From an uncultured Gammaproteobacteria bacterium (lineage in GTDB: Bacteria; Patescibacteriota; Patescibacteriia; JAHIZJ01): a stretch of DNA of 64,000 nt. The stretch is taken from assembly GCA_964371245.1 (NCBI GenBank), contig CAYJKP010000003.1, positions 8,986 through 72,985 of the forward strand, given 5' to 3'. Of this stretch, positions 1 to 64,000 are shown in pieces (position 1 is the stretch's first letter; each line of letters begins with the position of its first letter). The notes under the pieces were generated by a model, which had not been told where the DNA came from, ran no database searches, and saw only the letters and a list, made by a program, of their open reading frames with translations. Position numbers and translations under genes: made by a program.

Positions 1-360
1 TTCGACGAACGCCAATGTATCGGTATCGGCTTCGCTGCCTTTGAACCGGGGTCAAAACGGTTCCGCGGCGCCTGGTTCTGGGGCGAAGAAGGACCGGCCG
101 ATCCGCTCGCCCTCGGTCGCGCCTTGGCTATTATCGAGACCTTGCCGCACATTCAGCCAAACACGCTCTGCGGCGCCTACCTGGCCGCCAAGGGAACGAA
201 CGGCGACGGACCGACTTGCGTTCACGGCGTGCTGAGCGAACTTGGCAGTCAAGCCAACGTAATACTCGGGCAACCGCCTGATTGCCTGGAAGGACTGCTA
301 ACCAAACTCCGCCGGCGACACTATCCGATCGATGCGACCGTCTTTGCTCAGTCCGCCTGA
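1..360 (+). CDS. C-terminal fragment of an upstream gene, product unknown
   Basis: Frame 1 is open from base 1 to a TGA at 358-360; no recognisable motif. Confidence 0.35.
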   Translation, partial: FDERQCIGIGFAAFEPGSKRFRGAWFWGEEGPADPLALGRALAIIETLPHIQPNTLCGAYLAAKGTNGDGPTCVHGVLSELGSQANVILGQPPDCLEGLLTKLRRRHYPIDATVFAQSA

Positions 361-439
361 GGGCTTCCCCGCCCTCGTTTTTTACCCTTGAAAAATATTG
401 ACAGGTAGGCTATATTAGTCGAAGTACGTGACAAAGTAC

Positions 440-515
440 GGGCGCATAGCTCAGCTGGTAGAGCAGTTGCCTCTTAAGCAAACGGTCGGGGGTTCGAATC
501 CCTCTGCGCCCACCA
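440..515 (+). tRNA. tRNA-Lys (anticodon CTT), CCA encoded
   Basis: Cloverleaf folded by hand: acceptor GGGCGCA/TGCGCCC, D-arm GCTC..GAGC, anticodon loop CTCTTAA (U33-CTT-A37), T-arm GGGGG-TTCGAAT-CCCTC, 3' ACCA. Confidence 0.85.
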
Positions 516-897
516 TAGAAACCACGGACTGTGCTAAAAATAATAGTCATCGACTTCAAAAGCTAAAGCAGGGATTTGAAGGGCAGCAGTGAGCTAGCCC
601 AAAGGGCGCAGCGAGACGCCGGTGGAGTTGCCGGCGGCAAGTCCGCCGCTGCCCCAGACCCAAGTCCCCCGGGTCAAGCCCAGGGCAGGCCTCTGGGCAC
701 ACCATAAAACAATGGGGTCTATTGAGAAAATAAAAACGCTGAAAAGTCTACTTCCTCCACAGTAACCCACCACATTCCCGGTGGTGTTTTGTTGCCCGCT
801 TGACACATTTTAGTCGCCTGCTATACTGTGCCTATTCCGACGTATCCTACTTGTAGGATTAAGGAAGATATTAAAATAATCGTAATAAAAGGGCTAT

Positions 898-1152
898 ATG
901 ATGTCTCAATCACGTCAACACCACTGCCATTTTTACGGCACTACTATCCTGGGCGAAAAGGGCCAGGTCGTTATCCCGGCTGACGCGCGCCAAAGCTTGG
1001 AATTAGCGAAAGGTGAGCGTCTGATGGTTTTTAGCATGGGTCATAACACGGTGGTACTTATGAAAATGGCCAACGTGGAACGTTTCGCCGCCCACTTGTC
1101 CAGCCAGCTAGCCGGTCTCCAGAATATCCTGAAGAAAACCGGCCGCAAGTAA
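898..1152 (+). CDS. AbrB/MazE/SpoVT-family (swapped-hairpin) DNA-binding protein
   Basis: GEKGQVVIPADARQSLELAKGERLMVF is the typical SpoVT-AbrB looped-hinge-helix motif; 84 aa. Confidence 0.6.
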   Translation: MMSQSRQHHCHFYGTTILGEKGQVVIPADARQSLELAKGERLMVFSMGHNTVVLMKMANVERFAAHLSSQLAGLQNILKKTGRK

Positions 1153-1226
1153 CTGGCGGGTGATATAGATAATAAGCCTGCTCCAAGACTGCCGGCTTGT
1201 CTCATTCTTATTGATTAACGTTTAAA

Positions 1227-3002
1227 ATGAAAAAACTCTTCTCATATTTTAAGCCGTTTATTTGGCAACTACTCGTCCTTATCGCGATGGTTTTTCTGAT
1301 GGTCGCCGCCAATCTGACGTTGCCGGACTACATGGCCAAAATCATCAACGACGGTATTGTCGTCCAGAATTCGCATCTCGTCTGGACCACCGGTGCGCTG
1401 ATGTTGGCTATGGCGCTGGGCGGTGGTTTGGCCAACATCGTCGTCGGCTATTTTGCCGCCCGCATCGCCACCGGCTTCGCCAAAACGATCCGCGAACGGG
1501 TGTTTACGAAAGTCGAGAGTTTTTCCCTGACCGAGTTTAATACCTTTTCCACGGCCTCGCTCATCACCCGCTCGACGAACGATATCCAGCAGATTCAGAC
1601 GGTTCTTGTCATGATCCTTCGTCTCGCGCTCATGGCGCCGATCATGGGTATTTGGGCGATCGCGAAGGCCTACCAAAACGCTCCGTCCATGACCTGGATC
1701 ATGGGACTGGCCGTCGGCGTGCTCCTGACGATTATTGTCGTCCTTTTTTCCATCGCCCTGCCGCGATTTAGACGCCTGCAAAAATTGGTTGACCGACTGA
1801 ACCTCGTGACGCGCGAGATTTTGACGGGACTGCGCGTGATTCGAGCGTTCAATCGCGAGGCCTATGAAGAAAAAAAGTTTGACGCGGCCAATGTCGATCT
1901 AACGAACGTAAATCTATTTGTCAATCGCCTGATGGTAATCATGCAGCCGATCATGATGCTAATTTTAAACGTGACCGCGATTGGTATCGTTTGGGTTGGG
2001 GCGCACCTCATTGAATCGGGCAGCCTGCAGATCGGCGGCATGATGGCCTTTATGATCTACGCCAGCCAGGTTATTTTTGCCTTCTTGATGATTTCGATTA
2101 TTTTTATCATGGTGCCGCGCGCCTCCGTCTCAGCCCAGCGCGTGGCTGAAGTGCTTGAAACCGAAGCGACAATTACTGACCCTGATCAACCCGTAACGCC
2201 AGCGAAAGTCACGGGTCAGGTTGAATTCGACCACGTTACGTTTACGTATCCCGGAGCTGACACAGCGGTTCTCGAAAATATCACCTTTACCGCCCAGCCT
2301 GGACAGACAACGGCTTTTGTCGGCAGCACCGGCAGCGGTAAGTCAACCCTGATTAATCTGATACCGCGTTTTTACGACGTGTCCGACGGCGTTATCCGAG
2401 TTGACGGGGTCGACATCCGACAGATGCGCCAGGAGGATCTCTACGCCAAGATCGGCTATGTGCCGCAGAAAGGCGTCCTTTTTTCCGGCAGCGTGATTTC
2501 GAATTTGAAATACGGAGCGCCCCACGCAACCAATGAAGACGTCAAACGCGCGGTTGATATCGCCCAGGCCAACGAGTTCGTCACTCACCTCCCTGGTGCG
2601 TACGAGGCGCCGATCGCTCAAGGCGGAACAAATATATCCGGCGGTCAAAAACAACGCCTGTCCATCGCCCGGGCATTAATCCGTCGGCCCGAAATCATTA
2701 TTTTTGACGATAGCTTTTCAGCGCTTGACTTTGCCACTGACGCACGTCTGCGCCACGCCCTGAAAGCAGAAACCCGGGGTCAAACCGTTCTGATTGTCGC
2801 CCAACGAATCAGCACAATCATGGATGCCGATAAAATCATCGTTCTTGACGAAGGCCGGATCGTCGGCCAAGGTAGGCATGCCGAGCTGATGAAATCATGT
2901 CCTGTCTATCGGGAAATCGCGCTTTCTCAACTCTCGGAGGAAGAGCTTCGTGGACGCTTCCAGAACTCTAAAAACGGTAACCTCGCACCGGAGGCTCTAT
3001 GA
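1227..3002 (+). CDS. ABC exporter permease/ATPase fusion, subunit with degenerate Walker B (heterodimer partner 1)
   Basis: N-terminal 6-TM domain; Walker A GSTGSGKST; signature ISGGQKQRLSIARA; Walker B IIFDDSFSALD has DS where the catalytic E normally sits. Confidence 0.85.
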   Translation: MKKLFSYFKPFIWQLLVLIAMVFLMVAANLTLPDYMAKIINDGIVVQNSHLVWTTGALMLAMALGGGLANIVVGYFAARIATGFAKTIRERVFTKVESFSLTEFNTFSTASLITRSTNDIQQIQTVLVMILRLALMAPIMGIWAIAKAYQNAPSMTWIMGLAVGVLLTIIVVLFSIALPRFRRLQKLVDRLNLVTREILTGLRVIRAFNREAYEEKKFDAANVDLTNVNLFVNRLMVIMQPIMMLILNVTAIGIVWVGAHLIESGSLQIGGMMAFMIYASQVIFAFLMISIIFIMVPRASVSAQRVAEVLETEATITDPDQPVTPAKVTGQVEFDHVTFTYPGADTAVLENITFTAQPGQTTAFVGSTGSGKSTLINLIPRFYDVSDGVIRVDGVDIRQMRQEDLYAKIGYVPQKGVLFSGSVISNLKYGAPHATNEDVKRAVDIAQANEFVTHLPGAYEAPIAQGGTNISGGQKQRLSIARALIRRPEIIIFDDSFSALDFATDARLRHALKAETRGQTVLIVAQRISTIMDADKIIVLDEGRIVGQGRHAELMKSCPVYREIALSQLSEEELRGRFQNSKNGNLAPEAL

Positions 3003-5038
3003 GTGAACAACCACGGAAAACCTCAACTTCCGGTGATCTTCCGCCAGCGCCACCCAGCCGGTTTGGGCCGATGGGTCGCGGTGGCCCCATGGGCATGATG
3101 GCAGCAGGACCGAAGGCCAAGAATTTCAAACGGACCATGCGCCAGTTGATTTCATACTTGCGTCCGTTTTGGATTCAAATCGTCGTGGTCCTTGTCTTTG
3201 CCATCGCCAGTACCATCTTCGCGATTGTCAGCCCAAAGATTCTCGGCCAAATGACAAACCAGGTAGTGACCGACTTCATTCAGCGCACTGCCTATACCCA
3301 ATTAACTGATAAGTTGCCGCCAGGCACGACGCTGCCGCCAGGCACGACCGGCGAACAACTTATTCAGCGTTTACCATCATCCGTGGTCGATAAAATACCC
3401 TCCAACGCGCTCAACACCATCAAGTCGCTCGACTTGTCCACAAAGCCGGTCTTTCACTACGACAAACTCATTACGATCGCCGAGGAGTTGCTTCTTCTAT
3501 ATGGCTTAAGCGCGCTGTTTAGCTATATCCAGGGTTGGGTTATGACAAACGTATCACAGAAGATTAGTTACCGGTTTCGGCACGATATTTCTACAAAAAT
3601 CGGCCGGATGCCCCTGAAATATTTCGATACGCAGACCCACGGCGAGGTCTTAAGTCGCGTCACCAACGACGTCGATACGGTCAGTCAGACGCTGAATCAG
3701 AGCCTCACCCAAGTGGTCACGTCCGCCACCATGATTATCGGCGTTCTGGCCATGATGTTGTCGATCAGTTGGCAGCTGACGCTGGTTTCTGTCATTGCTC
3801 TGCCGATCAGTTTTGGCGTGATCGCGCTGATCACAAAACGCTCCCAGCGGTATTTTAAAGAGCAGCAAGACACGCTCGGTCATATCAACGGCCATATCGA
3901 AGAAATGTATAGCGGCCATAGCGTCATGAAGGTCTTCAACGGCCAACAACGCTCTATCGCAAAATTCACCGGCATCAATAACGATCTCTACCGAAGCGCC
4001 TGGAAGTCTCAGTTCCTTTCCGGGCTGATGTTTCCGCTGATGAATTTTATCGGCAATTTAAATTTCGTCGCCGTCTCTGTGCTCGGCGGCTGGCTGGCGA
4101 TCAATGGCCGAGTAAACATCGGGGACATACAGGCGTTTATCCAATATCTCAATCTCTTTACTCAGCCGATTGCTCAAACAGCCAATATCGCAAATGTTTT
4201 TCAGTCGACCGCGGCCTCGGCTGAGCGGGTATTCGAGTTTTTGGCCGAGGCTGAAGAAACAACCGATCCAGCCGGCGCTCGTGACATTGCGCAGGTGAAT
4301 GGTGCCGTCGAATTTGATCACGTCGTCTTCGGCTATGATGCGGGCAAGACCGTTATTAAGAATTTCACCGCGAAGATCCATCCCGGCCAGCGCGTGGCCA
4401 TCGTCGGACCGACCGGCGCCGGAAAAACCACCCTCGTTAATCTGCTCATGCGATTCTATGATGTCAACGGCGGCGCGATAAAAATCGACGGCATCGATAC
4501 CCGAACATTGAAGCGTTCGAGTGTCCGTCGGCTTTTCGGCATGGTCCTTCAGGACACTTGGCTTTTTAATGGCACGATCCGCGAGAACCTCGCCTATGGT
4601 AAGCCGGACGCGTCTGAAGCGGAGATCGTTGAGGCGGCCAAGGCGGCGCATGTCGACCATTTTGTCCATTCGCTCCCGCATGGGTATGACATGATGCTCG
4701 GCGAGGAAGCAGATAATATTTCCCAGGGCGAGAAACAGCTCCTGACCATTGCTCGGGCAATGCTCATCAAGACGCCAATGCTTATTCTTGACGAAGCCAC
4801 GAGCTCGGTTGATACCCGCACTGAGGTGTTGATACAGCAAGCCATGGAGCGACTCATGCGCGGCAAGACAAGTTTCGTGATTGCCCACCGACTCTCAACC
4901 ATCCGTCATGCTGACCTCATCCTGGTCATACGCGACGGCAACATTGTCGAGCAGGGTACGCATGAGGACCTGCTCGCTCGGGATGGCTATTATGCCTCCT
5001 TGTATAACAGCCAATTTGCTACGTCAGCGATGGCATAA
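2999..5038 (+). CDS. ABC exporter permease/ATPase fusion, subunit with degenerate signature (heterodimer partner 2)
   Basis: ATGA overlap with upstream gene; Walker A GPTGAGKTT; canonical Walker B LILDEATSSVD; signature ISQGEKQ instead of LSGGQ; long first extracellular loop with a LPPGTT LPPGTT repeat. Confidence 0.85.
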   Translation: MSEQPRKTSTSGDLPPAPPSRFGPMGRGGPMGMMAAGPKAKNFKRTMRQLISYLRPFWIQIVVVLVFAIASTIFAIVSPKILGQMTNQVVTDFIQRTAYTQLTDKLPPGTTLPPGTTGEQLIQRLPSSVVDKIPSNALNTIKSLDLSTKPVFHYDKLITIAEELLLLYGLSALFSYIQGWVMTNVSQKISYRFRHDISTKIGRMPLKYFDTQTHGEVLSRVTNDVDTVSQTLNQSLTQVVTSATMIIGVLAMMLSISWQLTLVSVIALPISFGVIALITKRSQRYFKEQQDTLGHINGHIEEMYSGHSVMKVFNGQQRSIAKFTGINNDLYRSAWKSQFLSGLMFPLMNFIGNLNFVAVSVLGGWLAINGRVNIGDIQAFIQYLNLFTQPIAQTANIANVFQSTAASAERVFEFLAEAEETTDPAGARDIAQVNGAVEFDHVVFGYDAGKTVIKNFTAKIHPGQRVAIVGPTGAGKTTLVNLLMRFYDVNGGAIKIDGIDTRTLKRSSVRRLFGMVLQDTWLFNGTIRENLAYGKPDASEAEIVEAAKAAHVDHFVHSLPHGYDMMLGEEADNISQGEKQLLTIARAMLIKTPMLILDEATSSVDTRTEVLIQQAMERLMRGKTSFVIAHRLSTIRHADLILVIRDGNIVEQGTHEDLLARDGYYASLYNSQFATSAMA

Positions 5039-5138
5039 GCACGGTTTTAGAGTATAGTTATCAACAGGTGAGAATAATATTAATGGCTATTTTTAGCGCT
5101 TTTCTTTACTTTTGTGAGGAATATTTTCCCCTTCGTAG

Positions 5139-5144
5139 TATAAT
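5139..5144 (+). promoter_or_regulatory. candidate -10 hexamer (TATAAT) upstream of the two-component operon
   Basis: Exact TATAAT 40 bp upstream of the ATG at 5184, in AT-rich spacer; -35 unclear (TTGTGA at 5112-5117 is spaced too far). Confidence 0.3.
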
Positions 5145-5183
5145 ATTCAGTAATAATTCAGTATTGTGCAATATTCTTTAAAC

Positions 5184-5858
5184 ATGAGAATTCTTATTAT
5201 CGAAGATGAACATAAAATCGCTCAGGCACTGAAGCGCGGTCTCGAACAAGAATCGTTCGCGGCCGACGCGGTCTTTGACGGTGAACAGGGCATGGCGCGT
5301 GCATTGCGTGGACAATTTGACCTGCTTATCCTCGATCGCATGCTGCCCGGTGTCCGGGATGGCCTGGATATTTGCCAAGCTATGCGGGCCAAGGGCTTAC
5401 ACCAGCCAATTCTCGTTCTAACCGCCCGCGACAAAACAAATGATCGCGTCGAGGGGCTCGATGGCGGCGCTGATGACTATCTCGTTAAACCGTTTTCATT
5501 TGAGGAGTTGCTGGCTCGAATCCGGGCGCTCCTTCGCCGACCGGACAAGACCGTCGGTACTGTGCTGCGTCATGGCGAACTCGAGCTCGATGCCCGTGCC
5601 TTCGAAGTAAAACGCGCCGGCACGCGCATCCCTCTTTCAAAAAAAGAGTTTGCTTTACTTGACTATTTGATGCGGAATGCTGGCCGGATAATCTCGAAAG
5701 ATCAAATCATCCAGCATGTCTGGGATTTTGATTCAGATATTTTACCAAATACGGTCGAGGCGTTTATTGCCTCGCTCAGAAAGAAGATTGACCAGCCATT
5801 TCCGGGCAAACCAATAATCACCACTGTTCGCGGATTCGGCTATCAATTAATTGCCTAA
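5184..5858 (+). CDS. OmpR-family response regulator (receiver + winged helix)
   Basis: MRILIIEDEHKIA...DLLILDRMLPG receiver; C-terminal winged helix VRGFGYQL; ATG at 5184 preferred over the GTG at 5166. Confidence 0.85.
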   Translation: MRILIIEDEHKIAQALKRGLEQESFAADAVFDGEQGMARALRGQFDLLILDRMLPGVRDGLDICQAMRAKGLHQPILVLTARDKTNDRVEGLDGGADDYLVKPFSFEELLARIRALLRRPDKTVGTVLRHGELELDARAFEVKRAGTRIPLSKKEFALLDYLMRNAGRIISKDQIIQHVWDFDSDILPNTVEAFIASLRKKIDQPFPGKPIITTVRGFGYQLIA

Positions 5859-5864
5859 TTTTTT

Positions 5865-6890
5865 ATGAAATTAAACGCCCCGACGCTTCGGTTGGCCGGC
5901 TGGTACACGCTCATCATGATGTGCCTCAGTATTTCCTTCAGCGTCGCCATCTATCAAATATCGCCTGGCCAGATTGGTTCTGGTCTCCGCCACCAAGCCG
6001 AAATTTTTCGATATCGCGACGATGATGCTCCGCCGCTAATGATGTTCAATCCGATCGAGGAAGAATTCCTTCAGGCCCAAATCATCGAGGTAAGAAACCA
6101 GCTTCGCACAACCTTGATCATTTTAAACGGCGCGATTCTTCTGGTGGCCGGCGCAGTCAGCTATTTCCTGGCTCGGCGCGTGTTGAAACCGATCGAGGAC
6201 AACCTCGAAACACAGCGTCAATTCACGGCCGACGCCTCGCATGAGCTTCGGACACCGCTCACGGCTATGCGGACCGAAATCGAGGTGGCATTGCGCGACA
6301 CCGCTGCCGATGATCATGATTTTCGGGACATCTTGCGGAGCAATCTTGAGGAGGTCCAGCGACTTGAGGGTTTGACGACTGGACTATTGCGCCTCGCTCG
6401 ACATGATAATAGCGGGTACACCCGGCCAACCGCGACCGTATCTATTGCTTCTGCCAGCGACGAGGCGATCCAACGCGTGTCCAGTTTAGCCAAGAAGAAG
6501 AATATTACACTCAAACGAAAGGCGCTCGACGGCACCGTTCTCGGTGATAGCCACAGCCTGGTAGAACTTCTCGTTATTTTACTTGATAATGCAATCAAGT
6601 ACAGTCCCGACAAGACGAACGTGGAAATCAGTTCGCAAACCAAGGCTGGCCGGACCACGATCACGATTGCTGACCGCGGCCTCGGCATCCGCGCGACTGA
6701 TTTGCCTCATATTTTCGACCGTTTTTATCGCGCTGACGTCTCACGTTCAAAACACCGCGTCGACGGCTTTGGCCTCGGCCTCCCGATCGCGAAACAAATC
6801 GTCGAGCAGCATTATGGCACGATCGAGGTGAAGAGCGAACTCGACAAAGGCACAGTCGTGACTGTCCGTCTGCCGGCTGGCCGGACCTGA
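5865..6890 (+). CDS. sensor histidine kinase
   Basis: Two N-terminal TM helices; H-box ADASHELRTPLTAM; HATPase motifs DRGLGI, GFGLGLPIAK. Confidence 0.85.
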   Translation: MKLNAPTLRLAGWYTLIMMCLSISFSVAIYQISPGQIGSGLRHQAEIFRYRDDDAPPLMMFNPIEEEFLQAQIIEVRNQLRTTLIILNGAILLVAGAVSYFLARRVLKPIEDNLETQRQFTADASHELRTPLTAMRTEIEVALRDTAADDHDFRDILRSNLEEVQRLEGLTTGLLRLARHDNSGYTRPTATVSIASASDEAIQRVSSLAKKKNITLKRKALDGTVLGDSHSLVELLVILLDNAIKYSPDKTNVEISSQTKAGRTTITIADRGLGIRATDLPHIFDRFYRADVSRSKHRVDGFGLGLPIAKQIVEQHYGTIEVKSELDKGTVVTVRLPAGRT

Positions 6891-7030
6891 TCCGGGCGCG
6901 ACTGTATTTCTGCTCCACCGGCGGACGCTCGTCAATAAGATTCCGTTTCTTTTTGTGCACCGCCTGGCTCAAGGTAAGCCGATAGACCTTCCGATAAATC
7001 GTATTTGAATCATTTTCTATTCATTGCAAT

Positions 7031-7357
7031 ATGAACACCTCACCCACGACAACGCCACATGCTCACTTAAGTCTTGTTATTAACGATTACGGCGACCAGC
7101 TTGGTTTTTCCACGACCGCGAGTTTACCGGATATTATCGTCAACATCATCCGTTATGCCCTCAGTTTTCTCGCGCTTGCCGCCGTGATCATGATAATATT
7201 CGGCGGCTTTCTCTGGTTAGTCTCGGGGGGCGATGAGGAGCGCATCAATTCAGCCAAGCGAACCATTTCTGGCGCGATTGTTGGTCTGATTATTGTTTTG
7301 CTCGCTTGGGCATTCGTCAGTTTCATCGTCGGCGGCGTAACCGGTCAAACTGGCTAG
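7031..7357 (+). CDS. small two-TM membrane protein, hypothetical
   Basis: 108 aa; two hydrophobic helices separated by GGDEERINSAKR. Confidence 0.5.
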   Translation: MNTSPTTTPHAHLSLVINDYGDQLGFSTTASLPDIIVNIIRYALSFLALAAVIMIIFGGFLWLVSGGDEERINSAKRTISGAIVGLIIVLLAWAFVSFIVGGVTGQTG

Positions 7358-7414
7358 CTTCCTTTATTTCTCGTGCGGAACGTAGCGGCGCGCTAATCAT
7401 TAAATGATTTTACT

Positions 7415-8029
7415 ATGCCCTACAACATTCGGCCGAATAAAAAACTGCTCAAGCACACGCTGACAGCCCTGGCCACGCGTGGCATTCAGACTCAATTAAC
7501 CGATACCAGGGATCAGGCGCTTGAAGAATTACGAAAACTTCTTCCCAAAGGTGCCGAACTCATGACGGGCAGCTCGACCACCCTCGAGCAAATTGGGTTT
7601 ACTGATTTATTGAAAAGTGACCAACATCCCTGGAAAAATTTGAAAGCCGCGCTCCTGGCGGAAAAGAATCCGGTCAAACAATCGCTCTTGCGGAAACAAG
7701 CGACGCTGGCCGACTATTATATTGGCAGCGTTCAGGCCATAACGGAAACCGGACAGGTGCTTATTGCCTCGAATACCGGCAGCCAAATACCGGCCTACGC
7801 TTTTTCCAGCCCGCACGTGATCTGGGTGGTCGGAACGCAAAAAATTGTTGCCACACTTGAAGATGGATTACGGCGGATTCGCGACTATTGTTTGCCGCAT
7901 GAGGATCAGCGGATGAAAAAAAACGGCCTCCCGGGAAGTGCGCTTGGTAAAATCTTAATATTTGAGCGAGAAACATCCGCGCGTCGATCACTTCGTATGA
8001 TCTTGGTGAACAAAGTCCTGGGATTCTAA
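7415..8029 (+). CDS. LUD-domain (LutC/YkgG-like) protein
   Basis: 204 aa; overall resemblance to the DUF162/LUD fold (IASNTGSQ... VIWVVGTQKIV); weak assignment. Confidence 0.4.
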   Translation: MPYNIRPNKKLLKHTLTALATRGIQTQLTDTRDQALEELRKLLPKGAELMTGSSTTLEQIGFTDLLKSDQHPWKNLKAALLAEKNPVKQSLLRKQATLADYYIGSVQAITETGQVLIASNTGSQIPAYAFSSPHVIWVVGTQKIVATLEDGLRRIRDYCLPHEDQRMKKNGLPGSALGKILIFERETSARRSLRMILVNKVLGF

Positions 8030-8202
8030 TTCACGTTTCGTTTCATTATTAGACAGAAAAACGTTCTTGCCAGACAGAGCGTTTTTTATATCAATCGTGT
8101 GCTTCTTCAGCGTTGTTTCAGTTTTGCTGTATACACTTATCCACAGCCACCCTTCATTTATCACGTTGAAATATTCATTTCTGATTTATTACTACCACCC
8201 AC

Positions 8203-9828
8203 ATGTTTGTTCTTCGTTACTTGAAAGGCGAACTTTTGCACCGGCCAGGTAAGACAATCACCGTATCGCTGGGACTGGCCGTGGCCGGCGCTATCATCAT
8301 CGCAATCATTTCCGTCTCACAGAGTCTCTCGGCCGCCCAAAAGACTGTTTTAAATCCTCTTTCGAGTGTTGGCACCGACATCATGATCAGTCGGACCGTG
8401 ACGCAAGATGAGCTCAGTAAATTGGATGACGCCACGCGAGAAGAGGCCCTGGTTGATAACCGGGTGATGACGGATTTCGCGAAGCTCGGGGAGCCCGGCG
8501 AAGCGTTTACAAACGACACGCTCATGCCCGGCAGCATGCTAACCTTTGCCGCCGCTGACACGCAAAAGATCGATGCGTCTTTGGTAAAAGCCTATGCGGG
8601 CGGGCTTGTTTTAAACGTCGTCCATCAAGAAGGGACAATTCCAAAACTGGCGGCTGACATCGAAGTCGGCGGCCAGAGCATTGGCTTCCGGCAAGAATTT
8701 CAAATGAGCGACGCGGATCGCGAGGCCTTTATGGAGGCGCAGCAAAAAGCCATGGCCGATCTGAAAGCGAAAGGCATTGACCCAAACTCCGAAGAAGGCC
8801 GCCAGCTATTACGCGACTCAATGCCAAAGCCAACACAGAGCGTCAGCGGCGAGGTCGTTGTTCCGAAAGAAACCATTCATCAGGAAATCGGTTCATTTTC
8901 AACCGATGTGAAAACAGAAAATTTCACACTCGGCGGCGTTGACACGAACAAAACCGATATCGGCCTAATTCTGCCAAACCAAATAGTCGAAGGCCGCTAT
9001 CTCGAACAATCAAGTGAAGTCGTCGCCACGCGTGCATTTGCTCAGAAAAAGAATTTCGCCCTCAACGGGACGATTGACATCGGTGGTAAAAAATTCACTC
9101 TCGTCGGCATTGTCGATCCGAAGCTCTACACCTTGTCAGCCGATTTATACATGTCACTGGCTGATGCGCAGTCGCTGGCAGGCCGTGATGGCCGGATCAA
9201 CGTCCTGCTTGTGAAAGCAAATAATGCTGACCAGGTGACTGCGACTGGCGCCAGCGTGGCTGCGCTTTTTTCGGGCGCCAAGGTAACCGACGCGTCTGAA
9301 ACTGCCAATCAAGTCTCTGGCAGTTTAGTCAGCGCTTCGAACCTGACAAATAAATTTATCGGCATCACCAGTATTGTGGTTGTCGGCGCTGCCCTAGTGA
9401 TTGTCAGTCTCTTGACGGTGTTGTCGGTCAATAAACGAGTGCGTGAGCTTGGGACACTCAAGGCGATCGGCTGGAGCAATGGGAAAATTATCCGGCAGAT
9501 TGCTCTGGAAAATCTCGTGGTCGGGATTATCGGCGCCGGACTCGGGGTCGGTCTCGGTGTGCTTGGTTTGTGGCTTGTGAATCATTTCGATATCACCTTG
9601 TCGGCGACTTTTGAAACCACGCAAAACGGGATGAATATGATGCGGCGTTTTCTCGAAGGAACTAAACCTGAGGTGTCGGCCACGGTTCCGCTGCAAGTCA
9701 ATCTCTCGGCCATGGTCCTTGGTCTTGGTGCCGGGGTTGCACTTCTCGGCGCGGTCGTGGCCGGCTTTTTTGCTTCGCTTAAGGCTTCCCGGATGAAACC
9801 GCAAGAAGCGCTCCGTAACATTGAATAA
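8203..9828 (+). CDS. MacB/FtsX-type ABC transporter permease with large extracytoplasmic domain
   Basis: N-terminal TM, then ~350 aa soluble region, then three C-terminal TM helices (FtsX topology); 8-nt overlap with downstream ATPase gene. Confidence 0.75.
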   Translation: MFVLRYLKGELLHRPGKTITVSLGLAVAGAIIIAIISVSQSLSAAQKTVLNPLSSVGTDIMISRTVTQDELSKLDDATREEALVDNRVMTDFAKLGEPGEAFTNDTLMPGSMLTFAAADTQKIDASLVKAYAGGLVLNVVHQEGTIPKLAADIEVGGQSIGFRQEFQMSDADREAFMEAQQKAMADLKAKGIDPNSEEGRQLLRDSMPKPTQSVSGEVVVPKETIHQEIGSFSTDVKTENFTLGGVDTNKTDIGLILPNQIVEGRYLEQSSEVVATRAFAQKKNFALNGTIDIGGKKFTLVGIVDPKLYTLSADLYMSLADAQSLAGRDGRINVLLVKANNADQVTATGASVAALFSGAKVTDASETANQVSGSLVSASNLTNKFIGITSIVVVGAALVIVSLLTVLSVNKRVRELGTLKAIGWSNGKIIRQIALENLVVGIIGAGLGVGLGVLGLWLVNHFDITLSATFETTQNGMNMMRRFLEGTKPEVSATVPLQVNLSAMVLGLGAGVALLGAVVAGFFASLKASRMKPQEALRNIE

Positions 9829-10495
9829 CCATATGACGATTATTATCACAAAAAACCTCAAAAAACACTATCAGCAGGGCAATAAATCAATTCGGGCAGT
9901 TGATGGCGTTGATTTGTCAATCGAATCAGAAGATTTTGCGGTGGTCGTCGGTCCGTCAGGCTGCGGTAAATCGACCTTGCTTCAGCTCATCGGCGGACTC
10001 GACCGGCCGACTGAGGGCACGATTGTCGTGAATAACGTTGATGTCACTCGGGTGAATGACCGAAAATTAACCCAGCTTCGGCGGGAATCGATTGGTTTTG
10101 TCTTTCAAAATTTCAATCTAATTCCGACCCTCACCGCCAGTGAAAACGTCGAAGCCGCCATCGCCAAACACTCTGGCAACGACCGGAAACGAGTAACGGA
10201 ACTTCTCGCCAGCGTCGGTCTGGGGCAACGGATCAATCATCTGCCGACGAAGCTCTCGGGCGGCGAGCAACAGCGCGTTGCTCTCGCGCGCGCCTTAATC
10301 AATGAACCCGCCCTGATCCTGGCTGACGAGCCAACCGGAAATCTCGATAGTGCGACCGGAGAAGAAATATTAAATCTCCTGAAAACGCTGAATCGGGAAA
10401 AGAAGAAAACGATCATGCTGATCACGCACAATGATTACGCAAAGAAATTCGCCACCACCGTCTATCACATGAAAGACGGACAGATACGACAATAA
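9821..10495 (+). CDS. ABC transporter ATP-binding protein (MacB/LolD-like)
   Basis: [38 protein letters not shown]. Confidence 0.9.
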
Positions 10496-10520
10496 CAACC
10501 GAATTAGAAATATATCAAAA

Positions 10521-10547
10521 GCACCGCCCTTTGAGGCGGTGCTTTTT
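10521..10547. terminator. bidirectional rho-independent terminator
   Basis: GCACCGCC-CTTTGA-GGCGGTGC hairpin followed by TTTTT, A-run on the other side; sits between convergent genes. Confidence 0.7.
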
Positions 10548-10564
10548 ATCGATGCGGTTTGTGT

Positions 10565-11650
10565 TTAACTTAGCATTTCCGGCTCTACCATGTAGTTCAA
10601 GGCCGTTTCGCGAGTAACAAATCCTTCTTTATATAATTGCCGGATATTTTGATCCATGGTGTACATGCCGAGGTCGGCGCTCGTCTGAATCACGGCTTTT
10701 ATCTGCGGGATTTTGTTTTCACGTATAAGGTTGGCAATGGCTGGCGTGTTGATCAATACTTCGCGGGCGGAAACTCGACCCATCGAAATCGGATCAAGCT
10801 TTGGGTTCCCGAGGACTCCATGTTTGGTCCGGATGCGCGGCAGAAGCTGCTGAGAGATAATTCCTTTCAAGAACAATGACAGCTGGAGCCGCACTTGGGA
10901 TTGCTGGTTTGGCGGGAAGACGTCGATAATACGATCCACGGTTTGAGCCGCATTATAGGTATGGAGGGTGGCAAAGACCAGATGGCCTGTTTCAGCCATT
11001 GTGATCGTTGTGCCGATGGTTTCGAGGTCGCGCATCTCACCCACGAGAATGACATTGGGGTCTTGCCGGACCACGTGTTTCAGGGCTTGGCCAAATGAGA
11101 GCATGTCCGTGCCAAGCTGGCGCTGCCGGATAATGCTTTTCTTCGGTTGATAGATAAACTCGATCGGATCCTCAAGTGTGATAATATTGCACCGTCGCTC
11201 GCTGTTGATGAGGTCGATCATGGCAGCCAAGGTGGTGGATTTGCCGCAGCCCGTCGGCCCGGTAACCAATATTAAACCTTGTTTTAGGCGGAGGAGTTCG
11301 TAAACAACCGGCGGGATCATTAATTGTTCCAGCGTCGGGGTGATGGAAGAGATAACGCGCGCCGCCAAACTGACGCGTTCCTTTTCCCAGTGGATATTTA
11401 CACGAAAACGGGAGACGCCCCGAATTTCATATGAAATATCCAGCTCGCGCTCACGGTTCAACACTTCCTGGGCCCTCGGGTCAAGCATGGCAAAGATCAT
11501 TTCATGCAGTTCCTCGGGAGAAATTGGATTATATCCCTCGATCTCGACCAGCTCTCCATCAACACGTAGGATGGGTGGCATATCGGCGACTAAATGGAGA
11601 TCAGACGCCTCTTTTTCAACGGCAATTTGAAGTAATTCTTTTACAGTCAT
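10565..11650 (-). CDS. pilT: type IV pilus retraction ATPase PilT
   Basis: 361 aa; Walker A GPTGCGKST; PilT/PilU-type secretion ATPase core; lacks the GspE N-domain. Confidence 0.8.
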   Translation of the reverse strand: MTVKELLQIAVEKEASDLHLVADMPPILRVDGELVEIEGYNPISPEELHEMIFAMLDPRAQEVLNRERELDISYEIRGVSRFRVNIHWEKERVSLAARVISSITPTLEQLMIPPVVYELLRLKQGLILVTGPTGCGKSTTLAAMIDLINSERRCNIITLEDPIEFIYQPKKSIIRQRQLGTDMLSFGQALKHVVRQDPNVILVGEMRDLETIGTTITMAETGHLVFATLHTYNAAQTVDRIIDVFPPNQQSQVRLQLSLFLKGIISQQLLPRIRTKHGVLGNPKLDPISMGRVSAREVLINTPAIANLIRENKIPQIKAVIQTSADLGMYTMDQNIRQLYKEGFVTRETALNYMVEPEMLS

Positions 11651-11975
11651 AATGAAAAAAGTTAGGCCGGCCTAACTCAAATCTTTACCTTATATTAGCC
11701 AAATAATGTCTTTTGATTTGAGTTACGGTCGTTTTGTTATTACTAATATTATTCTATCATAAGCAAATATATTTGTCAAGTTGTTCTTTTTTTTGTGTTC
11801 CATAATGTACCGTTGGAAATTTTTGACAAATGCTAACATTAGTGCTAAAATCCATGGTGACAATTTATTAAAAATCTTTTTCGAAAAGCTAAATTATTTA
11901 GCTAATTTTGGCACTTTTTGTGGTTTTAGGTATTATTGTGGATAAATATCCAGAAAGATTACTAAAAAATAAAAA

Positions 11976-14900
11976 TTGAAGAGCGGAAAGAGATCGCATC
12001 TCCTCAAAAAAACTAGAGTAACCGCAACACAGCGCACGACGCGGAAGAAGGTTTTAATATCACGAAAACAAGGTTGGAAGCAGTTGCATTCAGGGCAGCG
12101 ACTCCAAAAGGCTTTTGCCGGGGTCGCTGTTTTTGTACTCCTTGGTCTGGTCGTTTTCCTCGGCTGGAAAATGCTGCTCGTCCAAGCGGCCAGCGACACA
12201 GTTACATTAAATACCCGGGCGCAATGGGAAGCTGGTGAATTTTATCCCAACACAATCGACACAAAATCAACCGCCGACAGCCTGAAAATCCAATCCGGTT
12301 ATGTTGGCGACTGGGACAAAGGTACTCCTGGTTTCTATACCGATACGGCCGGATATGATTATTGGACCTATGACGGCGCTTCATACGGCGCGGACATGAC
12401 TACGGACGGCACTTATATTTACATGATTCCAGGCAACCGTCGGCCGTATCTTATCCGCTACAATCCCGAACTAAACACCTGGAAACAGCTGGCTAATGCG
12501 CCGACGGCTTTCTTTTACGGCGGTTCGATTGCCTACGACGCTTCCACCAAATCCATCTTCGCCATCGACGGCGGCGAACAGGTGGAAACCGGTACCGCCG
12601 GCAAACACATGTACAAATACGACATCGCGGCTGATGCCTGGAGCCGGGTCACTGATGCACCCGATGCTTGGGGATTGGGTTCTTCGATTGTCGCCGACGG
12701 GAACGGAACAATTTACGCTGTCCGCGGACGAAGTACGGACTCGCTCTGGGCATATGACATTAGCGAAGACGAGTGGGACGTTACTTTGCCAGCCCTGCCG
12801 ACGCCATATTTCGTTTATACGACCAATGGCCAGCCGCTGGAATATGTGAATGAACCGTATTCCGACGGCAACGGCGATCATTGCCTTTCTGGGTGTCTCT
12901 TTACGTTATATGGAAATAATAATCGGCAATTTTTCCGGTATGATATCGCCGAACGCCAATGGTATTACAATTCGCCGACCGATCTGACTATCCCGGCGGC
13001 CCTCGGTGGTGTCGGATACGGATCTTCGTTTGCCTACGATTCGACCAACGGAAATCTCTATTTACTGCACGGCAATCAGACCGCTTATTTTTCCAAATAT
13101 GACGTATCGGCATCGGATTGGGATGATGCCGCAGCCGATACCGCCGAAGCGCCCGGACCGGTGTACAACGGCGGAGTGGCCCTATATCTGGATGGATACG
13201 TTTACGCCCTCAAGGGTTATGGCGTACCTGATATGTGGCGCTACAAAGCTGATGACCCGGGCGGCAATGCCTGGGAGTCGATCTCTACTCCGGTCGCCAC
13301 CGGCAATGCCGGCGAAAACGGCCACATGGTGTTGGTTGATACGGATGCGAAGTGCGGCGGCGATGCTCCCTGTCTGTATATGCTCCGCGGCGCCAACACG
13401 AACACGTTCTGGATGTACACAGTCGACACAAAAACTTGGACCACCAATCTCAGCACTACAAACCTGGGCACGCTTCAGGCCGGGTCGTCGATGTGTTGGG
13501 ACGGGGATAATACGCTCTTTGTCCTGCGTGGCAACAATACTCTGAACTTTTACAGCTATAGTATTAGCGGCAACGCCTGGACCGCCCTGACCGATATTCC
13601 GAGTGACCATAGCGGGCCGGGCGACTACCCGGCTGGCGCCCAGACCGCTTATTACGGTGGCGGCCTGACCTGCGTCGGCACGACTGTCTATGCCATGAAG
13701 GGCGGCGCGAACGCCAATGGCTCAAACCATTTCTTCAAGTATTCAGCCGGCGCCTGGACACACCTGACTGTTCTGCCGCAGCGCGCCTATACCGGCGCCA
13801 AGCTGATCGGCGTTCCATATGATGCCGCCCACACCGAATACTGCGCCGACACGAACGGCTGCGTGTTCGCGCTAATGGGCAACCAGCGCGGTGATTTTTA
13901 CCGGTACGACGCCACGGCCAATGCCTGGACTATCCGTACCAGCCTGCCCACTGCAACCATCTACACCGCCTCCAGCGTCTATGATGAGAGCGGCCAGATC
14001 TATACCCTGTCATCCGACTACGACACGAGGATGTGGCGGTATGACATCGTGACCGATGTCTGGACCCGAACGGCTGATTTTCCGATGCGCAACGGATACA
14101 ACACTGCCATGGCTTATGACGCCGCGAACAACATTCTTTACGCCCAATTTGGCATGGCCACTTACCAAATTGCACGTTTTACTCCATCAAATGACAATTA
14201 TATATCATCCGCCACCTGGATCTCCGCGACCCAGGATCTCGACTATGTCTCAGCTTGGGAACAACTCACGGCCACACACGCAACCCCGGGCGGGTCGAGC
14301 GTTTCATTCGCCCTCCGCTCGAGTACGGACGAAGTGACCTGGTCGGATTGGGAAACGGTCGTGGACGGCGCGACCGGGGAATCAACCACCCAGGATCTGT
14401 CAGCTATTGCTACCACCGAGGCTCGGTATATCCAAATCAAAGTGACACTTACCTCTGACGGCACAAACACGCCGACCGTGAGCGACCTAGCTGCCACCTA
14501 TACAAAAGACGGAACCGCACCCTCAAATCCAACCATCACCGGCTACACGGACAGTTCGAAAGCAACCGGTATTACGAGCGGCACCACCTATTACTATACC
14601 AATCCATATTTTGAACTCTCGGGCGCCGCTGACGCGCATTCCGGCGTCGCCGGGTACTATGTGCGATGGTCAACCGAAGGTGACGATGATCCGGCGGCAA
14701 GCGAAGATTATTACCAAACCGGCGCTACCTTCGAAGTAAATACCGAGCTGACACCCGAGGAAACATATTACCTGCTGGTAAAAACCAAGGATAACGCCGG
14801 CAACGTATCGGCTGCTTCAGCCAGCTTCACGTATATATATTTCGGGATCCTCATTGCCGATGAAACACGGCAGATCTGGACGGCTGAAGCTGACTTTGAA

Positions 14901-17900
14901 ACACCCGGAACAACTGAGACAAACATCAATACTGAGGCCGGAACCGGAACATCAATGACGCTTGACGGGGTATCGCCGGGCACCTGGATGGATCTGCCGG
15001 CCACATATGGCATTGCGCCAGACAACCTGACCGCATACAATGATACCTCTATGACATATGACGGTGATGATACGATCTACGTGCTGCGGGCGGTAAATAG
15101 CAAGAAATTCTATTCCTATACGATCTCAAGTAAAACGTGGACAAATTTAACAGACATCGCCAGTACAAATAACGCCTATTACGGTGCCGTAATAGAGTAC
15201 GCCAGTGGTGCCGCGTATTGCCGAGATGATGACGACGATGTGACTGGAACAACAAAATGCGTTTATGCTTTACCCGGATCGAGTGTTAATCCGCCTTCCG
15301 GTGATACGTCGAAAGAATTCCTGCGGTATGATATCGACGGTACCGATGCGAATTCCTGGACCAGCCGGGCAGCTATTTCAGGTACTCTTTTATACGGTGC
15401 TGGCCTGGTCTGGAACGGCGGCGATTATCTGTTTGCCGAACGCGGATACAATCAGTCAAATTTTTACCGCTACAGCATCTCAACCAATACCTGGTCTGAC
15501 CGTGCCACACCGGATAACGCTTTTTATTACGGGTCCACGCTTGCTTTCGTACCGAACGGAACATACTGCGCTGACAGCCAGGGGTGCATTTTTGCCACCC
15601 GCGGCGCGGGTTCAGACCATTTCTGGCGATATGACGTCAACGCTAACTCATGGAGCTATCTGACCGCACCGCCCAACGCTTCAAGTTCAAAAGGGAATTA
15701 CGGCGCCACTTCCGTTTATCATGATGGCTATATTTATTTATCCGGCGGATACGCGGCCACTGACTTCATGAAATACAATATTTTGACTGATACGTGGACG
15801 CTGCTGGCCGATCTACCAGCCACTCATTATTTCGGATCGACTGGTGGTATGAGTTATTGCAGCGATACTGACACAATTTACATGCTGCGCGGCTACAGTG
15901 AATATAGTTTTTTCAGTTATGATGCGGTGAATGATAAATGGCGCAATCCGACCCTGCCACACGGCATGAGCTCGGCTGGTTTTAACTATGGCGGCCTTAC
16001 CCATGACAACGACGACACGCTCTATGTGGCACGCGGCGGGAATAACAACGACTTTTACCAATACACCGTCTCCACCCAAACCTGGAAACGACTGGCCAAT
16101 GTGCCGATGCGGATGTACTACACCTCGGACCTTGTGTATGTCGACGGATATGTCTACGCCCTAACGGGAACACCGCCCTACGCCGAGGGTGTGTCGCGCT
16201 TTTATCGCTATGATCCGACAACCGATTTATGGACGAGACTGAACGATACGCCAGCCACGGTCGGGTATGGAACAAGGCTCGTCTACGACGGTGATCATAC
16301 TATTTATACGGCGAGGGGTGCCGGTACAACAACCTATTATTCTTATGATCTTGACAATCCGGGCTGGTCGACACAGGCATCGACCGTGCCAGGTACGCTC
16401 ACCAACGGCGCCTGTGCCGTCATGACCGAAATCAGCGGCACAAAATATATTTACCAGATACGCTCGTCCAATACCTTAAACGTCTATCGTTGCACGCTCG
16501 ATCCTGATGAAGGGACGTGTACCTGGACAGCGCAGGGTCAGCCTGGCGACCCAACCGATGCGCCGGCCGGAACCGGGAGCATTAATGTCTATTATGGCGC
16601 CGCCTGTACGGTTAGCGACGGCAACATTTTTGTCCCGCGCGGCAATACGAATAATCTTGATTTCCTGGTGTATAACATCACCGGCGACTCCTGGACCACG
16701 CGATCGCTGAATAGTTTTTACTACGATGGCCGGATGGTGACCGGACCCGATGATATTCTGTATGGTTTTCGGGGTTACAATACCTCATCACTGGAACGAT
16801 ACGTTCAACAATCAGACACGACCAGTTTCGAACGCGTCGGCACCTGGACCTCGCAAATCATCGATGCTGGAAATATCTATGGTTTCAGCGGACTGACCGT
16901 CAATGATTCGACGGAAACAAATACCGCTCTGAAATACGAAACCCGAACCTGCGCTGACGCCGACTGCGCTGACGATGCCGACGATGAACACTGGTCTGAC
17001 TGGGACGAAGCGTCAAACGAAAAAACTGTAGGCTCGACCGACTACTATGCGGTTGATTCGACGCCGGCTCAGTATATCCAGGTAAAGATCACCTTTACCT
17101 CAGACCGCATTTACACCCCAACCCTCAACGACCTCACTCTAAGCTATTACTCAGACGGTGAAGCGCCGACAAACCCCGATAGTCTGACCGCAAAATCTCA
17201 AGCGGCGGGCGGGGTGGATATCACCACCGGCAATTGGTACGGCCATGCCGCGCCATACTTCTCGTGGTCTGGCGCGGCCGACAATGCCGGCGGTATCGGC
17301 ATCAAAGGCTATTGCGTGTATTTTGGCACGGACGACGACGCTGATCCGGCCGACGGCTGTACGCCCCAGACCGCTGCCACCTATACCGCCTCGGGTCTCG
17401 AAACCGGCCAGACGTATTATCTCCGCCTCAAGACCGTCGACCACATGGACAATACGACTGACGATATCTGGGCGCCCTTTACCTATAGTTATGACAGTGT
17501 TGCTCCGTCACGTCCGACGAACCTCCAGGCCAGCCCAGCCGTCCCCTCGGCCACCAACAGTTTCAATTTTACCTGGACCGCGGCCTCAGACTCCGGCGGC
17601 TCGCCCGCTTTTGAATATTGTTATCGACGCTACGTCAGCGAGGACGTGAAAGACGCCAACGACACATGCATTGCCAGCACAAATACCTCGCTGGCTGGCA
17701 TCGAAGCGCTCCAGGAGGGAACCAACTATCTGCAAATTCGTTCGAAGGATACGGCTAATAATTACTCAAACAACGGGGAATATGAGTCCGTCGCCTTCCG
17801 CTGGGCCCAGACCCCGCCGACGCTGCCCCAAAACGTCGAACACGGCGCTGTCGAGGGCGATGCCTATTCACACACTTTTGCCTGGGCAGAACCCGCCGAG

Positions 17901-20600
17901 CATGCTTTTGACATCAGTGCCTACTGCTATCAAATAAATGAGATACCGACCGCCAGTTATTGCAATAATAGCACCTATGGCCGCTGGACCACCTCGATCG
18001 AAACCAGCGCTCGTTTCTTAGCGGCTTTCCGCACGCCCAATACGCAGCCCGGCACGAATTATTTCTATATCGTCGCAAAAGACGAGGCCGGACTGGTTGA
18101 TTGGAACGCGACCTTTGACTGCGAGACTGGGCTGGGCTGCCTGGCATTTGAATCGGACACCATCTCGCCGAATACGCCACAGAGTTTTTCCCTCTCTGAC
18201 GCGTCAAATCGGGACGCCGAAAGCTATCGTTTGACGCTCGGCTGGACAAAGCCGGCGGATAACGAGGGCTCGGTCCTCTACAAATATAACATCTATCGCT
18301 CGACGGACGACGTCACCTATAGCCTCCGTGAAAGCATTCTCCATGTCGACGGTCAGGACGAGTACGCCTACACCGATGTCAGCCTCGACAATACGACCAC
18401 TTATTATTATAAAGTGACGGCGGCTGATTTAGCTGGGGCTGAATCTGATTATACGACCACCCTGTCACAGAAGCCGGAAGGAAAATACACCGAACCGCCC
18501 GACCTCGTCGGCAATCCATCAATTCAGCCGCGAATCCGTTCAGCCCTGATCGAATGGCTGACCGAGCCGTCAACCCACCCAGCCAGTTCGTTCGTCCAAT
18601 ACGGAACGACCACCGAGTACGGGGGCGAGCAAGGATCGTCCGATCTTGTCTCCAGCCATTCGGTGACGATTATCGATCTCGAGCCGGCAACAACGTATCA
18701 TTTTCGGCTGAAATGGGTCGACCAAGATGGTAATGTCGGCTATTCACCCGACTACACCTTTACCACGAACGATGCGCCGTCGCCACCGATCAATCTCACT
18801 GTTGATCCCGAATCAAACACGACAAATCGGTTTACTTTCGATTGGGATCCGCCAACTGACGAAGGCGTGACCATCAGCGGGTATTTCTATAGCATTAACA
18901 ATATTCCAACGGAAGAGAATACGAGCTTTGTTAGCGACTCGACCGTCGGTCCGATCGCAGCCGCCACTCAACAGGGCGTGAATACGTTCTACGTGATTGC
19001 CGTCGATGACGCCGGCAATACCAGCTACAGCAACTACGCCTCGACCGAGTTTGAAGTACACACCGCCGCGCCGGATCAACCACGTAACATCACAATTGTT
19101 GATTCCTCAGACCGGAATGCGCAGCGATATAATATCACGCTTACCTGGGATCCACCCCTGACCGCCGCCAGCGCAGACGAAGAAACCACTATCTACTATA
19201 CGATTTACCGCTCTGGAAACGGCGGCCGCTATTCCGAGATTGCTCGGGTCACGTCGACTGGCTATCTCGACACCGGATTAGACAATAGTGTCACTTATTC
19301 CTATAAAATTGTTGCTTCAGACAAGGCTGGCGCGACTTCAAAAGCCACCAATCCGGTGTCCGAAATACCCGAGGGCCGCTACACGGAACCGCCGGAGATT
19401 ACAAAAGATCCTGTTGCCGCCCCGGATTCCTATAGCGCCATCATTAGTTGGCGGACAGATCGTATTGCCTCTTCTTTTGTAGAATTTGGCCTGACGGAAA
19501 AACTCGGCGAGGAACAAGGTACTGCTGAGCAACTCGTCGACCACGATGTAACCGTTACCGGCCTGAAGCCGCTCACAAAATACTATTTTCGAATAAAAAG
19601 CATTGACGTCGACGAAAACGCCGCCTATTCAGAAACTGAATCGTTCACAACTCTTGAGGCGCCGCGCGTGGCTGAAGTCGTTATTACTGACGTTCGTCTT
19701 TTCGACGCCGTGATCACCTGGAAGACAAACAAAGAAACAACCACAATTATTGATTATGGAACGACGACGGACTACGGCCAAACCTATACCGATACCGGCG
19801 GTTCTTATACTTTCACCCACACCGTGAAGCTCGAACGGCTGACCGACGGCACCACCTACCACCTCCGGATGGCCGGTACGGATTCAAATAGTAATCCCGT
19901 CCAGTCCGACGATTACAGTTTTGCCACCCTGACGTTCCCGAAGATATCTGACGTCAGTTTCCAGAACAAGGCCGAGGGTGAGACCGAGGTTACCTGGAAG
20001 ACAAACGTACCGACCACCTCGACCGTCGAATATTGGGGCGATGTTATTCCTCCAAAAACACAGGGAAATACCGCGCTCGTTACCGAACACTCCGTCCTGC
20101 TCTTCGGTCTCGAGGACGCCACGGTCTACCAGGTGAAAATTCACGGCACCGACCAATTCAGCTATGAGGCGTTGAGTAACCAGCTCACCTTTACCACCCT
20201 TGAAGATACGACTCCGCCGATCATATCAAATGTTAAATCTGAATCAAACACCATCGGTTCGGGTGAAGCGTCAACGATTCAGATTGTTATTTCCTGGGTA
20301 ACCAACGAGAAATGCACTTCCAAAGTCGAATACGGAGAAGGGTTCTCTGACGCCTACAGCGGCGCCACGGATGAAAACGCCGAGCTCGTTTCTGAACATC
20401 TCATGGTCGTGACGAAACTGGCGCCGGCCCGGACGTACCATTTTCGGGTGGTTTCAACGGATAAGGCGGGGAACGAATCGAAGTCCGACGCTTATTCCGT
20501 CTTAACTTCCGTTAAGCGCCCTTCATTCCTCACTCAAATAGTTGATAATCTGGCGCAAACCTTCTCCTGGATAGGAAATATCGCTGATGTTTTCCGTTAA
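11976..20600 (+). CDS. giant cell-surface protein (2874 aa): N-terminal membrane anchor, many Kelch-type propeller blades, jelly-roll modules, FN3 and PAP-N-like FN3 tandem repeats
   Basis: TTG start; hydrophobic anchor AFAGVAVFVLLGLVVFLGW; >20 repeats of the Kelch pattern FxRYDxxxxxWT...P; two copies of a module ending AxYIQxKxTxTSDxxxTPTxxDL; FN3-like segments; five C-terminal YGTTTEYG...TYHFRL repeats. Confidence 0.8.
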   Translation: MKSGKRSHLLKKTRVTATQRTTRKKVLISRKQGWKQLHSGQRLQKAFAGVAVFVLLGLVVFLGWKMLLVQAASDTVTLNTRAQWEAGEFYPNTIDTKSTADSLKIQSGYVGDWDKGTPGFYTDTAGYDYWTYDGASYGADMTTDGTYIYMIPGNRRPYLIRYNPELNTWKQLANAPTAFFYGGSIAYDASTKSIFAIDGGEQVETGTAGKHMYKYDIAADAWSRVTDAPDAWGLGSSIVADGNGTIYAVRGRSTDSLWAYDISEDEWDVTLPALPTPYFVYTTNGQPLEYVNEPYSDGNGDHCLSGCLFTLYGNNNRQFFRYDIAERQWYYNSPTDLTIPAALGGVGYGSSFAYDSTNGNLYLLHGNQTAYFSKYDVSASDWDDAAADTAEAPGPVYNGGVALYLDGYVYALKGYGVPDMWRYKADDPGGNAWESISTPVATGNAGENGHMVLVDTDAKCGGDAPCLYMLRGANTNTFWMYTVDTKTWTTNLSTTNLGTLQAGSSMCWDGDNTLFVLRGNNTLNFYSYSISGNAWTALTDIPSDHSGPGDYPAGAQTAYYGGGLTCVGTTVYAMKGGANANGSNHFFKYSAGAWTHLTVLPQRAYTGAKLIGVPYDAAHTEYCADTNGCVFALMGNQRGDFYRYDATANAWTIRTSLPTATIYTASSVYDESGQIYTLSSDYDTRMWRYDIVTDVWTRTADFPMRNGYNTAMAYDAANNILYAQFGMATYQIARFTPSNDNYISSATWISATQDLDYVSAWEQLTATHATPGGSSVSFALRSSTDEVTWSDWETVVDGATGESTTQDLSAIATTEARYIQIKVTLTSDGTNTPTVSDLAATYTKDGTAPSNPTITGYTDSSKATGITSGTTYYYTNPYFELSGAADAHSGVAGYYVRWSTEGDDDPAASEDYYQTGATFEVNTELTPEETYYLLVKTKDNAGNVSAASASFTYIYFGILIADETRQIWTAEADFETPGTTETNINTEAGTGTSMTLDGVSPGTWMDLPATYGIAPDNLTAYNDTSMTYDGDDTIYVLRAVNSKKFYSYTISSKTWTNLTDIASTNNAYYGAVIEYASGAAYCRDDDDDVTGTTKCVYALPGSSVNPPSGDTSKEFLRYDIDGTDANSWTSRAAISGTLLYGAGLVWNGGDYLFAERGYNQSNFYRYSISTNTWSDRATPDNAFYYGSTLAFVPNGTYCADSQGCIFATRGAGSDHFWRYDVNANSWSYLTAPPNASSSKGNYGATSVYHDGYIYLSGGYAATDFMKYNILTDTWTLLADLPATHYFGSTGGMSYCSDTDTIYMLRGYSEYSFFSYDAVNDKWRNPTLPHGMSSAGFNYGGLTHDNDDTLYVARGGNNNDFYQYTVSTQTWKRLANVPMRMYYTSDLVYVDGYVYALTGTPPYAEGVSRFYRYDPTTDLWTRLNDTPATVGYGTRLVYDGDHTIYTARGAGTTTYYSYDLDNPGWSTQASTVPGTLTNGACAVMTEISGTKYIYQIRSSNTLNVYRCTLDPDEGTCTWTAQGQPGDPTDAPAGTGSINVYYGAACTVSDGNIFVPRGNTNNLDFLVYNITGDSWTTRSLNSFYYDGRMVTGPDDILYGFRGYNTSSLERYVQQSDTTSFERVGTWTSQIIDAGNIYGFSGLTVNDSTETNTALKYETRTCADADCADDADDEHWSDWDEASNEKTVGSTDYYAVDSTPAQYIQVKITFTSDRIYTPTLNDLTLSYYSDGEAPTNPDSLTAKSQAAGGVDITTGNWYGHAAPYFSWSGAADNAGGIGIKGYCVYFGTDDDADPADGCTPQTAATYTASGLETGQTYYLRLKTVDHMDNTTDDIWAPFTYSYDSVAPSRPTNLQASPAVPSATNSFNFTWTAASDSGGSPAFEYCYRRYVSEDVKDANDTCIASTNTSLAGIEALQEGTNYLQIRSKDTANNYSNNGEYESVAFRWAQTPPTLPQNVEHGAVEGDAYSHTFAWAEPAEHAFDISAYCYQINEIPTASYCNNSTYGRWTTSIETSARFLAAFRTPNTQPGTNYFYIVAKDEAGLVDWNATFDCETGLGCLAFESDTISPNTPQSFSLSDASNRDAESYRLTLGWTKPADNEGSVLYKYNIYRSTDDVTYSLRESILHVDGQDEYAYTDVSLDNTTTYYYKVTAADLAGAESDYTTTLSQKPEGKYTEPPDLVGNPSIQPRIRSALIEWLTEPSTHPASSFVQYGTTTEYGGEQGSSDLVSSHSVTIIDLEPATTYHFRLKWVDQDGNVGYSPDYTFTTNDAPSPPINLTVDPESNTTNRFTFDWDPPTDEGVTISGYFYSINNIPTEENTSFVSDSTVGPIAAATQQGVNTFYVIAVDDAGNTSYSNYASTEFEVHTAAPDQPRNITIVDSSDRNAQRYNITLTWDPPLTAASADEETTIYYTIYRSGNGGRYSEIARVTSTGYLDTGLDNSVTYSYKIVASDKAGATSKATNPVSEIPEGRYTEPPEITKDPVAAPDSYSAIISWRTDRIASSFVEFGLTEKLGEEQGTAEQLVDHDVTVTGLKPLTKYYFRIKSIDVDENAAYSETESFTTLEAPRVAEVVITDVRLFDAVITWKTNKETTTIIDYGTTTDYGQTYTDTGGSYTFTHTVKLERLTDGTTYHLRMAGTDSNSNPVQSDDYSFATLTFPKISDVSFQNKAEGETEVTWKTNVPTTSTVEYWGDVIPPKTQGNTALVTEHSVLLFGLEDATVYQVKIHGTDQFSYEALSNQLTFTTLEDTTPPIISNVKSESNTIGSGEASTIQIVISWVTNEKCTSKVEYGEGFSDAYSGATDENAELVSEHLMVVTKLAPARTYHFRVVSTDKAGNESKSDAYSVLTSVKRPSFLTQIVDNLAQTFSWIGNIADVFR

Positions 20601-20650
20601 TACTCAGGTGTTAAATAATAATGGTATAATACAGACGGTTCCATCATCCT

Positions 20651-21484
20651 TTGCCATGTCGCTTTATGCCCGAACTTGCCACATCAACGCCAGTCGCTAA
20701 ACCCGAATCCGCGCCCGTCGCTTCAGAGGACAAAGTCGCTTTGAGCGACCTTGGCGGTGACTCCGGCGAATCGCTGGCCGATCAATCATCGTTTAAAAAA
20801 CCGATCATTAAGCTCGAAAACGTAACCAAGAGCTTTCGGGTCGGCAACGAGTGGGTAAAAATCATAAAAAATATCAGCCTGGAAATTTTTCCGCGGGAGT
20901 TTGTTGTCATCCTCGGCCCGTCGGGCTGCGGCAAATCGACTCTCTTAAACACCCTCCTGGGCCTCGAGAAGCCGACCTCGGGAAAAGTCATCGTCCGCGG
21001 CCACGACATTACCAACTACAGCCTTGACCAGCTGGCTCAGTTCCGTTTAAAGAAGTATGGCGTCGTCTACCAGCGCCCGGATTGGATACGCTCGATGAAT
21101 GTCATTGAGAATGTGGCCCTACCTCTGGCGATTACCGATATTCCTCGAAAATACCGCCTGGCGCGTGCGATGGAGCTTCTCCGCAAGCTGAAAATCGACC
21201 ACCGCGCCTACTATAACCCGACTGAACTGTCCGGCGGGCAGCAGCAGCGCGCCGTCATTGCCCGTGCGCTGATCAATAATCCCTGGATTGTCGTGACTGA
21301 CGAGCCAACCGGAAATCTCGATAGCGAATCGGCCGAAAACGTGATTAGTATTTTTAAATCGTTAAACGAAGATTCAAAACGGACGATCATTATGGTTACG
21401 CATAATATTGAATACGTCCATGTCGCTTCCCGGACAATCTACATGCGCGACGGTGAAATCCTGAATCAGAAAATTAATATCTAA
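20651..21484 (+). CDS. ABC transporter ATP-binding protein (FtsE/MacB-like) with acidic N-terminal extension
   Basis: [37 protein letters not shown]; ~45-aa low-complexity N-terminus. Confidence 0.85.
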   Translation: MPCRFMPELATSTPVAKPESAPVASEDKVALSDLGGDSGESLADQSSFKKPIIKLENVTKSFRVGNEWVKIIKNISLEIFPREFVVILGPSGCGKSTLLNTLLGLEKPTSGKVIVRGHDITNYSLDQLAQFRLKKYGVVYQRPDWIRSMNVIENVALPLAITDIPRKYRLARAMELLRKLKIDHRAYYNPTELSGGQQQRAVIARALINNPWIVVTDEPTGNLDSESAENVISIFKSLNEDSKRTIIMVTHNIEYVHVASRTIYMRDGEILNQKINI

Positions 21485-21486
21485 CC

Positions 21487-22683
21487 ATGCGCTTTAGTTA
21501 CATTGTCTTTCTCGCCACTAATAGCCTGCGAAAACGAAAACTGCGAAGTTTCTTGACGATCGGCGGAATGGTCGTCGGCATTAGCGCGATTGTTTTTCTC
21601 GTCTCGCTTGGCTTCGGTTTGCAGAAACTTCTGAAAGAGCGGGTGACGAACATCGAAGCGCTGACGATTCTCGAAGTCAGTACTGGCGAATCGACCTTGC
21701 TCAAGATAGATAAGCGGGCAACTGATGGCTTCAAATCGATTCCGAACGTTATCGACGTCAGTCCGTCGGTCAGTATTTCCGGCCAAGCGCTATTCAAAAA
21801 CGCCGGCACGGACATTGCCGTCTTTGGCGTCAATCCCAGCTATGTCGGCATTGAAGGGATCCGGTTAGTCGATTCTGGCCGCACGCTCAACGAAGACGCG
21901 AAAGACGAAGCGCTTCTGACTACCACCGCGCTCGAACTGCTTGGCATCACAAACAATCAGGATGTGCTCGGGCAAACCATTCGTCTCAAGGTATTTGTCA
22001 CCGACCCCGAGTCTGAAACCGGCGAGCAGATTTCAGAAGACGTCAGCGTTAAAGTTGTCGGAGTGATTGAAGACGCCGAACTCAGCATCGCGTACGTTCC
22101 GTTGAGCCTGATCGAGCCGTTTGGCATCAAGCAGTATAATACCGCCAAGGTGAAAGTGACGGAACGGTCCAAACTCGAAGATGTTCGCATCCGCATTGAA
22201 AACCTGGGTTATCAGGTTGATTCGCTCGCCGATACGGTCGGCCAAATTGATCAAATTTTCATCGTCTTCCAGATTATCATGGGTGGCTTCGGATTAATCG
22301 CCATGTTTGTCGCGTCACTCGGCGCTTTTAATACCTTAACCGTTTCCTTGTTAGAACGTACCCGTGAAGTCGGTATTATGAAAGCGCTTGGTTCAACCCG
22401 GAAAGATATCTATCGGCTTTTTTTGACTGAGTCGTGGCTGATCGCCGTGACTGGCGGTCTGCTCGGCGTTACGGTCGGCTGGGCCAGCGGGGCGCTGGCG
22501 AACGTCGGCTTGAATTATCTGGCACAACGGTTTGGTGGCGAGCCAGTGAGCGTTTTCTATACGCCCTGGCTCTTCGTGGCTGGGATGATTGTACTGGCTC
22601 TTCTGATCGGTTTCCTGACTGGTGTCTATCCCGCCCGACGCGCCTCGAGCTTGAATCCGCTCGACGCCCTGCGGTACGAATAA
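21487..22683 (+). CDS. MacB/FtsX-type ABC transporter permease
   Basis: N-terminal TM, ~230-aa extracytoplasmic domain, C-terminal FtsX three-helix bundle (GIMKALGSTRKDI). Confidence 0.75.
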   Translation: MRFSYIVFLATNSLRKRKLRSFLTIGGMVVGISAIVFLVSLGFGLQKLLKERVTNIEALTILEVSTGESTLLKIDKRATDGFKSIPNVIDVSPSVSISGQALFKNAGTDIAVFGVNPSYVGIEGIRLVDSGRTLNEDAKDEALLTTTALELLGITNNQDVLGQTIRLKVFVTDPESETGEQISEDVSVKVVGVIEDAELSIAYVPLSLIEPFGIKQYNTAKVKVTERSKLEDVRIRIENLGYQVDSLADTVGQIDQIFIVFQIIMGGFGLIAMFVASLGAFNTLTVSLLERTREVGIMKALGSTRKDIYRLFLTESWLIAVTGGLLGVTVGWASGALANVGLNYLAQRFGGEPVSVFYTPWLFVAGMIVLALLIGFLTGVYPARRASSLNPLDALRYE

Positions 22684-22726
22684 TCCGGCATATTTAAAAA
22701 ATCAGCCGCCAAAGCTGTTTTTTATT

Positions 22727-22801
22727 TGGTAGCCCCACGGGGAATCGAACCCCGATTATCGGCTTGAAAAGCCGGTGTCCTAACCGTTAGACGATAGGGC
22801 C
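22727..22801 (-). tRNA. tRNA-Glu (anticodon TTC), CCA encoded
   Basis: Reverse complement GGCCCTATCGTCTAACGGTTAGGACACCGGCTTTTCAAGCCGATAATCGGGGTTCGATTCCCCGTGGGGCTACCA folds as a cloverleaf; anticodon loop TTTTCAA; very similar to bacterial tRNA-Glu. Confidence 0.85.
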
Positions 22802-22890
22802 AGGCAATGATAGAAATTTGTAATTCAGTTTCTACAATAGCGTTTCAAAAGAATTTTGTCAATCATGGCGAACTACGTTAGAATACACAT

Positions 22891-23880
22891 ATGAAAATCC
22901 TCGCCCTCGAAACATCCTGCGACGACACCGCGGTCAGCGTTGTTGAGATAACACCACGAGCGACACGCGTGTTATTTGAAGTGGCCTCGTCCCAAGTAAC
23001 TACGCACGCGAAATACGGCGGGATCGTGCCCGAGGTGGCTGCCCGTATGCATTGCGAAAACATCGGACCGATTATCAGAGAGGCCTTGCAATGGCATTCA
23101 CCCGACACCATCGATCGGATCGCTGTCACCGCCGGCCCGGGACTCATCACGTCGCTCCTGATCGGTGTTGAAACCGCTAAAACGCTCGCCTACGCTCTCC
23201 GGAAGCCAATTATTGCTGTCCATCACGTTGAGGGGCATATATACTCGTCGCTCATCAAGAATCGGCGGGTTCGGTTTCCGGCTCTCGCCCTGATCGTCTC
23301 CGGTGGCCACACTGACATTATTCTGATGACTGGCTTTGGCCAATACCAGATCGTCGGCCGAACCCAAGACGACGCGGCCGGTGAAGCGTTTGATAAGGTC
23401 GCCAAACTCCTTCGCCTCGGCTACCCGGGTGGCCCGATCATTCAAGCGCGCGCCCGGCGCGGCCGGCCAGCGGCTTTCGCCCTCCCGCGTCCGATGCTGG
23501 AGCAAAAGAATTTCGATTTTAGTTTTGCTGGTCTAAAAACAGCGGTTCTCTATCTCTATCAATCGGGAAAAATTCCGAGCTCGAAAATCAATAATCTCTG
23601 CGCTTCTTTTCAGCAAGCCGTGGTTGACGTTTTGGTGACAAAAACGCTACGGGCAGCGGAGAAATATGGCGTCAAAACAATCCTCTTGGGTGGTGGCGTT
23701 GCCGCAAACACGCTTCTGCGCGCAACCCTGACAAAAGAAGCAAATCGACGGGGATACGCTTTCCGTATGCCCACGCTGTTTCATTCAACCGATAACGCCA
23801 CGATGATCGCTCAGGCAGCCTACTACCGAAAACCAACGCCGTGGCAGCGTATAAAAGCTGATCCGAACCTTCCGCTGTAA
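22891..23880 (+). CDS. tsaD: tRNA N6-adenosine threonylcarbamoyltransferase TsaD (Kae1/Gcp family)
   Basis: MKILALETSCDDTAVSVV..., metal-binding HHVEGH, ASKH-fold length 329 aa. Confidence 0.9.
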   Translation: MKILALETSCDDTAVSVVEITPRATRVLFEVASSQVTTHAKYGGIVPEVAARMHCENIGPIIREALQWHSPDTIDRIAVTAGPGLITSLLIGVETAKTLAYALRKPIIAVHHVEGHIYSSLIKNRRVRFPALALIVSGGHTDIILMTGFGQYQIVGRTQDDAAGEAFDKVAKLLRLGYPGGPIIQARARRGRPAAFALPRPMLEQKNFDFSFAGLKTAVLYLYQSGKIPSSKINNLCASFQQAVVDVLVTKTLRAAEKYGVKTILLGGGVAANTLLRATLTKEANRRGYAFRMPTLFHSTDNATMIAQAAYYRKPTPWQRIKADPNLPL

Positions 23881-24033
23881 TAATCTACAAACACCCGGGC
23901 AATTATTACCGCTCCAGAAATCCCCTAAAGCGATTTGCTAACTGGGGTGGCCAATGTTTGCGCTTTACGCGCTCATCAAGTACAATAAAAGCGCCTGAAA
24001 ATGGTGTTTTTTACTAGTCCGGACAAAAGTTTT

Positions 24034-26706
24034 ATGCCGACCGAAATCCCAAAAGCCTACGATCCAAAAACAGTCGAGCAGGATTTGTATAAAGCCTGGA
24101 AAGAATCAGGGTATTTTAATCCTGACAAGCTCCCGGGCAAGCGGACAGAGGCATACTCAATTGCCATGCCTCCTTTTAACGTCACCGGCATCCTTCATAT
24201 TGGCCACGCGGTTTTGCTGGCGCTCCAAGATATTATGATTCGTTTCGAACGTATGCGCGGGAAAAAAACGCTCTGGTTGCCCGGCACCGATCACGCCGCT
24301 ATCGCCACCCAGAATGTCGTCGAACAAGAATTGAAAGAGGAGGGGAAAACAAAATATGATCTCGGACGCGAACAGTTTTTCGAACGCGTGACGCGTTTCG
24401 CCGATTCGCAGCACGGCCGTATCGTCGAACAGATTTCCCGGATGGGTGCGAGCTGCGACTGGTCGCGGGAACGGTTTACTCTCGATGCCGGACTGTCTAC
24501 AGCTGTCACTTCGGCCTTTACGACGCTATACGACGACGGTCTGATTTACCGTGGTGACCGGATTGTAAACTGGTGTCCGCGCTGCCAGTCCACGCTGGCC
24601 GACGATGAAGTGGAATACAAAGAAAAAAAGACACCCTTCTACTATTTCAAATACGGGCCGGTTATTATCGGCACCGCCCGACCGGAAACAAAATTCGGCG
24701 ATAAGGTCATTGTCGTCCATCCCGACGACAAACGATACGCAAAACTGGTTGGTACTTCTTTCGAGGTCGAGTGGATCCTCGGACCAATCACCGCCCGCGT
24801 CATCGCCGATCCGGTTGTTGACCCGGAGCTGGGCACCGGCGCCATGACGATTACGCCCGGACACAGTTTTGAGGATTTTGCGCTGGCGCAAAAATACGGC
24901 CTGCCGATTGAAAAAATAATAGATGAAAGCGGACACCTGACCGAGGCCGCTGGCCCGATGAAGGGCTTGCCTGTCAAAGAAGCTCGGAAAAAGGTGGTCG
25001 AGGCTCTTGAGAAAAAGGGCTTGCTTGATCATATCGACGAAAATTATACTCATAACCTTTCGGTCTGCTATCGTTGCGGCACGCCCATCGAGCCCCTGGT
25101 CTCACGCCAATGGTTTCTGGCCGTCGATAAACCGGCTAAGCGACTTGGGAATAAGACCCTGAAGCAGCGCGCCTTGGAAGTGGTTGAAAATAATGAGATT
25201 GCGTTTGTACCCGACCGTTTTACGAAAGTGTACCGGCACTGGATGGAGAATCTCCACGACTGGTGCATCTCGCGCCAGATCTGGTACGGACACAAGATAC
25301 CAATTTGGTATTGCGAAGATTGCCACAAGGATCCGAAAAAATACCAGTCTGGTGAATATTATTGGCTGCCAGAAGAAAATACCCCGACCGCCTGTCCGCG
25401 CTGCCACGGCCAAGACATCCATCAGGACCACGATACTCTCGACACCTGGTTTTCTTCGGGCTTATGGACGTTTTCCACGCTCGGCTGGCCGATAACTAAA
25501 GACATGGGCTTTGACGCGTCATTAGTTGAACTGGTGAAATCCGGGAAAAAGACAAAAACGTTTCGTCTGCGTGACCATAATCTGTCGGCTGGAGAAACAT
25601 GTCTGACGCACGACAGTAAAACGAAAAATAAGTTCGGCTATTTGCGCATTGTTAGTTCGATCAAAATTTCGTTCAGCGAAATTGCGCTCCAAGCAGCCGG
25701 ACACGAACCGTATAAAAGCCAAGCGGAATTGAAAAAAACGTTTCAAAAATACTACCCGGACACGGTAATAACGCCGGAAACGCCGGTCTGGGTGTATGAA
25801 TTTGTCTTTCAAAAAGAATCTGATTTGGAGCAATTCCACCCTACCTCAATCCTGGAAACTGCTTACGACATTATCTTTTTCTGGGTGGCGCGAATGATCC
25901 TCATGTCCACCTATCTGGTCGGCAAGATCCCGTTCAAAACCGTGTATCTCCACGGCTTGGTGCGTGACAAAAAGGGACGGAAGATGTCTAAATCGCTCGG
26001 CAATGGCATTGACCCACTGGAGATGGCCGACAAATACGGGGCAGACGCGGTGCGACTCGCGCTCGTCATCGGTACGACGCCAGGGAACGATCAAAAACTC
26101 GACGAACAGAAGATTGCCGGCTTTCGCAACTACGTTAATAAGGTCTGGAATATCGGCCGGTTCATTGCCCTTCAGAGCGCGGATAAAAAACCCGGGAAAC
26201 CAAAAACGGAAACACTGGCCGACAAATGGATTATCAGCCGTTTGCATACTATTATTCGTGACCATTCAACGCATCTGGAAAAATTCGAGTTTTCCCAGGC
26301 GGGTGAAAAAATATACGACTTTGCCTGGCATGAATTCGCCGATTGGTACCTGGAAATAACGAAACTAGAGGGCAATGTGGCCCTGGCCCATCAGGTGTTT
26401 GGTGAAATCTTAAAACTTCTTCATCCCTATATGCCCTTTGTCACGGAAGTGCTCTGGCAACAGCTTGATTACGATAAAGATTTGCTCATGATTCAGAAGT
26501 GGCCGACGTCCGACCAGTCAAAATACAATCCTGAGGCGGAGAAAAAGTTTGCCGAACTCCAACAGACTATCACCGAATACCGCCGGCAGCGGAAGGAGTC
26601 AGGTGCCCCGGCCGGGCAAGCCATATCCGTACCTGTGCCGACTGGCTTAGCCGAAGAGCTTAAACCGATTATTGAGCGCCTGGCAAAAGTAACATTTACG
26701 ACTTAG
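24034..26706 (+). CDS. valS: valine--tRNA ligase with an inserted ASCH (YqfB-like) domain
   Basis: [20 protein letters not shown] start; HIGH as HIGHA; [8 protein letters not shown]; ~110-aa insertion between TLGWP and [20 protein letters not shown] (alt. start ATG 24001). Confidence 0.85.
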   Translation: [890 protein letters not shown]

Positions 26707-26707
26707 T

Positions 26708-27880
26708 ATGTCCTATCGTGGCGAACATGGATTTCCGCACTTAAGCATTGAGGCGATGGAACGCGACCTGTCTGATGTTGAGTATGACGTATCTAATGTC
26801 CTGGCTTCCCCGTATAAAAAACGGCAGCCGCAGCATGACCGCCTCGTTCAGGAACATGGCGGTCTGTCTCCGTATGAACCGGAAGAGCTCGCTGCGGACC
26901 GCCGCACCATCATTGATCTGGGACGCCGCGATCAGACTGAAGATACCGTCCGCGGGCGTATTCTGGAAGCGTTTCTGGCTGAACACGCTCCCACGCTGGG
27001 CTGGTTTGGGCCTGAGTCTCATGCGGTAACCACCTGCGAATACGACAATCGGTGCAACGCCACAGACATGGTATTGACTTTGCCGGGGAAAGACGGCCAA
27101 CCGGCGCACCTGGCGATTGACGTTACGACGGCCACCAGCGGGGGCGCCCTGTCAGAAAAGCAACACTGGCTGAAGCAGTCGCTTGAAACCGGGGAACTGA
27201 CGAGTTTGAAGTATTACTTTGACGCCACCGAACCGGTGATCGGCGTCCGGCGCCTGGAACATATCCCGCGGGTGGTCATCGGCTTGCCGGCGGATGCGGT
27301 CGGCGAATTATGTAAGCTGTTGGAGCCTTATTTGAAATCCGGCCAGCGCCATACCGGGGAAGTAAATCTGCGCGAACACCCGCTCAAAGAAGAATTAATC
27401 AGTTCAACGGTGTCACAGCTGGAGCAACAGATTCTTTTCCTTGTGGTCCATTATTTTGAGCTCATTTCCAAACGCGATCCGCACGGAACCTGCGTGTATA
27501 TCACAAAAACGCGACTGCCTGAACAATTTGAGCAGTTTTCCAAATTGATCCATTCCCTTACTGAAGTAATGTTAACATCCGATCCTGCCAGCGTAACCAA
27601 GCGCCTGCCACTACTAACGCAATCGGTCGAAGTATTGGAATCGCTCGGCAAACGTTTTCAGGTAGATTTTCCCCTGGGGCAATGCGTACGTAAAATTAGT
27701 GAGATTCGCGACTTGCTGGCTTCCTCCCGGCCAAATGAAAAAGGTTCCGAAAAACGCATTAGCGATCCCGGAACCGAGGCGGTCCGTTTGTCGGACCGTG
27801 AATGGACACGTGCTGATGATCATGGCTTTACCCCCTGGTTTCGTCGCGCCGCAGAACTCGTAGAGCTCGAGCAGCGATAG
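26708..27880 (+). CDS. hypothetical acidic protein, no recognisable domain
   Basis: 390-aa ORF, GC-richer than neighbours, no TM segments or known motifs. Confidence 0.55.
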   Translation: MSYRGEHGFPHLSIEAMERDLSDVEYDVSNVLASPYKKRQPQHDRLVQEHGGLSPYEPEELAADRRTIIDLGRRDQTEDTVRGRILEAFLAEHAPTLGWFGPESHAVTTCEYDNRCNATDMVLTLPGKDGQPAHLAIDVTTATSGGALSEKQHWLKQSLETGELTSLKYYFDATEPVIGVRRLEHIPRVVIGLPADAVGELCKLLEPYLKSGQRHTGEVNLREHPLKEELISSTVSQLEQQILFLVVHYFELISKRDPHGTCVYITKTRLPEQFEQFSKLIHSLTEVMLTSDPASVTKRLPLLTQSVEVLESLGKRFQVDFPLGQCVRKISEIRDLLASSRPNEKGSEKRISDPGTEAVRLSDREWTRADDHGFTPWFRRAAELVELEQR

Positions 27881-28068
27881 AAACGAGGATGATCCACCAG
27901 CTCATCCGCGTTAGCTTACGCTGAGTCTCTCGGAACAGAAATTCGTCGGTTCTGGCCATCGGCTTTCTCCCTTCCTTCGTTTGCAGCAATACGGTATGCC
28001 CGATCCTACCACGGGTCTGGCGCGTTGTCAAGACAGGGCAAAGTAACTCTAATATCTATTTTGGAAAT

Positions 28069-28092
28069 TAAAAAAACCCTTGTCGGGTTTTT
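28069..28092. terminator. bidirectional rho-independent terminator
   Basis: AAAAAACCC-TTGTC-GGGTTTTT then ATTTTT; sits between convergent genes. Confidence 0.65.
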
Positions 28093-28104
28093 ATTTTTGT
28101 CTAC

Positions 28105-29811
28105 TTATTCGGCCACTCGAAAGACTTCGTCGAGACTGGTAATACCATCCAGGGCTTTGAGCAGGCCATCTTGAACGATGGTAATCATGCCGTTTTTCAC
28201 CGCCGCATCTTGAATGGCATATTCCGAGACCTGACCGCTGAGAATTATTTTCTCAATGTCAGGATTCATCATCATGACTTCGTAAATACCCGTCCGGCCT
28301 TTTAAGCCGAGGTGATGACACGCGTCGCAGCCCGTGCCCTTATAGAATTTAAGGGAGTTAAGATCAACGCGATATCCTGAATTTTCAGGTATTTTGCCTA
28401 AATTGTCCTTTGCTTTGGCCAGCTCTTCTTCAGTCGGTGTATATTCAGCCTTGCACTTATCGCATACCCGTCGGACCAGCCGTTGGGCCATAATCGCATT
28501 CAGTGCTGGCGCTAAGAGAAATGGTCGGGCGTCGAGGGCCATAAACCGAGGAATTGTCCCGGCGGCACCATTGGTATGGACGGTCGATAACACTAAATGG
28601 CCGGTGAGCGCGGCTTGGATCGCGATCTCGGTCGTTTCAGCGTCCCGGATTTCACCAACCATGACGATATCGGGGTCTTGCCGGAGAATCGCCCGCAAAC
28701 CCTTGGCGAACGTATACTCCCGGCTGGAATCAATCTGGCTTTGGCTGATGCCGGGGAGTTTGTACTCGACCGGGTCTTCTAAGGTAATAATTTTCGTTTC
28801 CGGACGATTGAGAAGATTGAGAATGGCATAAAGGGTGGTGGTTTTACCGGAACCAGTCGGACCGGTCGTGATGATCATTCCGTTCGGGCGTTTCACCTCT
28901 TTTTTCAGTTGCTCGTAGGCTATGCCTCGGATACCGAGCTGATCAAAGGCCAGCGCGGTCGCTGACGAATGGAGGAGGCGCATTACCACGCTTTCGCCAT
29001 AGGCGGTGGGCAGAGTCGAAACGCGGATATCAATTTTTTCGTCTTGCATCGCCACGGTAATTCGGCCATCCTGCGGCACGGTCGTGATATTCATCTTCAG
29101 TTTCGCCATGAGCTTAATTCGACTGATAATCTTCGGCCAGCGCTCCGGCGGCATTGCGGCCACGTCATATAATACGCCGTCAATCCGAAAGCGGACTTTT
29201 ATCTCATGCTCTTGCGCCTCGACGTGGATATCCGATGAGCCGGCGTTAATAGCCGAGGCAAGAATCATGGTAAACACCTCAGTCAGCGAGCCAGACTTTA
29301 TCTGGGCGTCAAGCGTCTGAAAATCTGTTATCCGCTGCTTAAACTGGTCAATGTCAGCTTGGCTGATTTCGAGATCGCGCGATACCATCTTCACCTTCAC
29401 CACGCGATCGTAGTGTTTTAAGGCCCACTGCCAGCTATCTTCTGAAATAAGGTAGAGTTCGACCTTGCCCTGGAATTTCTGGGCGAGCCGCTGGAGAATC
29501 TGATCAAGGCCGGCCGCTTGCGGCTCGACAACACCCACTCGTACGCCGCTCGACCCCTGATAAAATGCTATGATCCGGCAATCTTTTGCCTCGGTTTCTG
29601 TTATCAGGGAAATGATATCCGGGCTGATCGGATAGCCCCGCAGGCTGATATACGGCAAACCTAAATCCTGGGCCCGTTGTCGGGTCGCTCGTTCTTGCTC
29701 CCGGACGTCGATTTCTTTCATTTTGTCCTGGAGCTTGTCGGTCGCCGTTACTTTTTTCTGGGCGGCCTTTGATTGACGCAATAAATCTTCGATCGATTGG
29801 GTATCAGCCAT
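28105..29811 (-). CDS. pilB: type IV pilus assembly ATPase PilB (GspE family)
   Basis: 568 aa; GspE N-terminal domain; Walker A GPTGSGKTT; tetracysteine zinc motif CDKCK...CDAC. Confidence 0.85.
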   Translation of the reverse strand: MADTQSIEDLLRQSKAAQKKVTATDKLQDKMKEIDVREQERATRQRAQDLGLPYISLRGYPISPDIISLITETEAKDCRIIAFYQGSSGVRVGVVEPQAAGLDQILQRLAQKFQGKVELYLISEDSWQWALKHYDRVVKVKMVSRDLEISQADIDQFKQRITDFQTLDAQIKSGSLTEVFTMILASAINAGSSDIHVEAQEHEIKVRFRIDGVLYDVAAMPPERWPKIISRIKLMAKLKMNITTVPQDGRITVAMQDEKIDIRVSTLPTAYGESVVMRLLHSSATALAFDQLGIRGIAYEQLKKEVKRPNGMIITTGPTGSGKTTTLYAILNLLNRPETKIITLEDPVEYKLPGISQSQIDSSREYTFAKGLRAILRQDPDIVMVGEIRDAETTEIAIQAALTGHLVLSTVHTNGAAGTIPRFMALDARPFLLAPALNAIMAQRLVRRVCDKCKAEYTPTEEELAKAKDNLGKIPENSGYRVDLNSLKFYKGTGCDACHHLGLKGRTGIYEVMMMNPDIEKIILSGQVSEYAIQDAAVKNGMITIVQDGLLKALDGITSLDEVFRVAE

Positions 29812-29876
29812 ATCGACTACAGTATATCAGATTCTGGGATAATAAAAAACAGCTGGCCAGGCTATTTTTTCTAATC

Positions 29877-31010
29877 TTACGCGATATGCGGTTGGAGTAT
29901 TTTGAGTATCGTTTGTTCGGCCACGAGCAGATCTTTTTCCGGCAGACGTATTTTTGTAAAATCATGGCTGCCCTCTGCCTGGAAGGCTTTAAAAACCGCC
30001 AGGGCGTCAACGTTGGTTGGAGTTGAAACAATGCCATGAATTTGCTGGGGTTTTTTTTCGTACAGGATGAAGATGGCTTTTGCTTCCGGCGTGTTCACGA
30101 TCAGCTCATCAATAACCCCGGGCAGGTCTTCGGGCCGGGCGCCTGATTTTGTGAAGTCCTCGGCGGTCAGCAACGACCAGACAATGGTATTGTTTTTTGT
30201 TGACCGAAGCCGGGCCAGCGTCCGACCCCAGAGCTTGAGCGTTTCGATCGATTTCGTTTGATACAAGTTCTTGATAATCTCTTCGCGCCGGGCGCCCGAA
30301 TCGATGAGATGGCTGGCGATCGCCAACGACTTCGGCGTTACGGCCGGACTCTGGAAGCTTTTCGTCTTTGAAATGATGCCGGTCAATAGATTCGTGGCGA
30401 TGTATTCGTCCAAGAGCTCGCCGCCGAGCGATTTCGCGAGTTCAAAAACGATTTCAGAAATCGAGGTGGCGGTGACGTCGACCAGATTGACCTGGCCGAA
30501 ATTTTCATTCGCCGCTTCGTGGTCAATATTGAGGATCGGCGTCCGGTAGAAAAACTCGGTTTGGTCATCGTACATCTTGCCGAGCGATTCGAGATCGGGC
30601 GCGCCAAGGATAATGATGAGGTTGTACGCGAAATTCCCGTAGGCCAGCGTAACATCCTTTTCTTCAAAATATCCGTTCCGTGGTGTAATATAGATATTGA
30701 GCTTCTTGTTTTGAATATCATAGCTAAGCTCCTCCACGCTGGTCCGGCTGACGTCGAGCGAGATAATGAATTGGCGCAAACTCGAGAGCTCGGTGTGAAT
30801 ATCGTCGCTTTTGGCCAAAAAGTTTACGTTCGGTGGCAGCCGAAATTCGTTGCAGACCACCTTGGCGTCTTTCTTCAGTTTTTCCAGGACTAAAAAAAGG
30901 CCGAGTCCAGAGGCAACGGCATCGACTGATGGATTTCGCGGGAGGACAATGATAATGCTGCTGGACTTTTTAATGATATCTTGCGCTTGTTGAAGTGGGG
31001 TTAAAGCCAT
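29877..31010 (-). CDS. DHH/DHHA1 phosphoesterase (NrnA-like) with substituted catalytic motifs
   Basis: 377 aa, DHH then DHHA1 architecture; motif I reads NPSVDAVAS (canonical NPDGDAxGS), motif III reads IDHE (canonical DHH). Confidence 0.6.
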   Translation of the reverse strand: MALTPLQQAQDIIKKSSSIIIVLPRNPSVDAVASGLGLFLVLEKLKKDAKVVCNEFRLPPNVNFLAKSDDIHTELSSLRQFIISLDVSRTSVEELSYDIQNKKLNIYITPRNGYFEEKDVTLAYGNFAYNLIIILGAPDLESLGKMYDDQTEFFYRTPILNIDHEAANENFGQVNLVDVTATSISEIVFELAKSLGGELLDEYIATNLLTGIISKTKSFQSPAVTPKSLAIASHLIDSGARREEIIKNLYQTKSIETLKLWGRTLARLRSTKNNTIVWSLLTAEDFTKSGARPEDLPGVIDELIVNTPEAKAIFILYEKKPQQIHGIVSTPTNVDALAVFKAFQAEGSHDFTKIRLPEKDLLVAEQTILKILQPHIA

Positions 31011-31097
31011 GACAAAATATGAGGTATTTTTTGAGAATTCCTTAGCATATCCTACTTATACGAGGCTGTCAAGAATTCCTCGCTATTTCACTCACCG

Positions 31098-31529
31098 ATG
31101 CGTTATCTAAGCCAAAAACCCAAAGAAACGATTGCTTTTGCCAAGCGTGTCGCCTCCCGTTTACGCGGTGGCGACGTGGTGGTATTCTCCGGCGGTCTTG
31201 GCAGCGGAAAAACGACCTTTATGAAGGGGGTTGCGAATTCTTTTGGTATTCGTCAGGTTATCCAGAGTCCGACCTTTGTCATTGCTAAACTCTATCGTCT
31301 CAAAAAAAACACAAGCCGGATTCGAGCCAAATATCTTTTGCATATCGACGCCTACCGGGTAGCTGGTCGTTCGCAGTTGGCTGAGCTCGGCCTCAACGAT
31401 CTAATTGGTTCGCCTGACGTGATCACTTGTATTGAAAACCCGAAACGGTTATTTCGCAAACGCGATTATACCCATCGAATCGCGTTGCGGCTCGTTAATA
31501 CTGAGACGCGCTCGATCATCTTCCAATAA
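31098..31529 (+). CDS. tsaE: tRNA threonylcarbamoyladenosine biosynthesis ATPase TsaE (YjeE)
   Basis: GGLGSGKTTFMKG and SPTFVI motifs, 143 aa. Confidence 0.85.
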   Translation: MRYLSQKPKETIAFAKRVASRLRGGDVVVFSGGLGSGKTTFMKGVANSFGIRQVIQSPTFVIAKLYRLKKNTSRIRAKYLLHIDAYRVAGRSQLAELGLNDLIGSPDVITCIENPKRLFRKRDYTHRIALRLVNTETRSIIFQ

Positions 31530-31585
31530 GGCAACAGAAACTGTATAATAGAAACAGCTGAGAGTCTCAGTTTGATAATTCATCC

Positions 31586-31933
31586 TTGCCTATGTTCGCC
31601 CAGTTTCGTTCGGCGCGCCATTCACTAATGCGTCGGGCAGACAATTTACAGCGGCAGCAAAAGCGTTTTCGCCATAATTTTTCCGGCTTCGCGAAATGGA
31701 CGTGGTTTGAATCGGGCCGGGTTATATTACTCGTTCTTGCCTGCGTGGTATCGTTCCCTGTTTATTTGCTCCAACCGGACAACACTGGCTTTGCCCTCCT
31801 GGCCTGGCGCAGTGGCAGCGGCAAGTTCTCCGAATCATATCGTCAATACACCTTGCTGCGACGAATCACCCTGATCTTTGGTTTTTTGTTCGCGTTTTCG
31901 TTGATTCTCTGGGTGTCCAGTATTTTCATCTAA
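31586..31933 (+). CDS. hypothetical membrane protein
   Basis: 115 aa, two hydrophobic helices. Confidence 0.45.
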   Translation: MPMFAQFRSARHSLMRRADNLQRQQKRFRHNFSGFAKWTWFESGRVILLVLACVVSFPVYLLQPDNTGFALLAWRSGSGKFSESYRQYTLLRRITLIFGFLFAFSLILWVSSIFI

Positions 31934-31952
31934 AGGTTCTTACCGGAAAACA

Positions 31953-31978
31953 AAAAACGGCTGTCACGCCGTTTTTTT
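31953..31978. terminator. bidirectional rho-independent terminator
   Basis: AAAAAACGGC-TGTCAC-GCCGTTTTTTT. Confidence 0.75.
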
Positions 31979-31982
31979 GCTA

Positions 31983-32279
31983 TTAGGTGTGGCTCGCCGG
32001 CAGCGGCGCTTTGCTTGATACTTGGTCGCGCTCACTCGCGAGTTCTTTTGCCACCAAATCATCGACCACCATTTTTTCACGGTTGATGCTGATCACCTGA
32101 TCGCGCGACACGCAGAGGTGATGCTTAAAAATACCAGTGATTCCGTGTTTTGTCTTCACGAAGTAGCGGGTAATCCGCTGGCTGAGCTCATCAAGCTCAA
32201 AACCGTCGACGGCGCCAAGATGGGTTTCGGACTTGGTGTAGACCGGGAGTTGAATAAGCTCTTTATTGCTGAGTGACAT
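31983..32279 (-). CDS. PRC-barrel domain protein
   Basis: HLGAVDGFELDEL...DQVISINREKMVVDD resembles the PRC barrel; start taken at the internal Met (MSLSNKEL) to limit overlap with yidC (track start 32318). Confidence 0.5.
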   Translation of the reverse strand: MSLSNKELIQLPVYTKSETHLGAVDGFELDELSQRITRYFVKTKHGITGIFKHHLCVSRDQVISINREKMVVDDLVAKELASERDQVSSKAPLPASHT

Positions 32280-33030
32280 CGGTTTTTTCCTGGTGAAGGT
32301 GCCGGCGTAAAAAGACATACTGTTGAAGAACCTGGAACAACGTCGACGCTGCCCAATACAAGGTTAGGCCGGCTGGGAAGCTCACGCCAAAGATAAAAGT
32401 CATAATCGGCATCAAAAACATCATTTGCCGGTTCATGTTTTGCGCGAGATTTCCGCCTTTTGGCTTCGGCTGATGACGGATCATCATCCATGACTGCCAA
32501 TATTGCAGGACGGCGGCGAGCCCCGCTAACACATAGTTCTTTGTCTGCGTTAAATCAACAAAACCGAGAAAATGCGTATGGATCGGCGTGGTCGCATAAA
32601 CATCTCGGAGATAGGTATAAAGGTGTGTCAGTTGATTGGCCGGCAATATGCCGGTAGACGGATCAGTCCGTGAAACAGCGATAAAGACCTGGTATAACGC
32701 AATCAGGATTGGAAACTGGATGAGCAACGGCAGGCAAGATGAGAGCGGGTTTATCTTGTTTTCACGATAGAACTGAACCAGCTGTCGGCTCATTTCCTCT
32801 TTGTTGTTGGCGTATTTTTTTCTCAGGGCATCGAGCTTTGGCTGGATATCCTGCATTTTTTGCTGAGATTTGATCGACGATAGGGAGGGGAGATAGAGAA
32901 CAAGCTTTATAATCGCAGTTACGAGGATGATCGATATTCCCAGGTCATGCGGCGGCAGATAATGATAAATGATCATCAGCAAATTAAAGATTGGCTGAAA
33001 AAGAATGGTATTGAATATTTGTCCGATCAT
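32263..33030 (-). CDS. yidC: membrane protein insertase YidC (short Gram-positive/CPR type)
   Basis: 255 aa, five TM helices, conserved position next to yidD-rnpA-rpmH. Confidence 0.85.
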   Translation of the reverse strand: MIGQIFNTILFQPIFNLLMIIYHYLPPHDLGISIILVTAIIKLVLYLPSLSSIKSQQKMQDIQPKLDALRKKYANNKEEMSRQLVQFYRENKINPLSSCLPLLIQFPILIALYQVFIAVSRTDPSTGILPANQLTHLYTYLRDVYATTPIHTHFLGFVDLTQTKNYVLAGLAAVLQYWQSWMMIRHQPKPKGGNLAQNMNRQMMFLMPIMTFIFGVSFPAGLTLYWAASTLFQVLQQYVFLRRHLHQEKTDVTQQ

Positions 33031-33034
33031 ATTG

Positions 33035-33289
33035 TTACCTTACTGGGTCAATCCCGCCCTTCGAAAACGGGTTGCATTTTAATATTCGTACAAATCCTTT
33101 GTACGCACCGCGAATAAGTCCATGCTTTTCGATCGATTGATAGGCATAATCAGAGCACGTCGGGGAATACCGGCAATAGCCATACGGATGGAGGTGTAAC
33201 AATGGCCCATGATCAGGCGACAGGGTTTTTTGATACACAAATATCCCCTTTAGGACTGATTTCTTTATTATTTTACCTAATTTTAGCAT
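33035..33289 (-). CDS. yidD: membrane protein insertion efficiency factor YidD
   Basis: PYGYCRYSPTCSDYAYQSIEKHGLIRGAYKGFVRILKCNPFSKGGIDPV. Confidence 0.9.
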   Translation of the reverse strand: MLKLGKIIKKSVLKGIFVYQKTLSPDHGPLLHLHPYGYCRYSPTCSDYAYQSIEKHGLIRGAYKGFVRILKCNPFSKGGIDPVR

Positions 33290-33292
33290 ATT

Positions 33293-33631
33293 TTATAGTA
33301 ATGCGCTTCTTTTTAAAATAAATGCTATATCTTGATTTATTTCGCTAAAACTAGCCTTAATAATCGTTTTTTTCACAATAATCGCGCAGTCGTAGCCATT
33401 TTTTATTTTGGCTAGTTTTAGCCTTATTATTTCACTTATTCTTCTTTTTATGAGATTTCTGTCTGTGGCCTTCTTCGCTATCTTCTGAGAAACGACAATG
33501 CCGAATCTCGATGACGGCAAGCCGTTTTCTGCTTTTCGGATGACGGCATACTTCGAAAAAAAATGGGCTCCTTTTATATAGACCCGACGAAAATCACGGT
33601 CGTTCGTTAAGCGATGTGATCGGGGGAGCAT
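33293..33631 (-). CDS. rnpA: ribonuclease P protein component
   Basis: LPRSHRLTNDRDFRRVY...FGIVVSQKIAKKATDRNLIKRRI, 112 aa. Confidence 0.9.
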   Translation of the reverse strand: MLPRSHRLTNDRDFRRVYIKGAHFFSKYAVIRKAENGLPSSRFGIVVSQKIAKKATDRNLIKRRISEIIRLKLAKIKNGYDCAIIVKKTIIKASFSEINQDIAFILKRSALL

Positions 33632-33640
33632 GATGTTTTT

Positions 33641-33775
33641 CTAGACTGACAGCCGGCGTCTTTTCTTTAGCCTTCGACGACGCAAAATCGCTTTACCGTT
33701 TTTTGTGCTCATTCGTTGGCGGAAACCATGTTTTCGCGCGCGGCGTCTTTTTTTTGGCTGATAGGTTCGTTTCGG
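33641..33775 (-). CDS. rpmH: 50S ribosomal protein L34
   Basis: [45 protein letters not shown], 44 aa (the track ORF extends further upstream). Confidence 0.9.
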
Positions 33776-33867
33776 CATAACTAAAAAGAATAATAATTTC
33801 GTGGTTATTCTACCAAGAAGTGTCGGTTTGGTCAACGATTATGTTTATTAGCCATTTCCTCCACCCC

Positions 33868-33876
33868 TCATCCACA
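33868..33876 (+). promoter_or_regulatory. DnaA-box-like 9-mer TCATCCACA in rpmH-dnaA spacer
   Basis: 8/9 match to TTATCCACA, upstream of dnaA. Confidence 0.35.
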
Positions 33877-33975
33877 TGTTATAAACCTTTTTTATTTAGA
33901 CAACCGTTTTATCTTCGGCGATTTCATGGTATAGTCTAGTTCTGAGTTTTTATTTTTTTGCTATATCGACGGGCT

Positions 33976-35358
33976 ATGACAAACGAACAACTCTGGGAAT
34001 CAGTACTTGGAGAATTAGAACTTACCCTAAGTAAAGCAAACTTCACAACCTGGTTTAAAAATACGTTTATTGCTTCGTATGACGAGAATATTGTTGTGAT
34101 CGCGGTACCAAATGCTTTTACAAAAACCTGGTTTGAAAACAAATACAACGCCCCAATTCAAAAAACGCTTCGGCACCTGACAAGCAATGAACATTTAGAG
34201 GTAACCTATAAAATTACCAGCGCCCATAATTACCGGGTGCGCGAACTTCAGTCAAATGATCTGGCTGGGCCATCGGCGGCGGCTCCTGAAACAAGCGCCG
34301 TGCCGGCCGAGGAAATAAACACCGGTCTGAGCGAGGGTGGTTTAAACCCACGCTATTCGTTCGATAATTTCATCGTCGGGAAGGGAAATGAGCTGGCCAA
34401 GGCAGCGGCCGTGGCCGTAGCCAATAAACTCGGGACTGTCTATAACCCGCTTTTTATTTATGGCGGGGTCGGCTTGGGTAAAACCCACCTCATGCAGGCG
34501 ATCGGCAACGAGGTACTGCAGAAGCAAAAAGGGAAACAGACATTGTACGTGACTTGTGAAAAATTTACGAGCGAATTTATCCAGGCGGTTGGACAAGGTA
34601 ATGCAGCTGATTTCAAAAATCGGTATCGCAACGTTGATGTCCTCCTAATTGACGACATTCAATTTCTGGCTGGCAAAGAAGGGACGCAGGAAGAGTTTTT
34701 TCATACGTTTAACGCCCTCCATCACGCCAACAAACAAGTAGTCATTAGCTCTGATCGACCGCCGAAGGCCATCCCAGCGCTCGAAAATAGGCTGATATCG
34801 CGTTTTGAATGGGGGATGATCGTTGATATCTCGCAGCCCGACTTTGAAACGCGTATGGCAATTCTTGAATTAAAATGCTCCAGCAAGAAACGCGTTTTAG
34901 ACCAAAAAATACTGCATTTTATTGCTAATTCTGTCCAAAACAACATTCGCGAACTCGAGGGCGCCCTGAATAGAATCCTCGCCTACCATGAACTTAATAA
35001 CACCGAGCCAACCCTTGATTCGACGCGCGCCCTACTTTCGAACATTACCAGTCGACCAAAGAAAGGAGCGGTCGTCCCAAAACACGTTATTCAAACGGTA
35101 GCGAGTTTTTATGATATTCAGATTGAGGATATTACCGGCGCCAGCCGTAAAAAAGAGCTCGTTGTTCCTCGACAAATGATTATGTTTCTGTTACGCGAAG
35201 AGGTGGGGTGTTCCTACCCGCTGATTGGCCAGGAGCTTGGCGGGCGCGATCACACCACCGCCATGCACGCACACACAAAAATTAAAAACGAATTACAAAC
35301 CAACGAAAAACTCAACCAAGACATACAGCTCATCAAGCAGCGTTTATATAATATGTAA
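33976..35358 (+). CDS. dnaA: chromosomal replication initiator DnaA
   Basis: MTNEQLWESVLGELE N-terminus; AAA+ Walker A GGVGLGKTHL; Walker B LLIDDIQF; C-terminal DNA-binding helix-turn-helix (track start TTG 33958). Confidence 0.95.
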   Translation: MTNEQLWESVLGELELTLSKANFTTWFKNTFIASYDENIVVIAVPNAFTKTWFENKYNAPIQKTLRHLTSNEHLEVTYKITSAHNYRVRELQSNDLAGPSAAAPETSAVPAEEINTGLSEGGLNPRYSFDNFIVGKGNELAKAAAVAVANKLGTVYNPLFIYGGVGLGKTHLMQAIGNEVLQKQKGKQTLYVTCEKFTSEFIQAVGQGNAADFKNRYRNVDVLLIDDIQFLAGKEGTQEEFFHTFNALHHANKQVVISSDRPPKAIPALENRLISRFEWGMIVDISQPDFETRMAILELKCSSKKRVLDQKILHFIANSVQNNIRELEGALNRILAYHELNNTEPTLDSTRALLSNITSRPKKGAVVPKHVIQTVASFYDIQIEDITGASRKKELVVPRQMIMFLLREEVGCSYPLIGQELGGRDHTTAMHAHTKIKNELQTNEKLNQDIQLIKQRLYNM

Positions 35359-35590
35359 GCCTGTGCAGGATGTGTGGGCGGTGTGTGACTCGATTGTGTG
35401 AAAATTCTTGCTCCTTCTATCTCCAATAAAACTTATCCCGCTTGTACGCCCGCATCATGCACGAATCCTCCCTCGCTTGCCCACATGCCAAATCGTTGTT
35501 TCATCAATCTGGGCGGGACGAATGTGATCGCTCGATGAGTTATCAACGTCTCTATATCTATTACTATATTTATTAATCTCCCTAAGCTAT
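35359..35590. promoter_or_regulatory. candidate oriC (degenerate DnaA boxes + AT-rich unwinding element)
   Basis: TGTGTG(G/A) repeats, CTTATCCCG, GTTATCAAC, TTGCCCACA (7/9 matches to the DnaA box) followed by TATATCTATTACTATATTTATTAATCTC. Confidence 0.4.
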
Positions 35591-36694
35591 ATGAAATTCT
35601 CTTGTCTCCAGGAAAATTTAAACAAAGGTCTGGCTCATGTCGGACACCTCGCAAGCAAAAATGTTTCTTTGCCGATTTTGAACAACATCATGATTCAATG
35701 CGAGAACGGAGCTATCAAACTTTCGGCAACGAATCTCGAGGTTGGCGTCAACACGATTATTCGTGGCAAGGTTGAGGCCGAGGGTAAATTAACGATACCA
35801 GCTCGTACCATCTCGGATTATGTTTCGTTGTTGTCTGACTCAAAAGTTGAGGTGGTGAGCGAGGGGCTTGAGCTGAAGATTGCTACCAAGAACGCCCGCA
35901 CAACCATCAAGGGCCAATCCGCCGATGAGTTTCCCTTGATCCCGAAAATAGAGCATAAAAACCCCTACCAAGTTCACACGAAAGACCTCAAAAAGGCTTT
36001 AAATCAAGTGGTTTACGCGGTGGCACAAGATGAATCACGGCCTGAAATAAGTGGTGTTTTTTTCAGTTTTTCGGGTAATTATCTGACGGTTGTGGCGACG
36101 GACAGTTATCGCTTGGCTGAGCGAAAAATTAAACTCGTTCAGCCAGCCAAAGAGACGGTTGAATTAATTGTGCCAACCCGGACGATCCAGGAATTGACAC
36201 GCATTATTGGCGAGGGGGCCGAAACGGTCGAAATGTACTTTACTGAAAATCAAATTCTTTTCGTCTGCGAAGGCATTGAGTTAATCTCTCGGGTGATTGA
36301 GGGGCGCTATCCGGATTATAAACAGATTATTCCGCAAGAACATAAAACACTGGCGACGTTTGATAAAGAAGAAATGATTAAGGCGGTGAAGTCGGCTGCG
36401 TTGTTTTCGAAATCCGGCATCAACGACGTCAGTCTAAAAATCCAACCGGACAAGCATCAGTTGGTTGTGGCTTCAACAAACGCCCAGCTCGGTGAAAGCA
36501 TAACTGAGGTACCAGCCGAAATTGAGGGCGACGCGAACGAGGGTGTATTTAATTATCGTTATCTCATTGACGGTCTTCAGAATCTTGATGTTGACGGCGT
36601 TATGCTGGCGTTAATCGATGGGGCTAATCCCGGCACCCTTCGGGCGAAGAGTGGTACTGACTTTCTCTACATCATTATGCCGATAAAACAGTAG
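35591..36694 (+). CDS. dnaN: DNA polymerase III beta sliding clamp
   Basis: MKFSCLQENLNKGL start, three-domain length 367 aa, position after dnaA. Confidence 0.9.
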   Translation: MKFSCLQENLNKGLAHVGHLASKNVSLPILNNIMIQCENGAIKLSATNLEVGVNTIIRGKVEAEGKLTIPARTISDYVSLLSDSKVEVVSEGLELKIATKNARTTIKGQSADEFPLIPKIEHKNPYQVHTKDLKKALNQVVYAVAQDESRPEISGVFFSFSGNYLTVVATDSYRLAERKIKLVQPAKETVELIVPTRTIQELTRIIGEGAETVEMYFTENQILFVCEGIELISRVIEGRYPDYKQIIPQEHKTLATFDKEEMIKAVKSAALFSKSGINDVSLKIQPDKHQLVVASTNAQLGESITEVPAEIEGDANEGVFNYRYLIDGLQNLDVDGVMLALIDGANPGTLRAKSGTDFLYIIMPIKQ

Positions 36695-36696
36695 GC

Positions 36697-36990
36697 ATGG
36701 AACGGTTGTCCCCTCAGCATCTCAATATCTCGCTCGCCCGCGCAAAAATTAAGCCGCAGGTTGAAGCGTCGCAAGTCCTTGAATATTTTGAAACACTCCT
36801 GATTGAACAGTGGGGCAAAAAAGTAGTGACGAAAGTGAAGCCGCTGTCGCTGATCGACGGAACGCTCCGGGTGGCGGTACTCAGTTCGGTGTTGGCGGGC
36901 GAGGTGCGTCTGCGTGAACACCAGCTATTAAAAAAAATAAACCAGCGCTATTGTCTGGCCAAGGCAAAGAAGATCGTGTTGGAAATATAA
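36697..36990 (+). CDS. DUF721/DciA-like protein (putative replicative-helicase loader/operator)
   Basis: QWGKKVVTKVKPLSLIDGTLRVAVLSSVLAGEVRLREHQLLKKINQ fits the DUF721 pattern W..vG...t.pv.l.dG.L.V.v.s...a.EL; 97 aa, immediately after dnaN. Confidence 0.55.
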   Translation: MERLSPQHLNISLARAKIKPQVEASQVLEYFETLLIEQWGKKVVTKVKPLSLIDGTLRVAVLSSVLAGEVRLREHQLLKKINQRYCLAKAKKIVLEI

Positions 36991-39867
36991 TTATTCGATC
37001 GTGACCGTACGGTAGTCGCTGAGATCGGTTGTGCCGTCCTCGAGTTTCACCTCAAGATAGAGGCGATATGAACCAGCGGGCGGGGCGGCGGCCCAGGTGA
37101 CCTGAAAGCGATTCGAGGTAAGCTCGGTCGTTTTTTGTATTAATTGCGGTTCGGTGCCGAGCAGGTAGACGGCGACCGAGGTAATACTCTTCGGATGGTA
37201 CGCATAGCCAGAGATGGTAAATGGAAAATCAGCCTGTGTGAGAGCGGCGTTTTGTGTTGGGGTGGTGAAGGTGTAGGTTGGGCTTTCGCTCGAGAGGAGT
37301 AGGTTGAGCGTCCGGTCGATTTCGACGACACCACCGCTTTTATCGTAAAACAGCGATTTTAAAGTATAAAAACCGTTCGTTTTTTTTGAGACGTCTGCTT
37401 CAAATGAAAACGGCGACTCAGTCAGGCTACCCAGTTTTGTTGAATCAAGATACAGTTCAACGCGATCAAGCTTGTACGCAGCGTCGACGCGTACGGTAAT
37501 TTTTAGCGGCGAGCTGGTGATAACGGCATTGTCGGCGGGCGAGAGCACGGCGACCGCGTCTTTTTCTTTGCTGCCATCTTTGCGCAGGCTGCAACTTTCT
37601 TTTTCAAGGGGTTTGCTCGAAGTGACATAGCCGGGTTGACCACCTGCCCAGCGCTGAACCCCCTCTTCCCAGCGATTGAATTGAGGGTCCTTCTGCGGAT
37701 CGGAGGGTGCTGGGTCGAGCGGTTTATCTTTATTGACGTAATACAAAATGGTGTGCGTTTCTTTGTAGGTCTTTTCGGCAATGTACTCTTTCGGATAGGT
37801 GTTAAGGCATTCGTCGGGAATAACCCGGCCGGTCAGAGAATCAACCTTCACCGTGTGAACTTCATCAATTTGACCATTGAGCATCATCTTGTCGGTATTG
37901 ATGGATTTCGGCGGTTTAAACGTCTCGGAGGGCGTGCCGGCGAGCAGGGTTTCCATAAATTGATGCCAGATCGGCGCGGCCACAACGACGCCGTCCGCCC
38001 CGCTTTTCATCTCCGTGTTGTCGTTATTGCCCACCCAAACACCGGCGGCCAACGATGGGGTGTAGCCAATTGTCCAGGCGTCTCGGAAATCGTTCGTCGT
38101 ACCGGTTTTTGCGGCCACGACGCGGTCTGAAAGAATCAGCGGACTGCGACCGCCAAAAATAAAGCTCCGGGCGTTATTGTCAGTCAGAATACTGTTTATA
38201 TTTCTGGCTACTTCTTCATCCAAGACGCGCGATTCCTCGGGTTTGGATTCTTCGAGCACCTTCCCGTCTTTGTCCTCAACTTTAAGAATCGCCACGGTCG
38301 GATGCCGCAGGCCTTCGCGAGCGAAGACAGAAAACGCGCTGACATGCTCTAACAATTTAACTTCGCCACCGCCTAAGACCAGAGAAAGGCCGTAGCGTTC
38401 TTCGTCGTTCAGGGTGGAATATCCCATCGCGTGAGCGTTTTCGAGTACGTTTTTGAGGCCGGCTAAATATAATGTTTTCACCGCCGGGATATTTAATGAA
38501 CCAGCCAGCGCTTGGCGCATTGAAACCGGTCCATGCTCGCGGCCGTCGTAGTTGTGGGGCGTATAATTACCGAAGTTTGTCGTTACGTCGAAAAGCATGG
38601 TTTGTGGGCTGTAGCCCTTGCTAAAGGCAGTGGCGTACACAATTGGTTTGAAGGACGAGCCGGGTTGGCGCGGGCGCAGGGCGACATCAACGTTTCCGTC
38701 ATGTTCAGTGTCGAAATAATCAGCCGAACCGACCAAACTTAGAATCTCGCCGGTTTTCGGGTCGAGCGCGACAAGCGAGGCGTTTGAGCCGTTATACTGG
38801 CGCACCTTGGCCATCCCGTCCGTGATCGCTTTTTCGGCAGCGTCTTGCTTGTACATGTCTAACGTGGTTGTTACCTTCAAACCGCCTTGTTCGACAAGTT
38901 TTTCGCCGTATTTTTCAGTCAGCAATTCTTTGACGTAGAAAACGAAATGCGGCGCCTCGATATTTTCGCGAAGCTTTTTGAACTCAAGCTTAGAATCTTT
39001 CGCCTCGGCGGCCTGGTCTTTTGTAATATACCCAAGCTCGGCCATCTGATCGATAATATATTGCTGGCGGCCGATCAACTCATCGACGTGACTGCCAAAC
39101 GGGGAATAGTAGGTTGGCGATTTCGGGAGGGCGGCGATAATTGCCGCCTCGGCCAAATTTAAGTTTTTAGCGCTTTTGCCGAAATAGGTTTGGGCCGCCG
39201 ATTCGACGCCATAGGCAACCGACCCGTACGGAATTTCGTTGAAATACATCTTTAATATCTGGTCTTTTGAAAACTTCCGCTCGATCTGATAGGCTAATAC
39301 CCACTCTTTAATTTTGCGTGTGATTTTTTTATCCGGACCGAGAATGGCATTTTTTACGAGCTGTTGTGTGATCGTTGAACCGCCCGGTCGCCGCTGTCCG
39401 ATTGAGGTGACGTTTATCCATACCGCCCGAATCAAGCCGGTAATTGACACGCCCTTGTGTTCATAGAACTGGCGATCCTCGGCGACAATGGTAGCATTTT
39501 TTAAATTATCCGGAATATCTTCAAGTTGGACAATCGTTCGTTTCTCGTCGCCGTGTATTTCATACAAAATTTGCGTGCCCGTGCGGTCATAGATTCTGGT
39601 GCTCTGGGCGACATTTCGGGTCAAGAGCTTGTTCGGGTCAGGCAGGTCGCGGCTAAACCAGGCAAACGCGCCAACAACAATAATGCCGCCGAGCAGAATC
39701 AGTATCACCGCAACTACCACGGCTCGCCGCCACCACCAAAAACGCGGACGAAGTTTTTTATCTGCTGGTTTGGGCTTCTCTTCCGCGTTCGTGGCCTTCC
39801 AAGTTTTCTGATATGGGGTGAGTTGGGGGATTGGCATAATAGGGCGAAGATAAGACAAAAAATCCAA
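36991..39867 (-). CDS. class A penicillin-binding protein (PBP1A: GT51 transglycosylase + transpeptidase) with C-terminal Ig-like extension
   Basis: GT51 motifs EDRQFYEHKG, transpeptidase SSFKP/SLN/KTGTT; ~230-aa C-terminal beta-rich tail. Confidence 0.9.
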   Translation of the reverse strand: MDFLSYLRPIMPIPQLTPYQKTWKATNAEEKPKPADKKLRPRFWWWRRAVVVAVILILLGGIIVVGAFAWFSRDLPDPNKLLTRNVAQSTRIYDRTGTQILYEIHGDEKRTIVQLEDIPDNLKNATIVAEDRQFYEHKGVSITGLIRAVWINVTSIGQRRPGGSTITQQLVKNAILGPDKKITRKIKEWVLAYQIERKFSKDQILKMYFNEIPYGSVAYGVESAAQTYFGKSAKNLNLAEAAIIAALPKSPTYYSPFGSHVDELIGRQQYIIDQMAELGYITKDQAAEAKDSKLEFKKLRENIEAPHFVFYVKELLTEKYGEKLVEQGGLKVTTTLDMYKQDAAEKAITDGMAKVRQYNGSNASLVALDPKTGEILSLVGSADYFDTEHDGNVDVALRPRQPGSSFKPIVYATAFSKGYSPQTMLFDVTTNFGNYTPHNYDGREHGPVSMRQALAGSLNIPAVKTLYLAGLKNVLENAHAMGYSTLNDEERYGLSLVLGGGEVKLLEHVSAFSVFAREGLRHPTVAILKVEDKDGKVLEESKPEESRVLDEEVARNINSILTDNNARSFIFGGRSPLILSDRVVAAKTGTTNDFRDAWTIGYTPSLAAGVWVGNNDNTEMKSGADGVVVAAPIWHQFMETLLAGTPSETFKPPKSINTDKMMLNGQIDEVHTVKVDSLTGRVIPDECLNTYPKEYIAEKTYKETHTILYYVNKDKPLDPAPSDPQKDPQFNRWEEGVQRWAGGQPGYVTSSKPLEKESCSLRKDGSKEKDAVAVLSPADNAVITSSPLKITVRVDAAYKLDRVELYLDSTKLGSLTESPFSFEADVSKKTNGFYTLKSLFYDKSGGVVEIDRTLNLLLSSESPTYTFTTPTQNAALTQADFPFTISGYAYHPKSITSVAVYLLGTEPQLIQKTTELTSNRFQVTWAAAPPAGSYRLYLEVKLEDGTTDLSDYRTVTIE

Positions 39868-39880
39868 TAACTAACTAGCT

Positions 39881-41110
39881 TTGTCATTATACCAAAAGTC
39901 GACTATAATTATAAGTACTATGGCGACAAAACGAAAAACACCTGAAGACTTGCTTAGCCGCGGGGTTGAGGAGATAATCCAGCGTTCGAGCCTGGAGGAG
40001 AAACTCCGCAGCGGGCGGCCGTTGCGCATCAAGCACGGCGTCGACCCGACGACCCAAGACCTTCATTTGGGCTATGCGACGGTCTACCAGAAACTCCGGG
40101 CGTTTCAAGAACTTGGCCACACCATTATTTTTTTAGTCGGCGATTTTACCGCTCGATTTGGCGATCCGACGGATCGCGTTCAACAACGACAGCTTCGTGC
40201 CAAAGACGACATTGAGGCCAAAGCGCAAAGCTACATCAATCAAATTGGAAAAATACTAGATATCAAGAAAACGGAAATCCGCCGAAACTCTGAATGGTAC
40301 GAGAAAATGTCAGCCGAAGAACTTCTCCAGCTGCTGTCCCGGTTTACCGTCTCCCGCCTGTTGGAGCGGGACATGTTTGAAAAACGGCTCAAGGCGAAAA
40401 AAGAAATTGGCTACCACGAACCCGTTTACCCGATTCTCCAGGCCTACGACTCGGTTCAGCTGCAATCAGATTTTACGGTCATTGGCACGGACCAAAAGTT
40501 TAACGAACTCCAGGGCCGGATTTTGCAGAAAGAATTCGGCCAGGCGCCGCAGGACGTCATGACAATGAAGCTGCTGGTCGGCACCGACGGACAGCGCAAG
40601 ATGAGCCAGAGCCTCGGCAACTACATCGGCATCACCGAATCGGGAAATGAAATGTACGGCAAGGTCATGTCGATACCGGACTCAGTCATCCTTCATTATT
40701 TTGAACTAGCCACCCAGGTGCCGCTCAGCGAGTTAAAAACGATCAAGGAATCAATCGCGGGCGGCGAGAATCCCAGAAACATCAAGGCGCGCCTGGCCAA
40801 GGAGATTGTCCAGCAATACCACGGCGCGGCCGAAGCCAAGAGGGCGGCGGCTGAATTTGACCGTGTGTTCCGGGACAAGCAAACGCCTAAAGAAACCATC
40901 GCCTACGCGGCGCCTAAGCGCCCCGTCACCCTTTCGGACGTGCTGGTTGAGACAAAACAGGTGTCCAGCAAGTCCGAGGCGCGCCGTTTGATAGAACAAG
41001 GCGGCGTTAAGATAGACGGCCGGCCGCACCTCGACTGGCAGCGCCCGGTAAGCCTAAAAAAGGGAATGGTTGTCCAGGCCGGGAAGCGGAAGTTTATAAA
41101 GATTCAATAG
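39881..41110 (+). CDS. tyrS: tyrosine--tRNA ligase
   Basis: HLGY (HIGH), KMSQSLGN (KMSKS), C-terminal S4 domain; alt. start 39920. Confidence 0.85.
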   Translation: MSLYQKSTIIISTMATKRKTPEDLLSRGVEEIIQRSSLEEKLRSGRPLRIKHGVDPTTQDLHLGYATVYQKLRAFQELGHTIIFLVGDFTARFGDPTDRVQQRQLRAKDDIEAKAQSYINQIGKILDIKKTEIRRNSEWYEKMSAEELLQLLSRFTVSRLLERDMFEKRLKAKKEIGYHEPVYPILQAYDSVQLQSDFTVIGTDQKFNELQGRILQKEFGQAPQDVMTMKLLVGTDGQRKMSQSLGNYIGITESGNEMYGKVMSIPDSVILHYFELATQVPLSELKTIKESIAGGENPRNIKARLAKEIVQQYHGAAEAKRAAAEFDRVFRDKQTPKETIAYAAPKRPVTLSDVLVETKQVSSKSEARRLIEQGGVKIDGRPHLDWQRPVSLKKGMVVQAGKRKFIKIQ

Positions 41111-41121
41111 ACTTTCAATAT

Positions 41122-41156
41122 AAATAACGCGGACAAGAGGATGCCGCGTTATTTAT
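41122..41156 (+). terminator. rho-independent terminator after tyrS
   Basis: ATAACGCGG-ACAAGAGGATG-CCGCGTTAT then TTATAT. Confidence 0.6.
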
Positions 41157-41175
41157 ATAGTCAGAATATTATGCC

Positions 41176-41261
41176 ATATAACGTTTGCGTATATCTGATG
41201 TCGCGCTAGCGATATGTGTGGAGGCTCCAGAAGAGCCGTAACCAGATATACGCTGTTAGCT
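41176..41261. repeat. attC-like site 1 (terminal, abuts tyrS terminator)
   Basis: ATATAAC-GTTTGCGTAT...ATACGCT-GTTAGCT. Confidence 0.7.
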
Positions 41262-41325
41262 GATCGTATTCCTTTTCTTTTGTTCTCTAGCAAGAGAACG
41301 TGTGAAAAAAATCTTTCAAATTTCT

Positions 41326-41601
41326 TTAATTTTTACTAGTTGCCACTAATATTGCAATAACTGAAACAACTAGAGAAGCAAACGCAATAAAAGTGGAAAT
41401 GAAAGTTAATCTGAGAGTCCGATTGAGATTCTTCAGTTCTGACAACTGCATCGCCTCAGACGCGCTTAGAGTCATTTTACATTTGCTGCATTGAAACACT
41501 GCTGGAACCATTTCACCACCATGACCAGTATTAGTGTTGGGCGATGCCTCTCTTAGTGTTTGCCAATCATGTTTGCATTTAAGTGCTTCCATGGGGTCCA
41601 C
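41326..41601 (-). CDS. cassette ORF: small protein with CxH...CxxC zinc-ribbon-like motif and C-terminal TM helix
   Basis: 91 aa, CKHD...CSKCK, hydrophobic tail. Confidence 0.45.
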   Translation of the reverse strand: MDPMEALKCKHDWQTLREASPNTNTGHGGEMVPAVFQCSKCKMTLSASEAMQLSELKNLNRTLRLTFISTFIAFASLVVSVIAILVATSKN

Positions 41602-41604
41602 GAG

Positions 41605-42588
41605 TTATTTATTAGTTGATATCTTCTCCCAGTCGAAACCAGAATTGAATATATTCTGGAACGGTTGAATAATACCCAAGGTTGTTAAATCACCAATTGT
41701 GCCCCAGGTAGGGATACCAAAAAGGCAAGCCTGATTATTCTGCTTCATTACTGCGAGCCCACCGGAGCTACCTGTATCAATAAGTGCAGTAGTGAAATAA
41801 TTATCTCGTTCCTTGCCCGAAATGATCCCCTCAGTAACAACCATGTGACGCCCCATTCGATACTGGGAATATGCTTCAAATCTTGCCAACATTATATATT
41901 TTTCTAAGTATTCAGCTGTAGGCGAAGGAAATTCTGCGGTGTCCGCTGAACTCGGATAACCAAATACATAAACCTTTTCCCCTATCGGATTCCTAAAATT
42001 ACAAATTGGAAATGATTTCGAATTGTTTTTTAACAAACGTGATTCCAGAATACTTAACAAATCGTCTTTTGTAGGTTTCCCCGTATTTTGTTCCTCTTCG
42101 TTAAGGTAATCGTTTATATCATTTATTTCGTCTGGTATCAGTATTGCCAAGTCAACAATATCACCCCTTCTTACAGAGTCGGAGGAGTATGAGAAACCAA
42201 TTCGATTAGCACCCTGAGAATCACTTTTTTGTATTTTACCTTCCTGTGCGAAATCAACAGAGCAATTATCTAAGTAGGATTTATCGGGATCGTGTAGTTG
42301 AGCAACGTGTTCATTTGTAATAACCACTCTTCTCATTTGCTCACCAGTCTCAAGTAATAGATAGGTTCCAGATCCAGCGACAATACCCTGATATTCCCCG
42401 TCAATGGTTTTACCAGGACAGATAATTGATCCAATTGACTTTGAAACATTTTTGACTTCGTCCACCGTTAATTCACTACTTACGATAACATATCGGAAAA
42501 TTGCAATATGAAAGAAATAGTCAGCAATAACGAATAAACTTGCAAGTAAAGCTAGTAGAATGTACTTATTTCTAGATAAGGATTTCAT
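41605..42588 (-). CDS. cassette ORF: membrane-anchored trypsin-like (S1) serine protease
   Basis: N-terminal TM; catalytic-triad contexts TNEHV, DLAIL, DTGSSGG. Confidence 0.6.
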   Translation of the reverse strand: MKSLSRNKYILLALLASLFVIADYFFHIAIFRYVIVSSELTVDEVKNVSKSIGSIICPGKTIDGEYQGIVAGSGTYLLLETGEQMRRVVITNEHVAQLHDPDKSYLDNCSVDFAQEGKIQKSDSQGANRIGFSYSSDSVRRGDIVDLAILIPDEINDINDYLNEEEQNTGKPTKDDLLSILESRLLKNNSKSFPICNFRNPIGEKVYVFGYPSSADTAEFPSPTAEYLEKYIMLARFEAYSQYRMGRHMVVTEGIISGKERDNYFTTALIDTGSSGGLAVMKQNNQACLFGIPTWGTIGDLTTLGIIQPFQNIFNSGFDWEKISTNK

Positions 42589-42656
42589 AGAGAAAGAAAT
42601 TTGATAGATTTTTTACACACTACGGGCGATAGCCCAGAAAAGAAAAGGAATATGCC

Positions 42657-42713
42657 ATATAACGTTTGCGTATCATACGACGTACTAGATATGTCGTATA
42701 TACGCTGTTAGCT
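42657..42713. repeat. attC-like site 2
   Basis: ATATAAC-GTTTGCGTAT-...-ATATACGCT-GTTAGCT; centre is an imperfect palindrome. Confidence 0.75.
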
Positions 42714-42785
42714 GATCGTATTCCTTTTCTTTTGTTCTCTAGCAAGAGAACGTGTGTAAAAAATCTTTCAAATTTCTTTTCGCCT

Positions 42786-44069
42786 TCATTTCAGTAAATC
42801 ATCAAGCTCACAAGAGAGTAATGCCGACTTATTAAGCACGATCTGCTCTTTTGGATTTAGTTTATCTGACGTCATGCGTATAAGCTTTGTTGTGATCGTA
42901 TCACCGAGCATGATTCGGTTAGTTTTCTTGAAATAATTTTCCGTCTTCTGATAAAAAAGCGTGGCATACTGTCTCAATTTATCTTCAGACGGCGGATGAC
43001 TTGTCGCCCCATTGCTTGTAAATTCAATCTTACCTTTTATTTTCTCGCTTTCTTTGGTTGGCAAATTACCTTCGTTAAAATCAATCCAGTAATCGCTCAT
43101 CAAATACATAACGCGAACAAACCCGCCATCTTCTGTTTTGTAGGTATAAATGAAATAGAAATTATCAGGCATTAAGTCGTGGTGCACTCTGATATGCTCT
43201 AATTCTGTAACAGTACGTATTTTGTAATCATCAAGCATCCGCAGATAGCTTTCTCGCCAATTCTGAAGCCAGTTCTCAACGTACATGCGATTTGTAAAAA
43301 GTGGCATAAGGTCCTGCTTGAGATTTTCATCGCTCACTTTATTCATCTGCAGTGTTAGCTTGTCAAAAATCGCCCGTGGATCGTTTACATTAATACCTTT
43401 GGCAACAAGATAATCAATATCAGGAACCACTTTTTTATTCATATACCAAAGAAGGTCGTAGATATCCCTTCCCTTTTCCTCGTACACTGCTTCACCCACA
43501 CCGCGAGTGCCACGCAAAAAAATGGCGGCTATCTTGCTTGCCATCAAAGCAGACATGTTGTAGGTCAAAATAACGAAAGAGAGCTGATCACGGTTCATTG
43601 GTCGACGCTCAGTAACCGTTTTAGGAGCGACAAAATGATTAAGATCTATTTTTACATGGACCTGATTGGACGCGTGACCAAATCCTAATGCTTCGCCAAC
43701 ATGGAATTTTAAAAGGAGCCCTCTGCCGGTCGTTATTTTTATTGTCAGGAAATTTGGATCAGTACCATACGTATCTTTAAAGTGATCCTCTAGCTCCTTT
43801 TTTAGATCTGCTAAAAATGATCCCGTTACAGTATGGGATACTTCAAAATCCAAATCCACTGACATGCGGTCAAGGCCGTGAATGATCCGAAGTGCCGAAC
43901 CCCCATACATCACCCATTTGCGGTATTCAGTATGATGATAAACAAAATTGAGAATGTAAAACTGCAAAGCTTCTTTCAGCTTGTTTCTGCGGGTTTCGGC
44001 ATCAAGATCGCCATAAACGGAGAGCTCATCAAGCTCTCTTTTAAGAATAGTTAGGATTTGTTCACTCAT
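42786..44069 (-). CDS. cassette ORF: AbiEii-family nucleotidyltransferase toxin (type IV TA)
   Basis: MYGGSALRIIHGLDRMSVDLDFEV matches the DUF1814/AbiEii motif GGTAL...RxSxDxDF. Confidence 0.7.
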   Translation of the reverse strand: MSEQILTILKRELDELSVYGDLDAETRRNKLKEALQFYILNFVYHHTEYRKWVMYGGSALRIIHGLDRMSVDLDFEVSHTVTGSFLADLKKELEDHFKDTYGTDPNFLTIKITTGRGLLLKFHVGEALGFGHASNQVHVKIDLNHFVAPKTVTERRPMNRDQLSFVILTYNMSALMASKIAAIFLRGTRGVGEAVYEEKGRDIYDLLWYMNKKVVPDIDYLVAKGINVNDPRAIFDKLTLQMNKVSDENLKQDLMPLFTNRMYVENWLQNWRESYLRMLDDYKIRTVTELEHIRVHHDLMPDNFYFIYTYKTEDGGFVRVMYLMSDYWIDFNEGNLPTKESEKIKGKIEFTSNGATSHPPSEDKLRQYATLFYQKTENYFKKTNRIMLGDTITTKLIRMTSDKLNPKEQIVLNKSALLSCELDDLLK

Positions 44070-44679
44070 GAATATGTCTTTTAATCATGGTATAAAAATT
44101 TTCTCGTTCGTGTGTTTCCATTTCATCAATATCTATTCTTAGTTCCTTGACGAGTACATTAATGTTTTTCAGTCTCATGCCTCGGAGTTGTCGAGTCTTG
44201 AAATACAGCAGATCAAACAGTGCCTTTGAGGGTGAGGCGATAAAAAAATCAAATGGGCCCTTAATCAGTGAGAAGCCTGAAAATAAATCCTTCTTGATGG
44301 ACTGATAGGCAAAGTTTCCTGCTTTTGTCTGGTACTCTCTTGTAACCTTTGGCGTTACTGAGGTTACAGAATGTATAGCTTCCGTTGTGAGATTATAATA
44401 CTGAAGTGCTGCCCATGAACTCACATACGACGGAGTTCGAATAACGTTAGCGAGATAAAACGAATAGGAAACCTTGCCCTTGTTTTTATTATAGATATCC
44501 GAGGATACATATAATGCCCTCTTTAGCTGGAGAATTTCCTTGAATTTTAAGTAGCGGCTGATGTAGGTATCAACCGTAGTGTCCTTAAGCCCTAACTGCA
44601 TACCAAGCTGGTATACAGTGCTTTTACTAAAATAGGGCAAGGTTTTTAGCTGTTCTAAGAGATTTTTTCGGCTTTTCAT
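44062..44679 (-). CDS. cassette ORF: AbiEi-family antitoxin/transcriptional regulator
   Basis: N-terminal wHTH, LKRALYVSSD motif, 8-nt overlap with toxin gene in antitoxin-then-toxin order. Confidence 0.65.
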   Translation of the reverse strand: MKSRKNLLEQLKTLPYFSKSTVYQLGMQLGLKDTTVDTYISRYLKFKEILQLKRALYVSSDIYNKNKGKVSYSFYLANVIRTPSYVSSWAALQYYNLTTEAIHSVTSVTPKVTREYQTKAGNFAYQSIKKDLFSGFSLIKGPFDFFIASPSKALFDLLYFKTRQLRGMRLKNINVLVKELRIDIDEMETHERENFYTMIKRHIHE

Positions 44680-44823
44680 AAATATGACAATAGTGTATCA
44701 GATGTGAAACGTAATGTCAATTCAATGAATACTGAAATCTCCCTACTTGAATGATGTGGGGAAAGAAATTTGAAAGTTTTTTACACATCCCGGGCATCAG
44801 CCCGAAAAGAAAAGGAATATGTC

Positions 44824-44876
44824 AGCTAACGTTTGCGTGTATGCGATGTGATAATATCGTATACACGCTGTTATCG
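44824..44876. repeat. attC-like site 3
   Basis: AGCTAAC-GTTTGCGTGT...ATACACGCT-GTTATCG. Confidence 0.75.
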
Positions 44877-44899
44877 GATGTATCAAATAATTTTCGTCT

Positions 44900-45468
44900 T
44901 CATTGCTGAATGACAAAGAATTTTTCTTCCGGGATTTTGTAGACAGGTAGTTTTTCGCCACGCTTTTCAAGCTCTTCCAAGTCATTTTGTTTTTCTTCCG
45001 TGTAGTGAACAAAAGCTTTGATTCGGAGTATACCGAGGCCATTTCTGACAGTTGTGCCATGGGTGCCTGTGTGGAAATATGAAGAAAGAGCACATGCGCC
45101 CGCTGATGAGCCACTGACGACCTTGCCTTTGATAAGTGCATTAAGGTTTTCAATCGATCTTAGGACGTTGAGTAGCATGTCTGTGTCACCACCACGCATG
45201 TACACCACATGAGTTTCTTGTAGCTGCTCCTGGAAGATTTTAATATCACTGTCTGCACAGATGAACTTCAAGCTCTTTTTGGGCGAAGCGGAAGAAAAAC
45301 GGTCTTTGTCTTGAGCTAAAAGTTTATCCCACTGGTCTCTCTGCCTTGCGAAATAGATACAGAGAATCGTAACAGGATCAGGAAGTCCTTTTGTCATCTC
45401 AATGAAAAATTGTTTGTTGTCCTCTGTGGGTCTGCCAGTTTCACCACCATGGAGGATATACTTTGTCA
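44900..45468 (-). CDS. cassette ORF: S51 peptidase (dipeptidase E / cyanophycinase-like)
   Basis: MTKYILHGGETG N-terminus and nucleophile context SGSSAGA; start taken at the internal Met so the ORF does not run through attC site 4 (track start 45634). Confidence 0.65.
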
Positions 45469-45496
45469 TCACAAGTAGAAAATTATTTGATATTTC

Positions 45497-45586
45497 CGAT
45501 AACGTTTGCGTATATCTGATGCCCCGCTCAGCGGGGTGTGGGTGGATCCGCCTCTGGCGGAGTAACCAGATATACGCTGTTATATG
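45497..45586. repeat. attC-like site 4
   Basis: CGATAAC-GTTTGCGTAT...ATATACGCT-GTTATAT; centre carries CCCCGCTCAGCGGGG and CCGCCTCTGGCGG hairpins. Confidence 0.75.
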
Positions 45587-45696
45587 GTGTATGCTTTTCT
45601 TTTCCCAACGTCTAGTCGGGCTACTTTTCTGCAATGGACAAATTTAATTTTCATGTTGGCAAGGGCGACGTTGGATGTAGCAACCCGTATTGTTTC

Positions 45697-46626
45697 TTAG
45701 GTACTGGTAAAATACTCGGTCAGCACGAAGGTGATCCAAATAAGAAATAAGATAACGCCTTCTTTTTTAGATATTGTTTTTCCTGTACGCATGAAATACG
45801 AAAGGACAAATGAGGCCAGGAGCATGAACGCGCCGGTGACGTAAATAATTTTCTGCGGAAAGGCGAATGGATTGATCATTGAAAGCAGTCCAACCACGAT
45901 TGTTGCGTCGGCCAGCACTGTACCTAAAATATCTCCGACTGCCAGAGAATCGTCGTGCTTTCGGACGGCCTGCAATGAAAACAGCAGTTCTGGTATGGTT
46001 GTGCCAATCCCGACAACGAGCATGCCAACGAGGACGGGCGTAATCCCCAAACTCTGCGCCAGATTCTCGGCTGATGTCACGGTAAAATGTGCACCGACGA
46101 GCAACACGGCCATGCTCGCAAGCAACAACAGGGTATTTCTAAGCCGATCACCTTGACCATCTGCAATCGATTTTGCGTCATGGCCATTCTTGAACGAAAA
46201 GAGATAGAATCCGACGCCGGCAATAATGAGTGCCGCCCCCTCCCAGCGCGAATAGTACCCGTCGAAGCCGAGGAGAATCGGGATCAGAAATAAGAACGGG
46301 TAGAGAATGTTATTTTTCAACACCTTGCTTTCGATTTTAATCCTCCGTCCTGATATGGCGATGATGATGGCGAAGACGAGCGTCAAGTCGGCGACGTTCG
46401 AGCCGAACAACGTCCCCAGGCCAAACGCCGGAATACCCTCAAAGGACGAGTTGATGGCAATAAACGTCTCCGGAAGAATAGAGATGACGGCGACAATGAT
46501 CATGCCGACGGCGTATTTGGATAGGTGAAAGTTTTCCGCCAGACGGACGGCGTATTTGGTTGCAAGGATTGCACCTTTGATGACCAAAAACAGCGAAACC
46601 GACAAAATAAATATGTTTTGTATCAT
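45697..46626 (-). CDS. cassette ORF: Ca2+/cation antiporter (CaCA/YrbG family)
   Basis: Two alpha-repeats (ILPETFIAINS, GTTIPELLFSL), 10 TM, 309 aa. Confidence 0.75.
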   Translation of the reverse strand: MIQNIFILSVSLFLVIKGAILATKYAVRLAENFHLSKYAVGMIIVAVISILPETFIAINSSFEGIPAFGLGTLFGSNVADLTLVFAIIIAISGRRIKIESKVLKNNILYPFLFLIPILLGFDGYYSRWEGAALIIAGVGFYLFSFKNGHDAKSIADGQGDRLRNTLLLLASMAVLLVGAHFTVTSAENLAQSLGITPVLVGMLVVGIGTTIPELLFSLQAVRKHDDSLAVGDILGTVLADATIVVGLLSMINPFAFPQKIIYVTGAFMLLASFVLSYFMRTGKTISKKEGVILFLIWITFVLTEYFTST

Positions 46627-46742
46627 GCGCCGCCCTTCATGTTCATTCCAAGGATGAGAATAGTAACTCTATCCATCATACAATAAATTTGTTCATTGCA
46701 GAAAAGTATTAGGCGTCAGCCGTGAAAAGAAAAGCATATGCT

Positions 46743-46799
46743 ATATAACGTTTGCGTCTCATACGACGTACTTACTATGTCGTATAGACGCTGTTGTCA
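46743..46799. repeat. attC-like site 5
   Basis: ATATAAC-GTTTGCGTCT...ATAGACGCT-GTTGTCA. Confidence 0.75.
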
Positions 46800-46852
46800 G
46801 ATCGTACATTTTTATCTTCAAAGTGAAATTTCTCACGCTAATTACCAAAATT

Positions 46853-48274
46853 TTATTCAGCCGTAGGTTGGAATGTTGAAAGAATTTTACTGTATTCAGG
46901 ATGATCTTGCTCAAAACCCTTAGCCCAAGAAAAAGTGATAAAATTTAATCCAACGGGACAATATGTGGCAAGATATTCAGCAAAACAACTTTCGGTCTGA
47001 CGGGTTACTGCTATCCCGTTTATTTCTAATGACTGCTGGTCGTGATTACAATTATATTTCTCTGCAATATCCGCTGAAGAGGCATTAGCGGGAGCCACAT
47101 CGGGGATCGCGTTGGTTACCGTTACAGCTATTTCAGGGCCAAGTTCGATGCTCGATGTTTCACCTGAATTGGGGGGAATAATAGCCACAAGGTTTGTCTC
47201 GCCATCATTAATAGTCCAATCTGGTGGGTATTGAAACGTAAAATGATAATCTTGGTTTATATATATCTTCCAATCTGAAGCTATTGAGTTCGTATTCAGA
47301 TTTTCAGAGCGATGTTGGTAAATTGGGAGATTGTCCCCATAATCCATTTTTACGTCCGCATGGATGCCATTCCATAATGTCTCCAGCGTGTCATCATGAA
47401 TGCTGTGGTCATATTGGAGAATCAAATTCTGGCCGGTTTTCGAAAGAGGATAAATCTCCTTTGTGATCGTCCCCTGCCACCCAATGGTCGTTTCCGTTTT
47501 CTCCACCTGGCGATGATAGACATACCTGTCACCTTGGAGCGTACCCCAATTCATCATTGTTTTTAAAGCATCTTCTGGAATATCAGCCTTGGGGTCATCT
47601 TCCGATTGCACGGACAAGTTCAACGGAATGGACAACCCGATACTCGAGGTGTCAGGGACCGTATTGCCCTCAGCGTAGAAGCTAAACCTATACACATTTT
47701 CACTCGGATAAGCGTTTTGCGCATGAAAAATATGCTCAGGAATATGAAAGCGCAGACCCGCTTCGTTGAATTCGCGACTGGACGATTGGGCGTACTCGCG
47801 TTCCCAGCGCTCAAGTGCCTGCTCAGTTCTTTCACAGCCAATCAGTATCGTTTGCCAGGTGCAGCTGTTTTTCCAGAGCAGCTTATCCGGATACGCCCGA
47901 ACCGGGATAAAATCCTCACTCGTCCGGCATTGGGAAAGGGGGAAGTAGTAGTAATCGCGAAACTCGGAGTTTCTCCAATGCAACGGGTTGTCCGTGGCAA
48001 TCAAGGTGAGTCCGTTATCCAGAGTTAGGGAAGTCCTGGGTTGGGCATTGATCGCTTCGACTATCGTGGCAAATTGCGTATCTTGGCACACACCCTCTCC
48101 GAGAGTCTTGCTTGTAGATTTGTACTCACCCCATGCTTCAACTTTCGTGTCAATCGCCACATCAAACATGCCAAAGACATCTTTAACGAATCCAACGTAA
48201 TATGTGCCAAGAAATACAGCAATGATTGCCAACGCGACGAGGCCGTACTTTAAAATATGTTTAGGGGTATTCAT
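46853..48274 (-). CDS. cassette ORF: hypothetical secreted/membrane-anchored protein (473 aa)
   Basis: N-terminal TM/signal anchor, W/Y-rich, no known motif. Confidence 0.5.
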   Translation of the reverse strand: MNTPKHILKYGLVALAIIAVFLGTYYVGFVKDVFGMFDVAIDTKVEAWGEYKSTSKTLGEGVCQDTQFATIVEAINAQPRTSLTLDNGLTLIATDNPLHWRNSEFRDYYYFPLSQCRTSEDFIPVRAYPDKLLWKNSCTWQTILIGCERTEQALERWEREYAQSSSREFNEAGLRFHIPEHIFHAQNAYPSENVYRFSFYAEGNTVPDTSSIGLSIPLNLSVQSEDDPKADIPEDALKTMMNWGTLQGDRYVYHRQVEKTETTIGWQGTITKEIYPLSKTGQNLILQYDHSIHDDTLETLWNGIHADVKMDYGDNLPIYQHRSENLNTNSIASDWKIYINQDYHFTFQYPPDWTINDGETNLVAIIPPNSGETSSIELGPEIAVTVTNAIPDVAPANASSADIAEKYNCNHDQQSLEINGIAVTRQTESCFAEYLATYCPVGLNFITFSWAKGFEQDHPEYSKILSTFQPTAE

Positions 48275-48335
48275 ACTCTACTTATTATATGTATACATTG
48301 TGTGGAAATGAACGAAATAAGATAAAAATGTATGT

Positions 48336-48444
48336 CTGACAACGTTCTGGTATCATGCGACGTGGTGAGTGAGCGCAGGCGGTAGAATTGTGCGGAGCAC
48401 ACCGCCGGAGCGAACGAATCCATGTAGCATATACCGTGTTGTGC
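48336..48444. repeat. attC-like site 6 (long variable centre)
   Basis: TGACAAC-GTTCTGGTAT...ATATACCGT-GTTGTGC. Confidence 0.7.
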
Positions 48445-48449
48445 GGAGT

Positions 48450-49061
48450 TTACCCGAACGATGTCTGAAGTTCGGACCAAGTAATAACCTTTGCCCAATT
48501 GTGCAGAGGGTAATTATTGAGAATCATCTCTTTCTCTTCGGGCTTGCCGGAATAGACATCAACGCCTTCCTTTAGCACCTTAACATTGTATGCGCGAAAC
48601 GTAAGCTCTTGTGCCGTACAGAAAACACAGCAATCGATTGTGAGTCCGATCAAGACAACCTCGTCTACCTCCTGAGGTGTTCCAATAGTAGAATTAAGCC
48701 AGTTCGTGAACGCTTGAGGATCTTGATATGGCAAGCCGGGTTCTTTCGTGGAATCACCGATATTGTCTCTTGTCCAAATCGGAGAATTCATGCATTTAAT
48801 CCAAATATTCTCCAATTTCACATCAGCAGGAAGCTCTGAAGTGTATCCCTCCTCCCCCGGACGCGTGGAATCATCCAAATCGCCAGGACGAGGTTGTCGA
48901 TAATCCGAAATGATCTCTGCGACTTTAATATTGCGCTCACGCAAGTACGGCACAAGAGTTTGCTTGATAAAAGCAACATTCGGGTGTGGTCGATAATGCT
49001 TGCCACCTTCCGCGCTGAACTCTTTTTGCAAGTCTACAGAGATGATTTTAATAGTCGACAT
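48450..49061 (-). CDS. cassette ORF: isochorismatase-family cysteine hydrolase
   Basis: IISVDLQKEF start and catalytic-Cys context VLIGLTIDCCVFCTAQE. Confidence 0.65.
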   Translation of the reverse strand: MSTIKIISVDLQKEFSAEGGKHYRPHPNVAFIKQTLVPYLRERNIKVAEIISDYRQPRPGDLDDSTRPGEEGYTSELPADVKLENIWIKCMNSPIWTRDNIGDSTKEPGLPYQDPQAFTNWLNSTIGTPQEVDEVVLIGLTIDCCVFCTAQELTFRAYNVKVLKEGVDVYSGKPEEKEMILNNYPLHNWAKVITWSELQTSFG

Positions 49062-49113
49062 TTATTAACGTGAAATTAAGTGATATTGAATTGGAATAGC
49101 GAGGGTAAATTTC

Positions 49114-49176
49114 GCACAACGTTTGCGTATCATGCGCCGTGGAGCGAAGTGGAATGGCGTATATACGCTGTTGTAC
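49114..49176. repeat. attC-like site 7
   Basis: GCACAAC-GTTTGCGTAT...ATATACGCT-GTTGTAC. Confidence 0.75.
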
Positions 49177-49282
49177 GCTGTTCAAAAAATATTTTTCTTT
49201 AGGTATTTAAAACACGCGAAACCAAACCATGACAGTAGGTAACATTTCGGTGGCATTATTTCGTGCTGGAGCCGTGATGCTG

Positions 49283-49813
49283 CTACTGCGCGTTGACCGT
49301 AGAACGATAAAGGTTTTTCGTTAATGCCCACCAGAAGGAGGTTTGAGTAATATTGGGTTGCGAATTAGCATCCTCTTGGAGAGTAATCACATCATCACTG
49401 ATATCTACAACAGTCCATTTACCAGGACTGAATATGTAGGCACCATATTTAGCACTGGACTTTGGAACGCGTAATACCTTTAGTGCGCCATTCTCTTTGT
49501 ATGCTTCAAACGTAGCAAGAACAGATCCGTACCCCCCTTCGGCAATATCAAACGGCTCTTGCTGGGGGGCTAAAGCCGAGTATGCATAGAACTTGAAGGA
49601 TCCGGCAAATGTTTCGCTGGTATTATAGTAGACGCCAAGCAGCACAAAAGCGAATCCGATGAATGCAAATAATCCCGCGACAGCAAGTCCGGTACGCTTC
49701 CAGGGAGTAACGTGTGTTTTAATAACGAGCCACACTATGACAGCTGCGGCGATAACTAGGATCGGTAAAATTACGAACCAGGTAACCATGTTTGTTCCAA
49801 TTTGTTCATTCAT
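49283..49813 (-). CDS. cassette ORF: hypothetical membrane protein
   Basis: 176 aa, two N-terminal TM helices. Confidence 0.45.
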   Translation of the reverse strand: MNEQIGTNMVTWFVILPILVIAAAVIVWLVIKTHVTPWKRTGLAVAGLFAFIGFAFVLLGVYYNTSETFAGSFKFYAYSALAPQQEPFDIAEGGYGSVLATFEAYKENGALKVLRVPKSSAKYGAYIFSPGKWTVVDISDDVITLQEDANSQPNITQTSFWWALTKNLYRSTVNAQ

Positions 49814-49903
49814 AGGTATTTTGTTAAAAATATTGACATATTAAATTTAGAAAAGATGCTCTGGCTACTTTCATAGGTCGCCAGAGCGTGTCAGCCGCTT
49901 CAC

Positions 49904-50275
49904 TTACGGACAGCTTCCACTCCACGGCTCGGGCTCGCCGTCATAGCCGAATTGCAGACAGCCGAGGTGAGTGGTTCCACTCACACACTTCGATGGCCAG
50001 GTATGCGACTCGACGCCGATCCCGTTTACCCAGGCATTTGCGATGTAGCCGCAGCCGGACGAAAGACCGGTGAACGAAATGGTTCTGTAGCCGAAAGGAA
50101 GCGAGACGTTGGTGTCCTCTGCCATCTTCTGACCGTTCTGCCAGATCTGCACGGTGTACGAGACAGACGTCGGCCCCCTGAGCGTGACCTGAGCGGTGTC
50201 GGCCAGAGCGGGAGTGACCTCCCCCGCGATGAAGAATGCTGCGAGAAGCAGGAGCAACACGACTTTCGTTTTCAT
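49904..50275 (-). CDS. cassette ORF: small secreted Cys-containing protein, GC-rich
   Basis: Signal peptide MKTKVVLLLLLAAFFIAGEVTPALA; local GC clearly above neighbours; 8-bp-stem hairpin terminator just downstream (49866-49895). Confidence 0.5.
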   Translation of the reverse strand: MKTKVVLLLLLAAFFIAGEVTPALADTAQVTLRGPTSVSYTVQIWQNGQKMAEDTNVSLPFGYRTISFTGLSSGCGYIANAWVNGIGVESHTWPSKCVSGTTHLGCLQFGYDGEPEPWSGSCP

Positions 50276-50469
50276 TTCAGCCCTCCAAGTTCAACCTGAA
50301 CAGACGACCACTGAGTTTCCGAACAGCTAAAATAACCGTGCCTCCTTTCTCGGCGTTACTCAGCCGATGATGGCCTAGGTTCGAAAGAGCATACTACTTT
50401 AATACTTATTATACTCTGCTAATTCTAGCCAGTCCAGCGGATATTAAAGAAAAATATTTTTTGAATGGC

Positions 50470-50526
50470 GCACAACGTCCGGGTATCATACGCCTGTACT
50501 CGTATGGCGTATATACCCTGTTATCG
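50470..50526. repeat. attC-like site 8
   Basis: GCACAAC-GTCCGGGTAT...ATATACCCT-GTTATCG. Confidence 0.75.
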
Positions 50527-50548
50527 GATGTTAAGAAAATTTTTCCGT

Positions 50549-50872
50549 TTACTCCAGGCGAACATCATCTTCCTTCTTAAACTCTGGCGAGCAAACAAGA
50601 AAAATTTTCATTTTACCCACAAAGTTGTAGGCGGTATTTATAGGTATAAATACAACATCGTCTCTTTTGACAGAATATTTTTCTTCTTCAATAAAAAAGT
50701 CACCAGATCCTTCAGCAATATAGTAAATTCTGTCTTCATTCAAACACTTCACTTTTCCATGATTACCGTTTATCTCAATTAGCGCACCACTATATTGCTG
50801 CGTGAGTTTATACTCCTTAATATTCATTGGGCCGACTTTTTTGTTGTTTGTTAGTTCGCTAGCAATATACAT
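50549..50872 (-). CDS. cassette ORF: cupin-domain protein
   Basis: 107 aa, double-stranded beta-helix pattern (...YYIAEGSGDF...DVVFIP...). Confidence 0.5.
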   Translation of the reverse strand: MYIASELTNNKKVGPMNIKEYKLTQQYSGALIEINGNHGKVKCLNEDRIYYIAEGSGDFFIEEEKYSVKRDDVVFIPINTAYNFVGKMKIFLVCSPEFKKEDDVRLE

Positions 50873-50902
50873 ATGAATTGATTTATAATATTTTCTTAAT
50901 TT

Positions 50903-50985
50903 CCGATAACGGGCCGCGGCTGATGCGACGTGGCCGGAGCCCCGCTTTGCGGGGTGACGGACATGTTCGCATAGGCGCTGTTGTG
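50903..50985. repeat. attC-like site 9 (between first cassette and recombinase; GC-rich centre)
   Basis: CGATAAC-GGGCCGCGG...GCATAGGCGCT-GTTGTGC; centre has a CCCCGCTTTGCGGGG hairpin. Confidence 0.6.
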
Positions 50986-51032
50986 CGATGTCGCAGCAGC
51001 GACGAGCAGAACAGCGACGGTAGGCGCGGCCC

Positions 51033-51173
51033 GTTGTGGCGAGGAGCGAAGCGATTTCGCCACAACTAGTTATTATGCGTACTTAAGGCCTATTATGCCC
51101 CTATTATTGCATGTTTTGCGTAATAGTGCTAGTTTATTAGCGACGGGAATATTTTATCCGTTATTTTTATTTT
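51033..51173. promoter_or_regulatory. candidate attI / cassette promoter region
   Basis: Perfect 10-bp inverted repeat GTTGTGGCGA...TCGCCACAAC (51033-51066), then two direct TGCGTA repeats (51076-51081, 51117-51122) resembling the attC L-box, in AT-rich DNA abutting the recombinase start. Confidence 0.35.
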
Positions 51174-51992
51174 ATGACCGTTCAAACCCACATTGACCAG
51201 ACAGTCAGAGAGCTGAAAATACGCAACTACAGTCCGAAAACCGTCAAAGCCTATGTCTACGGAATTCGGGAATACCTGATTTACAAAAATACGGATTTTC
51301 ATGTGTACAGCGAAGAAAGCGTTAAAGATTACCTCCATATGCTGGAACAGAGGGGCGTGTCGGCGCAAACCAGAAATGTGTGCCTAAACGCGATAAAATT
51401 CTTTTACTGTGCCGTTGTGCGCTCCGTGTCCGGCGTCGAGGTGCGTTCGGCGAAAAAAAGTAGGAGCCTGCCGGTCGTGCTTTCCCGGGATGAAATAAAG
51501 ACTATAGTTGATAGCACGCGAAACGCCAAGCATCGGCTGCTGATCTCTCTGGCTTACGGCGCCGGCTTGCGGGTCAGCGAGGCGGTGAATCTGCGAACGG
51601 GCGACATCGATACGAATGAGCTGACGGTGCGGGTTCAGGGAGGCAAGGGCAATAAAGACCGGCTGACGCTGTTTCCTGGCCGCCTGGCGGATGATATGAG
51701 AAATATGCAGGCCGGAAAAAGCGCTGATGATTTTGTGTTTGCCAGCGAACGCGGTGGCCCCTTGACCGCGAGAACCGCTCAGAAAATATTCGAACAGGCG
51801 CTGGCCAGATCCGGCATTAAAAAAAACGCGACCTTCCACAGCCTGCGGCACAGTTTTGCCACGCACCTGCTGGAAAACGGCGTTGATATACGGTACGTTC
51901 AGGAATTACTCGGCCATAGTAATATCAGGACGACGCAGCTGTACACACAGGTTACAAATCCGATGTTGAGAAACATAAAAAGCCCGCTGTAA
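51174..51992 (+). CDS. tyrosine site-specific recombinase, IntI-like N-terminal half but without the IntI-specific extra domain (Xer-length catalytic half)
   Basis: 272 aa; YSPKTVKAYVYGIREYL, SRSLPVVLSRDEI, KHRLLISLAYGAGLRVSEAVNLR, GKGNKDR, LRHSFATHLL, LLGHSNIRTTQLYT (catalytic Y); ~60 aa between GKG..R and HxLRH. Confidence 0.75.
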   Translation: MTVQTHIDQTVRELKIRNYSPKTVKAYVYGIREYLIYKNTDFHVYSEESVKDYLHMLEQRGVSAQTRNVCLNAIKFFYCAVVRSVSGVEVRSAKKSRSLPVVLSRDEIKTIVDSTRNAKHRLLISLAYGAGLRVSEAVNLRTGDIDTNELTVRVQGGKGNKDRLTLFPGRLADDMRNMQAGKSADDFVFASERGGPLTARTAQKIFEQALARSGIKKNATFHSLRHSFATHLLENGVDIRYVQELLGHSNIRTTQLYTQVTNPMLRNIKSPL

Positions 51993-52029
51993 TCGGGCAT
52001 CGCACGCGGAAATAGTTTTTAATGGAAGG

Positions 52030-52401
52030 TTAATCAGAAAAATATTCATGCCCCAGACTCACCTCGTTCAGGCTCATCGCCCGCTGGTGTTCCGGCGGAT
52101 AGATTTTGATGATGATAAACCTGCCGGATGTTGTTTTCGTCTCCGCGTGGATAGTCTGCTCAACGATCAGACAGTGGCCCCAGTACAGCCACTTATCGTC
52201 AATATTGTGCACCAGAAAAACGCGGCAGGGCGGGGAATGATATACCCGCATATTCGGCTTGTCATGAAAATCAAAAACGCGGCCTTTGAAATCATCGGCC
52301 GTGAATGGTTTCTTCAGGTGCGCCTCCAGCGTCAGCTCAGGCGGAAACCCCTGGGCGGTCGTAATCTGGAGCGTGTCGTTAAATTCAATATAGCTGCCCA
52401 T
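52030..52401 (-). CDS. hypothetical protein
   Basis: 123-aa ORF, no recognisable motif. Confidence 0.45.
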   Translation of the reverse strand: MGSYIEFNDTLQITTAQGFPPELTLEAHLKKPFTADDFKGRVFDFHDKPNMRVYHSPPCRVFLVHNIDDKWLYWGHCLIVEQTIHAETKTTSGRFIIIKIYPPEHQRAMSLNEVSLGHEYFSD

Positions 52402-52410
52402 GGGTTGACG

Positions 52411-53343
52411 TTACTTCTTCCGGCGGTAAAATCGGGCCGCCTCCTCGGGCGAAACGGTATTGACGATCAGACGGGAGCCAAGCTCGAGACCGGCCCAGGT
52501 GTCGCGTCTTGGGCAGATGCGGATATAGAAGTGCTCATCTTTATAATGCACCACTTGATGGACATAAAAATTGTACGGAAAGTTTATGGCGTTTAGCTTC
52601 GAGAGGATCGGTTTCAAGGCGAGGGCCACCGAACGACGCTCCCGATCATTCAGATCGGCGAGATTGTCGATATGCCGGCGGGTCAGAATCATTACCTCGT
52701 AATTATAGGTTGAGGCGTAGGGGGTGAGTACGGCCACGTTCTTGTCGTGCCAAACCCAGCGTGGCCCGCCCTGTTCCCGCTTGATCAGGCGGCAATAATA
52801 GCAGCGGCCGTTGCGAATTTCATATTCCTCGGCGCGGGCCAGTTTTTCCAGCACGTGGGGCGGAATGAATTCAGCGGCGAAAATCTGGGAATGGGCGTGA
52901 TCAATCGAGGCGCCGGCTTTACCGCCGTCATTCTTGAAGACAAGGACATAGTTAATGCGCGGGTCCTTAGCAAGCACCCTGATCCGCTGACCGAATGTCT
53001 TGAGCACGGTGATCAGCTGGTCAAGCGACAATTCGGCCAACTCAACATCGTGCTCCGGCGTTTCTATCACGACTTCCTGATGGCCGTAGACGGCCTGATT
53101 TGTTTCCTCAACGATCGGAAACTTGTTTTTTATCACCTTCACCTGCCACGGCCGTTTCCCAACCGTCGCAATGGCTTTCACCTTATCAACCACTTCGGGG
53201 CAAAAGGGACAGTCTTTCTTGTGAATCATCGGCGGAATATGCTGGCTGAAGTTGTGCGGCCGCTTTGATCGTCCCGGCGCGATGATGACCTGGCGGTTAT
53301 GGATGTAGTCCTCTCGTATTTCGGCTTTGGGTGTCGGCTTCAT
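52411..53343 (-). CDS. GalT-like HIT-family nucleotidyltransferase (hexose-1-phosphate uridylyl/adenylyltransferase-like)
   Basis: Zinc knuckle CPFCPE; H-x-H-x-Q active-site motif DHAHSQ; 310 aa. Confidence 0.65.
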   Translation of the reverse strand: MKPTPKAEIREDYIHNRQVIIAPGRSKRPHNFSQHIPPMIHKKDCPFCPEVVDKVKAIATVGKRPWQVKVIKNKFPIVEETNQAVYGHQEVVIETPEHDVELAELSLDQLITVLKTFGQRIRVLAKDPRINYVLVFKNDGGKAGASIDHAHSQIFAAEFIPPHVLEKLARAEEYEIRNGRCYYCRLIKREQGGPRWVWHDKNVAVLTPYASTYNYEVMILTRRHIDNLADLNDRERRSVALALKPILSKLNAINFPYNFYVHQVVHYKDEHFYIRICPRRDTWAGLELGSRLIVNTVSPEEAARFYRRKK

Positions 53344-53347
53344 ACGC

Positions 53348-54808
53348 TTACTTTACCAATTTCTTATAGAGTTGTACATATTCTTTTGCCGCCGTGGTCC
53401 AGGTTGAGTCGTGAGCCAGAGCTGTTCGAATGAGAGATTTCCAGGCGTCTGGTTTGTGCCGGTAGACGTCAGTGGCTCGCTCAATTGATTGAATGAGCGC
53501 GGTCGTGGAGTATTCGCTGAAGACAAAGCCGTCGCCGGCGCCGGTGGCCGGGTTGTAATCCTCAACCGTGTCTTTCAGTCCGCCCGTAGCGCGGACGATC
53601 GGCACGGTGCCATAACGCATGGCAATAAGCTGGCCTAGACCGCAAGGTTCAAAACGCGACGGCATCAGAAAGATGTCTGAACCGGCGTAGATGGCTTGCG
53701 CGAGGCTGGCGTCAAAACCGATCGTAACCGAGACGTGTTTCGGGTATTTTTTCTGGGCTTCCTGGAGCATTGTTTCATATTCCGTGGCACCCTGGCCCAA
53801 AATGATCAATTGAGCGCCCAGCTCGACGATTTTCGGGATTGCCTCTGCAATCAGCTCGATGCCTTTCTGGTTCGTCAGGCGCGAAATCAAGCCGAAGACG
53901 AGCGTCTCGGGATTAACCGCTAGGCCAACCTTTTCCTGAAGTGCCTTTTTGTTGTCGGTCTTCTTCTCGATTGTCTCGCTGGTGTAGTGGACGGCGATAT
54001 CAGGATCAGTGGCCGGATTGAAACGGTCTTGATCAATTCCATTGACGATACCAAAGAGCGCCGAGCGCCGTTTTTGGATATCTGATTCAAGTTTTTCCCC
54101 GTATTCCGAGGTGAGAATTTCTTGGGCGTAGGTTTGGCTAACCGCGTTCAGGAGGTCGCTTGAGCGAATACCCTGCTGGATTAGGTTGATATCGCCCGAT
54201 TCGAGGGGCAACGGCAATTCAGCCTCTTTGAGACCGAGAAAATCGAGCACGTCAGCCTTGTTCCACAATCCCTGGTTGGCCAGATTGTGGATGGTAAAAA
54301 GCGTTTTAATCGATTGGAGCGCCGGTTCGGATCGCTGTTTGAGTTTCAGCAGAGTTGGGAGAAGGCCGACGTGCCAATCTTGGCAATGGATGATATCCGG
54401 CGACCAGCGGATGCCGCCAAATATTTCAAGAATCGCTTTCGAGAAGAAGACAAAACGGTGGACCTCGCTGATCGAGTCGACAAAAGCGGTTTTTGAAAAA
54501 TAAATTCCGTTCCGGCCAAGATACTTCTCATTGTCGATCAGATAGACGATAACATTTGTGTTCGGAATGGTGGTCGAATAGACATTGATGTATTGGGTTT
54601 CAGCGCCGAGCGTAACCGGAATGTTAGAGGCGACCAATCGGCTGTTGTATTTTGCATCGTCAATGACGTCGTATTTCGGTAAGACGACGCGGACGTCGAC
54701 GCCGAGCGTTGCTAAGACTGGCGGCAAGGCACCGGCGACATCGGCCAAGCCCCCGACTTTAGCGATTGGCGTCAATTCAGCGGTAGCGAATAGGACTCGT
54801 AGACTCAT
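53348..54808 (-). CDS. glgA: glycogen/starch synthase (GT5), copy 1
   Basis: N-terminal AKVGGLADVAGALP (KxGGL motif); GT-B length 486 aa. Confidence 0.85.
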   Translation of the reverse strand: MSLRVLFATAELTPIAKVGGLADVAGALPPVLATLGVDVRVVLPKYDVIDDAKYNSRLVASNIPVTLGAETQYINVYSTTIPNTNVIVYLIDNEKYLGRNGIYFSKTAFVDSISEVHRFVFFSKAILEIFGGIRWSPDIIHCQDWHVGLLPTLLKLKQRSEPALQSIKTLFTIHNLANQGLWNKADVLDFLGLKEAELPLPLESGDINLIQQGIRSSDLLNAVSQTYAQEILTSEYGEKLESDIQKRRSALFGIVNGIDQDRFNPATDPDIAVHYTSETIEKKTDNKKALQEKVGLAVNPETLVFGLISRLTNQKGIELIAEAIPKIVELGAQLIILGQGATEYETMLQEAQKKYPKHVSVTIGFDASLAQAIYAGSDIFLMPSRFEPCGLGQLIAMRYGTVPIVRATGGLKDTVEDYNPATGAGDGFVFSEYSTTALIQSIERATDVYRHKPDAWKSLIRTALAHDSTWTTAAKEYVQLYKKLVK

Positions 54809-54818
54809 GGGTAGTGTG

Positions 54819-55799
54819 TTAATAAGGATGAAATTTTCCGGCGAGAATATTCAGTACGACTTTTCGGAAAAAGGGCAGCGCTTTCACGGCGTATTTTTTT
54901 TCGGTCGGATTTGTCGTCAAGATAAAATAATCAATATTATTAATGCTTTGCAATAGGACTTCGACCGTAAAGAGCTCCCAAAAATGTTTCTTGAAGAGCG
55001 TCTGTCGATAGAATGATCGGAGCAGGGCTTTTTGCCAGGCTGGATGAAGGCGACCGCGGCACCAGAGAACGGAAAGGTCGTGGGCGGCTGTGCCCCAATC
55101 GACATTTTCCCAATCGATGATGAAGAATTTATTCGGTCCGTGCTTGAAGAAATGACTGGCGTACGGCTCATAATGCGTCAAGGCGTTCTGGTTGGTATCG
55201 AAGATGCGGCTCCGTTCAAGTAAAAAGCGTTGGGTTCGCTCGATAATCTGAGGTGAGTCGATCAGCTGAGGCAATTTATACCAGCCGATCAAGGCCATGT
55301 TCGTTTCCAAATTGTGCCCGGTATAGACGCGGCGCAAGTGCGGCGGAAATCGATGCGACAGACGATGCACGCGTCCAAAAAAAGTCGTATACCATCGGAT
55401 CGTACCGGCGGTGAAGAAGGAGGGTTTAAAAATGAAGTTGCTGTCCTTGATATTCTGCACTTCGCCGGATAATTGCTCGCGGATGTACCAGCGCCGGCCG
55501 ATCAGCCCATAGGCGTAGATACGACCGGTCCGGCCTTGGAAGAAGCGCGGGTCGCGTTGCGAAAAGTAGCTTAGGAGCAGCGCCTCTTTTTTTAGTCCGT
55601 GGTTTGGGAAGGGATCGGTTTTTGGCGGCTTGAAGCACATTTTAAAGATGACGCGCCGGTCACCCATTTGGCACGCTGCCACAAAAAACCTCGGACCATT
55701 GCGATAGACGTCAAGAACGGTCAACTGATAGGCAGTGATGATCCGTTTGATATGCTGTTCGCCGTCGTGGCGCTCTTTAGCGGTGAGACGCGGTTCCAT
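54819..55799 (-). CDS. APH-fold phosphotransferase (maltokinase/sugar-kinase-like)
   Basis: Kinase-like IDWE motif (FFIIDWENVDWGTAAHDL); 326 aa; embedded in the glucan cluster. Confidence 0.5.
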   Translation of the reverse strand: MEPRLTAKERHDGEQHIKRIITAYQLTVLDVYRNGPRFFVAACQMGDRRVIFKMCFKPPKTDPFPNHGLKKEALLLSYFSQRDPRFFQGRTGRIYAYGLIGRRWYIREQLSGEVQNIKDSNFIFKPSFFTAGTIRWYTTFFGRVHRLSHRFPPHLRRVYTGHNLETNMALIGWYKLPQLIDSPQIIERTQRFLLERSRIFDTNQNALTHYEPYASHFFKHGPNKFFIIDWENVDWGTAAHDLSVLWCRGRLHPAWQKALLRSFYRQTLFKKHFWELFTVEVLLQSINNIDYFILTTNPTEKKYAVKALPFFRKVVLNILAGKFHPY

Positions 55800-57177
55800 G
55801 TTTTTTCGTTAAGAGGGTTTTTTTCTCCTCCAGTTCGCTGATCCGGTTTCTGATCTGGGCGGCGCGTTCATACTCCTTGCTTCGGGCGGCTTGATACATT
55901 TGACGGGTGAGATTACCCACGATCCGATTATATTCACGGATCGGAATATACGGCATTTCCACGGTAATCCGCTGGGTGACGTCTTCGTCGGCTAGTTTCG
56001 CCATGGTTTCAACCTTGCCGGTCCGTTGCCAGTCAAAAGCCGTAAAAACAATCGTTTGATATAAATCCTGGGCTTGGCGAGCGACGGCCGGGGACTGTCG
56101 CGGTATCGCGAGGATGACGTCGCGGAGTTCTTTGGCGCCCGCCTCAATCATCTCAATGCTCCACCAAGGCATAGCTGAAGCCCACCAGTATTGATCGCTG
56201 TGCAAGGAACGGTCGAGCGCGGGCCGTATTTTGGCATAGGCGGAGGAGGTCGCTGGCAGGCGATGAACTTGCCCGATTGCCAAATTTGTCAGTTTCCACT
56301 GGGCGCGATGGATTTCGTTGTGGACGTCGTTCCAGCGTGAGTAGGGCGTATTTTCTTCTATGTCGCGCTGCATGAGCGCCCAGCTTGACGGTCTAGGAAC
56401 GACCGGCTCGCGTTTAGAAAAGTGCTGCGGCAGCTCAGACAACGTCACGCTCTTAATCTGCGGTACGCGATAGAGATCGAAGAGCAGCTGCTCCAAACCA
56501 GGACGATGATGGCCGAATGTTTCTCCATCCATGGCCGTGACGAGAAAGGAGTGACTTCTCAGGCGGTCACCGAGTAAATTGACAAGCATCCGGCTGGAAA
56601 AGACGCTCACGCCGATCTGAGCAGACAGAATACGGAAACTGATGTCACGTTCTCGGAAAAAGAAAAAGAAGTCTTTGTCTCCGCGCAAATGGCAAATCGT
56701 TTCATGATCGGCGGCATGATGGTTGGGGTGGGCCAGCTCATCGATAATAATCCACTGATAACCCAGTTTTTTTGCCACGCGGGTTAGTTTTGCCGCGTAC
56801 CCCATTTCAGTCGGGAAGAGGCCTTTGGGCTGGTACGCCTTTCCGAAAACACGCCGGTTGGTTTGATGATTGAGCTGGATCTGGCGGATAATCTCTGATT
56901 CCGGCAGGAGCGGAAGGAAGGGATGGTATTTTGCCGTGTCAGTAAATTCGATTTGACCCCGTTCGGCCAATTTCCGGATGTTTGCTAGCACATCCTGGAA
57001 GCCATCGCGCTGGAGCAGCTCGACGAGAATAGCGTTGATATTCAAAGTCAAACGGGCCTGGCGGTTTTTTAAGAAGCCGGCAAAAAGCTTGCGGTAGCAT
57101 TCGTTGGCGATTTTTTTCACCCAAAATGGCTTCTGCGTCGGTGGCTGATAAATGTGGAGAAAGTTTGCCCAATACAT
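55777..57177 (-). CDS. GH57-family alpha-glucan enzyme (branching enzyme/amylase-like), copy 1
   Basis: MYWANFLHIYQPP N-terminus is the GH57 signature (hxHxHQP). Confidence 0.7.
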   Translation of the reverse strand: MYWANFLHIYQPPTQKPFWVKKIANECYRKLFAGFLKNRQARLTLNINAILVELLQRDGFQDVLANIRKLAERGQIEFTDTAKYHPFLPLLPESEIIRQIQLNHQTNRRVFGKAYQPKGLFPTEMGYAAKLTRVAKKLGYQWIIIDELAHPNHHAADHETICHLRGDKDFFFFFRERDISFRILSAQIGVSVFSSRMLVNLLGDRLRSHSFLVTAMDGETFGHHRPGLEQLLFDLYRVPQIKSVTLSELPQHFSKREPVVPRPSSWALMQRDIEENTPYSRWNDVHNEIHRAQWKLTNLAIGQVHRLPATSSAYAKIRPALDRSLHSDQYWWASAMPWWSIEMIEAGAKELRDVILAIPRQSPAVARQAQDLYQTIVFTAFDWQRTGKVETMAKLADEDVTQRITVEMPYIPIREYNRIVGNLTRQMYQAARSKEYERAAQIRNRISELEEKKTLLTKKHGTASHR

Positions 57178-57181
57178 AGTT

Positions 57182-58414
57182 TTAGGTTACTGTTTTTCCT
57201 CCGAAGACGCGCGTAAACGCTTCGGTATTTAGATATGCTTGACGGATATTTCGAGCGAGGCCGCTTCGTTGCCAGCGGCGCGCTTCCGTGACGATGCCAG
57301 TATAGAGCCGCTGGGCTTGCCGGCACGTCGCTTTCGGACAGTTCAGGAGGGCGAGCACGGCCAGATATTTTCGAGCGGCGGCTGACACGAGTTCTACGCT
57401 CCACCAGGGTGAGGCTGAGGCCCACCAGTACTGGTCAGAGGCCAGGGCTTTATCAAGAAGTTGCCGTGCGCCCGTCTGTTGGGCGTATGGCTGACTCGAT
57501 GATTTGACTGCGCGAATCGTCAGTTCGGTCAGCTTCCATTGGAGCCGGTGGATGGAATTTTGTTTATTTTTCCAGAGGTAATATGGATGACCATGGAGGA
57601 GCTCTGATTCGCGTGATGCCCAATTCGAGGCGACCGGATGAGCGCTTTCCCAACGGCGATAGGTTCGGAGTAATTCAGACAAAGTCAACAAACGAAAGCG
57701 TCGCGATCGAGCGAGAGCAAACCAGGTTTTTAGAAGTCGCGGATTATGGTGGCCAAGGTTTTCGATGTCAACGCCAGTAATTAAGCGGTCATGCACCCGC
57801 GGGTCGCGCTGGACAACGGTCAGGAATACGTCGGGTGACTTCAAGGCGTCCATGAAAAAGAGATCGCTGATGGTACGGTTGCGGAAGATCAGTTTCAGTG
57901 GCGTCTTGTTCAAGCGGTACCCGCGTTCGAAATCGACGGCGCCGAGGGTCCCAGTCAACGAAATTTCATCAAGAATCGTCCAGGCATAACCAAGATTCGC
58001 GAGCATCCGGCCGGTGCGTTCGCTGTAGCACATCTCCGGGAGATAAAAACCGCGAGGAGAGTAGGCTGAGCCAAAGGCAGACCGGTGACAATCGTCGTTT
58101 AAGGCAATCTGCCGCTCGATTTCAGTTTCGGGCAGGAGCGGCACGAGCGGGTGATACTTCACGGTGGCGGTAACTTCGATCTGTTTCCGCTCAAGCAGCT
58201 GACGAATATCAGCCACCACATCGCCCGCATCAAGCGATTCCATTTGTTCCGTCACTGAGCCGCACAGGTTAAGCGTCAGCCGAATGGACGGCTGTCGTTT
58301 CAAGAGTCGAAAGAACGGTCGATAGCATTCACGAATCACTCGTTTGACCACCCGACGATTCCAATCGGGTGGCTGGTACATATGAAAAAAGTTTGCCCAG
58401 AGAACGCGTGACAT
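57182..58414 (-). CDS. GH57-family alpha-glucan enzyme, copy 2 (tandem paralogue)
   Basis: MSRVLWANFFHMYQPPDW; start taken at the internal Met to remove overlap with glgA2 (track start 58537). Confidence 0.65.
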   Translation of the reverse strand: MSRVLWANFFHMYQPPDWNRRVVKRVIRECYRPFFRLLKRQPSIRLTLNLCGSVTEQMESLDAGDVVADIRQLLERKQIEVTATVKYHPLVPLLPETEIERQIALNDDCHRSAFGSAYSPRGFYLPEMCYSERTGRMLANLGYAWTILDEISLTGTLGAVDFERGYRLNKTPLKLIFRNRTISDLFFMDALKSPDVFLTVVQRDPRVHDRLITGVDIENLGHHNPRLLKTWFALARSRRFRLLTLSELLRTYRRWESAHPVASNWASRESELLHGHPYYLWKNKQNSIHRLQWKLTELTIRAVKSSSQPYAQQTGARQLLDKALASDQYWWASASPWWSVELVSAAARKYLAVLALLNCPKATCRQAQRLYTGIVTEARRWQRSGLARNIRQAYLNTEAFTRVFGGKTVT

Positions 58415-58422
58415 AGCCTTAA

Positions 58423-59901
58423 TTATACCCGGTGTTGAGCATAGCGTAAAGCCAAACGGAAGAGTTTGACGTATTTTTTCGCCGGTATTTCCCAGGAATA
58501 ACTCTGTTGCATTCCGCGGCCGACTAAATCGCGCCAAGCATCGTCGTATTTGAAATTTACCAGGGCGCGCGTAATCGCCACCAAGAGATCACGCGAGTCG
58601 TATTTCCGGAAAACAAAGCCGTTGCCATGACGGGTTTTGGGATTAAAATCCGTGATCGTATCGACCAGGCCGCCGACCGCGTGGACAATCGGCACCGAAC
58701 CGTACCGCAAACTGATGAGTTGCCCGATCCCGCATGGTTCGAAACGCGAGGGCATGAGAAACATGTCCGAGCCGGCATAAATCTGGCTGGCCTTGGTGGT
58801 ATCAAACTGAAGGTGAGCGGCAATCTTTTTCGGATGTTTTTTTGAAATTTTTCTGAAGAAACTTTCATACCGCTTATCGCCACCGCCCACGACGACGAGC
58901 TGCAGTTCTTGGCGCATCAGCGGCTCGATGATATCCATAATAAGGTCGACCCCTTTTTGCTCAGTGATTCGGGAGACCATCCCAATGAGCGGTACCTCAA
59001 GGGTTTTTGGCAGGCCAAATAATTTTTGAAGAAACAGCTTATTTTTTATTTTTAACGGAATAGAATTAAAATCGTAATTTACTTCCAAACCCGGATCGGT
59101 GGCCGGATTGAAATCAAAATAATCAATGCCGTTGATAATACCAAAAACTCGATCCCTGCGATTGAGCAGAATACGATGTAGATCCTGCCCGAATTCTTTT
59201 GTCAGAATCTCTTGGGCGTATTGTTCCGAAACCGTGTTGATGATGTCAGCGTGCAGGATCGCCCGTTTGGCATAATTGATATGCTCAATTTCCTCGCGCT
59301 CCGAAAAGCGCGGCAAGCGAGCGTGCCCATTATCTTTCTTATCCGGCGGTACTTGCCACCAGTCATGGCCCATTTGGAAAGCTAGGTTGTGGATTGTGTA
59401 GAGCGTTGCGGTCGATCGGAACAGATCATTATCTTGAAATCGACGCTTCAAGAAATATGGAATCAAACCGGTGTGCCATTCGTGGCATTGGATAACATCG
59501 GGTTTGAAGTTTATCAGCGTTAACAGTTTTAAGGTTGCCAGATTGAACAGAAAAAAGCGTCGGTTGTCATGCCGGGAACCATAGATTTCCTTGCGACTGC
59601 CGAAGTATTGATAAAAGTCGATAAAATACACCGGCAGCCCTTTCATCAATTCACCTTCCCAGAAATTAACATGGCGAACTTCGTTCTCGTCGAGCTGGAT
59701 CGGAACGTCGGCCGCAATCTGCTTCAGATGGTTTTTGGCCGGGTCGACAAAGCCATAGAGCGGCGTAATAACAATCACCCGGTGGCCGAGGCGCCGGAGA
59801 GCTTTGGGTAGGGAACGGGCAACATCGGCCTGGCCGCCGGCCTTTGAAAAGGGGGCGACTTCGGCCGAAACACTGACTATCGATAAGGGGCGAAGAACCA
59901 T
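58423..59901 (-). CDS. glgA: glycogen/starch synthase (GT5), copy 2
   Basis: SKAGGQADVARSLP N-terminal motif; 492 aa. Confidence 0.8.
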   Translation of the reverse strand: MVLRPLSIVSVSAEVAPFSKAGGQADVARSLPKALRRLGHRVIVITPLYGFVDPAKNHLKQIAADVPIQLDENEVRHVNFWEGELMKGLPVYFIDFYQYFGSRKEIYGSRHDNRRFFLFNLATLKLLTLINFKPDVIQCHEWHTGLIPYFLKRRFQDNDLFRSTATLYTIHNLAFQMGHDWWQVPPDKKDNGHARLPRFSEREEIEHINYAKRAILHADIINTVSEQYAQEILTKEFGQDLHRILLNRRDRVFGIINGIDYFDFNPATDPGLEVNYDFNSIPLKIKNKLFLQKLFGLPKTLEVPLIGMVSRITEQKGVDLIMDIIEPLMRQELQLVVVGGGDKRYESFFRKISKKHPKKIAAHLQFDTTKASQIYAGSDMFLMPSRFEPCGIGQLISLRYGSVPIVHAVGGLVDTITDFNPKTRHGNGFVFRKYDSRDLLVAITRALVNFKYDDAWRDLVGRGMQQSYSWEIPAKKYVKLFRLALRYAQHRV

Positions 59902-59910
59902 ATGAAGTAT

Positions 59911-60399
59911 TTAGGGATGAAGTTTGTGGGTGAGAATATGTTGAGCGGCGCAATAGGCGCAGGCCACGGCGTCGGCCGCGTCGTCAGGACCGGGCAAAGT
60001 TTTTACTTTCAGAAGCAGCTTGAGAATTTTTTCAACCTGGCCTTTCGGCGCTTGGCCGTATCCAGTCACCGCTTGTTTGATCTGGAGCGGCGTCAATTCG
60101 ATGATTGGCAGAGCCGCGGTGGTGACGGTAAATGTTATCACGCCCCAGGCCTGACCAACACTGAAGGCCGTTTTCGCATTTTTAAAAAAGAATAACCGTT
60201 CGATGGCGACGTGATCAGGCTTGTGGCGTTGGAGTATTTTTTTCAGCGAGCGGTTGATAACGATCAGCCGTTGCGCAAACGGCATCGTGGCAGACGTCGT
60301 GATGCAGCCAGCGTCGATATAGCTAAGGGCTGATCCCTGTTTCCGGATGACCCCATAGCCGATTCGCGCCAGACCCGGATCAATGCCGAGAATAATCAT
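59911..60399 (-). CDS. ruvC: Holliday junction resolvase RuvC
   Basis: MIILGIDPGLARIGYGVI catalytic-Asp N-terminus; 162 aa. Confidence 0.9.
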   Translation of the reverse strand: MIILGIDPGLARIGYGVIRKQGSALSYIDAGCITTSATMPFAQRLIVINRSLKKILQRHKPDHVAIERLFFFKNAKTAFSVGQAWGVITFTVTTAALPIIELTPLQIKQAVTGYGQAPKGQVEKILKLLLKVKTLPGPDDAADAVACAYCAAQHILTHKLHP

Positions 60400-61130
60400 G
60401 GTTGATTGTTCGTATAGACGGCGTGGACGTCCTGGAGGTCCTCGAGATCACTAATGAGTTGATCGAGTTTTTCGCGCACCGCCGACTCAAGTTGCACCGG
60501 ATTTTGTGGCACAAGGACAAGTTCCGCGGCGGCCACGGGTATATGGAGTGAGAGTATTTTTTCTTGCACCGCTTTTAATTGATTTGGCGGTGTTGTAATT
60601 TCAATGCCTTCGGGATTCTCGCGGACGTCGTCTGCCCCGGCGTCAATCAGTTGAAGCTCGAGTTCGTCGCGCGGGATAGTCGGGACATCCTTCTTTGCGA
60701 TTAAGATCAGCCCGGCTGATGAAAACTGCCATTTGACGGAATTCGGCGTGCCCAGTGTGCCGCTGTGCTTACTGAAAATTGACCGTATATCATTTGAAGT
60801 ACGGTTTTTATTGTCCGTCATTGTTTCGATGACGATGGCTGCGCCGCCTGGCCCGAAACCTTCATAATAGACAAGGTCGATTACGGCATCGCTGCCTTCC
60901 CCGGCGCCGCGGGCAATCGCCCGTTCAATGCTCTGGTTTGGCATGTTTACTGCTTTGGCTCGCTCAATTGCTAAACGGAGCTTGAAATTCATCTCCGGAT
61001 TTTTGCCGCCGTCTCGAACCGCCACCGTAATCGCGTTGCTCATCTTGGTGAAAACGCCACTCCGCTTCACGTCGGCCGCGCCCTTCTGCCTTTTAATTTG
61101 TGCCCACTTAGAATGGCCAGACATAGCCAC
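60396..61130 (-). CDS. YebC/PmpR-family transcriptional regulator
   Basis: SGHSKWAQIKRQKGAADVKRSGVFTK N-terminus; 244 aa; overlaps ruvC by 4 nt. Confidence 0.9.
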   Translation of the reverse strand: MAMSGHSKWAQIKRQKGAADVKRSGVFTKMSNAITVAVRDGGKNPEMNFKLRLAIERAKAVNMPNQSIERAIARGAGEGSDAVIDLVYYEGFGPGGAAIVIETMTDNKNRTSNDIRSIFSKHSGTLGTPNSVKWQFSSAGLILIAKKDVPTIPRDELELQLIDAGADDVRENPEGIEITTPPNQLKAVQEKILSLHIPVAAAELVLVPQNPVQLESAVREKLDQLISDLEDLQDVHAVYTNNQP

Positions 61131-61194
61131 GATTTAATCAAAAAATACAAGCGTATCACTTGCCACTATACCAAAAAATAGTCCGCTGGTCAAT

Positions 61195-62322
61195 TTGCCT
61201 AAACCGCTAAGACCAGGTATGATTATAGGCGTTATGTTGATTTCCGAACAAAAAAAATACCGCCAGCGACTCGATCATGCTCCCAGAATTGATACCAATC
61301 GCTTCCTTGAATCGATCGAGGCGTTTCCGGCACAGGCGCGCCAAGCGTGGAGTGAAGCGCGCCATGTTCATATTCCGTCCAATTACCGCACCGTAAAAAC
61401 AATCCTCGCGCTTGGCATGGGCGGATCAGGCTGGCCAGCGCGCATTGTTCGGACGCTATTTGCGAATGATCTAAAAATACCCATGACCGTGCTCGGCGAC
61501 TATCAGCTGCCGGGCTGGGTGGACAGGAATACGCTGGTTATCGTTTCAAGCTATTCCGGGACAACCGAAGAACCGCTAACAGCTGCCAAGAGCGCCCGGA
61601 CTCGAGGTTCAAAAATGATGGCGATAACTCTTGGCGGACCGCTGGTTGCCCTTGTTCAGAAGTGGCGCATACCGGCGTACGTTTTTACGGAAACATATAA
61701 TCCATCGCGTCAGCCGCGTATGGGCGCCGGCTATATGATTTTTGGGATCGCTGGGCTTCTGGCCGCTGCCGGGCAGCTTCGACTTGCTGACCGACAAATA
61801 ATTAGTGCCCTAAGCCGGACCATCCGGAAAACGCGAATCTGGCGGTCGGCAAGCCCACTTTCGAAGAATTTATCGAAGCAATGGGCGGTCCAGATGAAAG
61901 GCCGAATTCCGATTATCATGGCGAGCGAACACCTGGAAGCAACAGCGGAAGCGTTCCGAAATCGGATTAATGAAAATGCCAAGCAGTTCTCCGCTTATTA
62001 TCCTATCCCAGACCTGAATCACCACCTCCTTGAAGGGTTGGCAAATCCGACTGCGGCTCGGCGATTGCTCGGCGTATTTTTAACCTCAGATTTATATGAT
62101 CGCCGAAATCAAAAGCGTCATGAAATTACGCGGAAAGTATTTGAACACAATCGCGTACCAACGGTAATGTTCCGGGCTGGTGGGAATGATCGGGTTGAAG
62201 ACGCCTTGAACTCCCTCGCGTTCAGCGGGTACGCAACCTACTGGCTCTCGATTTTAAACCAGGTTGATGCTTCGGTAATTCCTTGGGTTGACTATTTTAA
62301 AGATAGGTTGGCGCGACGCTAA
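61195..62322 (+). CDS. SIS-domain bifunctional phosphoglucose/phosphomannose isomerase (start uncertain)
   Basis: Two SIS-like halves (LGMGGSG..., VIVSSYSGTTEE); real start probably an internal Met (MIIGV or MLISEQ). Confidence 0.6.
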   Translation: MPKPLRPGMIIGVMLISEQKKYRQRLDHAPRIDTNRFLESIEAFPAQARQAWSEARHVHIPSNYRTVKTILALGMGGSGWPARIVRTLFANDLKIPMTVLGDYQLPGWVDRNTLVIVSSYSGTTEEPLTAAKSARTRGSKMMAITLGGPLVALVQKWRIPAYVFTETYNPSRQPRMGAGYMIFGIAGLLAAAGQLRLADRQIISALSRTIRKTRIWRSASPLSKNLSKQWAVQMKGRIPIIMASEHLEATAEAFRNRINENAKQFSAYYPIPDLNHHLLEGLANPTAARRLLGVFLTSDLYDRRNQKRHEITRKVFEHNRVPTVMFRAGGNDRVEDALNSLAFSGYATYWLSILNQVDASVIPWVDYFKDRLARR

Positions 62323-62348
62323 GTAACCCTACCATTAATTTTCTTTTC

Positions 62349-63248
62349 ATGAGCATACGTCGCTGGATAACCGAAAACTATCGCTATCGCCAGCTCTTGT
62401 ACCTGGCGTTTTTTGTTTTGATCGCTGTCTATTGGCTGATATATTCACGCCAGATAAGTCCGAAGCTATTGTATCTTCTCGCTCTCGGCGTTGTCGCGGT
62501 CATCCCGCTGAAGGGTTGGTTGAGAGACTGGCGTCCATTTATCCTTTTGCCGCTATCGTACGGAGCCATGCAGGGCATTGGCGGCGTTTTATCGGAACAC
62601 GTCAATATTACAAATATTATCCAATGGGAAAAATCGCTATTTGGAGGCATTCAAACAATCCAGCTGCAGGAACGGTTTCATGCGAATGGATCATATGCCT
62701 GGTACGATGCGGTGTTCATGTCTTTCTACCTAACGCACTACTTTTTCCCCTACTTGGTCGCCATCTTTTTGTATTTTAAAAGGCGCGCCCTGTATCACTT
62801 GTATACCGACGGATTTGTCGTCTTGGCCGTGGCGGGTTTTTTCACCTATGTTCTTTTTCCGGCCATGCCGCCATGGATGGCCAGCGCGCAAGGCTTTCTG
62901 CCCGCCATGCCGCATTTGCTCGTTGAGGTGGCTCAACAGGCGCTGCATGTGTCCTTCCCGTCGCTTTACCAGACACTTGGGGCAAACCAGGTGGCGGCTA
63001 TGCCATCAATGCACGCCGCTTGGCCGCTATTTATCGCTCTCTGTTTGACCCTATTTTTTCGATGGAAGGGTCTTGCCTGGTTTATTATTCCAGCCATGGT
63101 TAGTTTGGCCATTGTCTATTTCGGAGAACACTACATCATTGATGTCGTGATCGGGTACCTCTACGCCCTCGCGGCGTTTGGCATAGCCGTGTGTTTCCGG
63201 CCAAAGAAAATTGAAAATCCCAGCCATGCCCCGCCAACGGTTTCCTAG
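62349..63248 (+). CDS. PAP2-superfamily membrane protein
   Basis: Polytopic; PSMH and FGEHYIIDVV match PAP2 motifs PSGH and SRxxxxxHxxxD. Confidence 0.6.
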   Translation: MSIRRWITENYRYRQLLYLAFFVLIAVYWLIYSRQISPKLLYLLALGVVAVIPLKGWLRDWRPFILLPLSYGAMQGIGGVLSEHVNITNIIQWEKSLFGGIQTIQLQERFHANGSYAWYDAVFMSFYLTHYFFPYLVAIFLYFKRRALYHLYTDGFVVLAVAGFFTYVLFPAMPPWMASAQGFLPAMPHLLVEVAQQALHVSFPSLYQTLGANQVAAMPSMHAAWPLFIALCLTLFFRWKGLAWFIIPAMVSLAIVYFGEHYIIDVVIGYLYALAAFGIAVCFRPKKIENPSHAPPTVS

Positions 63249-64000
63249 AGCCACGCCATACTTAATTTTATTCGGCTTGGCGTTTATTTTCTTTTTTGCG
63301 CTGCAGTACAGCAATGTCCTGGCCGATCCCGATTCTTTTTATCACGCCAAGATGGCCATGCTCATGCGCGATCATGGGATAATCAGGACATTCCCTTGGC
63401 TAGGAAATTTTACGGTGCTCGGCCAGGCCTATACCGATCAACACTTTCTCTATCATATCTTTCTCATTCCGTTCGTCAGCTTCCTTCAGCCGATTATTGG
63501 TTTAAAATTAGCGACGGTCATATTGGCCAGCGCTTTCATCGTTACGTTTTACTGGCTGCTGCGGCGCTTCCGAATACGGTTTGCCTTTTTCTTTTCACTC
63601 CTGCCCCTGCTCATGGGTCCGTTTATCTTTCGGGTGAGTTTGGCAAAGGCCCCCAGCCTCTCGCTGATTTTACTTTTTCTCGGGCTCTGGATGATTATTG
63701 AGGGGCGCTGGAAATTGTTATTTATTTTTTCGTTTTTCTACGTCTGGGCGTACGGCGGCTTTTCGCTCATCGTTATGGTGAGCGGCCTCTATCTCGGCGT
63801 TGAAATCGTTCTCAATATCATTCAGAAAATACGCCGGCGCCAGCTGTCGTGGCGGCAAATGATGTATCCAAAAACCGCCTGGCTGACTTTTCTGAGCGCC
63901 GGTACGGGCGTAGCCGCCGGTTTATTAATTAATCCCTACTTCCCCCACAATATAACTTTTTATTGGTATCAGCTTTTTGAGATTGGCATCAAAAATTACC
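63226..64000 (+). CDS. polytopic membrane protein, 5' part (open at window end); not in the supplied ORF track
   Basis: Frame 1 open from ATG 63226 to the window end with no stop; translation MPRQRFPRATPYLILFGLAFIFFFALQY... has many hydrophobic helices. Confidence 0.5.
   Translation, partial: MPRQRFPRATPYLILFGLAFIFFFALQYSNVLADPDSFYHAKMAMLMRDHGIIRTFPWLGNFTVLGQAYTDQHFLYHIFLIPFVSFLQPIIGLKLATVILASAFIVTFYWLLRRFRIRFAFFFSLLPLLMGPFIFRVSLAKAPSLSLILLFLGLWMIIEGRWKLLFIFSFFYVWAYGGFSLIVMVSGLYLGVEIVLNIIQKIRRRQLSWRQMMYPKTAWLTFLSAGTGVAAGLLINPYFPHNITFYWYQLFEIGIKNY

What the first reader, a model, noticed from the sequence alone, without database searches (positions are those of the whole stretch)
51174..51992. 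Recombinase has an IntI-like N-terminal half but appears to lack the IntI-specific additional domain
Several segments resemble class 1 IntI1 as I recall it, and look unlike XerC/D. YSPKTVKAYVYGIREYL resembles YSLRTEQAYVHWVRAFI. SRSLPVVLSRDEI resembles SRRLPVVLTPDEV. KHRLLISLAYGAGLRVSEAVNLR resembles [23 protein letters not shown]. However, the distance from GKGNKDR to the LRHSFATH box is about 60 residues here against about 100 in IntI1. The segment that in IntI forms the extra helix contacting the extrahelical attC bases (the ALER region) therefore seems to be missing, and the protein is only 272 aa. If this enzyme really services the adjacent attC-like sites, it does so without the domain considered diagnostic of integron integrases. 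It could be a reduced or ancestral-like IntI, or a Xer-like recombinase co-opted for cassette capture.
Basis: partly seen in the sequence, partly recalled or inferred. Interest (0 to 1): 0.8.

Follow-up and report, generated by a model that had tools for sequence, protein, structure and literature searches.

The report
Integron-like cassette platform with short integrase
A 272-aa recombinase that resembles integron integrases but lacks their hallmark extra domain sits next to an array of nine hairpin sites and gene cassettes. Related genomes show the same cassettes inserted and reshuffled at a conserved AAC, so integron-type gene capture appears to work without the domain thought to be indispensable.

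Summary
ORF 51174-51992 (+) is an intact tyrosine recombinase with IntI-type motifs. It has 58 residues between the GKGxKDR and HxLRH boxes, against 100/101 in IntI1/VchIntIA and 60-62 in XerA/XerC. An HMM of the IntI insertion finds nothing in it or in 270 relatives.

Upstream lie nine attC-like hairpin sites (41175-50988, same strand) separating minus-strand ORFs, plus a conserved attI-like site 110 nt before the start codon. The same layout recurs in about 20 genome loci and in 15 of 16 independent metagenome loci, mostly from candidate-phyla bacteria (CPR).

Two results show real cassettes:
- The flank left of each site's AAC pairs with the previous site's flank right of GTT (5.45/7 vs 3.30/7; 29:0).
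- With an identical integrase, one 1-kb cassette lies next to attI in one sample and behind another cassette in a second sample, with junctions exactly at AAC.

The sites differ from canonical attC. The unpaired extras lie on the arm carrying the cleaved AAC (4 nt vs 1 nt).

In an NJ tree the family groups with IntI, excluding XerA/C/D (99% bootstrap).

No description was found in the searchable literature. Recombinase activity is inferred, not tested.

The parts
51174..51992 (+). Tyrosine recombinase, 272 aa. IntI-like but without the IntI-specific insertion (I2/additional domain). Presumed integrase of the platform.
   Evidence: PF00589 and PF13495. NF040815 220.1 bits against a cut-off of 220; TIGR02249 218.5 bits, below 265, in two stretches. 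Alignment and box spacing 58 vs 100/101. AlphaFold model pLDDT 87, best PDB match VchIntIA 2a3v, E=6e-17.
51058..51123 (+). attI-like site. R box CGCCACAAC (51058-51066) with the crossover triplet AAC at 51064-51066, then TAGTTATTATGCGTAC, and a second TTGCATGTTTTGCGTAA repeat at 51107-51123. It lies 110 nt upstream of the start codon.
   Evidence: The motif (Y)AAC|TCGTTnTTATRCGAA ... TTGTATATTATRCGAA is found 100-118 nt upstream of the gene in 23 of 29 loci. Contig L002 starts exactly at TAAC. Cassettes abut it exactly at AAC in L047, L049, L050 and L051.
50903..51042 (+). Site S9. This is a GC-rich composite attC-like site with an inner GTT near 50980 and an outer R' GTTGTGGCGA at 51033-51042. 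Together with the mini-hairpin 51033-51066 it forms an ORF-less cassette next to attI.
   Evidence: Covariance-model hit 50903-50988 at 43 bits. The long hairpin has dG -56 kcal/mol. The flank of the outer R' is 7/7 complementary to the attI flank TCGCCAC (read from the sequence).
50469..50528 (+). attC-like site S8
   Evidence: Covariance-model hit, 61-73 bits. Its R' GTTATCGG is complementary to CCGATAAC of S9.
49113..49178 (+). attC-like site S7
   Evidence: Covariance-model hit, 64-70 bits.
48336..48446 (+). attC-like site S6, 111 nt with a long variable loop
   Evidence: Covariance-model hit, 51-62 bits.
46742..46801 (+). attC-like site S5
   Evidence: Covariance-model hit, 72-80 bits. 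Its R' GTTGTCAGA is complementary to TCTGACAAC of S6.
45496..45587 (+). attC-like site S4
   Evidence: Covariance-model hit, 36-51 bits.
44823..44878 (+). attC-like site S3
   Evidence: Covariance-model hit, 51-64 bits.
42656..42715 (+). attC-like site S2
   Evidence: Covariance-model hit, 72-81 bits.
41175..41263 (+). attC-like site S1, the distal end of the array
   Evidence: Covariance-model hit, 39-56 bits.
41264..50902 (-). Eight ORF-bearing cassettes, all ORFs on the minus strand and pointing away from the recombinase. Contents: 91 aa plus a 327-aa trypsin-like protein; AbiEii (42786-44069) plus a 204-aa partner; S51 peptidase; Na/Ca exchanger (45697-46626); a 473-aa protein; an isochorismatase-like protein (48450-49061); 176 aa plus 123 aa; and a cupin-like 92-107 aa protein. 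GC is 0.39-0.46, against about 0.51 in the flanks.
   Evidence: ORFs, Pfam, composition.
39881..41110 (+). Tyrosine-tRNA ligase gene followed by a terminator-like hairpin (41126-41150). This is the housekeeping left boundary of the array.
   Evidence: PF00579 at 2e-69; sequence.

Best explanation
This is a chromosomal integron-like gene-capture platform. Its integrase is an IntI-related tyrosine recombinase that lacks the IntI additional domain (the I2 helix).

Shown by comparison of sequences:
- Cassettes are discrete units. On the integrase-sense (+) strand each reads C + hairpin-site body + GTT-flank + ORF (antisense) + flank + AA.
- Cassettes are joined to each other, and to a conserved attI-like site about 110 nt upstream of the integrase gene, exactly at a conserved AAC triplet.
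- The same cassette occupies different array positions beside an identical integrase.

Inferred:
- The adjacent recombinase catalyses these events.
- It binds the R box (flank+AAC paired with GTT+flank) and a partly sequence-specific L arm (AT[A/G]CGA, also present twice in attI).
- It cleaves the integrase-sense strand in AA|C of a folded single-stranded hairpin and exchanges that one strand with attI.
- The junction is resolved by replication, because attI and the sites share no homology beyond the C.
- Strand choice is set by a length asymmetry. The exchanged arm keeps about 7 nt between AAC and the L arm, as in attI, while the opposite arm is 3 nt shorter. G.T pairs stabilise the exchanged strand. 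Extrahelical bases read by an I2 helix play no part.
For: Protein:
- IntI-type motifs, intact catalytic residues and no insertion.
- Best structural match is VchIntIA.
- IntI plus this family form a clade excluding XerA, XerC and XerD in 99% of 500 NJ bootstraps.

Sites:
- Nine in the window, all on one strand, all between tyrS and the recombinase, and none elsewhere in 64 kb.
- 96% of cells paired and 11 of 13 stem pairs with compensatory changes over 34 sites from many lineages; slide controls give 24-40%.
- Site length 56-201 nt, with a variable loop.

Linkage:
- About 60 sites in about 19 genome loci, all upstream of the gene and on its strand.
- Independent metagenome loci: 15 of 16 have sites, with 28 hits in 99 kb upstream and 0 in 140 kb downstream.
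- The attI-like motif lies 100-118 nt upstream in 23 of 29 loci.

Cassette history:
- Shift rule, first set: 5.45/7 against 3.30/7 own-site and 3.19/7 random; 29 greater, 0 less; p=1e-6.
- Shift rule, replicate: 5.4 against 4.07, p=0.011.

Turnover:
- P0016 loci have an identical integrase and identical downstream genes but different arrays.
- The 1,026-nt block L049:5569-6594 equals L051:1325-2350 at 99.9% identity. It is attI-proximal in L049 and distal in L051.
- Junctions read ...ATGTCATATAAC|attI or |site body, and ...TTTCACATAAC|attI or |site body.

Strand:
- The + strand folds more stably in 53 of 58 sites (p=8e-11), with 2.03 against 0.52 G.T pairs per site.

Context:
- The platform lies 7-17 kb from yidC-dnaA-dnaN, so not at a terminus.
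Against: - No experiment. That this protein is the catalyst rests on conserved adjacency.
- The protein formally reaches the NCBIfam XerA equivalog cut-off (220.1 vs 220). The Smyshlyaev classification treats candidate-phyla recombinases as Xer substitutes (PMC8138268), so it may also, or instead, resolve chromosome dimers.
- Only 64 kb of a 1.18-Mb genome was seen, so a canonical IntI or another Xer elsewhere cannot be excluded.
- The folded single-strand substrate is inferred from covariation and from the lack of central-region homology, not observed.
- All 23 contigs carrying the window's own integrase have the same array. Turnover is shown in a relative at 62% identity, not in this genome.
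- The tree uses NJ, four Xer references, and IntIs from Vibrio plus IntI1 only.
Confidence: 0.8

Rival explanations
1. The recombinase is the lineage's housekeeping single Xer, and the adjacent conserved site is its dif. The cassettes would then be small integrative elements that exploit Xer (IMEX-like, as CTX phage does with a folded single-stranded attP) and have piled up at dif.
For: - NF040815 (XerA) is reached at 220.1 bits against a 220 cut-off, and no IntI insertion is present.
- PMC8138268 describes a 'Cand' subgroup of Xer-related recombinases presumed to replace Xer.
- The attI motif TTATGCGAA resembles the reverse complement of the XerC arm of E. coli dif (from memory).
- xerS-difSL adjacency and single-strand CTX integration by XerCD are precedents (from my own knowledge).
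Against: - The site is 7-17 kb from yidC-dnaA-dnaN rather than near a terminus.
- In other genomes it sits in unrelated contexts such as mur genes and ftsH.
- The inserted units are single-gene, promoter-poor cassettes of about 640 nt with a shared site architecture across phyla. They are reshuffled within arrays. That is integron behaviour, not phage or IMEX behaviour.
- The family groups with IntI rather than with the Xer references.
- This rival differs from the best explanation mostly in name. It does not exclude cassette capture by this enzyme.
Confidence: 0.12
2. The array is a cluster of attC sites serviced in trans by a canonical integron integrase encoded elsewhere (a CALIN). The neighbouring Xer-like gene would be a bystander.
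For: Only 64 kb of the genome was examined. CALINs are common in bacteria (PMC9024848).
Against: - The gene, its orientation, the attI-like motif at a fixed 100-118 nt, and the array polarity are conserved together in more than 35 loci from very different lineages.
- The site geometry is mirrored relative to what IntI selects (PMC5027507).
- No second tyrosine recombinase occurs in any of the flanks.
Confidence: 0.04
3. The hairpins are ordinary intergenic repeats (REP-like elements or terminators) with no recombination role, and their nearness to the recombinase is coincidental.
For: Hairpin repeats between convergent or tandem genes are common. All copies in the window's own population are identical.
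Against: - The shifted complementarity of flanks across about 600 nt and the exact AAC junctions of a relocated cassette cannot be produced by static repeats.
- No T-run follows the hairpins.
- The strict one-sided, one-strand distribution relative to the gene argues against coincidence.
Confidence: 0.02

Closest known systems
Integrons (IntI integrase, attI, attC cassette arrays; e.g. class 1 IntI1 and Vibrio cholerae VchIntIA)
   Same: - The integrase gene is divergent from an array of mostly single-gene cassettes.
- Each ORF is followed by its own imperfect hairpin site of variable length, bounded by ...AAC and GTT... boxes.
- Crossover is in the AAC of the strand running towards the integrase.
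- R-box halves are split between neighbouring sites.
- There is a non-hairpin attI next to the integrase where new cassettes enter.
- The recombined strand is more stable and richer in G.T pairs.
- The protein shares the IntI N-terminal motifs and the C-terminal SPL tail, and VchIntIA is its best structural match.
   Different: - There is no additional domain or I2 helix (58 vs 100 residues).
- It falls below the TIGR02249 and PRK15417 cut-offs.
- The unpaired nucleotides lie on the arm that carries the cleaved AAC (4 nt vs 1 nt, plus or minus one bulged base), not on the opposite arm.
- There is no symmetric unpaired central spacer.
- The L arm keeps a sequence motif (AT[A/G]CGA) shared with attI.
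- The box consensus is RNRYAAC/GTTRYNY rather than RYYYAAC/GTTRRRY.
- Hosts are mainly candidate-phyla bacteria.
XerA / single-recombinase Xer systems (archaeal XerA; XerS-difSL; XerH-difH)
   Same: - Size, two-domain architecture, no insertion, and box spacing of 58-62.
- The NF040815 score is at its cut-off.
- A conserved recombination site lies directly beside the gene, as in xerS-difSL (from my own knowledge).
   Different: - The site is next to the origin region, not the terminus.
- The site is the entry point of a cassette array.
- The family groups with IntI and not with XerA, XerC or XerD in the tree.
- It carries IntI-specific motifs that the Xer references lack.
CTX-phage type integration of a folded single strand by XerCD (IMEX)
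   Same: A recombinase without an I2 helix is proposed to exchange one strand between a folded hairpin and a double-stranded site, with replicative resolution (from my own knowledge of Val et al. 2005).
   Different: Here the mobile units are promoter-poor gene cassettes with a common site family. They are stacked in arrays of up to 11 or more and reshuffled. They are not phage or plasmid genomes.
'Cand' and 'integron-like' subgroups of simple tyrosine recombinases (Smyshlyaev et al. 2021, PMC8138268)
   Same: That paper already recognises Xer-related recombinases from candidate phyla. It also notes that the IntI insertion is 'not fully conserved' in its integron-like subgroup.
   Different: It assigns the candidate-phyla proteins a presumed Xer role. 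It reports no associated hairpin sites, attI or cassettes.

Membership tests
Integron integrase (IntI) | Tyrosine recombinase catalytic domain (PF00589) with intact R-K-H-R-H-Y residues | tested here: met
   PF00589 at 1.1e-44. The residues are visible in the alignment.
Integron integrase (IntI) | IntI-specific additional domain around patch III (I2 helix; the intI_Cterm profile of IntegronFinder) | tested here: not met
   Spacing is 58 vs 100/101. A home-made HMM of the insertion gives no hit, with E>0.5. The match to 2a3v is in two blocks. The real intI_Cterm HMM was not available.
Integron integrase (IntI) | Curated family score (TIGR02249 >= 265; PRK15417 >= 435) | tested here: not met
   218.5 and 151.5 bits.
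Integron integrase (IntI) | Phylogenetic affinity to IntI rather than Xer | tested here: inconclusive
   IntI plus the family exclude XerA, XerC and XerD at 99%. Whether the family is sister to IntI or IntI is nested in it is unresolved (61%). The tree is NJ with a small reference set.
Integron (platform) | Array of attC sites: imperfect hairpins of variable length bounded by inverse-core ...AAC and core GTT... | tested here: met
   Nine sites in the window. 96% paired and 11 of 13 pairs compensatory. Length 56-201 nt.
Integron (platform) | attC asymmetry: extrahelical bases on the arm opposite the cleaved 5'-AAC-3' of the recombined strand (PMC5027507) | tested here: not met
   [quoted passage not shown] It is 4 nt vs 1 nt in 30 of 32 sites, and the mid-stem bulge is 13:1. 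Strand assignment comes from the junctions.
Integron (platform) | attI adjacent to the integrase gene, serving as the insertion point | tested here: met
   Conserved motif in 23 of 29 loci. A cassette is inserted exactly at AAC|attI in L049, compared with L050 and L047.
Integron (platform) | Cassettes are mobile units that are excised, inserted and reshuffled | tested here: met
   Shift rule. The same cassette is found at two array positions beside an identical integrase. This is comparative evidence, not experimental.
Integron (platform) | Recombination of attC as a folded single strand, with replicative resolution | not testable with these tools
   Inferred from stem covariation, the stability bias between strands, and the absence of homology between attI and the sites beyond the C of AAC.
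Xer chromosome-dimer resolvase (XerA / XerC / XerD) | Curated family score | tested here: inconclusive
   XerA equivalog NF040815 scores 220.1 against a 220 cut-off, which is borderline. XerC scores 188.7 (cut-off 335) and XerD 183.9 (cut-off 330), so both are not met.
Xer chromosome-dimer resolvase (XerA / XerC / XerD) | Acts at a single dif site in the replication terminus region | tested here: not met
   The recombinase-adjacent site lies 7-17 kb from yidC-dnaA-dnaN on a 1.18-Mb contig. This assumes the origin is next to dnaA. The terminus itself was not seen.
Xer chromosome-dimer resolvase (XerA / XerC / XerD) | Only Xer-type recombinase of the genome; essential for dimer resolution | not testable with these tools
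   Only 64 kb of the genome and +/-10 kb of the related loci are accessible.

The most novel reading that the evidence does not exclude
A large, so far undescribed class of integrons exists in candidate-phyla (Patescibacteria) genomes, with a more distant, gene-inverted version in bacteria such as Paenibacillus agaridevorans. It captures and reshuffles hairpin-bounded gene cassettes using an IntI-related recombinase that never had, or has lost, the I2 additional domain, and its attC geometry is mirrored. If the family is the sister or ancestor of IntI, then single-strand hairpin cassette recombination predates the I2 helix. That would contradict the current view that acquisition of I2 created this activity (abstract of PMC7790495, shown).
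Probability: 0.55. Interest if true: 0.92.

Novelty: new variant of a known kind. Interest (0 to 1): 0.86.

Why it matters
The additional domain is the operational definition of an integron integrase. IntegronFinder requires it, and it is held to be necessary for activity and to be the innovation that allowed recombination of folded single-stranded attC sites. A widespread platform that shows the genomic footprints of integron activity without that domain has four consequences:
1. Integron surveys systematically miss a whole class of elements, in a radiation estimated at 15-50% of bacterial species (estimate from an abstract shown).
2. It gives a natural experiment on how strand and orientation selection can be achieved without reading extrahelical bases.
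3. It makes the origin of integrons from Xer-like recombinases testable.
4. It identifies a gene-capture route in organisms with tiny genomes whose means of acquiring accessory genes (here an AbiE toxin pair, peptidases and transporters) are poorly understood.

A small 270-aa integrase with short, sequence-definable sites could also be useful as a tool.

Tried and rejected
- **Single-base bulge as polarity marker.** I first took the bulged C in GTAT-C-ATACG as the marker. It is present in only 13 of 32 sites, so I replaced it with the universal 4-nt vs 1-nt arm asymmetry.
- **Cassette gain or loss in the window's own population.** All 23 contigs carrying the identical protein have the same array. 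Turnover had to be shown in a relative, P0016.
- **Rfam.** It contains no family for these sites, and only two tRNAs were found in the window.
- **GC skew within the window.** It is confounded by gene orientation and was not used on its own. The origin was placed by yidC-dnaA-dnaN instead.
- **Biopython tree building.** It timed out and was replaced by a vectorised NJ.
- **The VchIntIA homologue search.** It returned only Vibrio IntIs, so IntI diversity in the tree is limited.
- **Organism name.** None is recorded for the exact protein. I ran no further search on taxonomy.
- **Literature.** Six searches and reading of five papers found no description of hairpin-cassette arrays beside candidate-phyla recombinases. 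This covers only the open-access library.
- **Terminator reading of the hairpins.** Rejected because no T-run follows them and because of the shifted flank complementarity.
Full report
**1. The observation**

It carries PF00589 and the SAM_4 N-terminal domain typical of IntI and Xer proteins.

Its NCBIfam scores are:

| Model | Score (bits) | Cut-off |
|---|---|---|
| XerA equivalog NF040815 | 220.1 | 220 |
| Integron integrase TIGR02249 (two separate stretches) | 218.5 | 265 |
| XerC | 188.7 | 335 |
| XerD | 183.9 | 330 |

The best PDB sequence match is the integron integrase VchIntIA (2a3v). It aligns only as two blocks (query 11-171 and 201-272), which leaves most of IntI residues 174-245 without a partner. 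Pyrococcus XerA aligns in one block.

I verified the reference sequences rather than relying on memory:
- IntI1 is 100% identical to annotated intI1.
- VchIntIA residues 8-319 come from the PDB alignment.
- XerC and XerD come from E. coli K-12.

In the multiple alignment, IntI1 and VchIntIA carry two inserted segments, of about 33 aa and about 11 aa, between the GKGxKxR and HxLRH boxes. The window protein, ten array-linked relatives and the four Xer references lack both.

The box-to-box distances are:

| Protein | Residues between boxes |
|---|---|
| Window protein | 58 |
| 117 family members | median 58, range 58-65 |
| IntI1 | 100 |
| VchIntIA | 101 |
| XerA | 60 and 62 |
| XerC | 62 |

An HMM built from the IntI insertion scores IntI1 and VchIntIA at 52-71 bits and none of 270 family members or relatives.

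A confident AlphaFold model (pLDDT 87.3) shows only helix, short strands, helix between the catalytic-Lys hairpin and the HxLRH helix. Its best structural match is 2a3v (E=6e-17, TM 0.74, with 316 alignment columns for 272 residues), followed by XerA.

The IntI-like motifs are genuine and absent from the Xer references: LPVVL(S/T)RDE(I/V), KH(R/K)L, and the C-terminal (K/R)SPL tail.

**2. What surrounds the gene**

A motif recurs between the minus-strand ORFs to the left of the gene, with five same-strand matches against 0.24 expected by chance. Each copy folds into an imperfect hairpin.

A covariance model built from five copies finds nine sites in the window. All are on the + strand and all lie between 41175 and 50988. 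No other credible hit occurs in the 64 kb.

The array is bounded on the left by the tyrosine-tRNA ligase gene with its terminator. On the right it is bounded by the recombinase, followed by housekeeping genes. The array region has lower GC, 0.39-0.46 against about 0.51.

It holds eight ORF-bearing units, with all ORFs pointing away from the recombinase. They encode accessory functions: an AbiEii toxin with a partner protein, an S51 peptidase, a Na/Ca exchanger, an isochorismatase-like protein, a cupin-like protein, and hypothetical proteins.

**3. The sites are structured and tied to this gene family**

Over 34 sites from the window and twelve other genomes:
- 96% of cells are paired.
- 11 of 13 stem pairs show compensatory changes.
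- The covariation score is 0.559, against 0.156 in shuffles.
- Sliding the partner by 1-3 columns drops pairing to 24-40%.

The common architecture on the recombinase-sense strand is: variable flank, (T/C)AAC, G plus three nucleotides, a 13-bp stem, a variable loop, the returning stem, T, GTT(A/G), variable flank. Total length is 56-201 nt, median 103.

The protein family is very large. More than 7,800 clusters reach E<1e-20, at about 270 aa and 60-66% identity. Where named, they come from Patescibacteria lineages.

In one-genome-per-species loci, the refined model finds about 60 sites in about 19 loci. Every one lies upstream of the recombinase and on its strand, and none lies downstream even where 10 kb is available. 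Eight contigs end 100-400 nt upstream of the gene, as expected if a repetitive or variable region begins there.

In 80 independent metagenome loci that were not used for model building, among relatives at 50% identity or more:
- 15 of 16 loci with at least 600 nt of upstream sequence carry sites.
- There are 28 hits in 99 kb upstream on the same strand, against none in 140 kb downstream.

**4. A conserved attI-like site**

Directly upstream of the gene there is a non-hairpin motif: a variable flank, then (Y)AAC | TCGTTnTTAT(A/G)CGAA, about 25 nt, then TTGTATATTAT(A/G)CGAA. It is present in 23 of 29 loci, usually 100-118 nt before the start codon.

In the window the AAC is at 51064-51066. Contig L002 begins exactly at TAAC.

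**5. Footprints of cassette recombination**

If cassettes enter by a crossover in the AAC/GTT triplet, the two halves of a cassette's R box end up in neighbouring sites. This is what the data show.

For 33 consecutive site pairs, I compared the 7 nt left of AAC in each site with three partners:

| Partner for the 7 nt left of AAC | Complementary positions (of 7) |
|---|---|
| 7 nt right of GTT in the preceding site | 5.45 |
| The site's own flank right of GTT | 3.30 |
| Random pairs | 3.19 |

The shifted pairing is greater in 29 cases, smaller in 0 and tied in 4 (p=1e-6). The independent loci give 5.4 against 4.07 (n=15, p=0.011). In the window, the flank at attI (TCGCCAC) is 7/7 complementary to the flank of the last site's outer GTT (GTGGCGA).

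**6. Direct evidence of turnover**

Protein P0016 (62% identical to the window protein) is encoded on many contigs. The downstream genes are identical (Mur ligases, L19, FtsH, S1), but the upstream arrays differ.

A 1,026-nt block carrying a 259-aa ORF and its 90-nt site is 99.9% identical between L049 and L051. In L049 it lies between the PALP cassette and attI. In L051 it lies distal to the PALP cassette. In L047 and L050 it is absent from the attI-proximal position.

The junctions are exact:

| Cassette end | Followed by | Loci |
|---|---|---|
| PALP ...ATGTCATATAAC | attI (TCGTTTTTATACG...) | L047, L050, L051 |
| PALP ...ATGTCATATAAC | body of the 259-aa cassette's site (GTATCGCG...) | L049 |
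| 259-aa ...TTTCACATAAC | attI | L049 |
| 259-aa ...TTTCACATAAC | body of the PALP cassette's site | L051 |

Each cassette's terminal flank is perfectly complementary to its own site's GTT flank (TCACATAAC with GTTATGTGA; GTCATATAAC with GTTATATGAC).

So a cassette is C + site body + GTT-flank + ORF (antisense) + flank + AA on the integrase-sense strand. In other words, each ORF is followed by its own site, as in integrons. The crossover lies in AAC on the strand that runs towards the integrase, again as in integrons (PMC5027507).

Beyond the C, attI and the sites share no homology. That argues against a conventional two-strand exchange and for single-strand exchange with replicative resolution. 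This step is inference.

**7. How it differs from canonical attC**

The integrase-sense strand is the one exchanged, by the junction logic above. It folds more stably in 53 of 58 sites (p=8e-11) and carries 2.03 G.T pairs per site against 0.52 on the other strand. The same trend is reported for canonical bottom strands (PMC5027507).

In canonical attC, however, the extrahelical bases lie on the arm opposite the cleaved AAC (PMC5027507). [quoted passage not shown]
- 4 nt on that arm against 1 nt on the other in 30 of 32 sites.
- An extra mid-stem base on that arm in 13 sites, against 1 on the other arm.

The exchanged arm keeps AAC + about 7 nt + TAT..CGA. This matches attI, which reads AAC + TCGTTAT + TATGCGAA. 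The motif AT[A/G]CGA is conserved in the L arm across lineages.

My proposal is that strand and orientation choice rest on this spacing asymmetry and on a partly sequence-specific L arm. That would fit an enzyme that has no I2 helix to read extrahelical bases. This is hypothesis.

**8. Phylogeny**

I built an NJ tree from 60 sequences and 270 columns, with 500 bootstraps:

| Grouping | Bootstrap support |
|---|---|
| IntI monophyletic | 100% |
| IntI + (this family and its relatives), excluding XerA, XerC and XerD | 99% |
| This family and its relatives monophyletic, outside IntI | 61% |

The family is therefore not inside canonical Xer. Whether it is sister to IntI or ancestral to it is open. 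The reference sampling is thin: four Xers, and IntIs from Vibrio plus IntI1 only.

**9. Rivals**

The strongest rival is a single Xer with an adjacent dif that small elements exploit. Against it:
- The platform is 7-17 kb from yidC-dnaA-dnaN, so not near a terminus.
- It sits in different contexts in other genomes.
- The units behave as reshuffled single-gene cassettes.

A dual role cannot be excluded. A canonical IntI acting in trans from elsewhere in the genome is unlikely. The gene, the attI-like motif and the array polarity are conserved together in more than 35 loci, and the site geometry is mirrored. It still cannot be excluded from 64 kb. Static repeats or terminators are contradicted by sections 5 and 6.

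**10. Known or new**

The protein clade is known as sequence. Smyshlyaev et al. place candidate-phyla recombinases in a Xer-related 'Cand' subgroup with a presumed Xer role. They also note that the IntI insertion is not fully conserved in their integron-like subgroup (PMC8138268).

Archaeal integrons were reported with the additional domain present (PMC9668308). IntegronFinder 2.0's survey of complete RefSeq genomes reports no such elements (PMC9024848).

Six full-text searches found no description of hairpin-cassette arrays or attI sites beside these recombinases. Absence from this library does not prove the system is undescribed.

I classify it as a new variant of a known kind: it works like an integron but fails two defining membership features, the additional domain and the attC asymmetry.

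**11. Limits**

- Nothing was tested experimentally.
- The catalyst is inferred from linkage.
- Turnover is shown in a relative, not in the window's own population, where all 23 contigs carry the same array.
A candidate-phyla origin is inferred from the nearest homologues and from the 1.18-Mb contig.

Noticed in passing
window 32263-36694: yidC (-), a 0.9-kb AT-rich gap (33031-33957), dnaA (+) and dnaN (+) mark the likely replication origin, only 7-17 kb from the cassette array. With a rightward-moving fork, the strand of the sites that folds best would be the lagging-strand template. That would favour hairpin formation (inference).
   Followed up: partly
L026 (Paenibacillus agaridevorans T-3040, NZ_BDQX01000116.1), locus coordinates about 10800-13540; also L084, L092, L107, L118, L126: A more distant subgroup (34-44% identity, also lacking the IntI insertion) has the same kind of sites, but downstream of the gene on the opposite strand. 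The gene is therefore inverted relative to the array. In L026 the last site's GTTATATGAA pairs with TTCATATAAC|TCCTTATTT about 90 nt from the gene's 3' end. This is a cultured strain and could serve for experiments.
   Followed up: partly
window 50903-51066; L009 635-3042: The integrase-proximal site is a GC-rich composite with two nested GTT boxes. It is followed by a mini-hairpin (GTTGTGGCGA-12 nt-TCGCCACAAC), in effect an ORF-less cassette. L009 has three such ORF-less double sites spaced 67 nt apart. Similar GC-rich proximal sites occur in L021, L033 and L017.
   Followed up: partly
window 41170-41325 versus 42649-42780: Sites S1 and S2 share both flanks, including about 70 nt on the ORF side with a small GTTCTCT...AGAGAAC hairpin, but have different inner stems. 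This suggests a duplication or an exchange between sites. It is also the one junction in the window that does not obey the shift rule (3/7).
   Followed up: no
L046 678-2854: Beside an integrase identical to that of L047-L051, part of the array is inverted: the sites are on the minus strand and the genes on the plus strand. This could be an inversion between oppositely oriented sites.
   Followed up: no
protein P0166 (324 aa): A close relative (49% identity in the N-terminal half, same C-terminal motifs) carries an unrelated insertion of about 45 aa at the position of the IntI additional domain, without the ALxxKYP-type motif. This position seems prone to insertions.
   Followed up: no
proteins P0142-P0270: Many next-nearest relatives are 340-590 aa, with N-terminal extensions of 80-300 aa ahead of a core that aligns in a single block. 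Their function and genomic context are unknown.
   Followed up: no
window 42786-44679: One cassette carries an AbiEii-family toxin gene overlapping a 204-aa upstream partner. This looks like a toxin-antitoxin or abortive-infection pair, as is often found stabilising chromosomal integron arrays.
   Followed up: no
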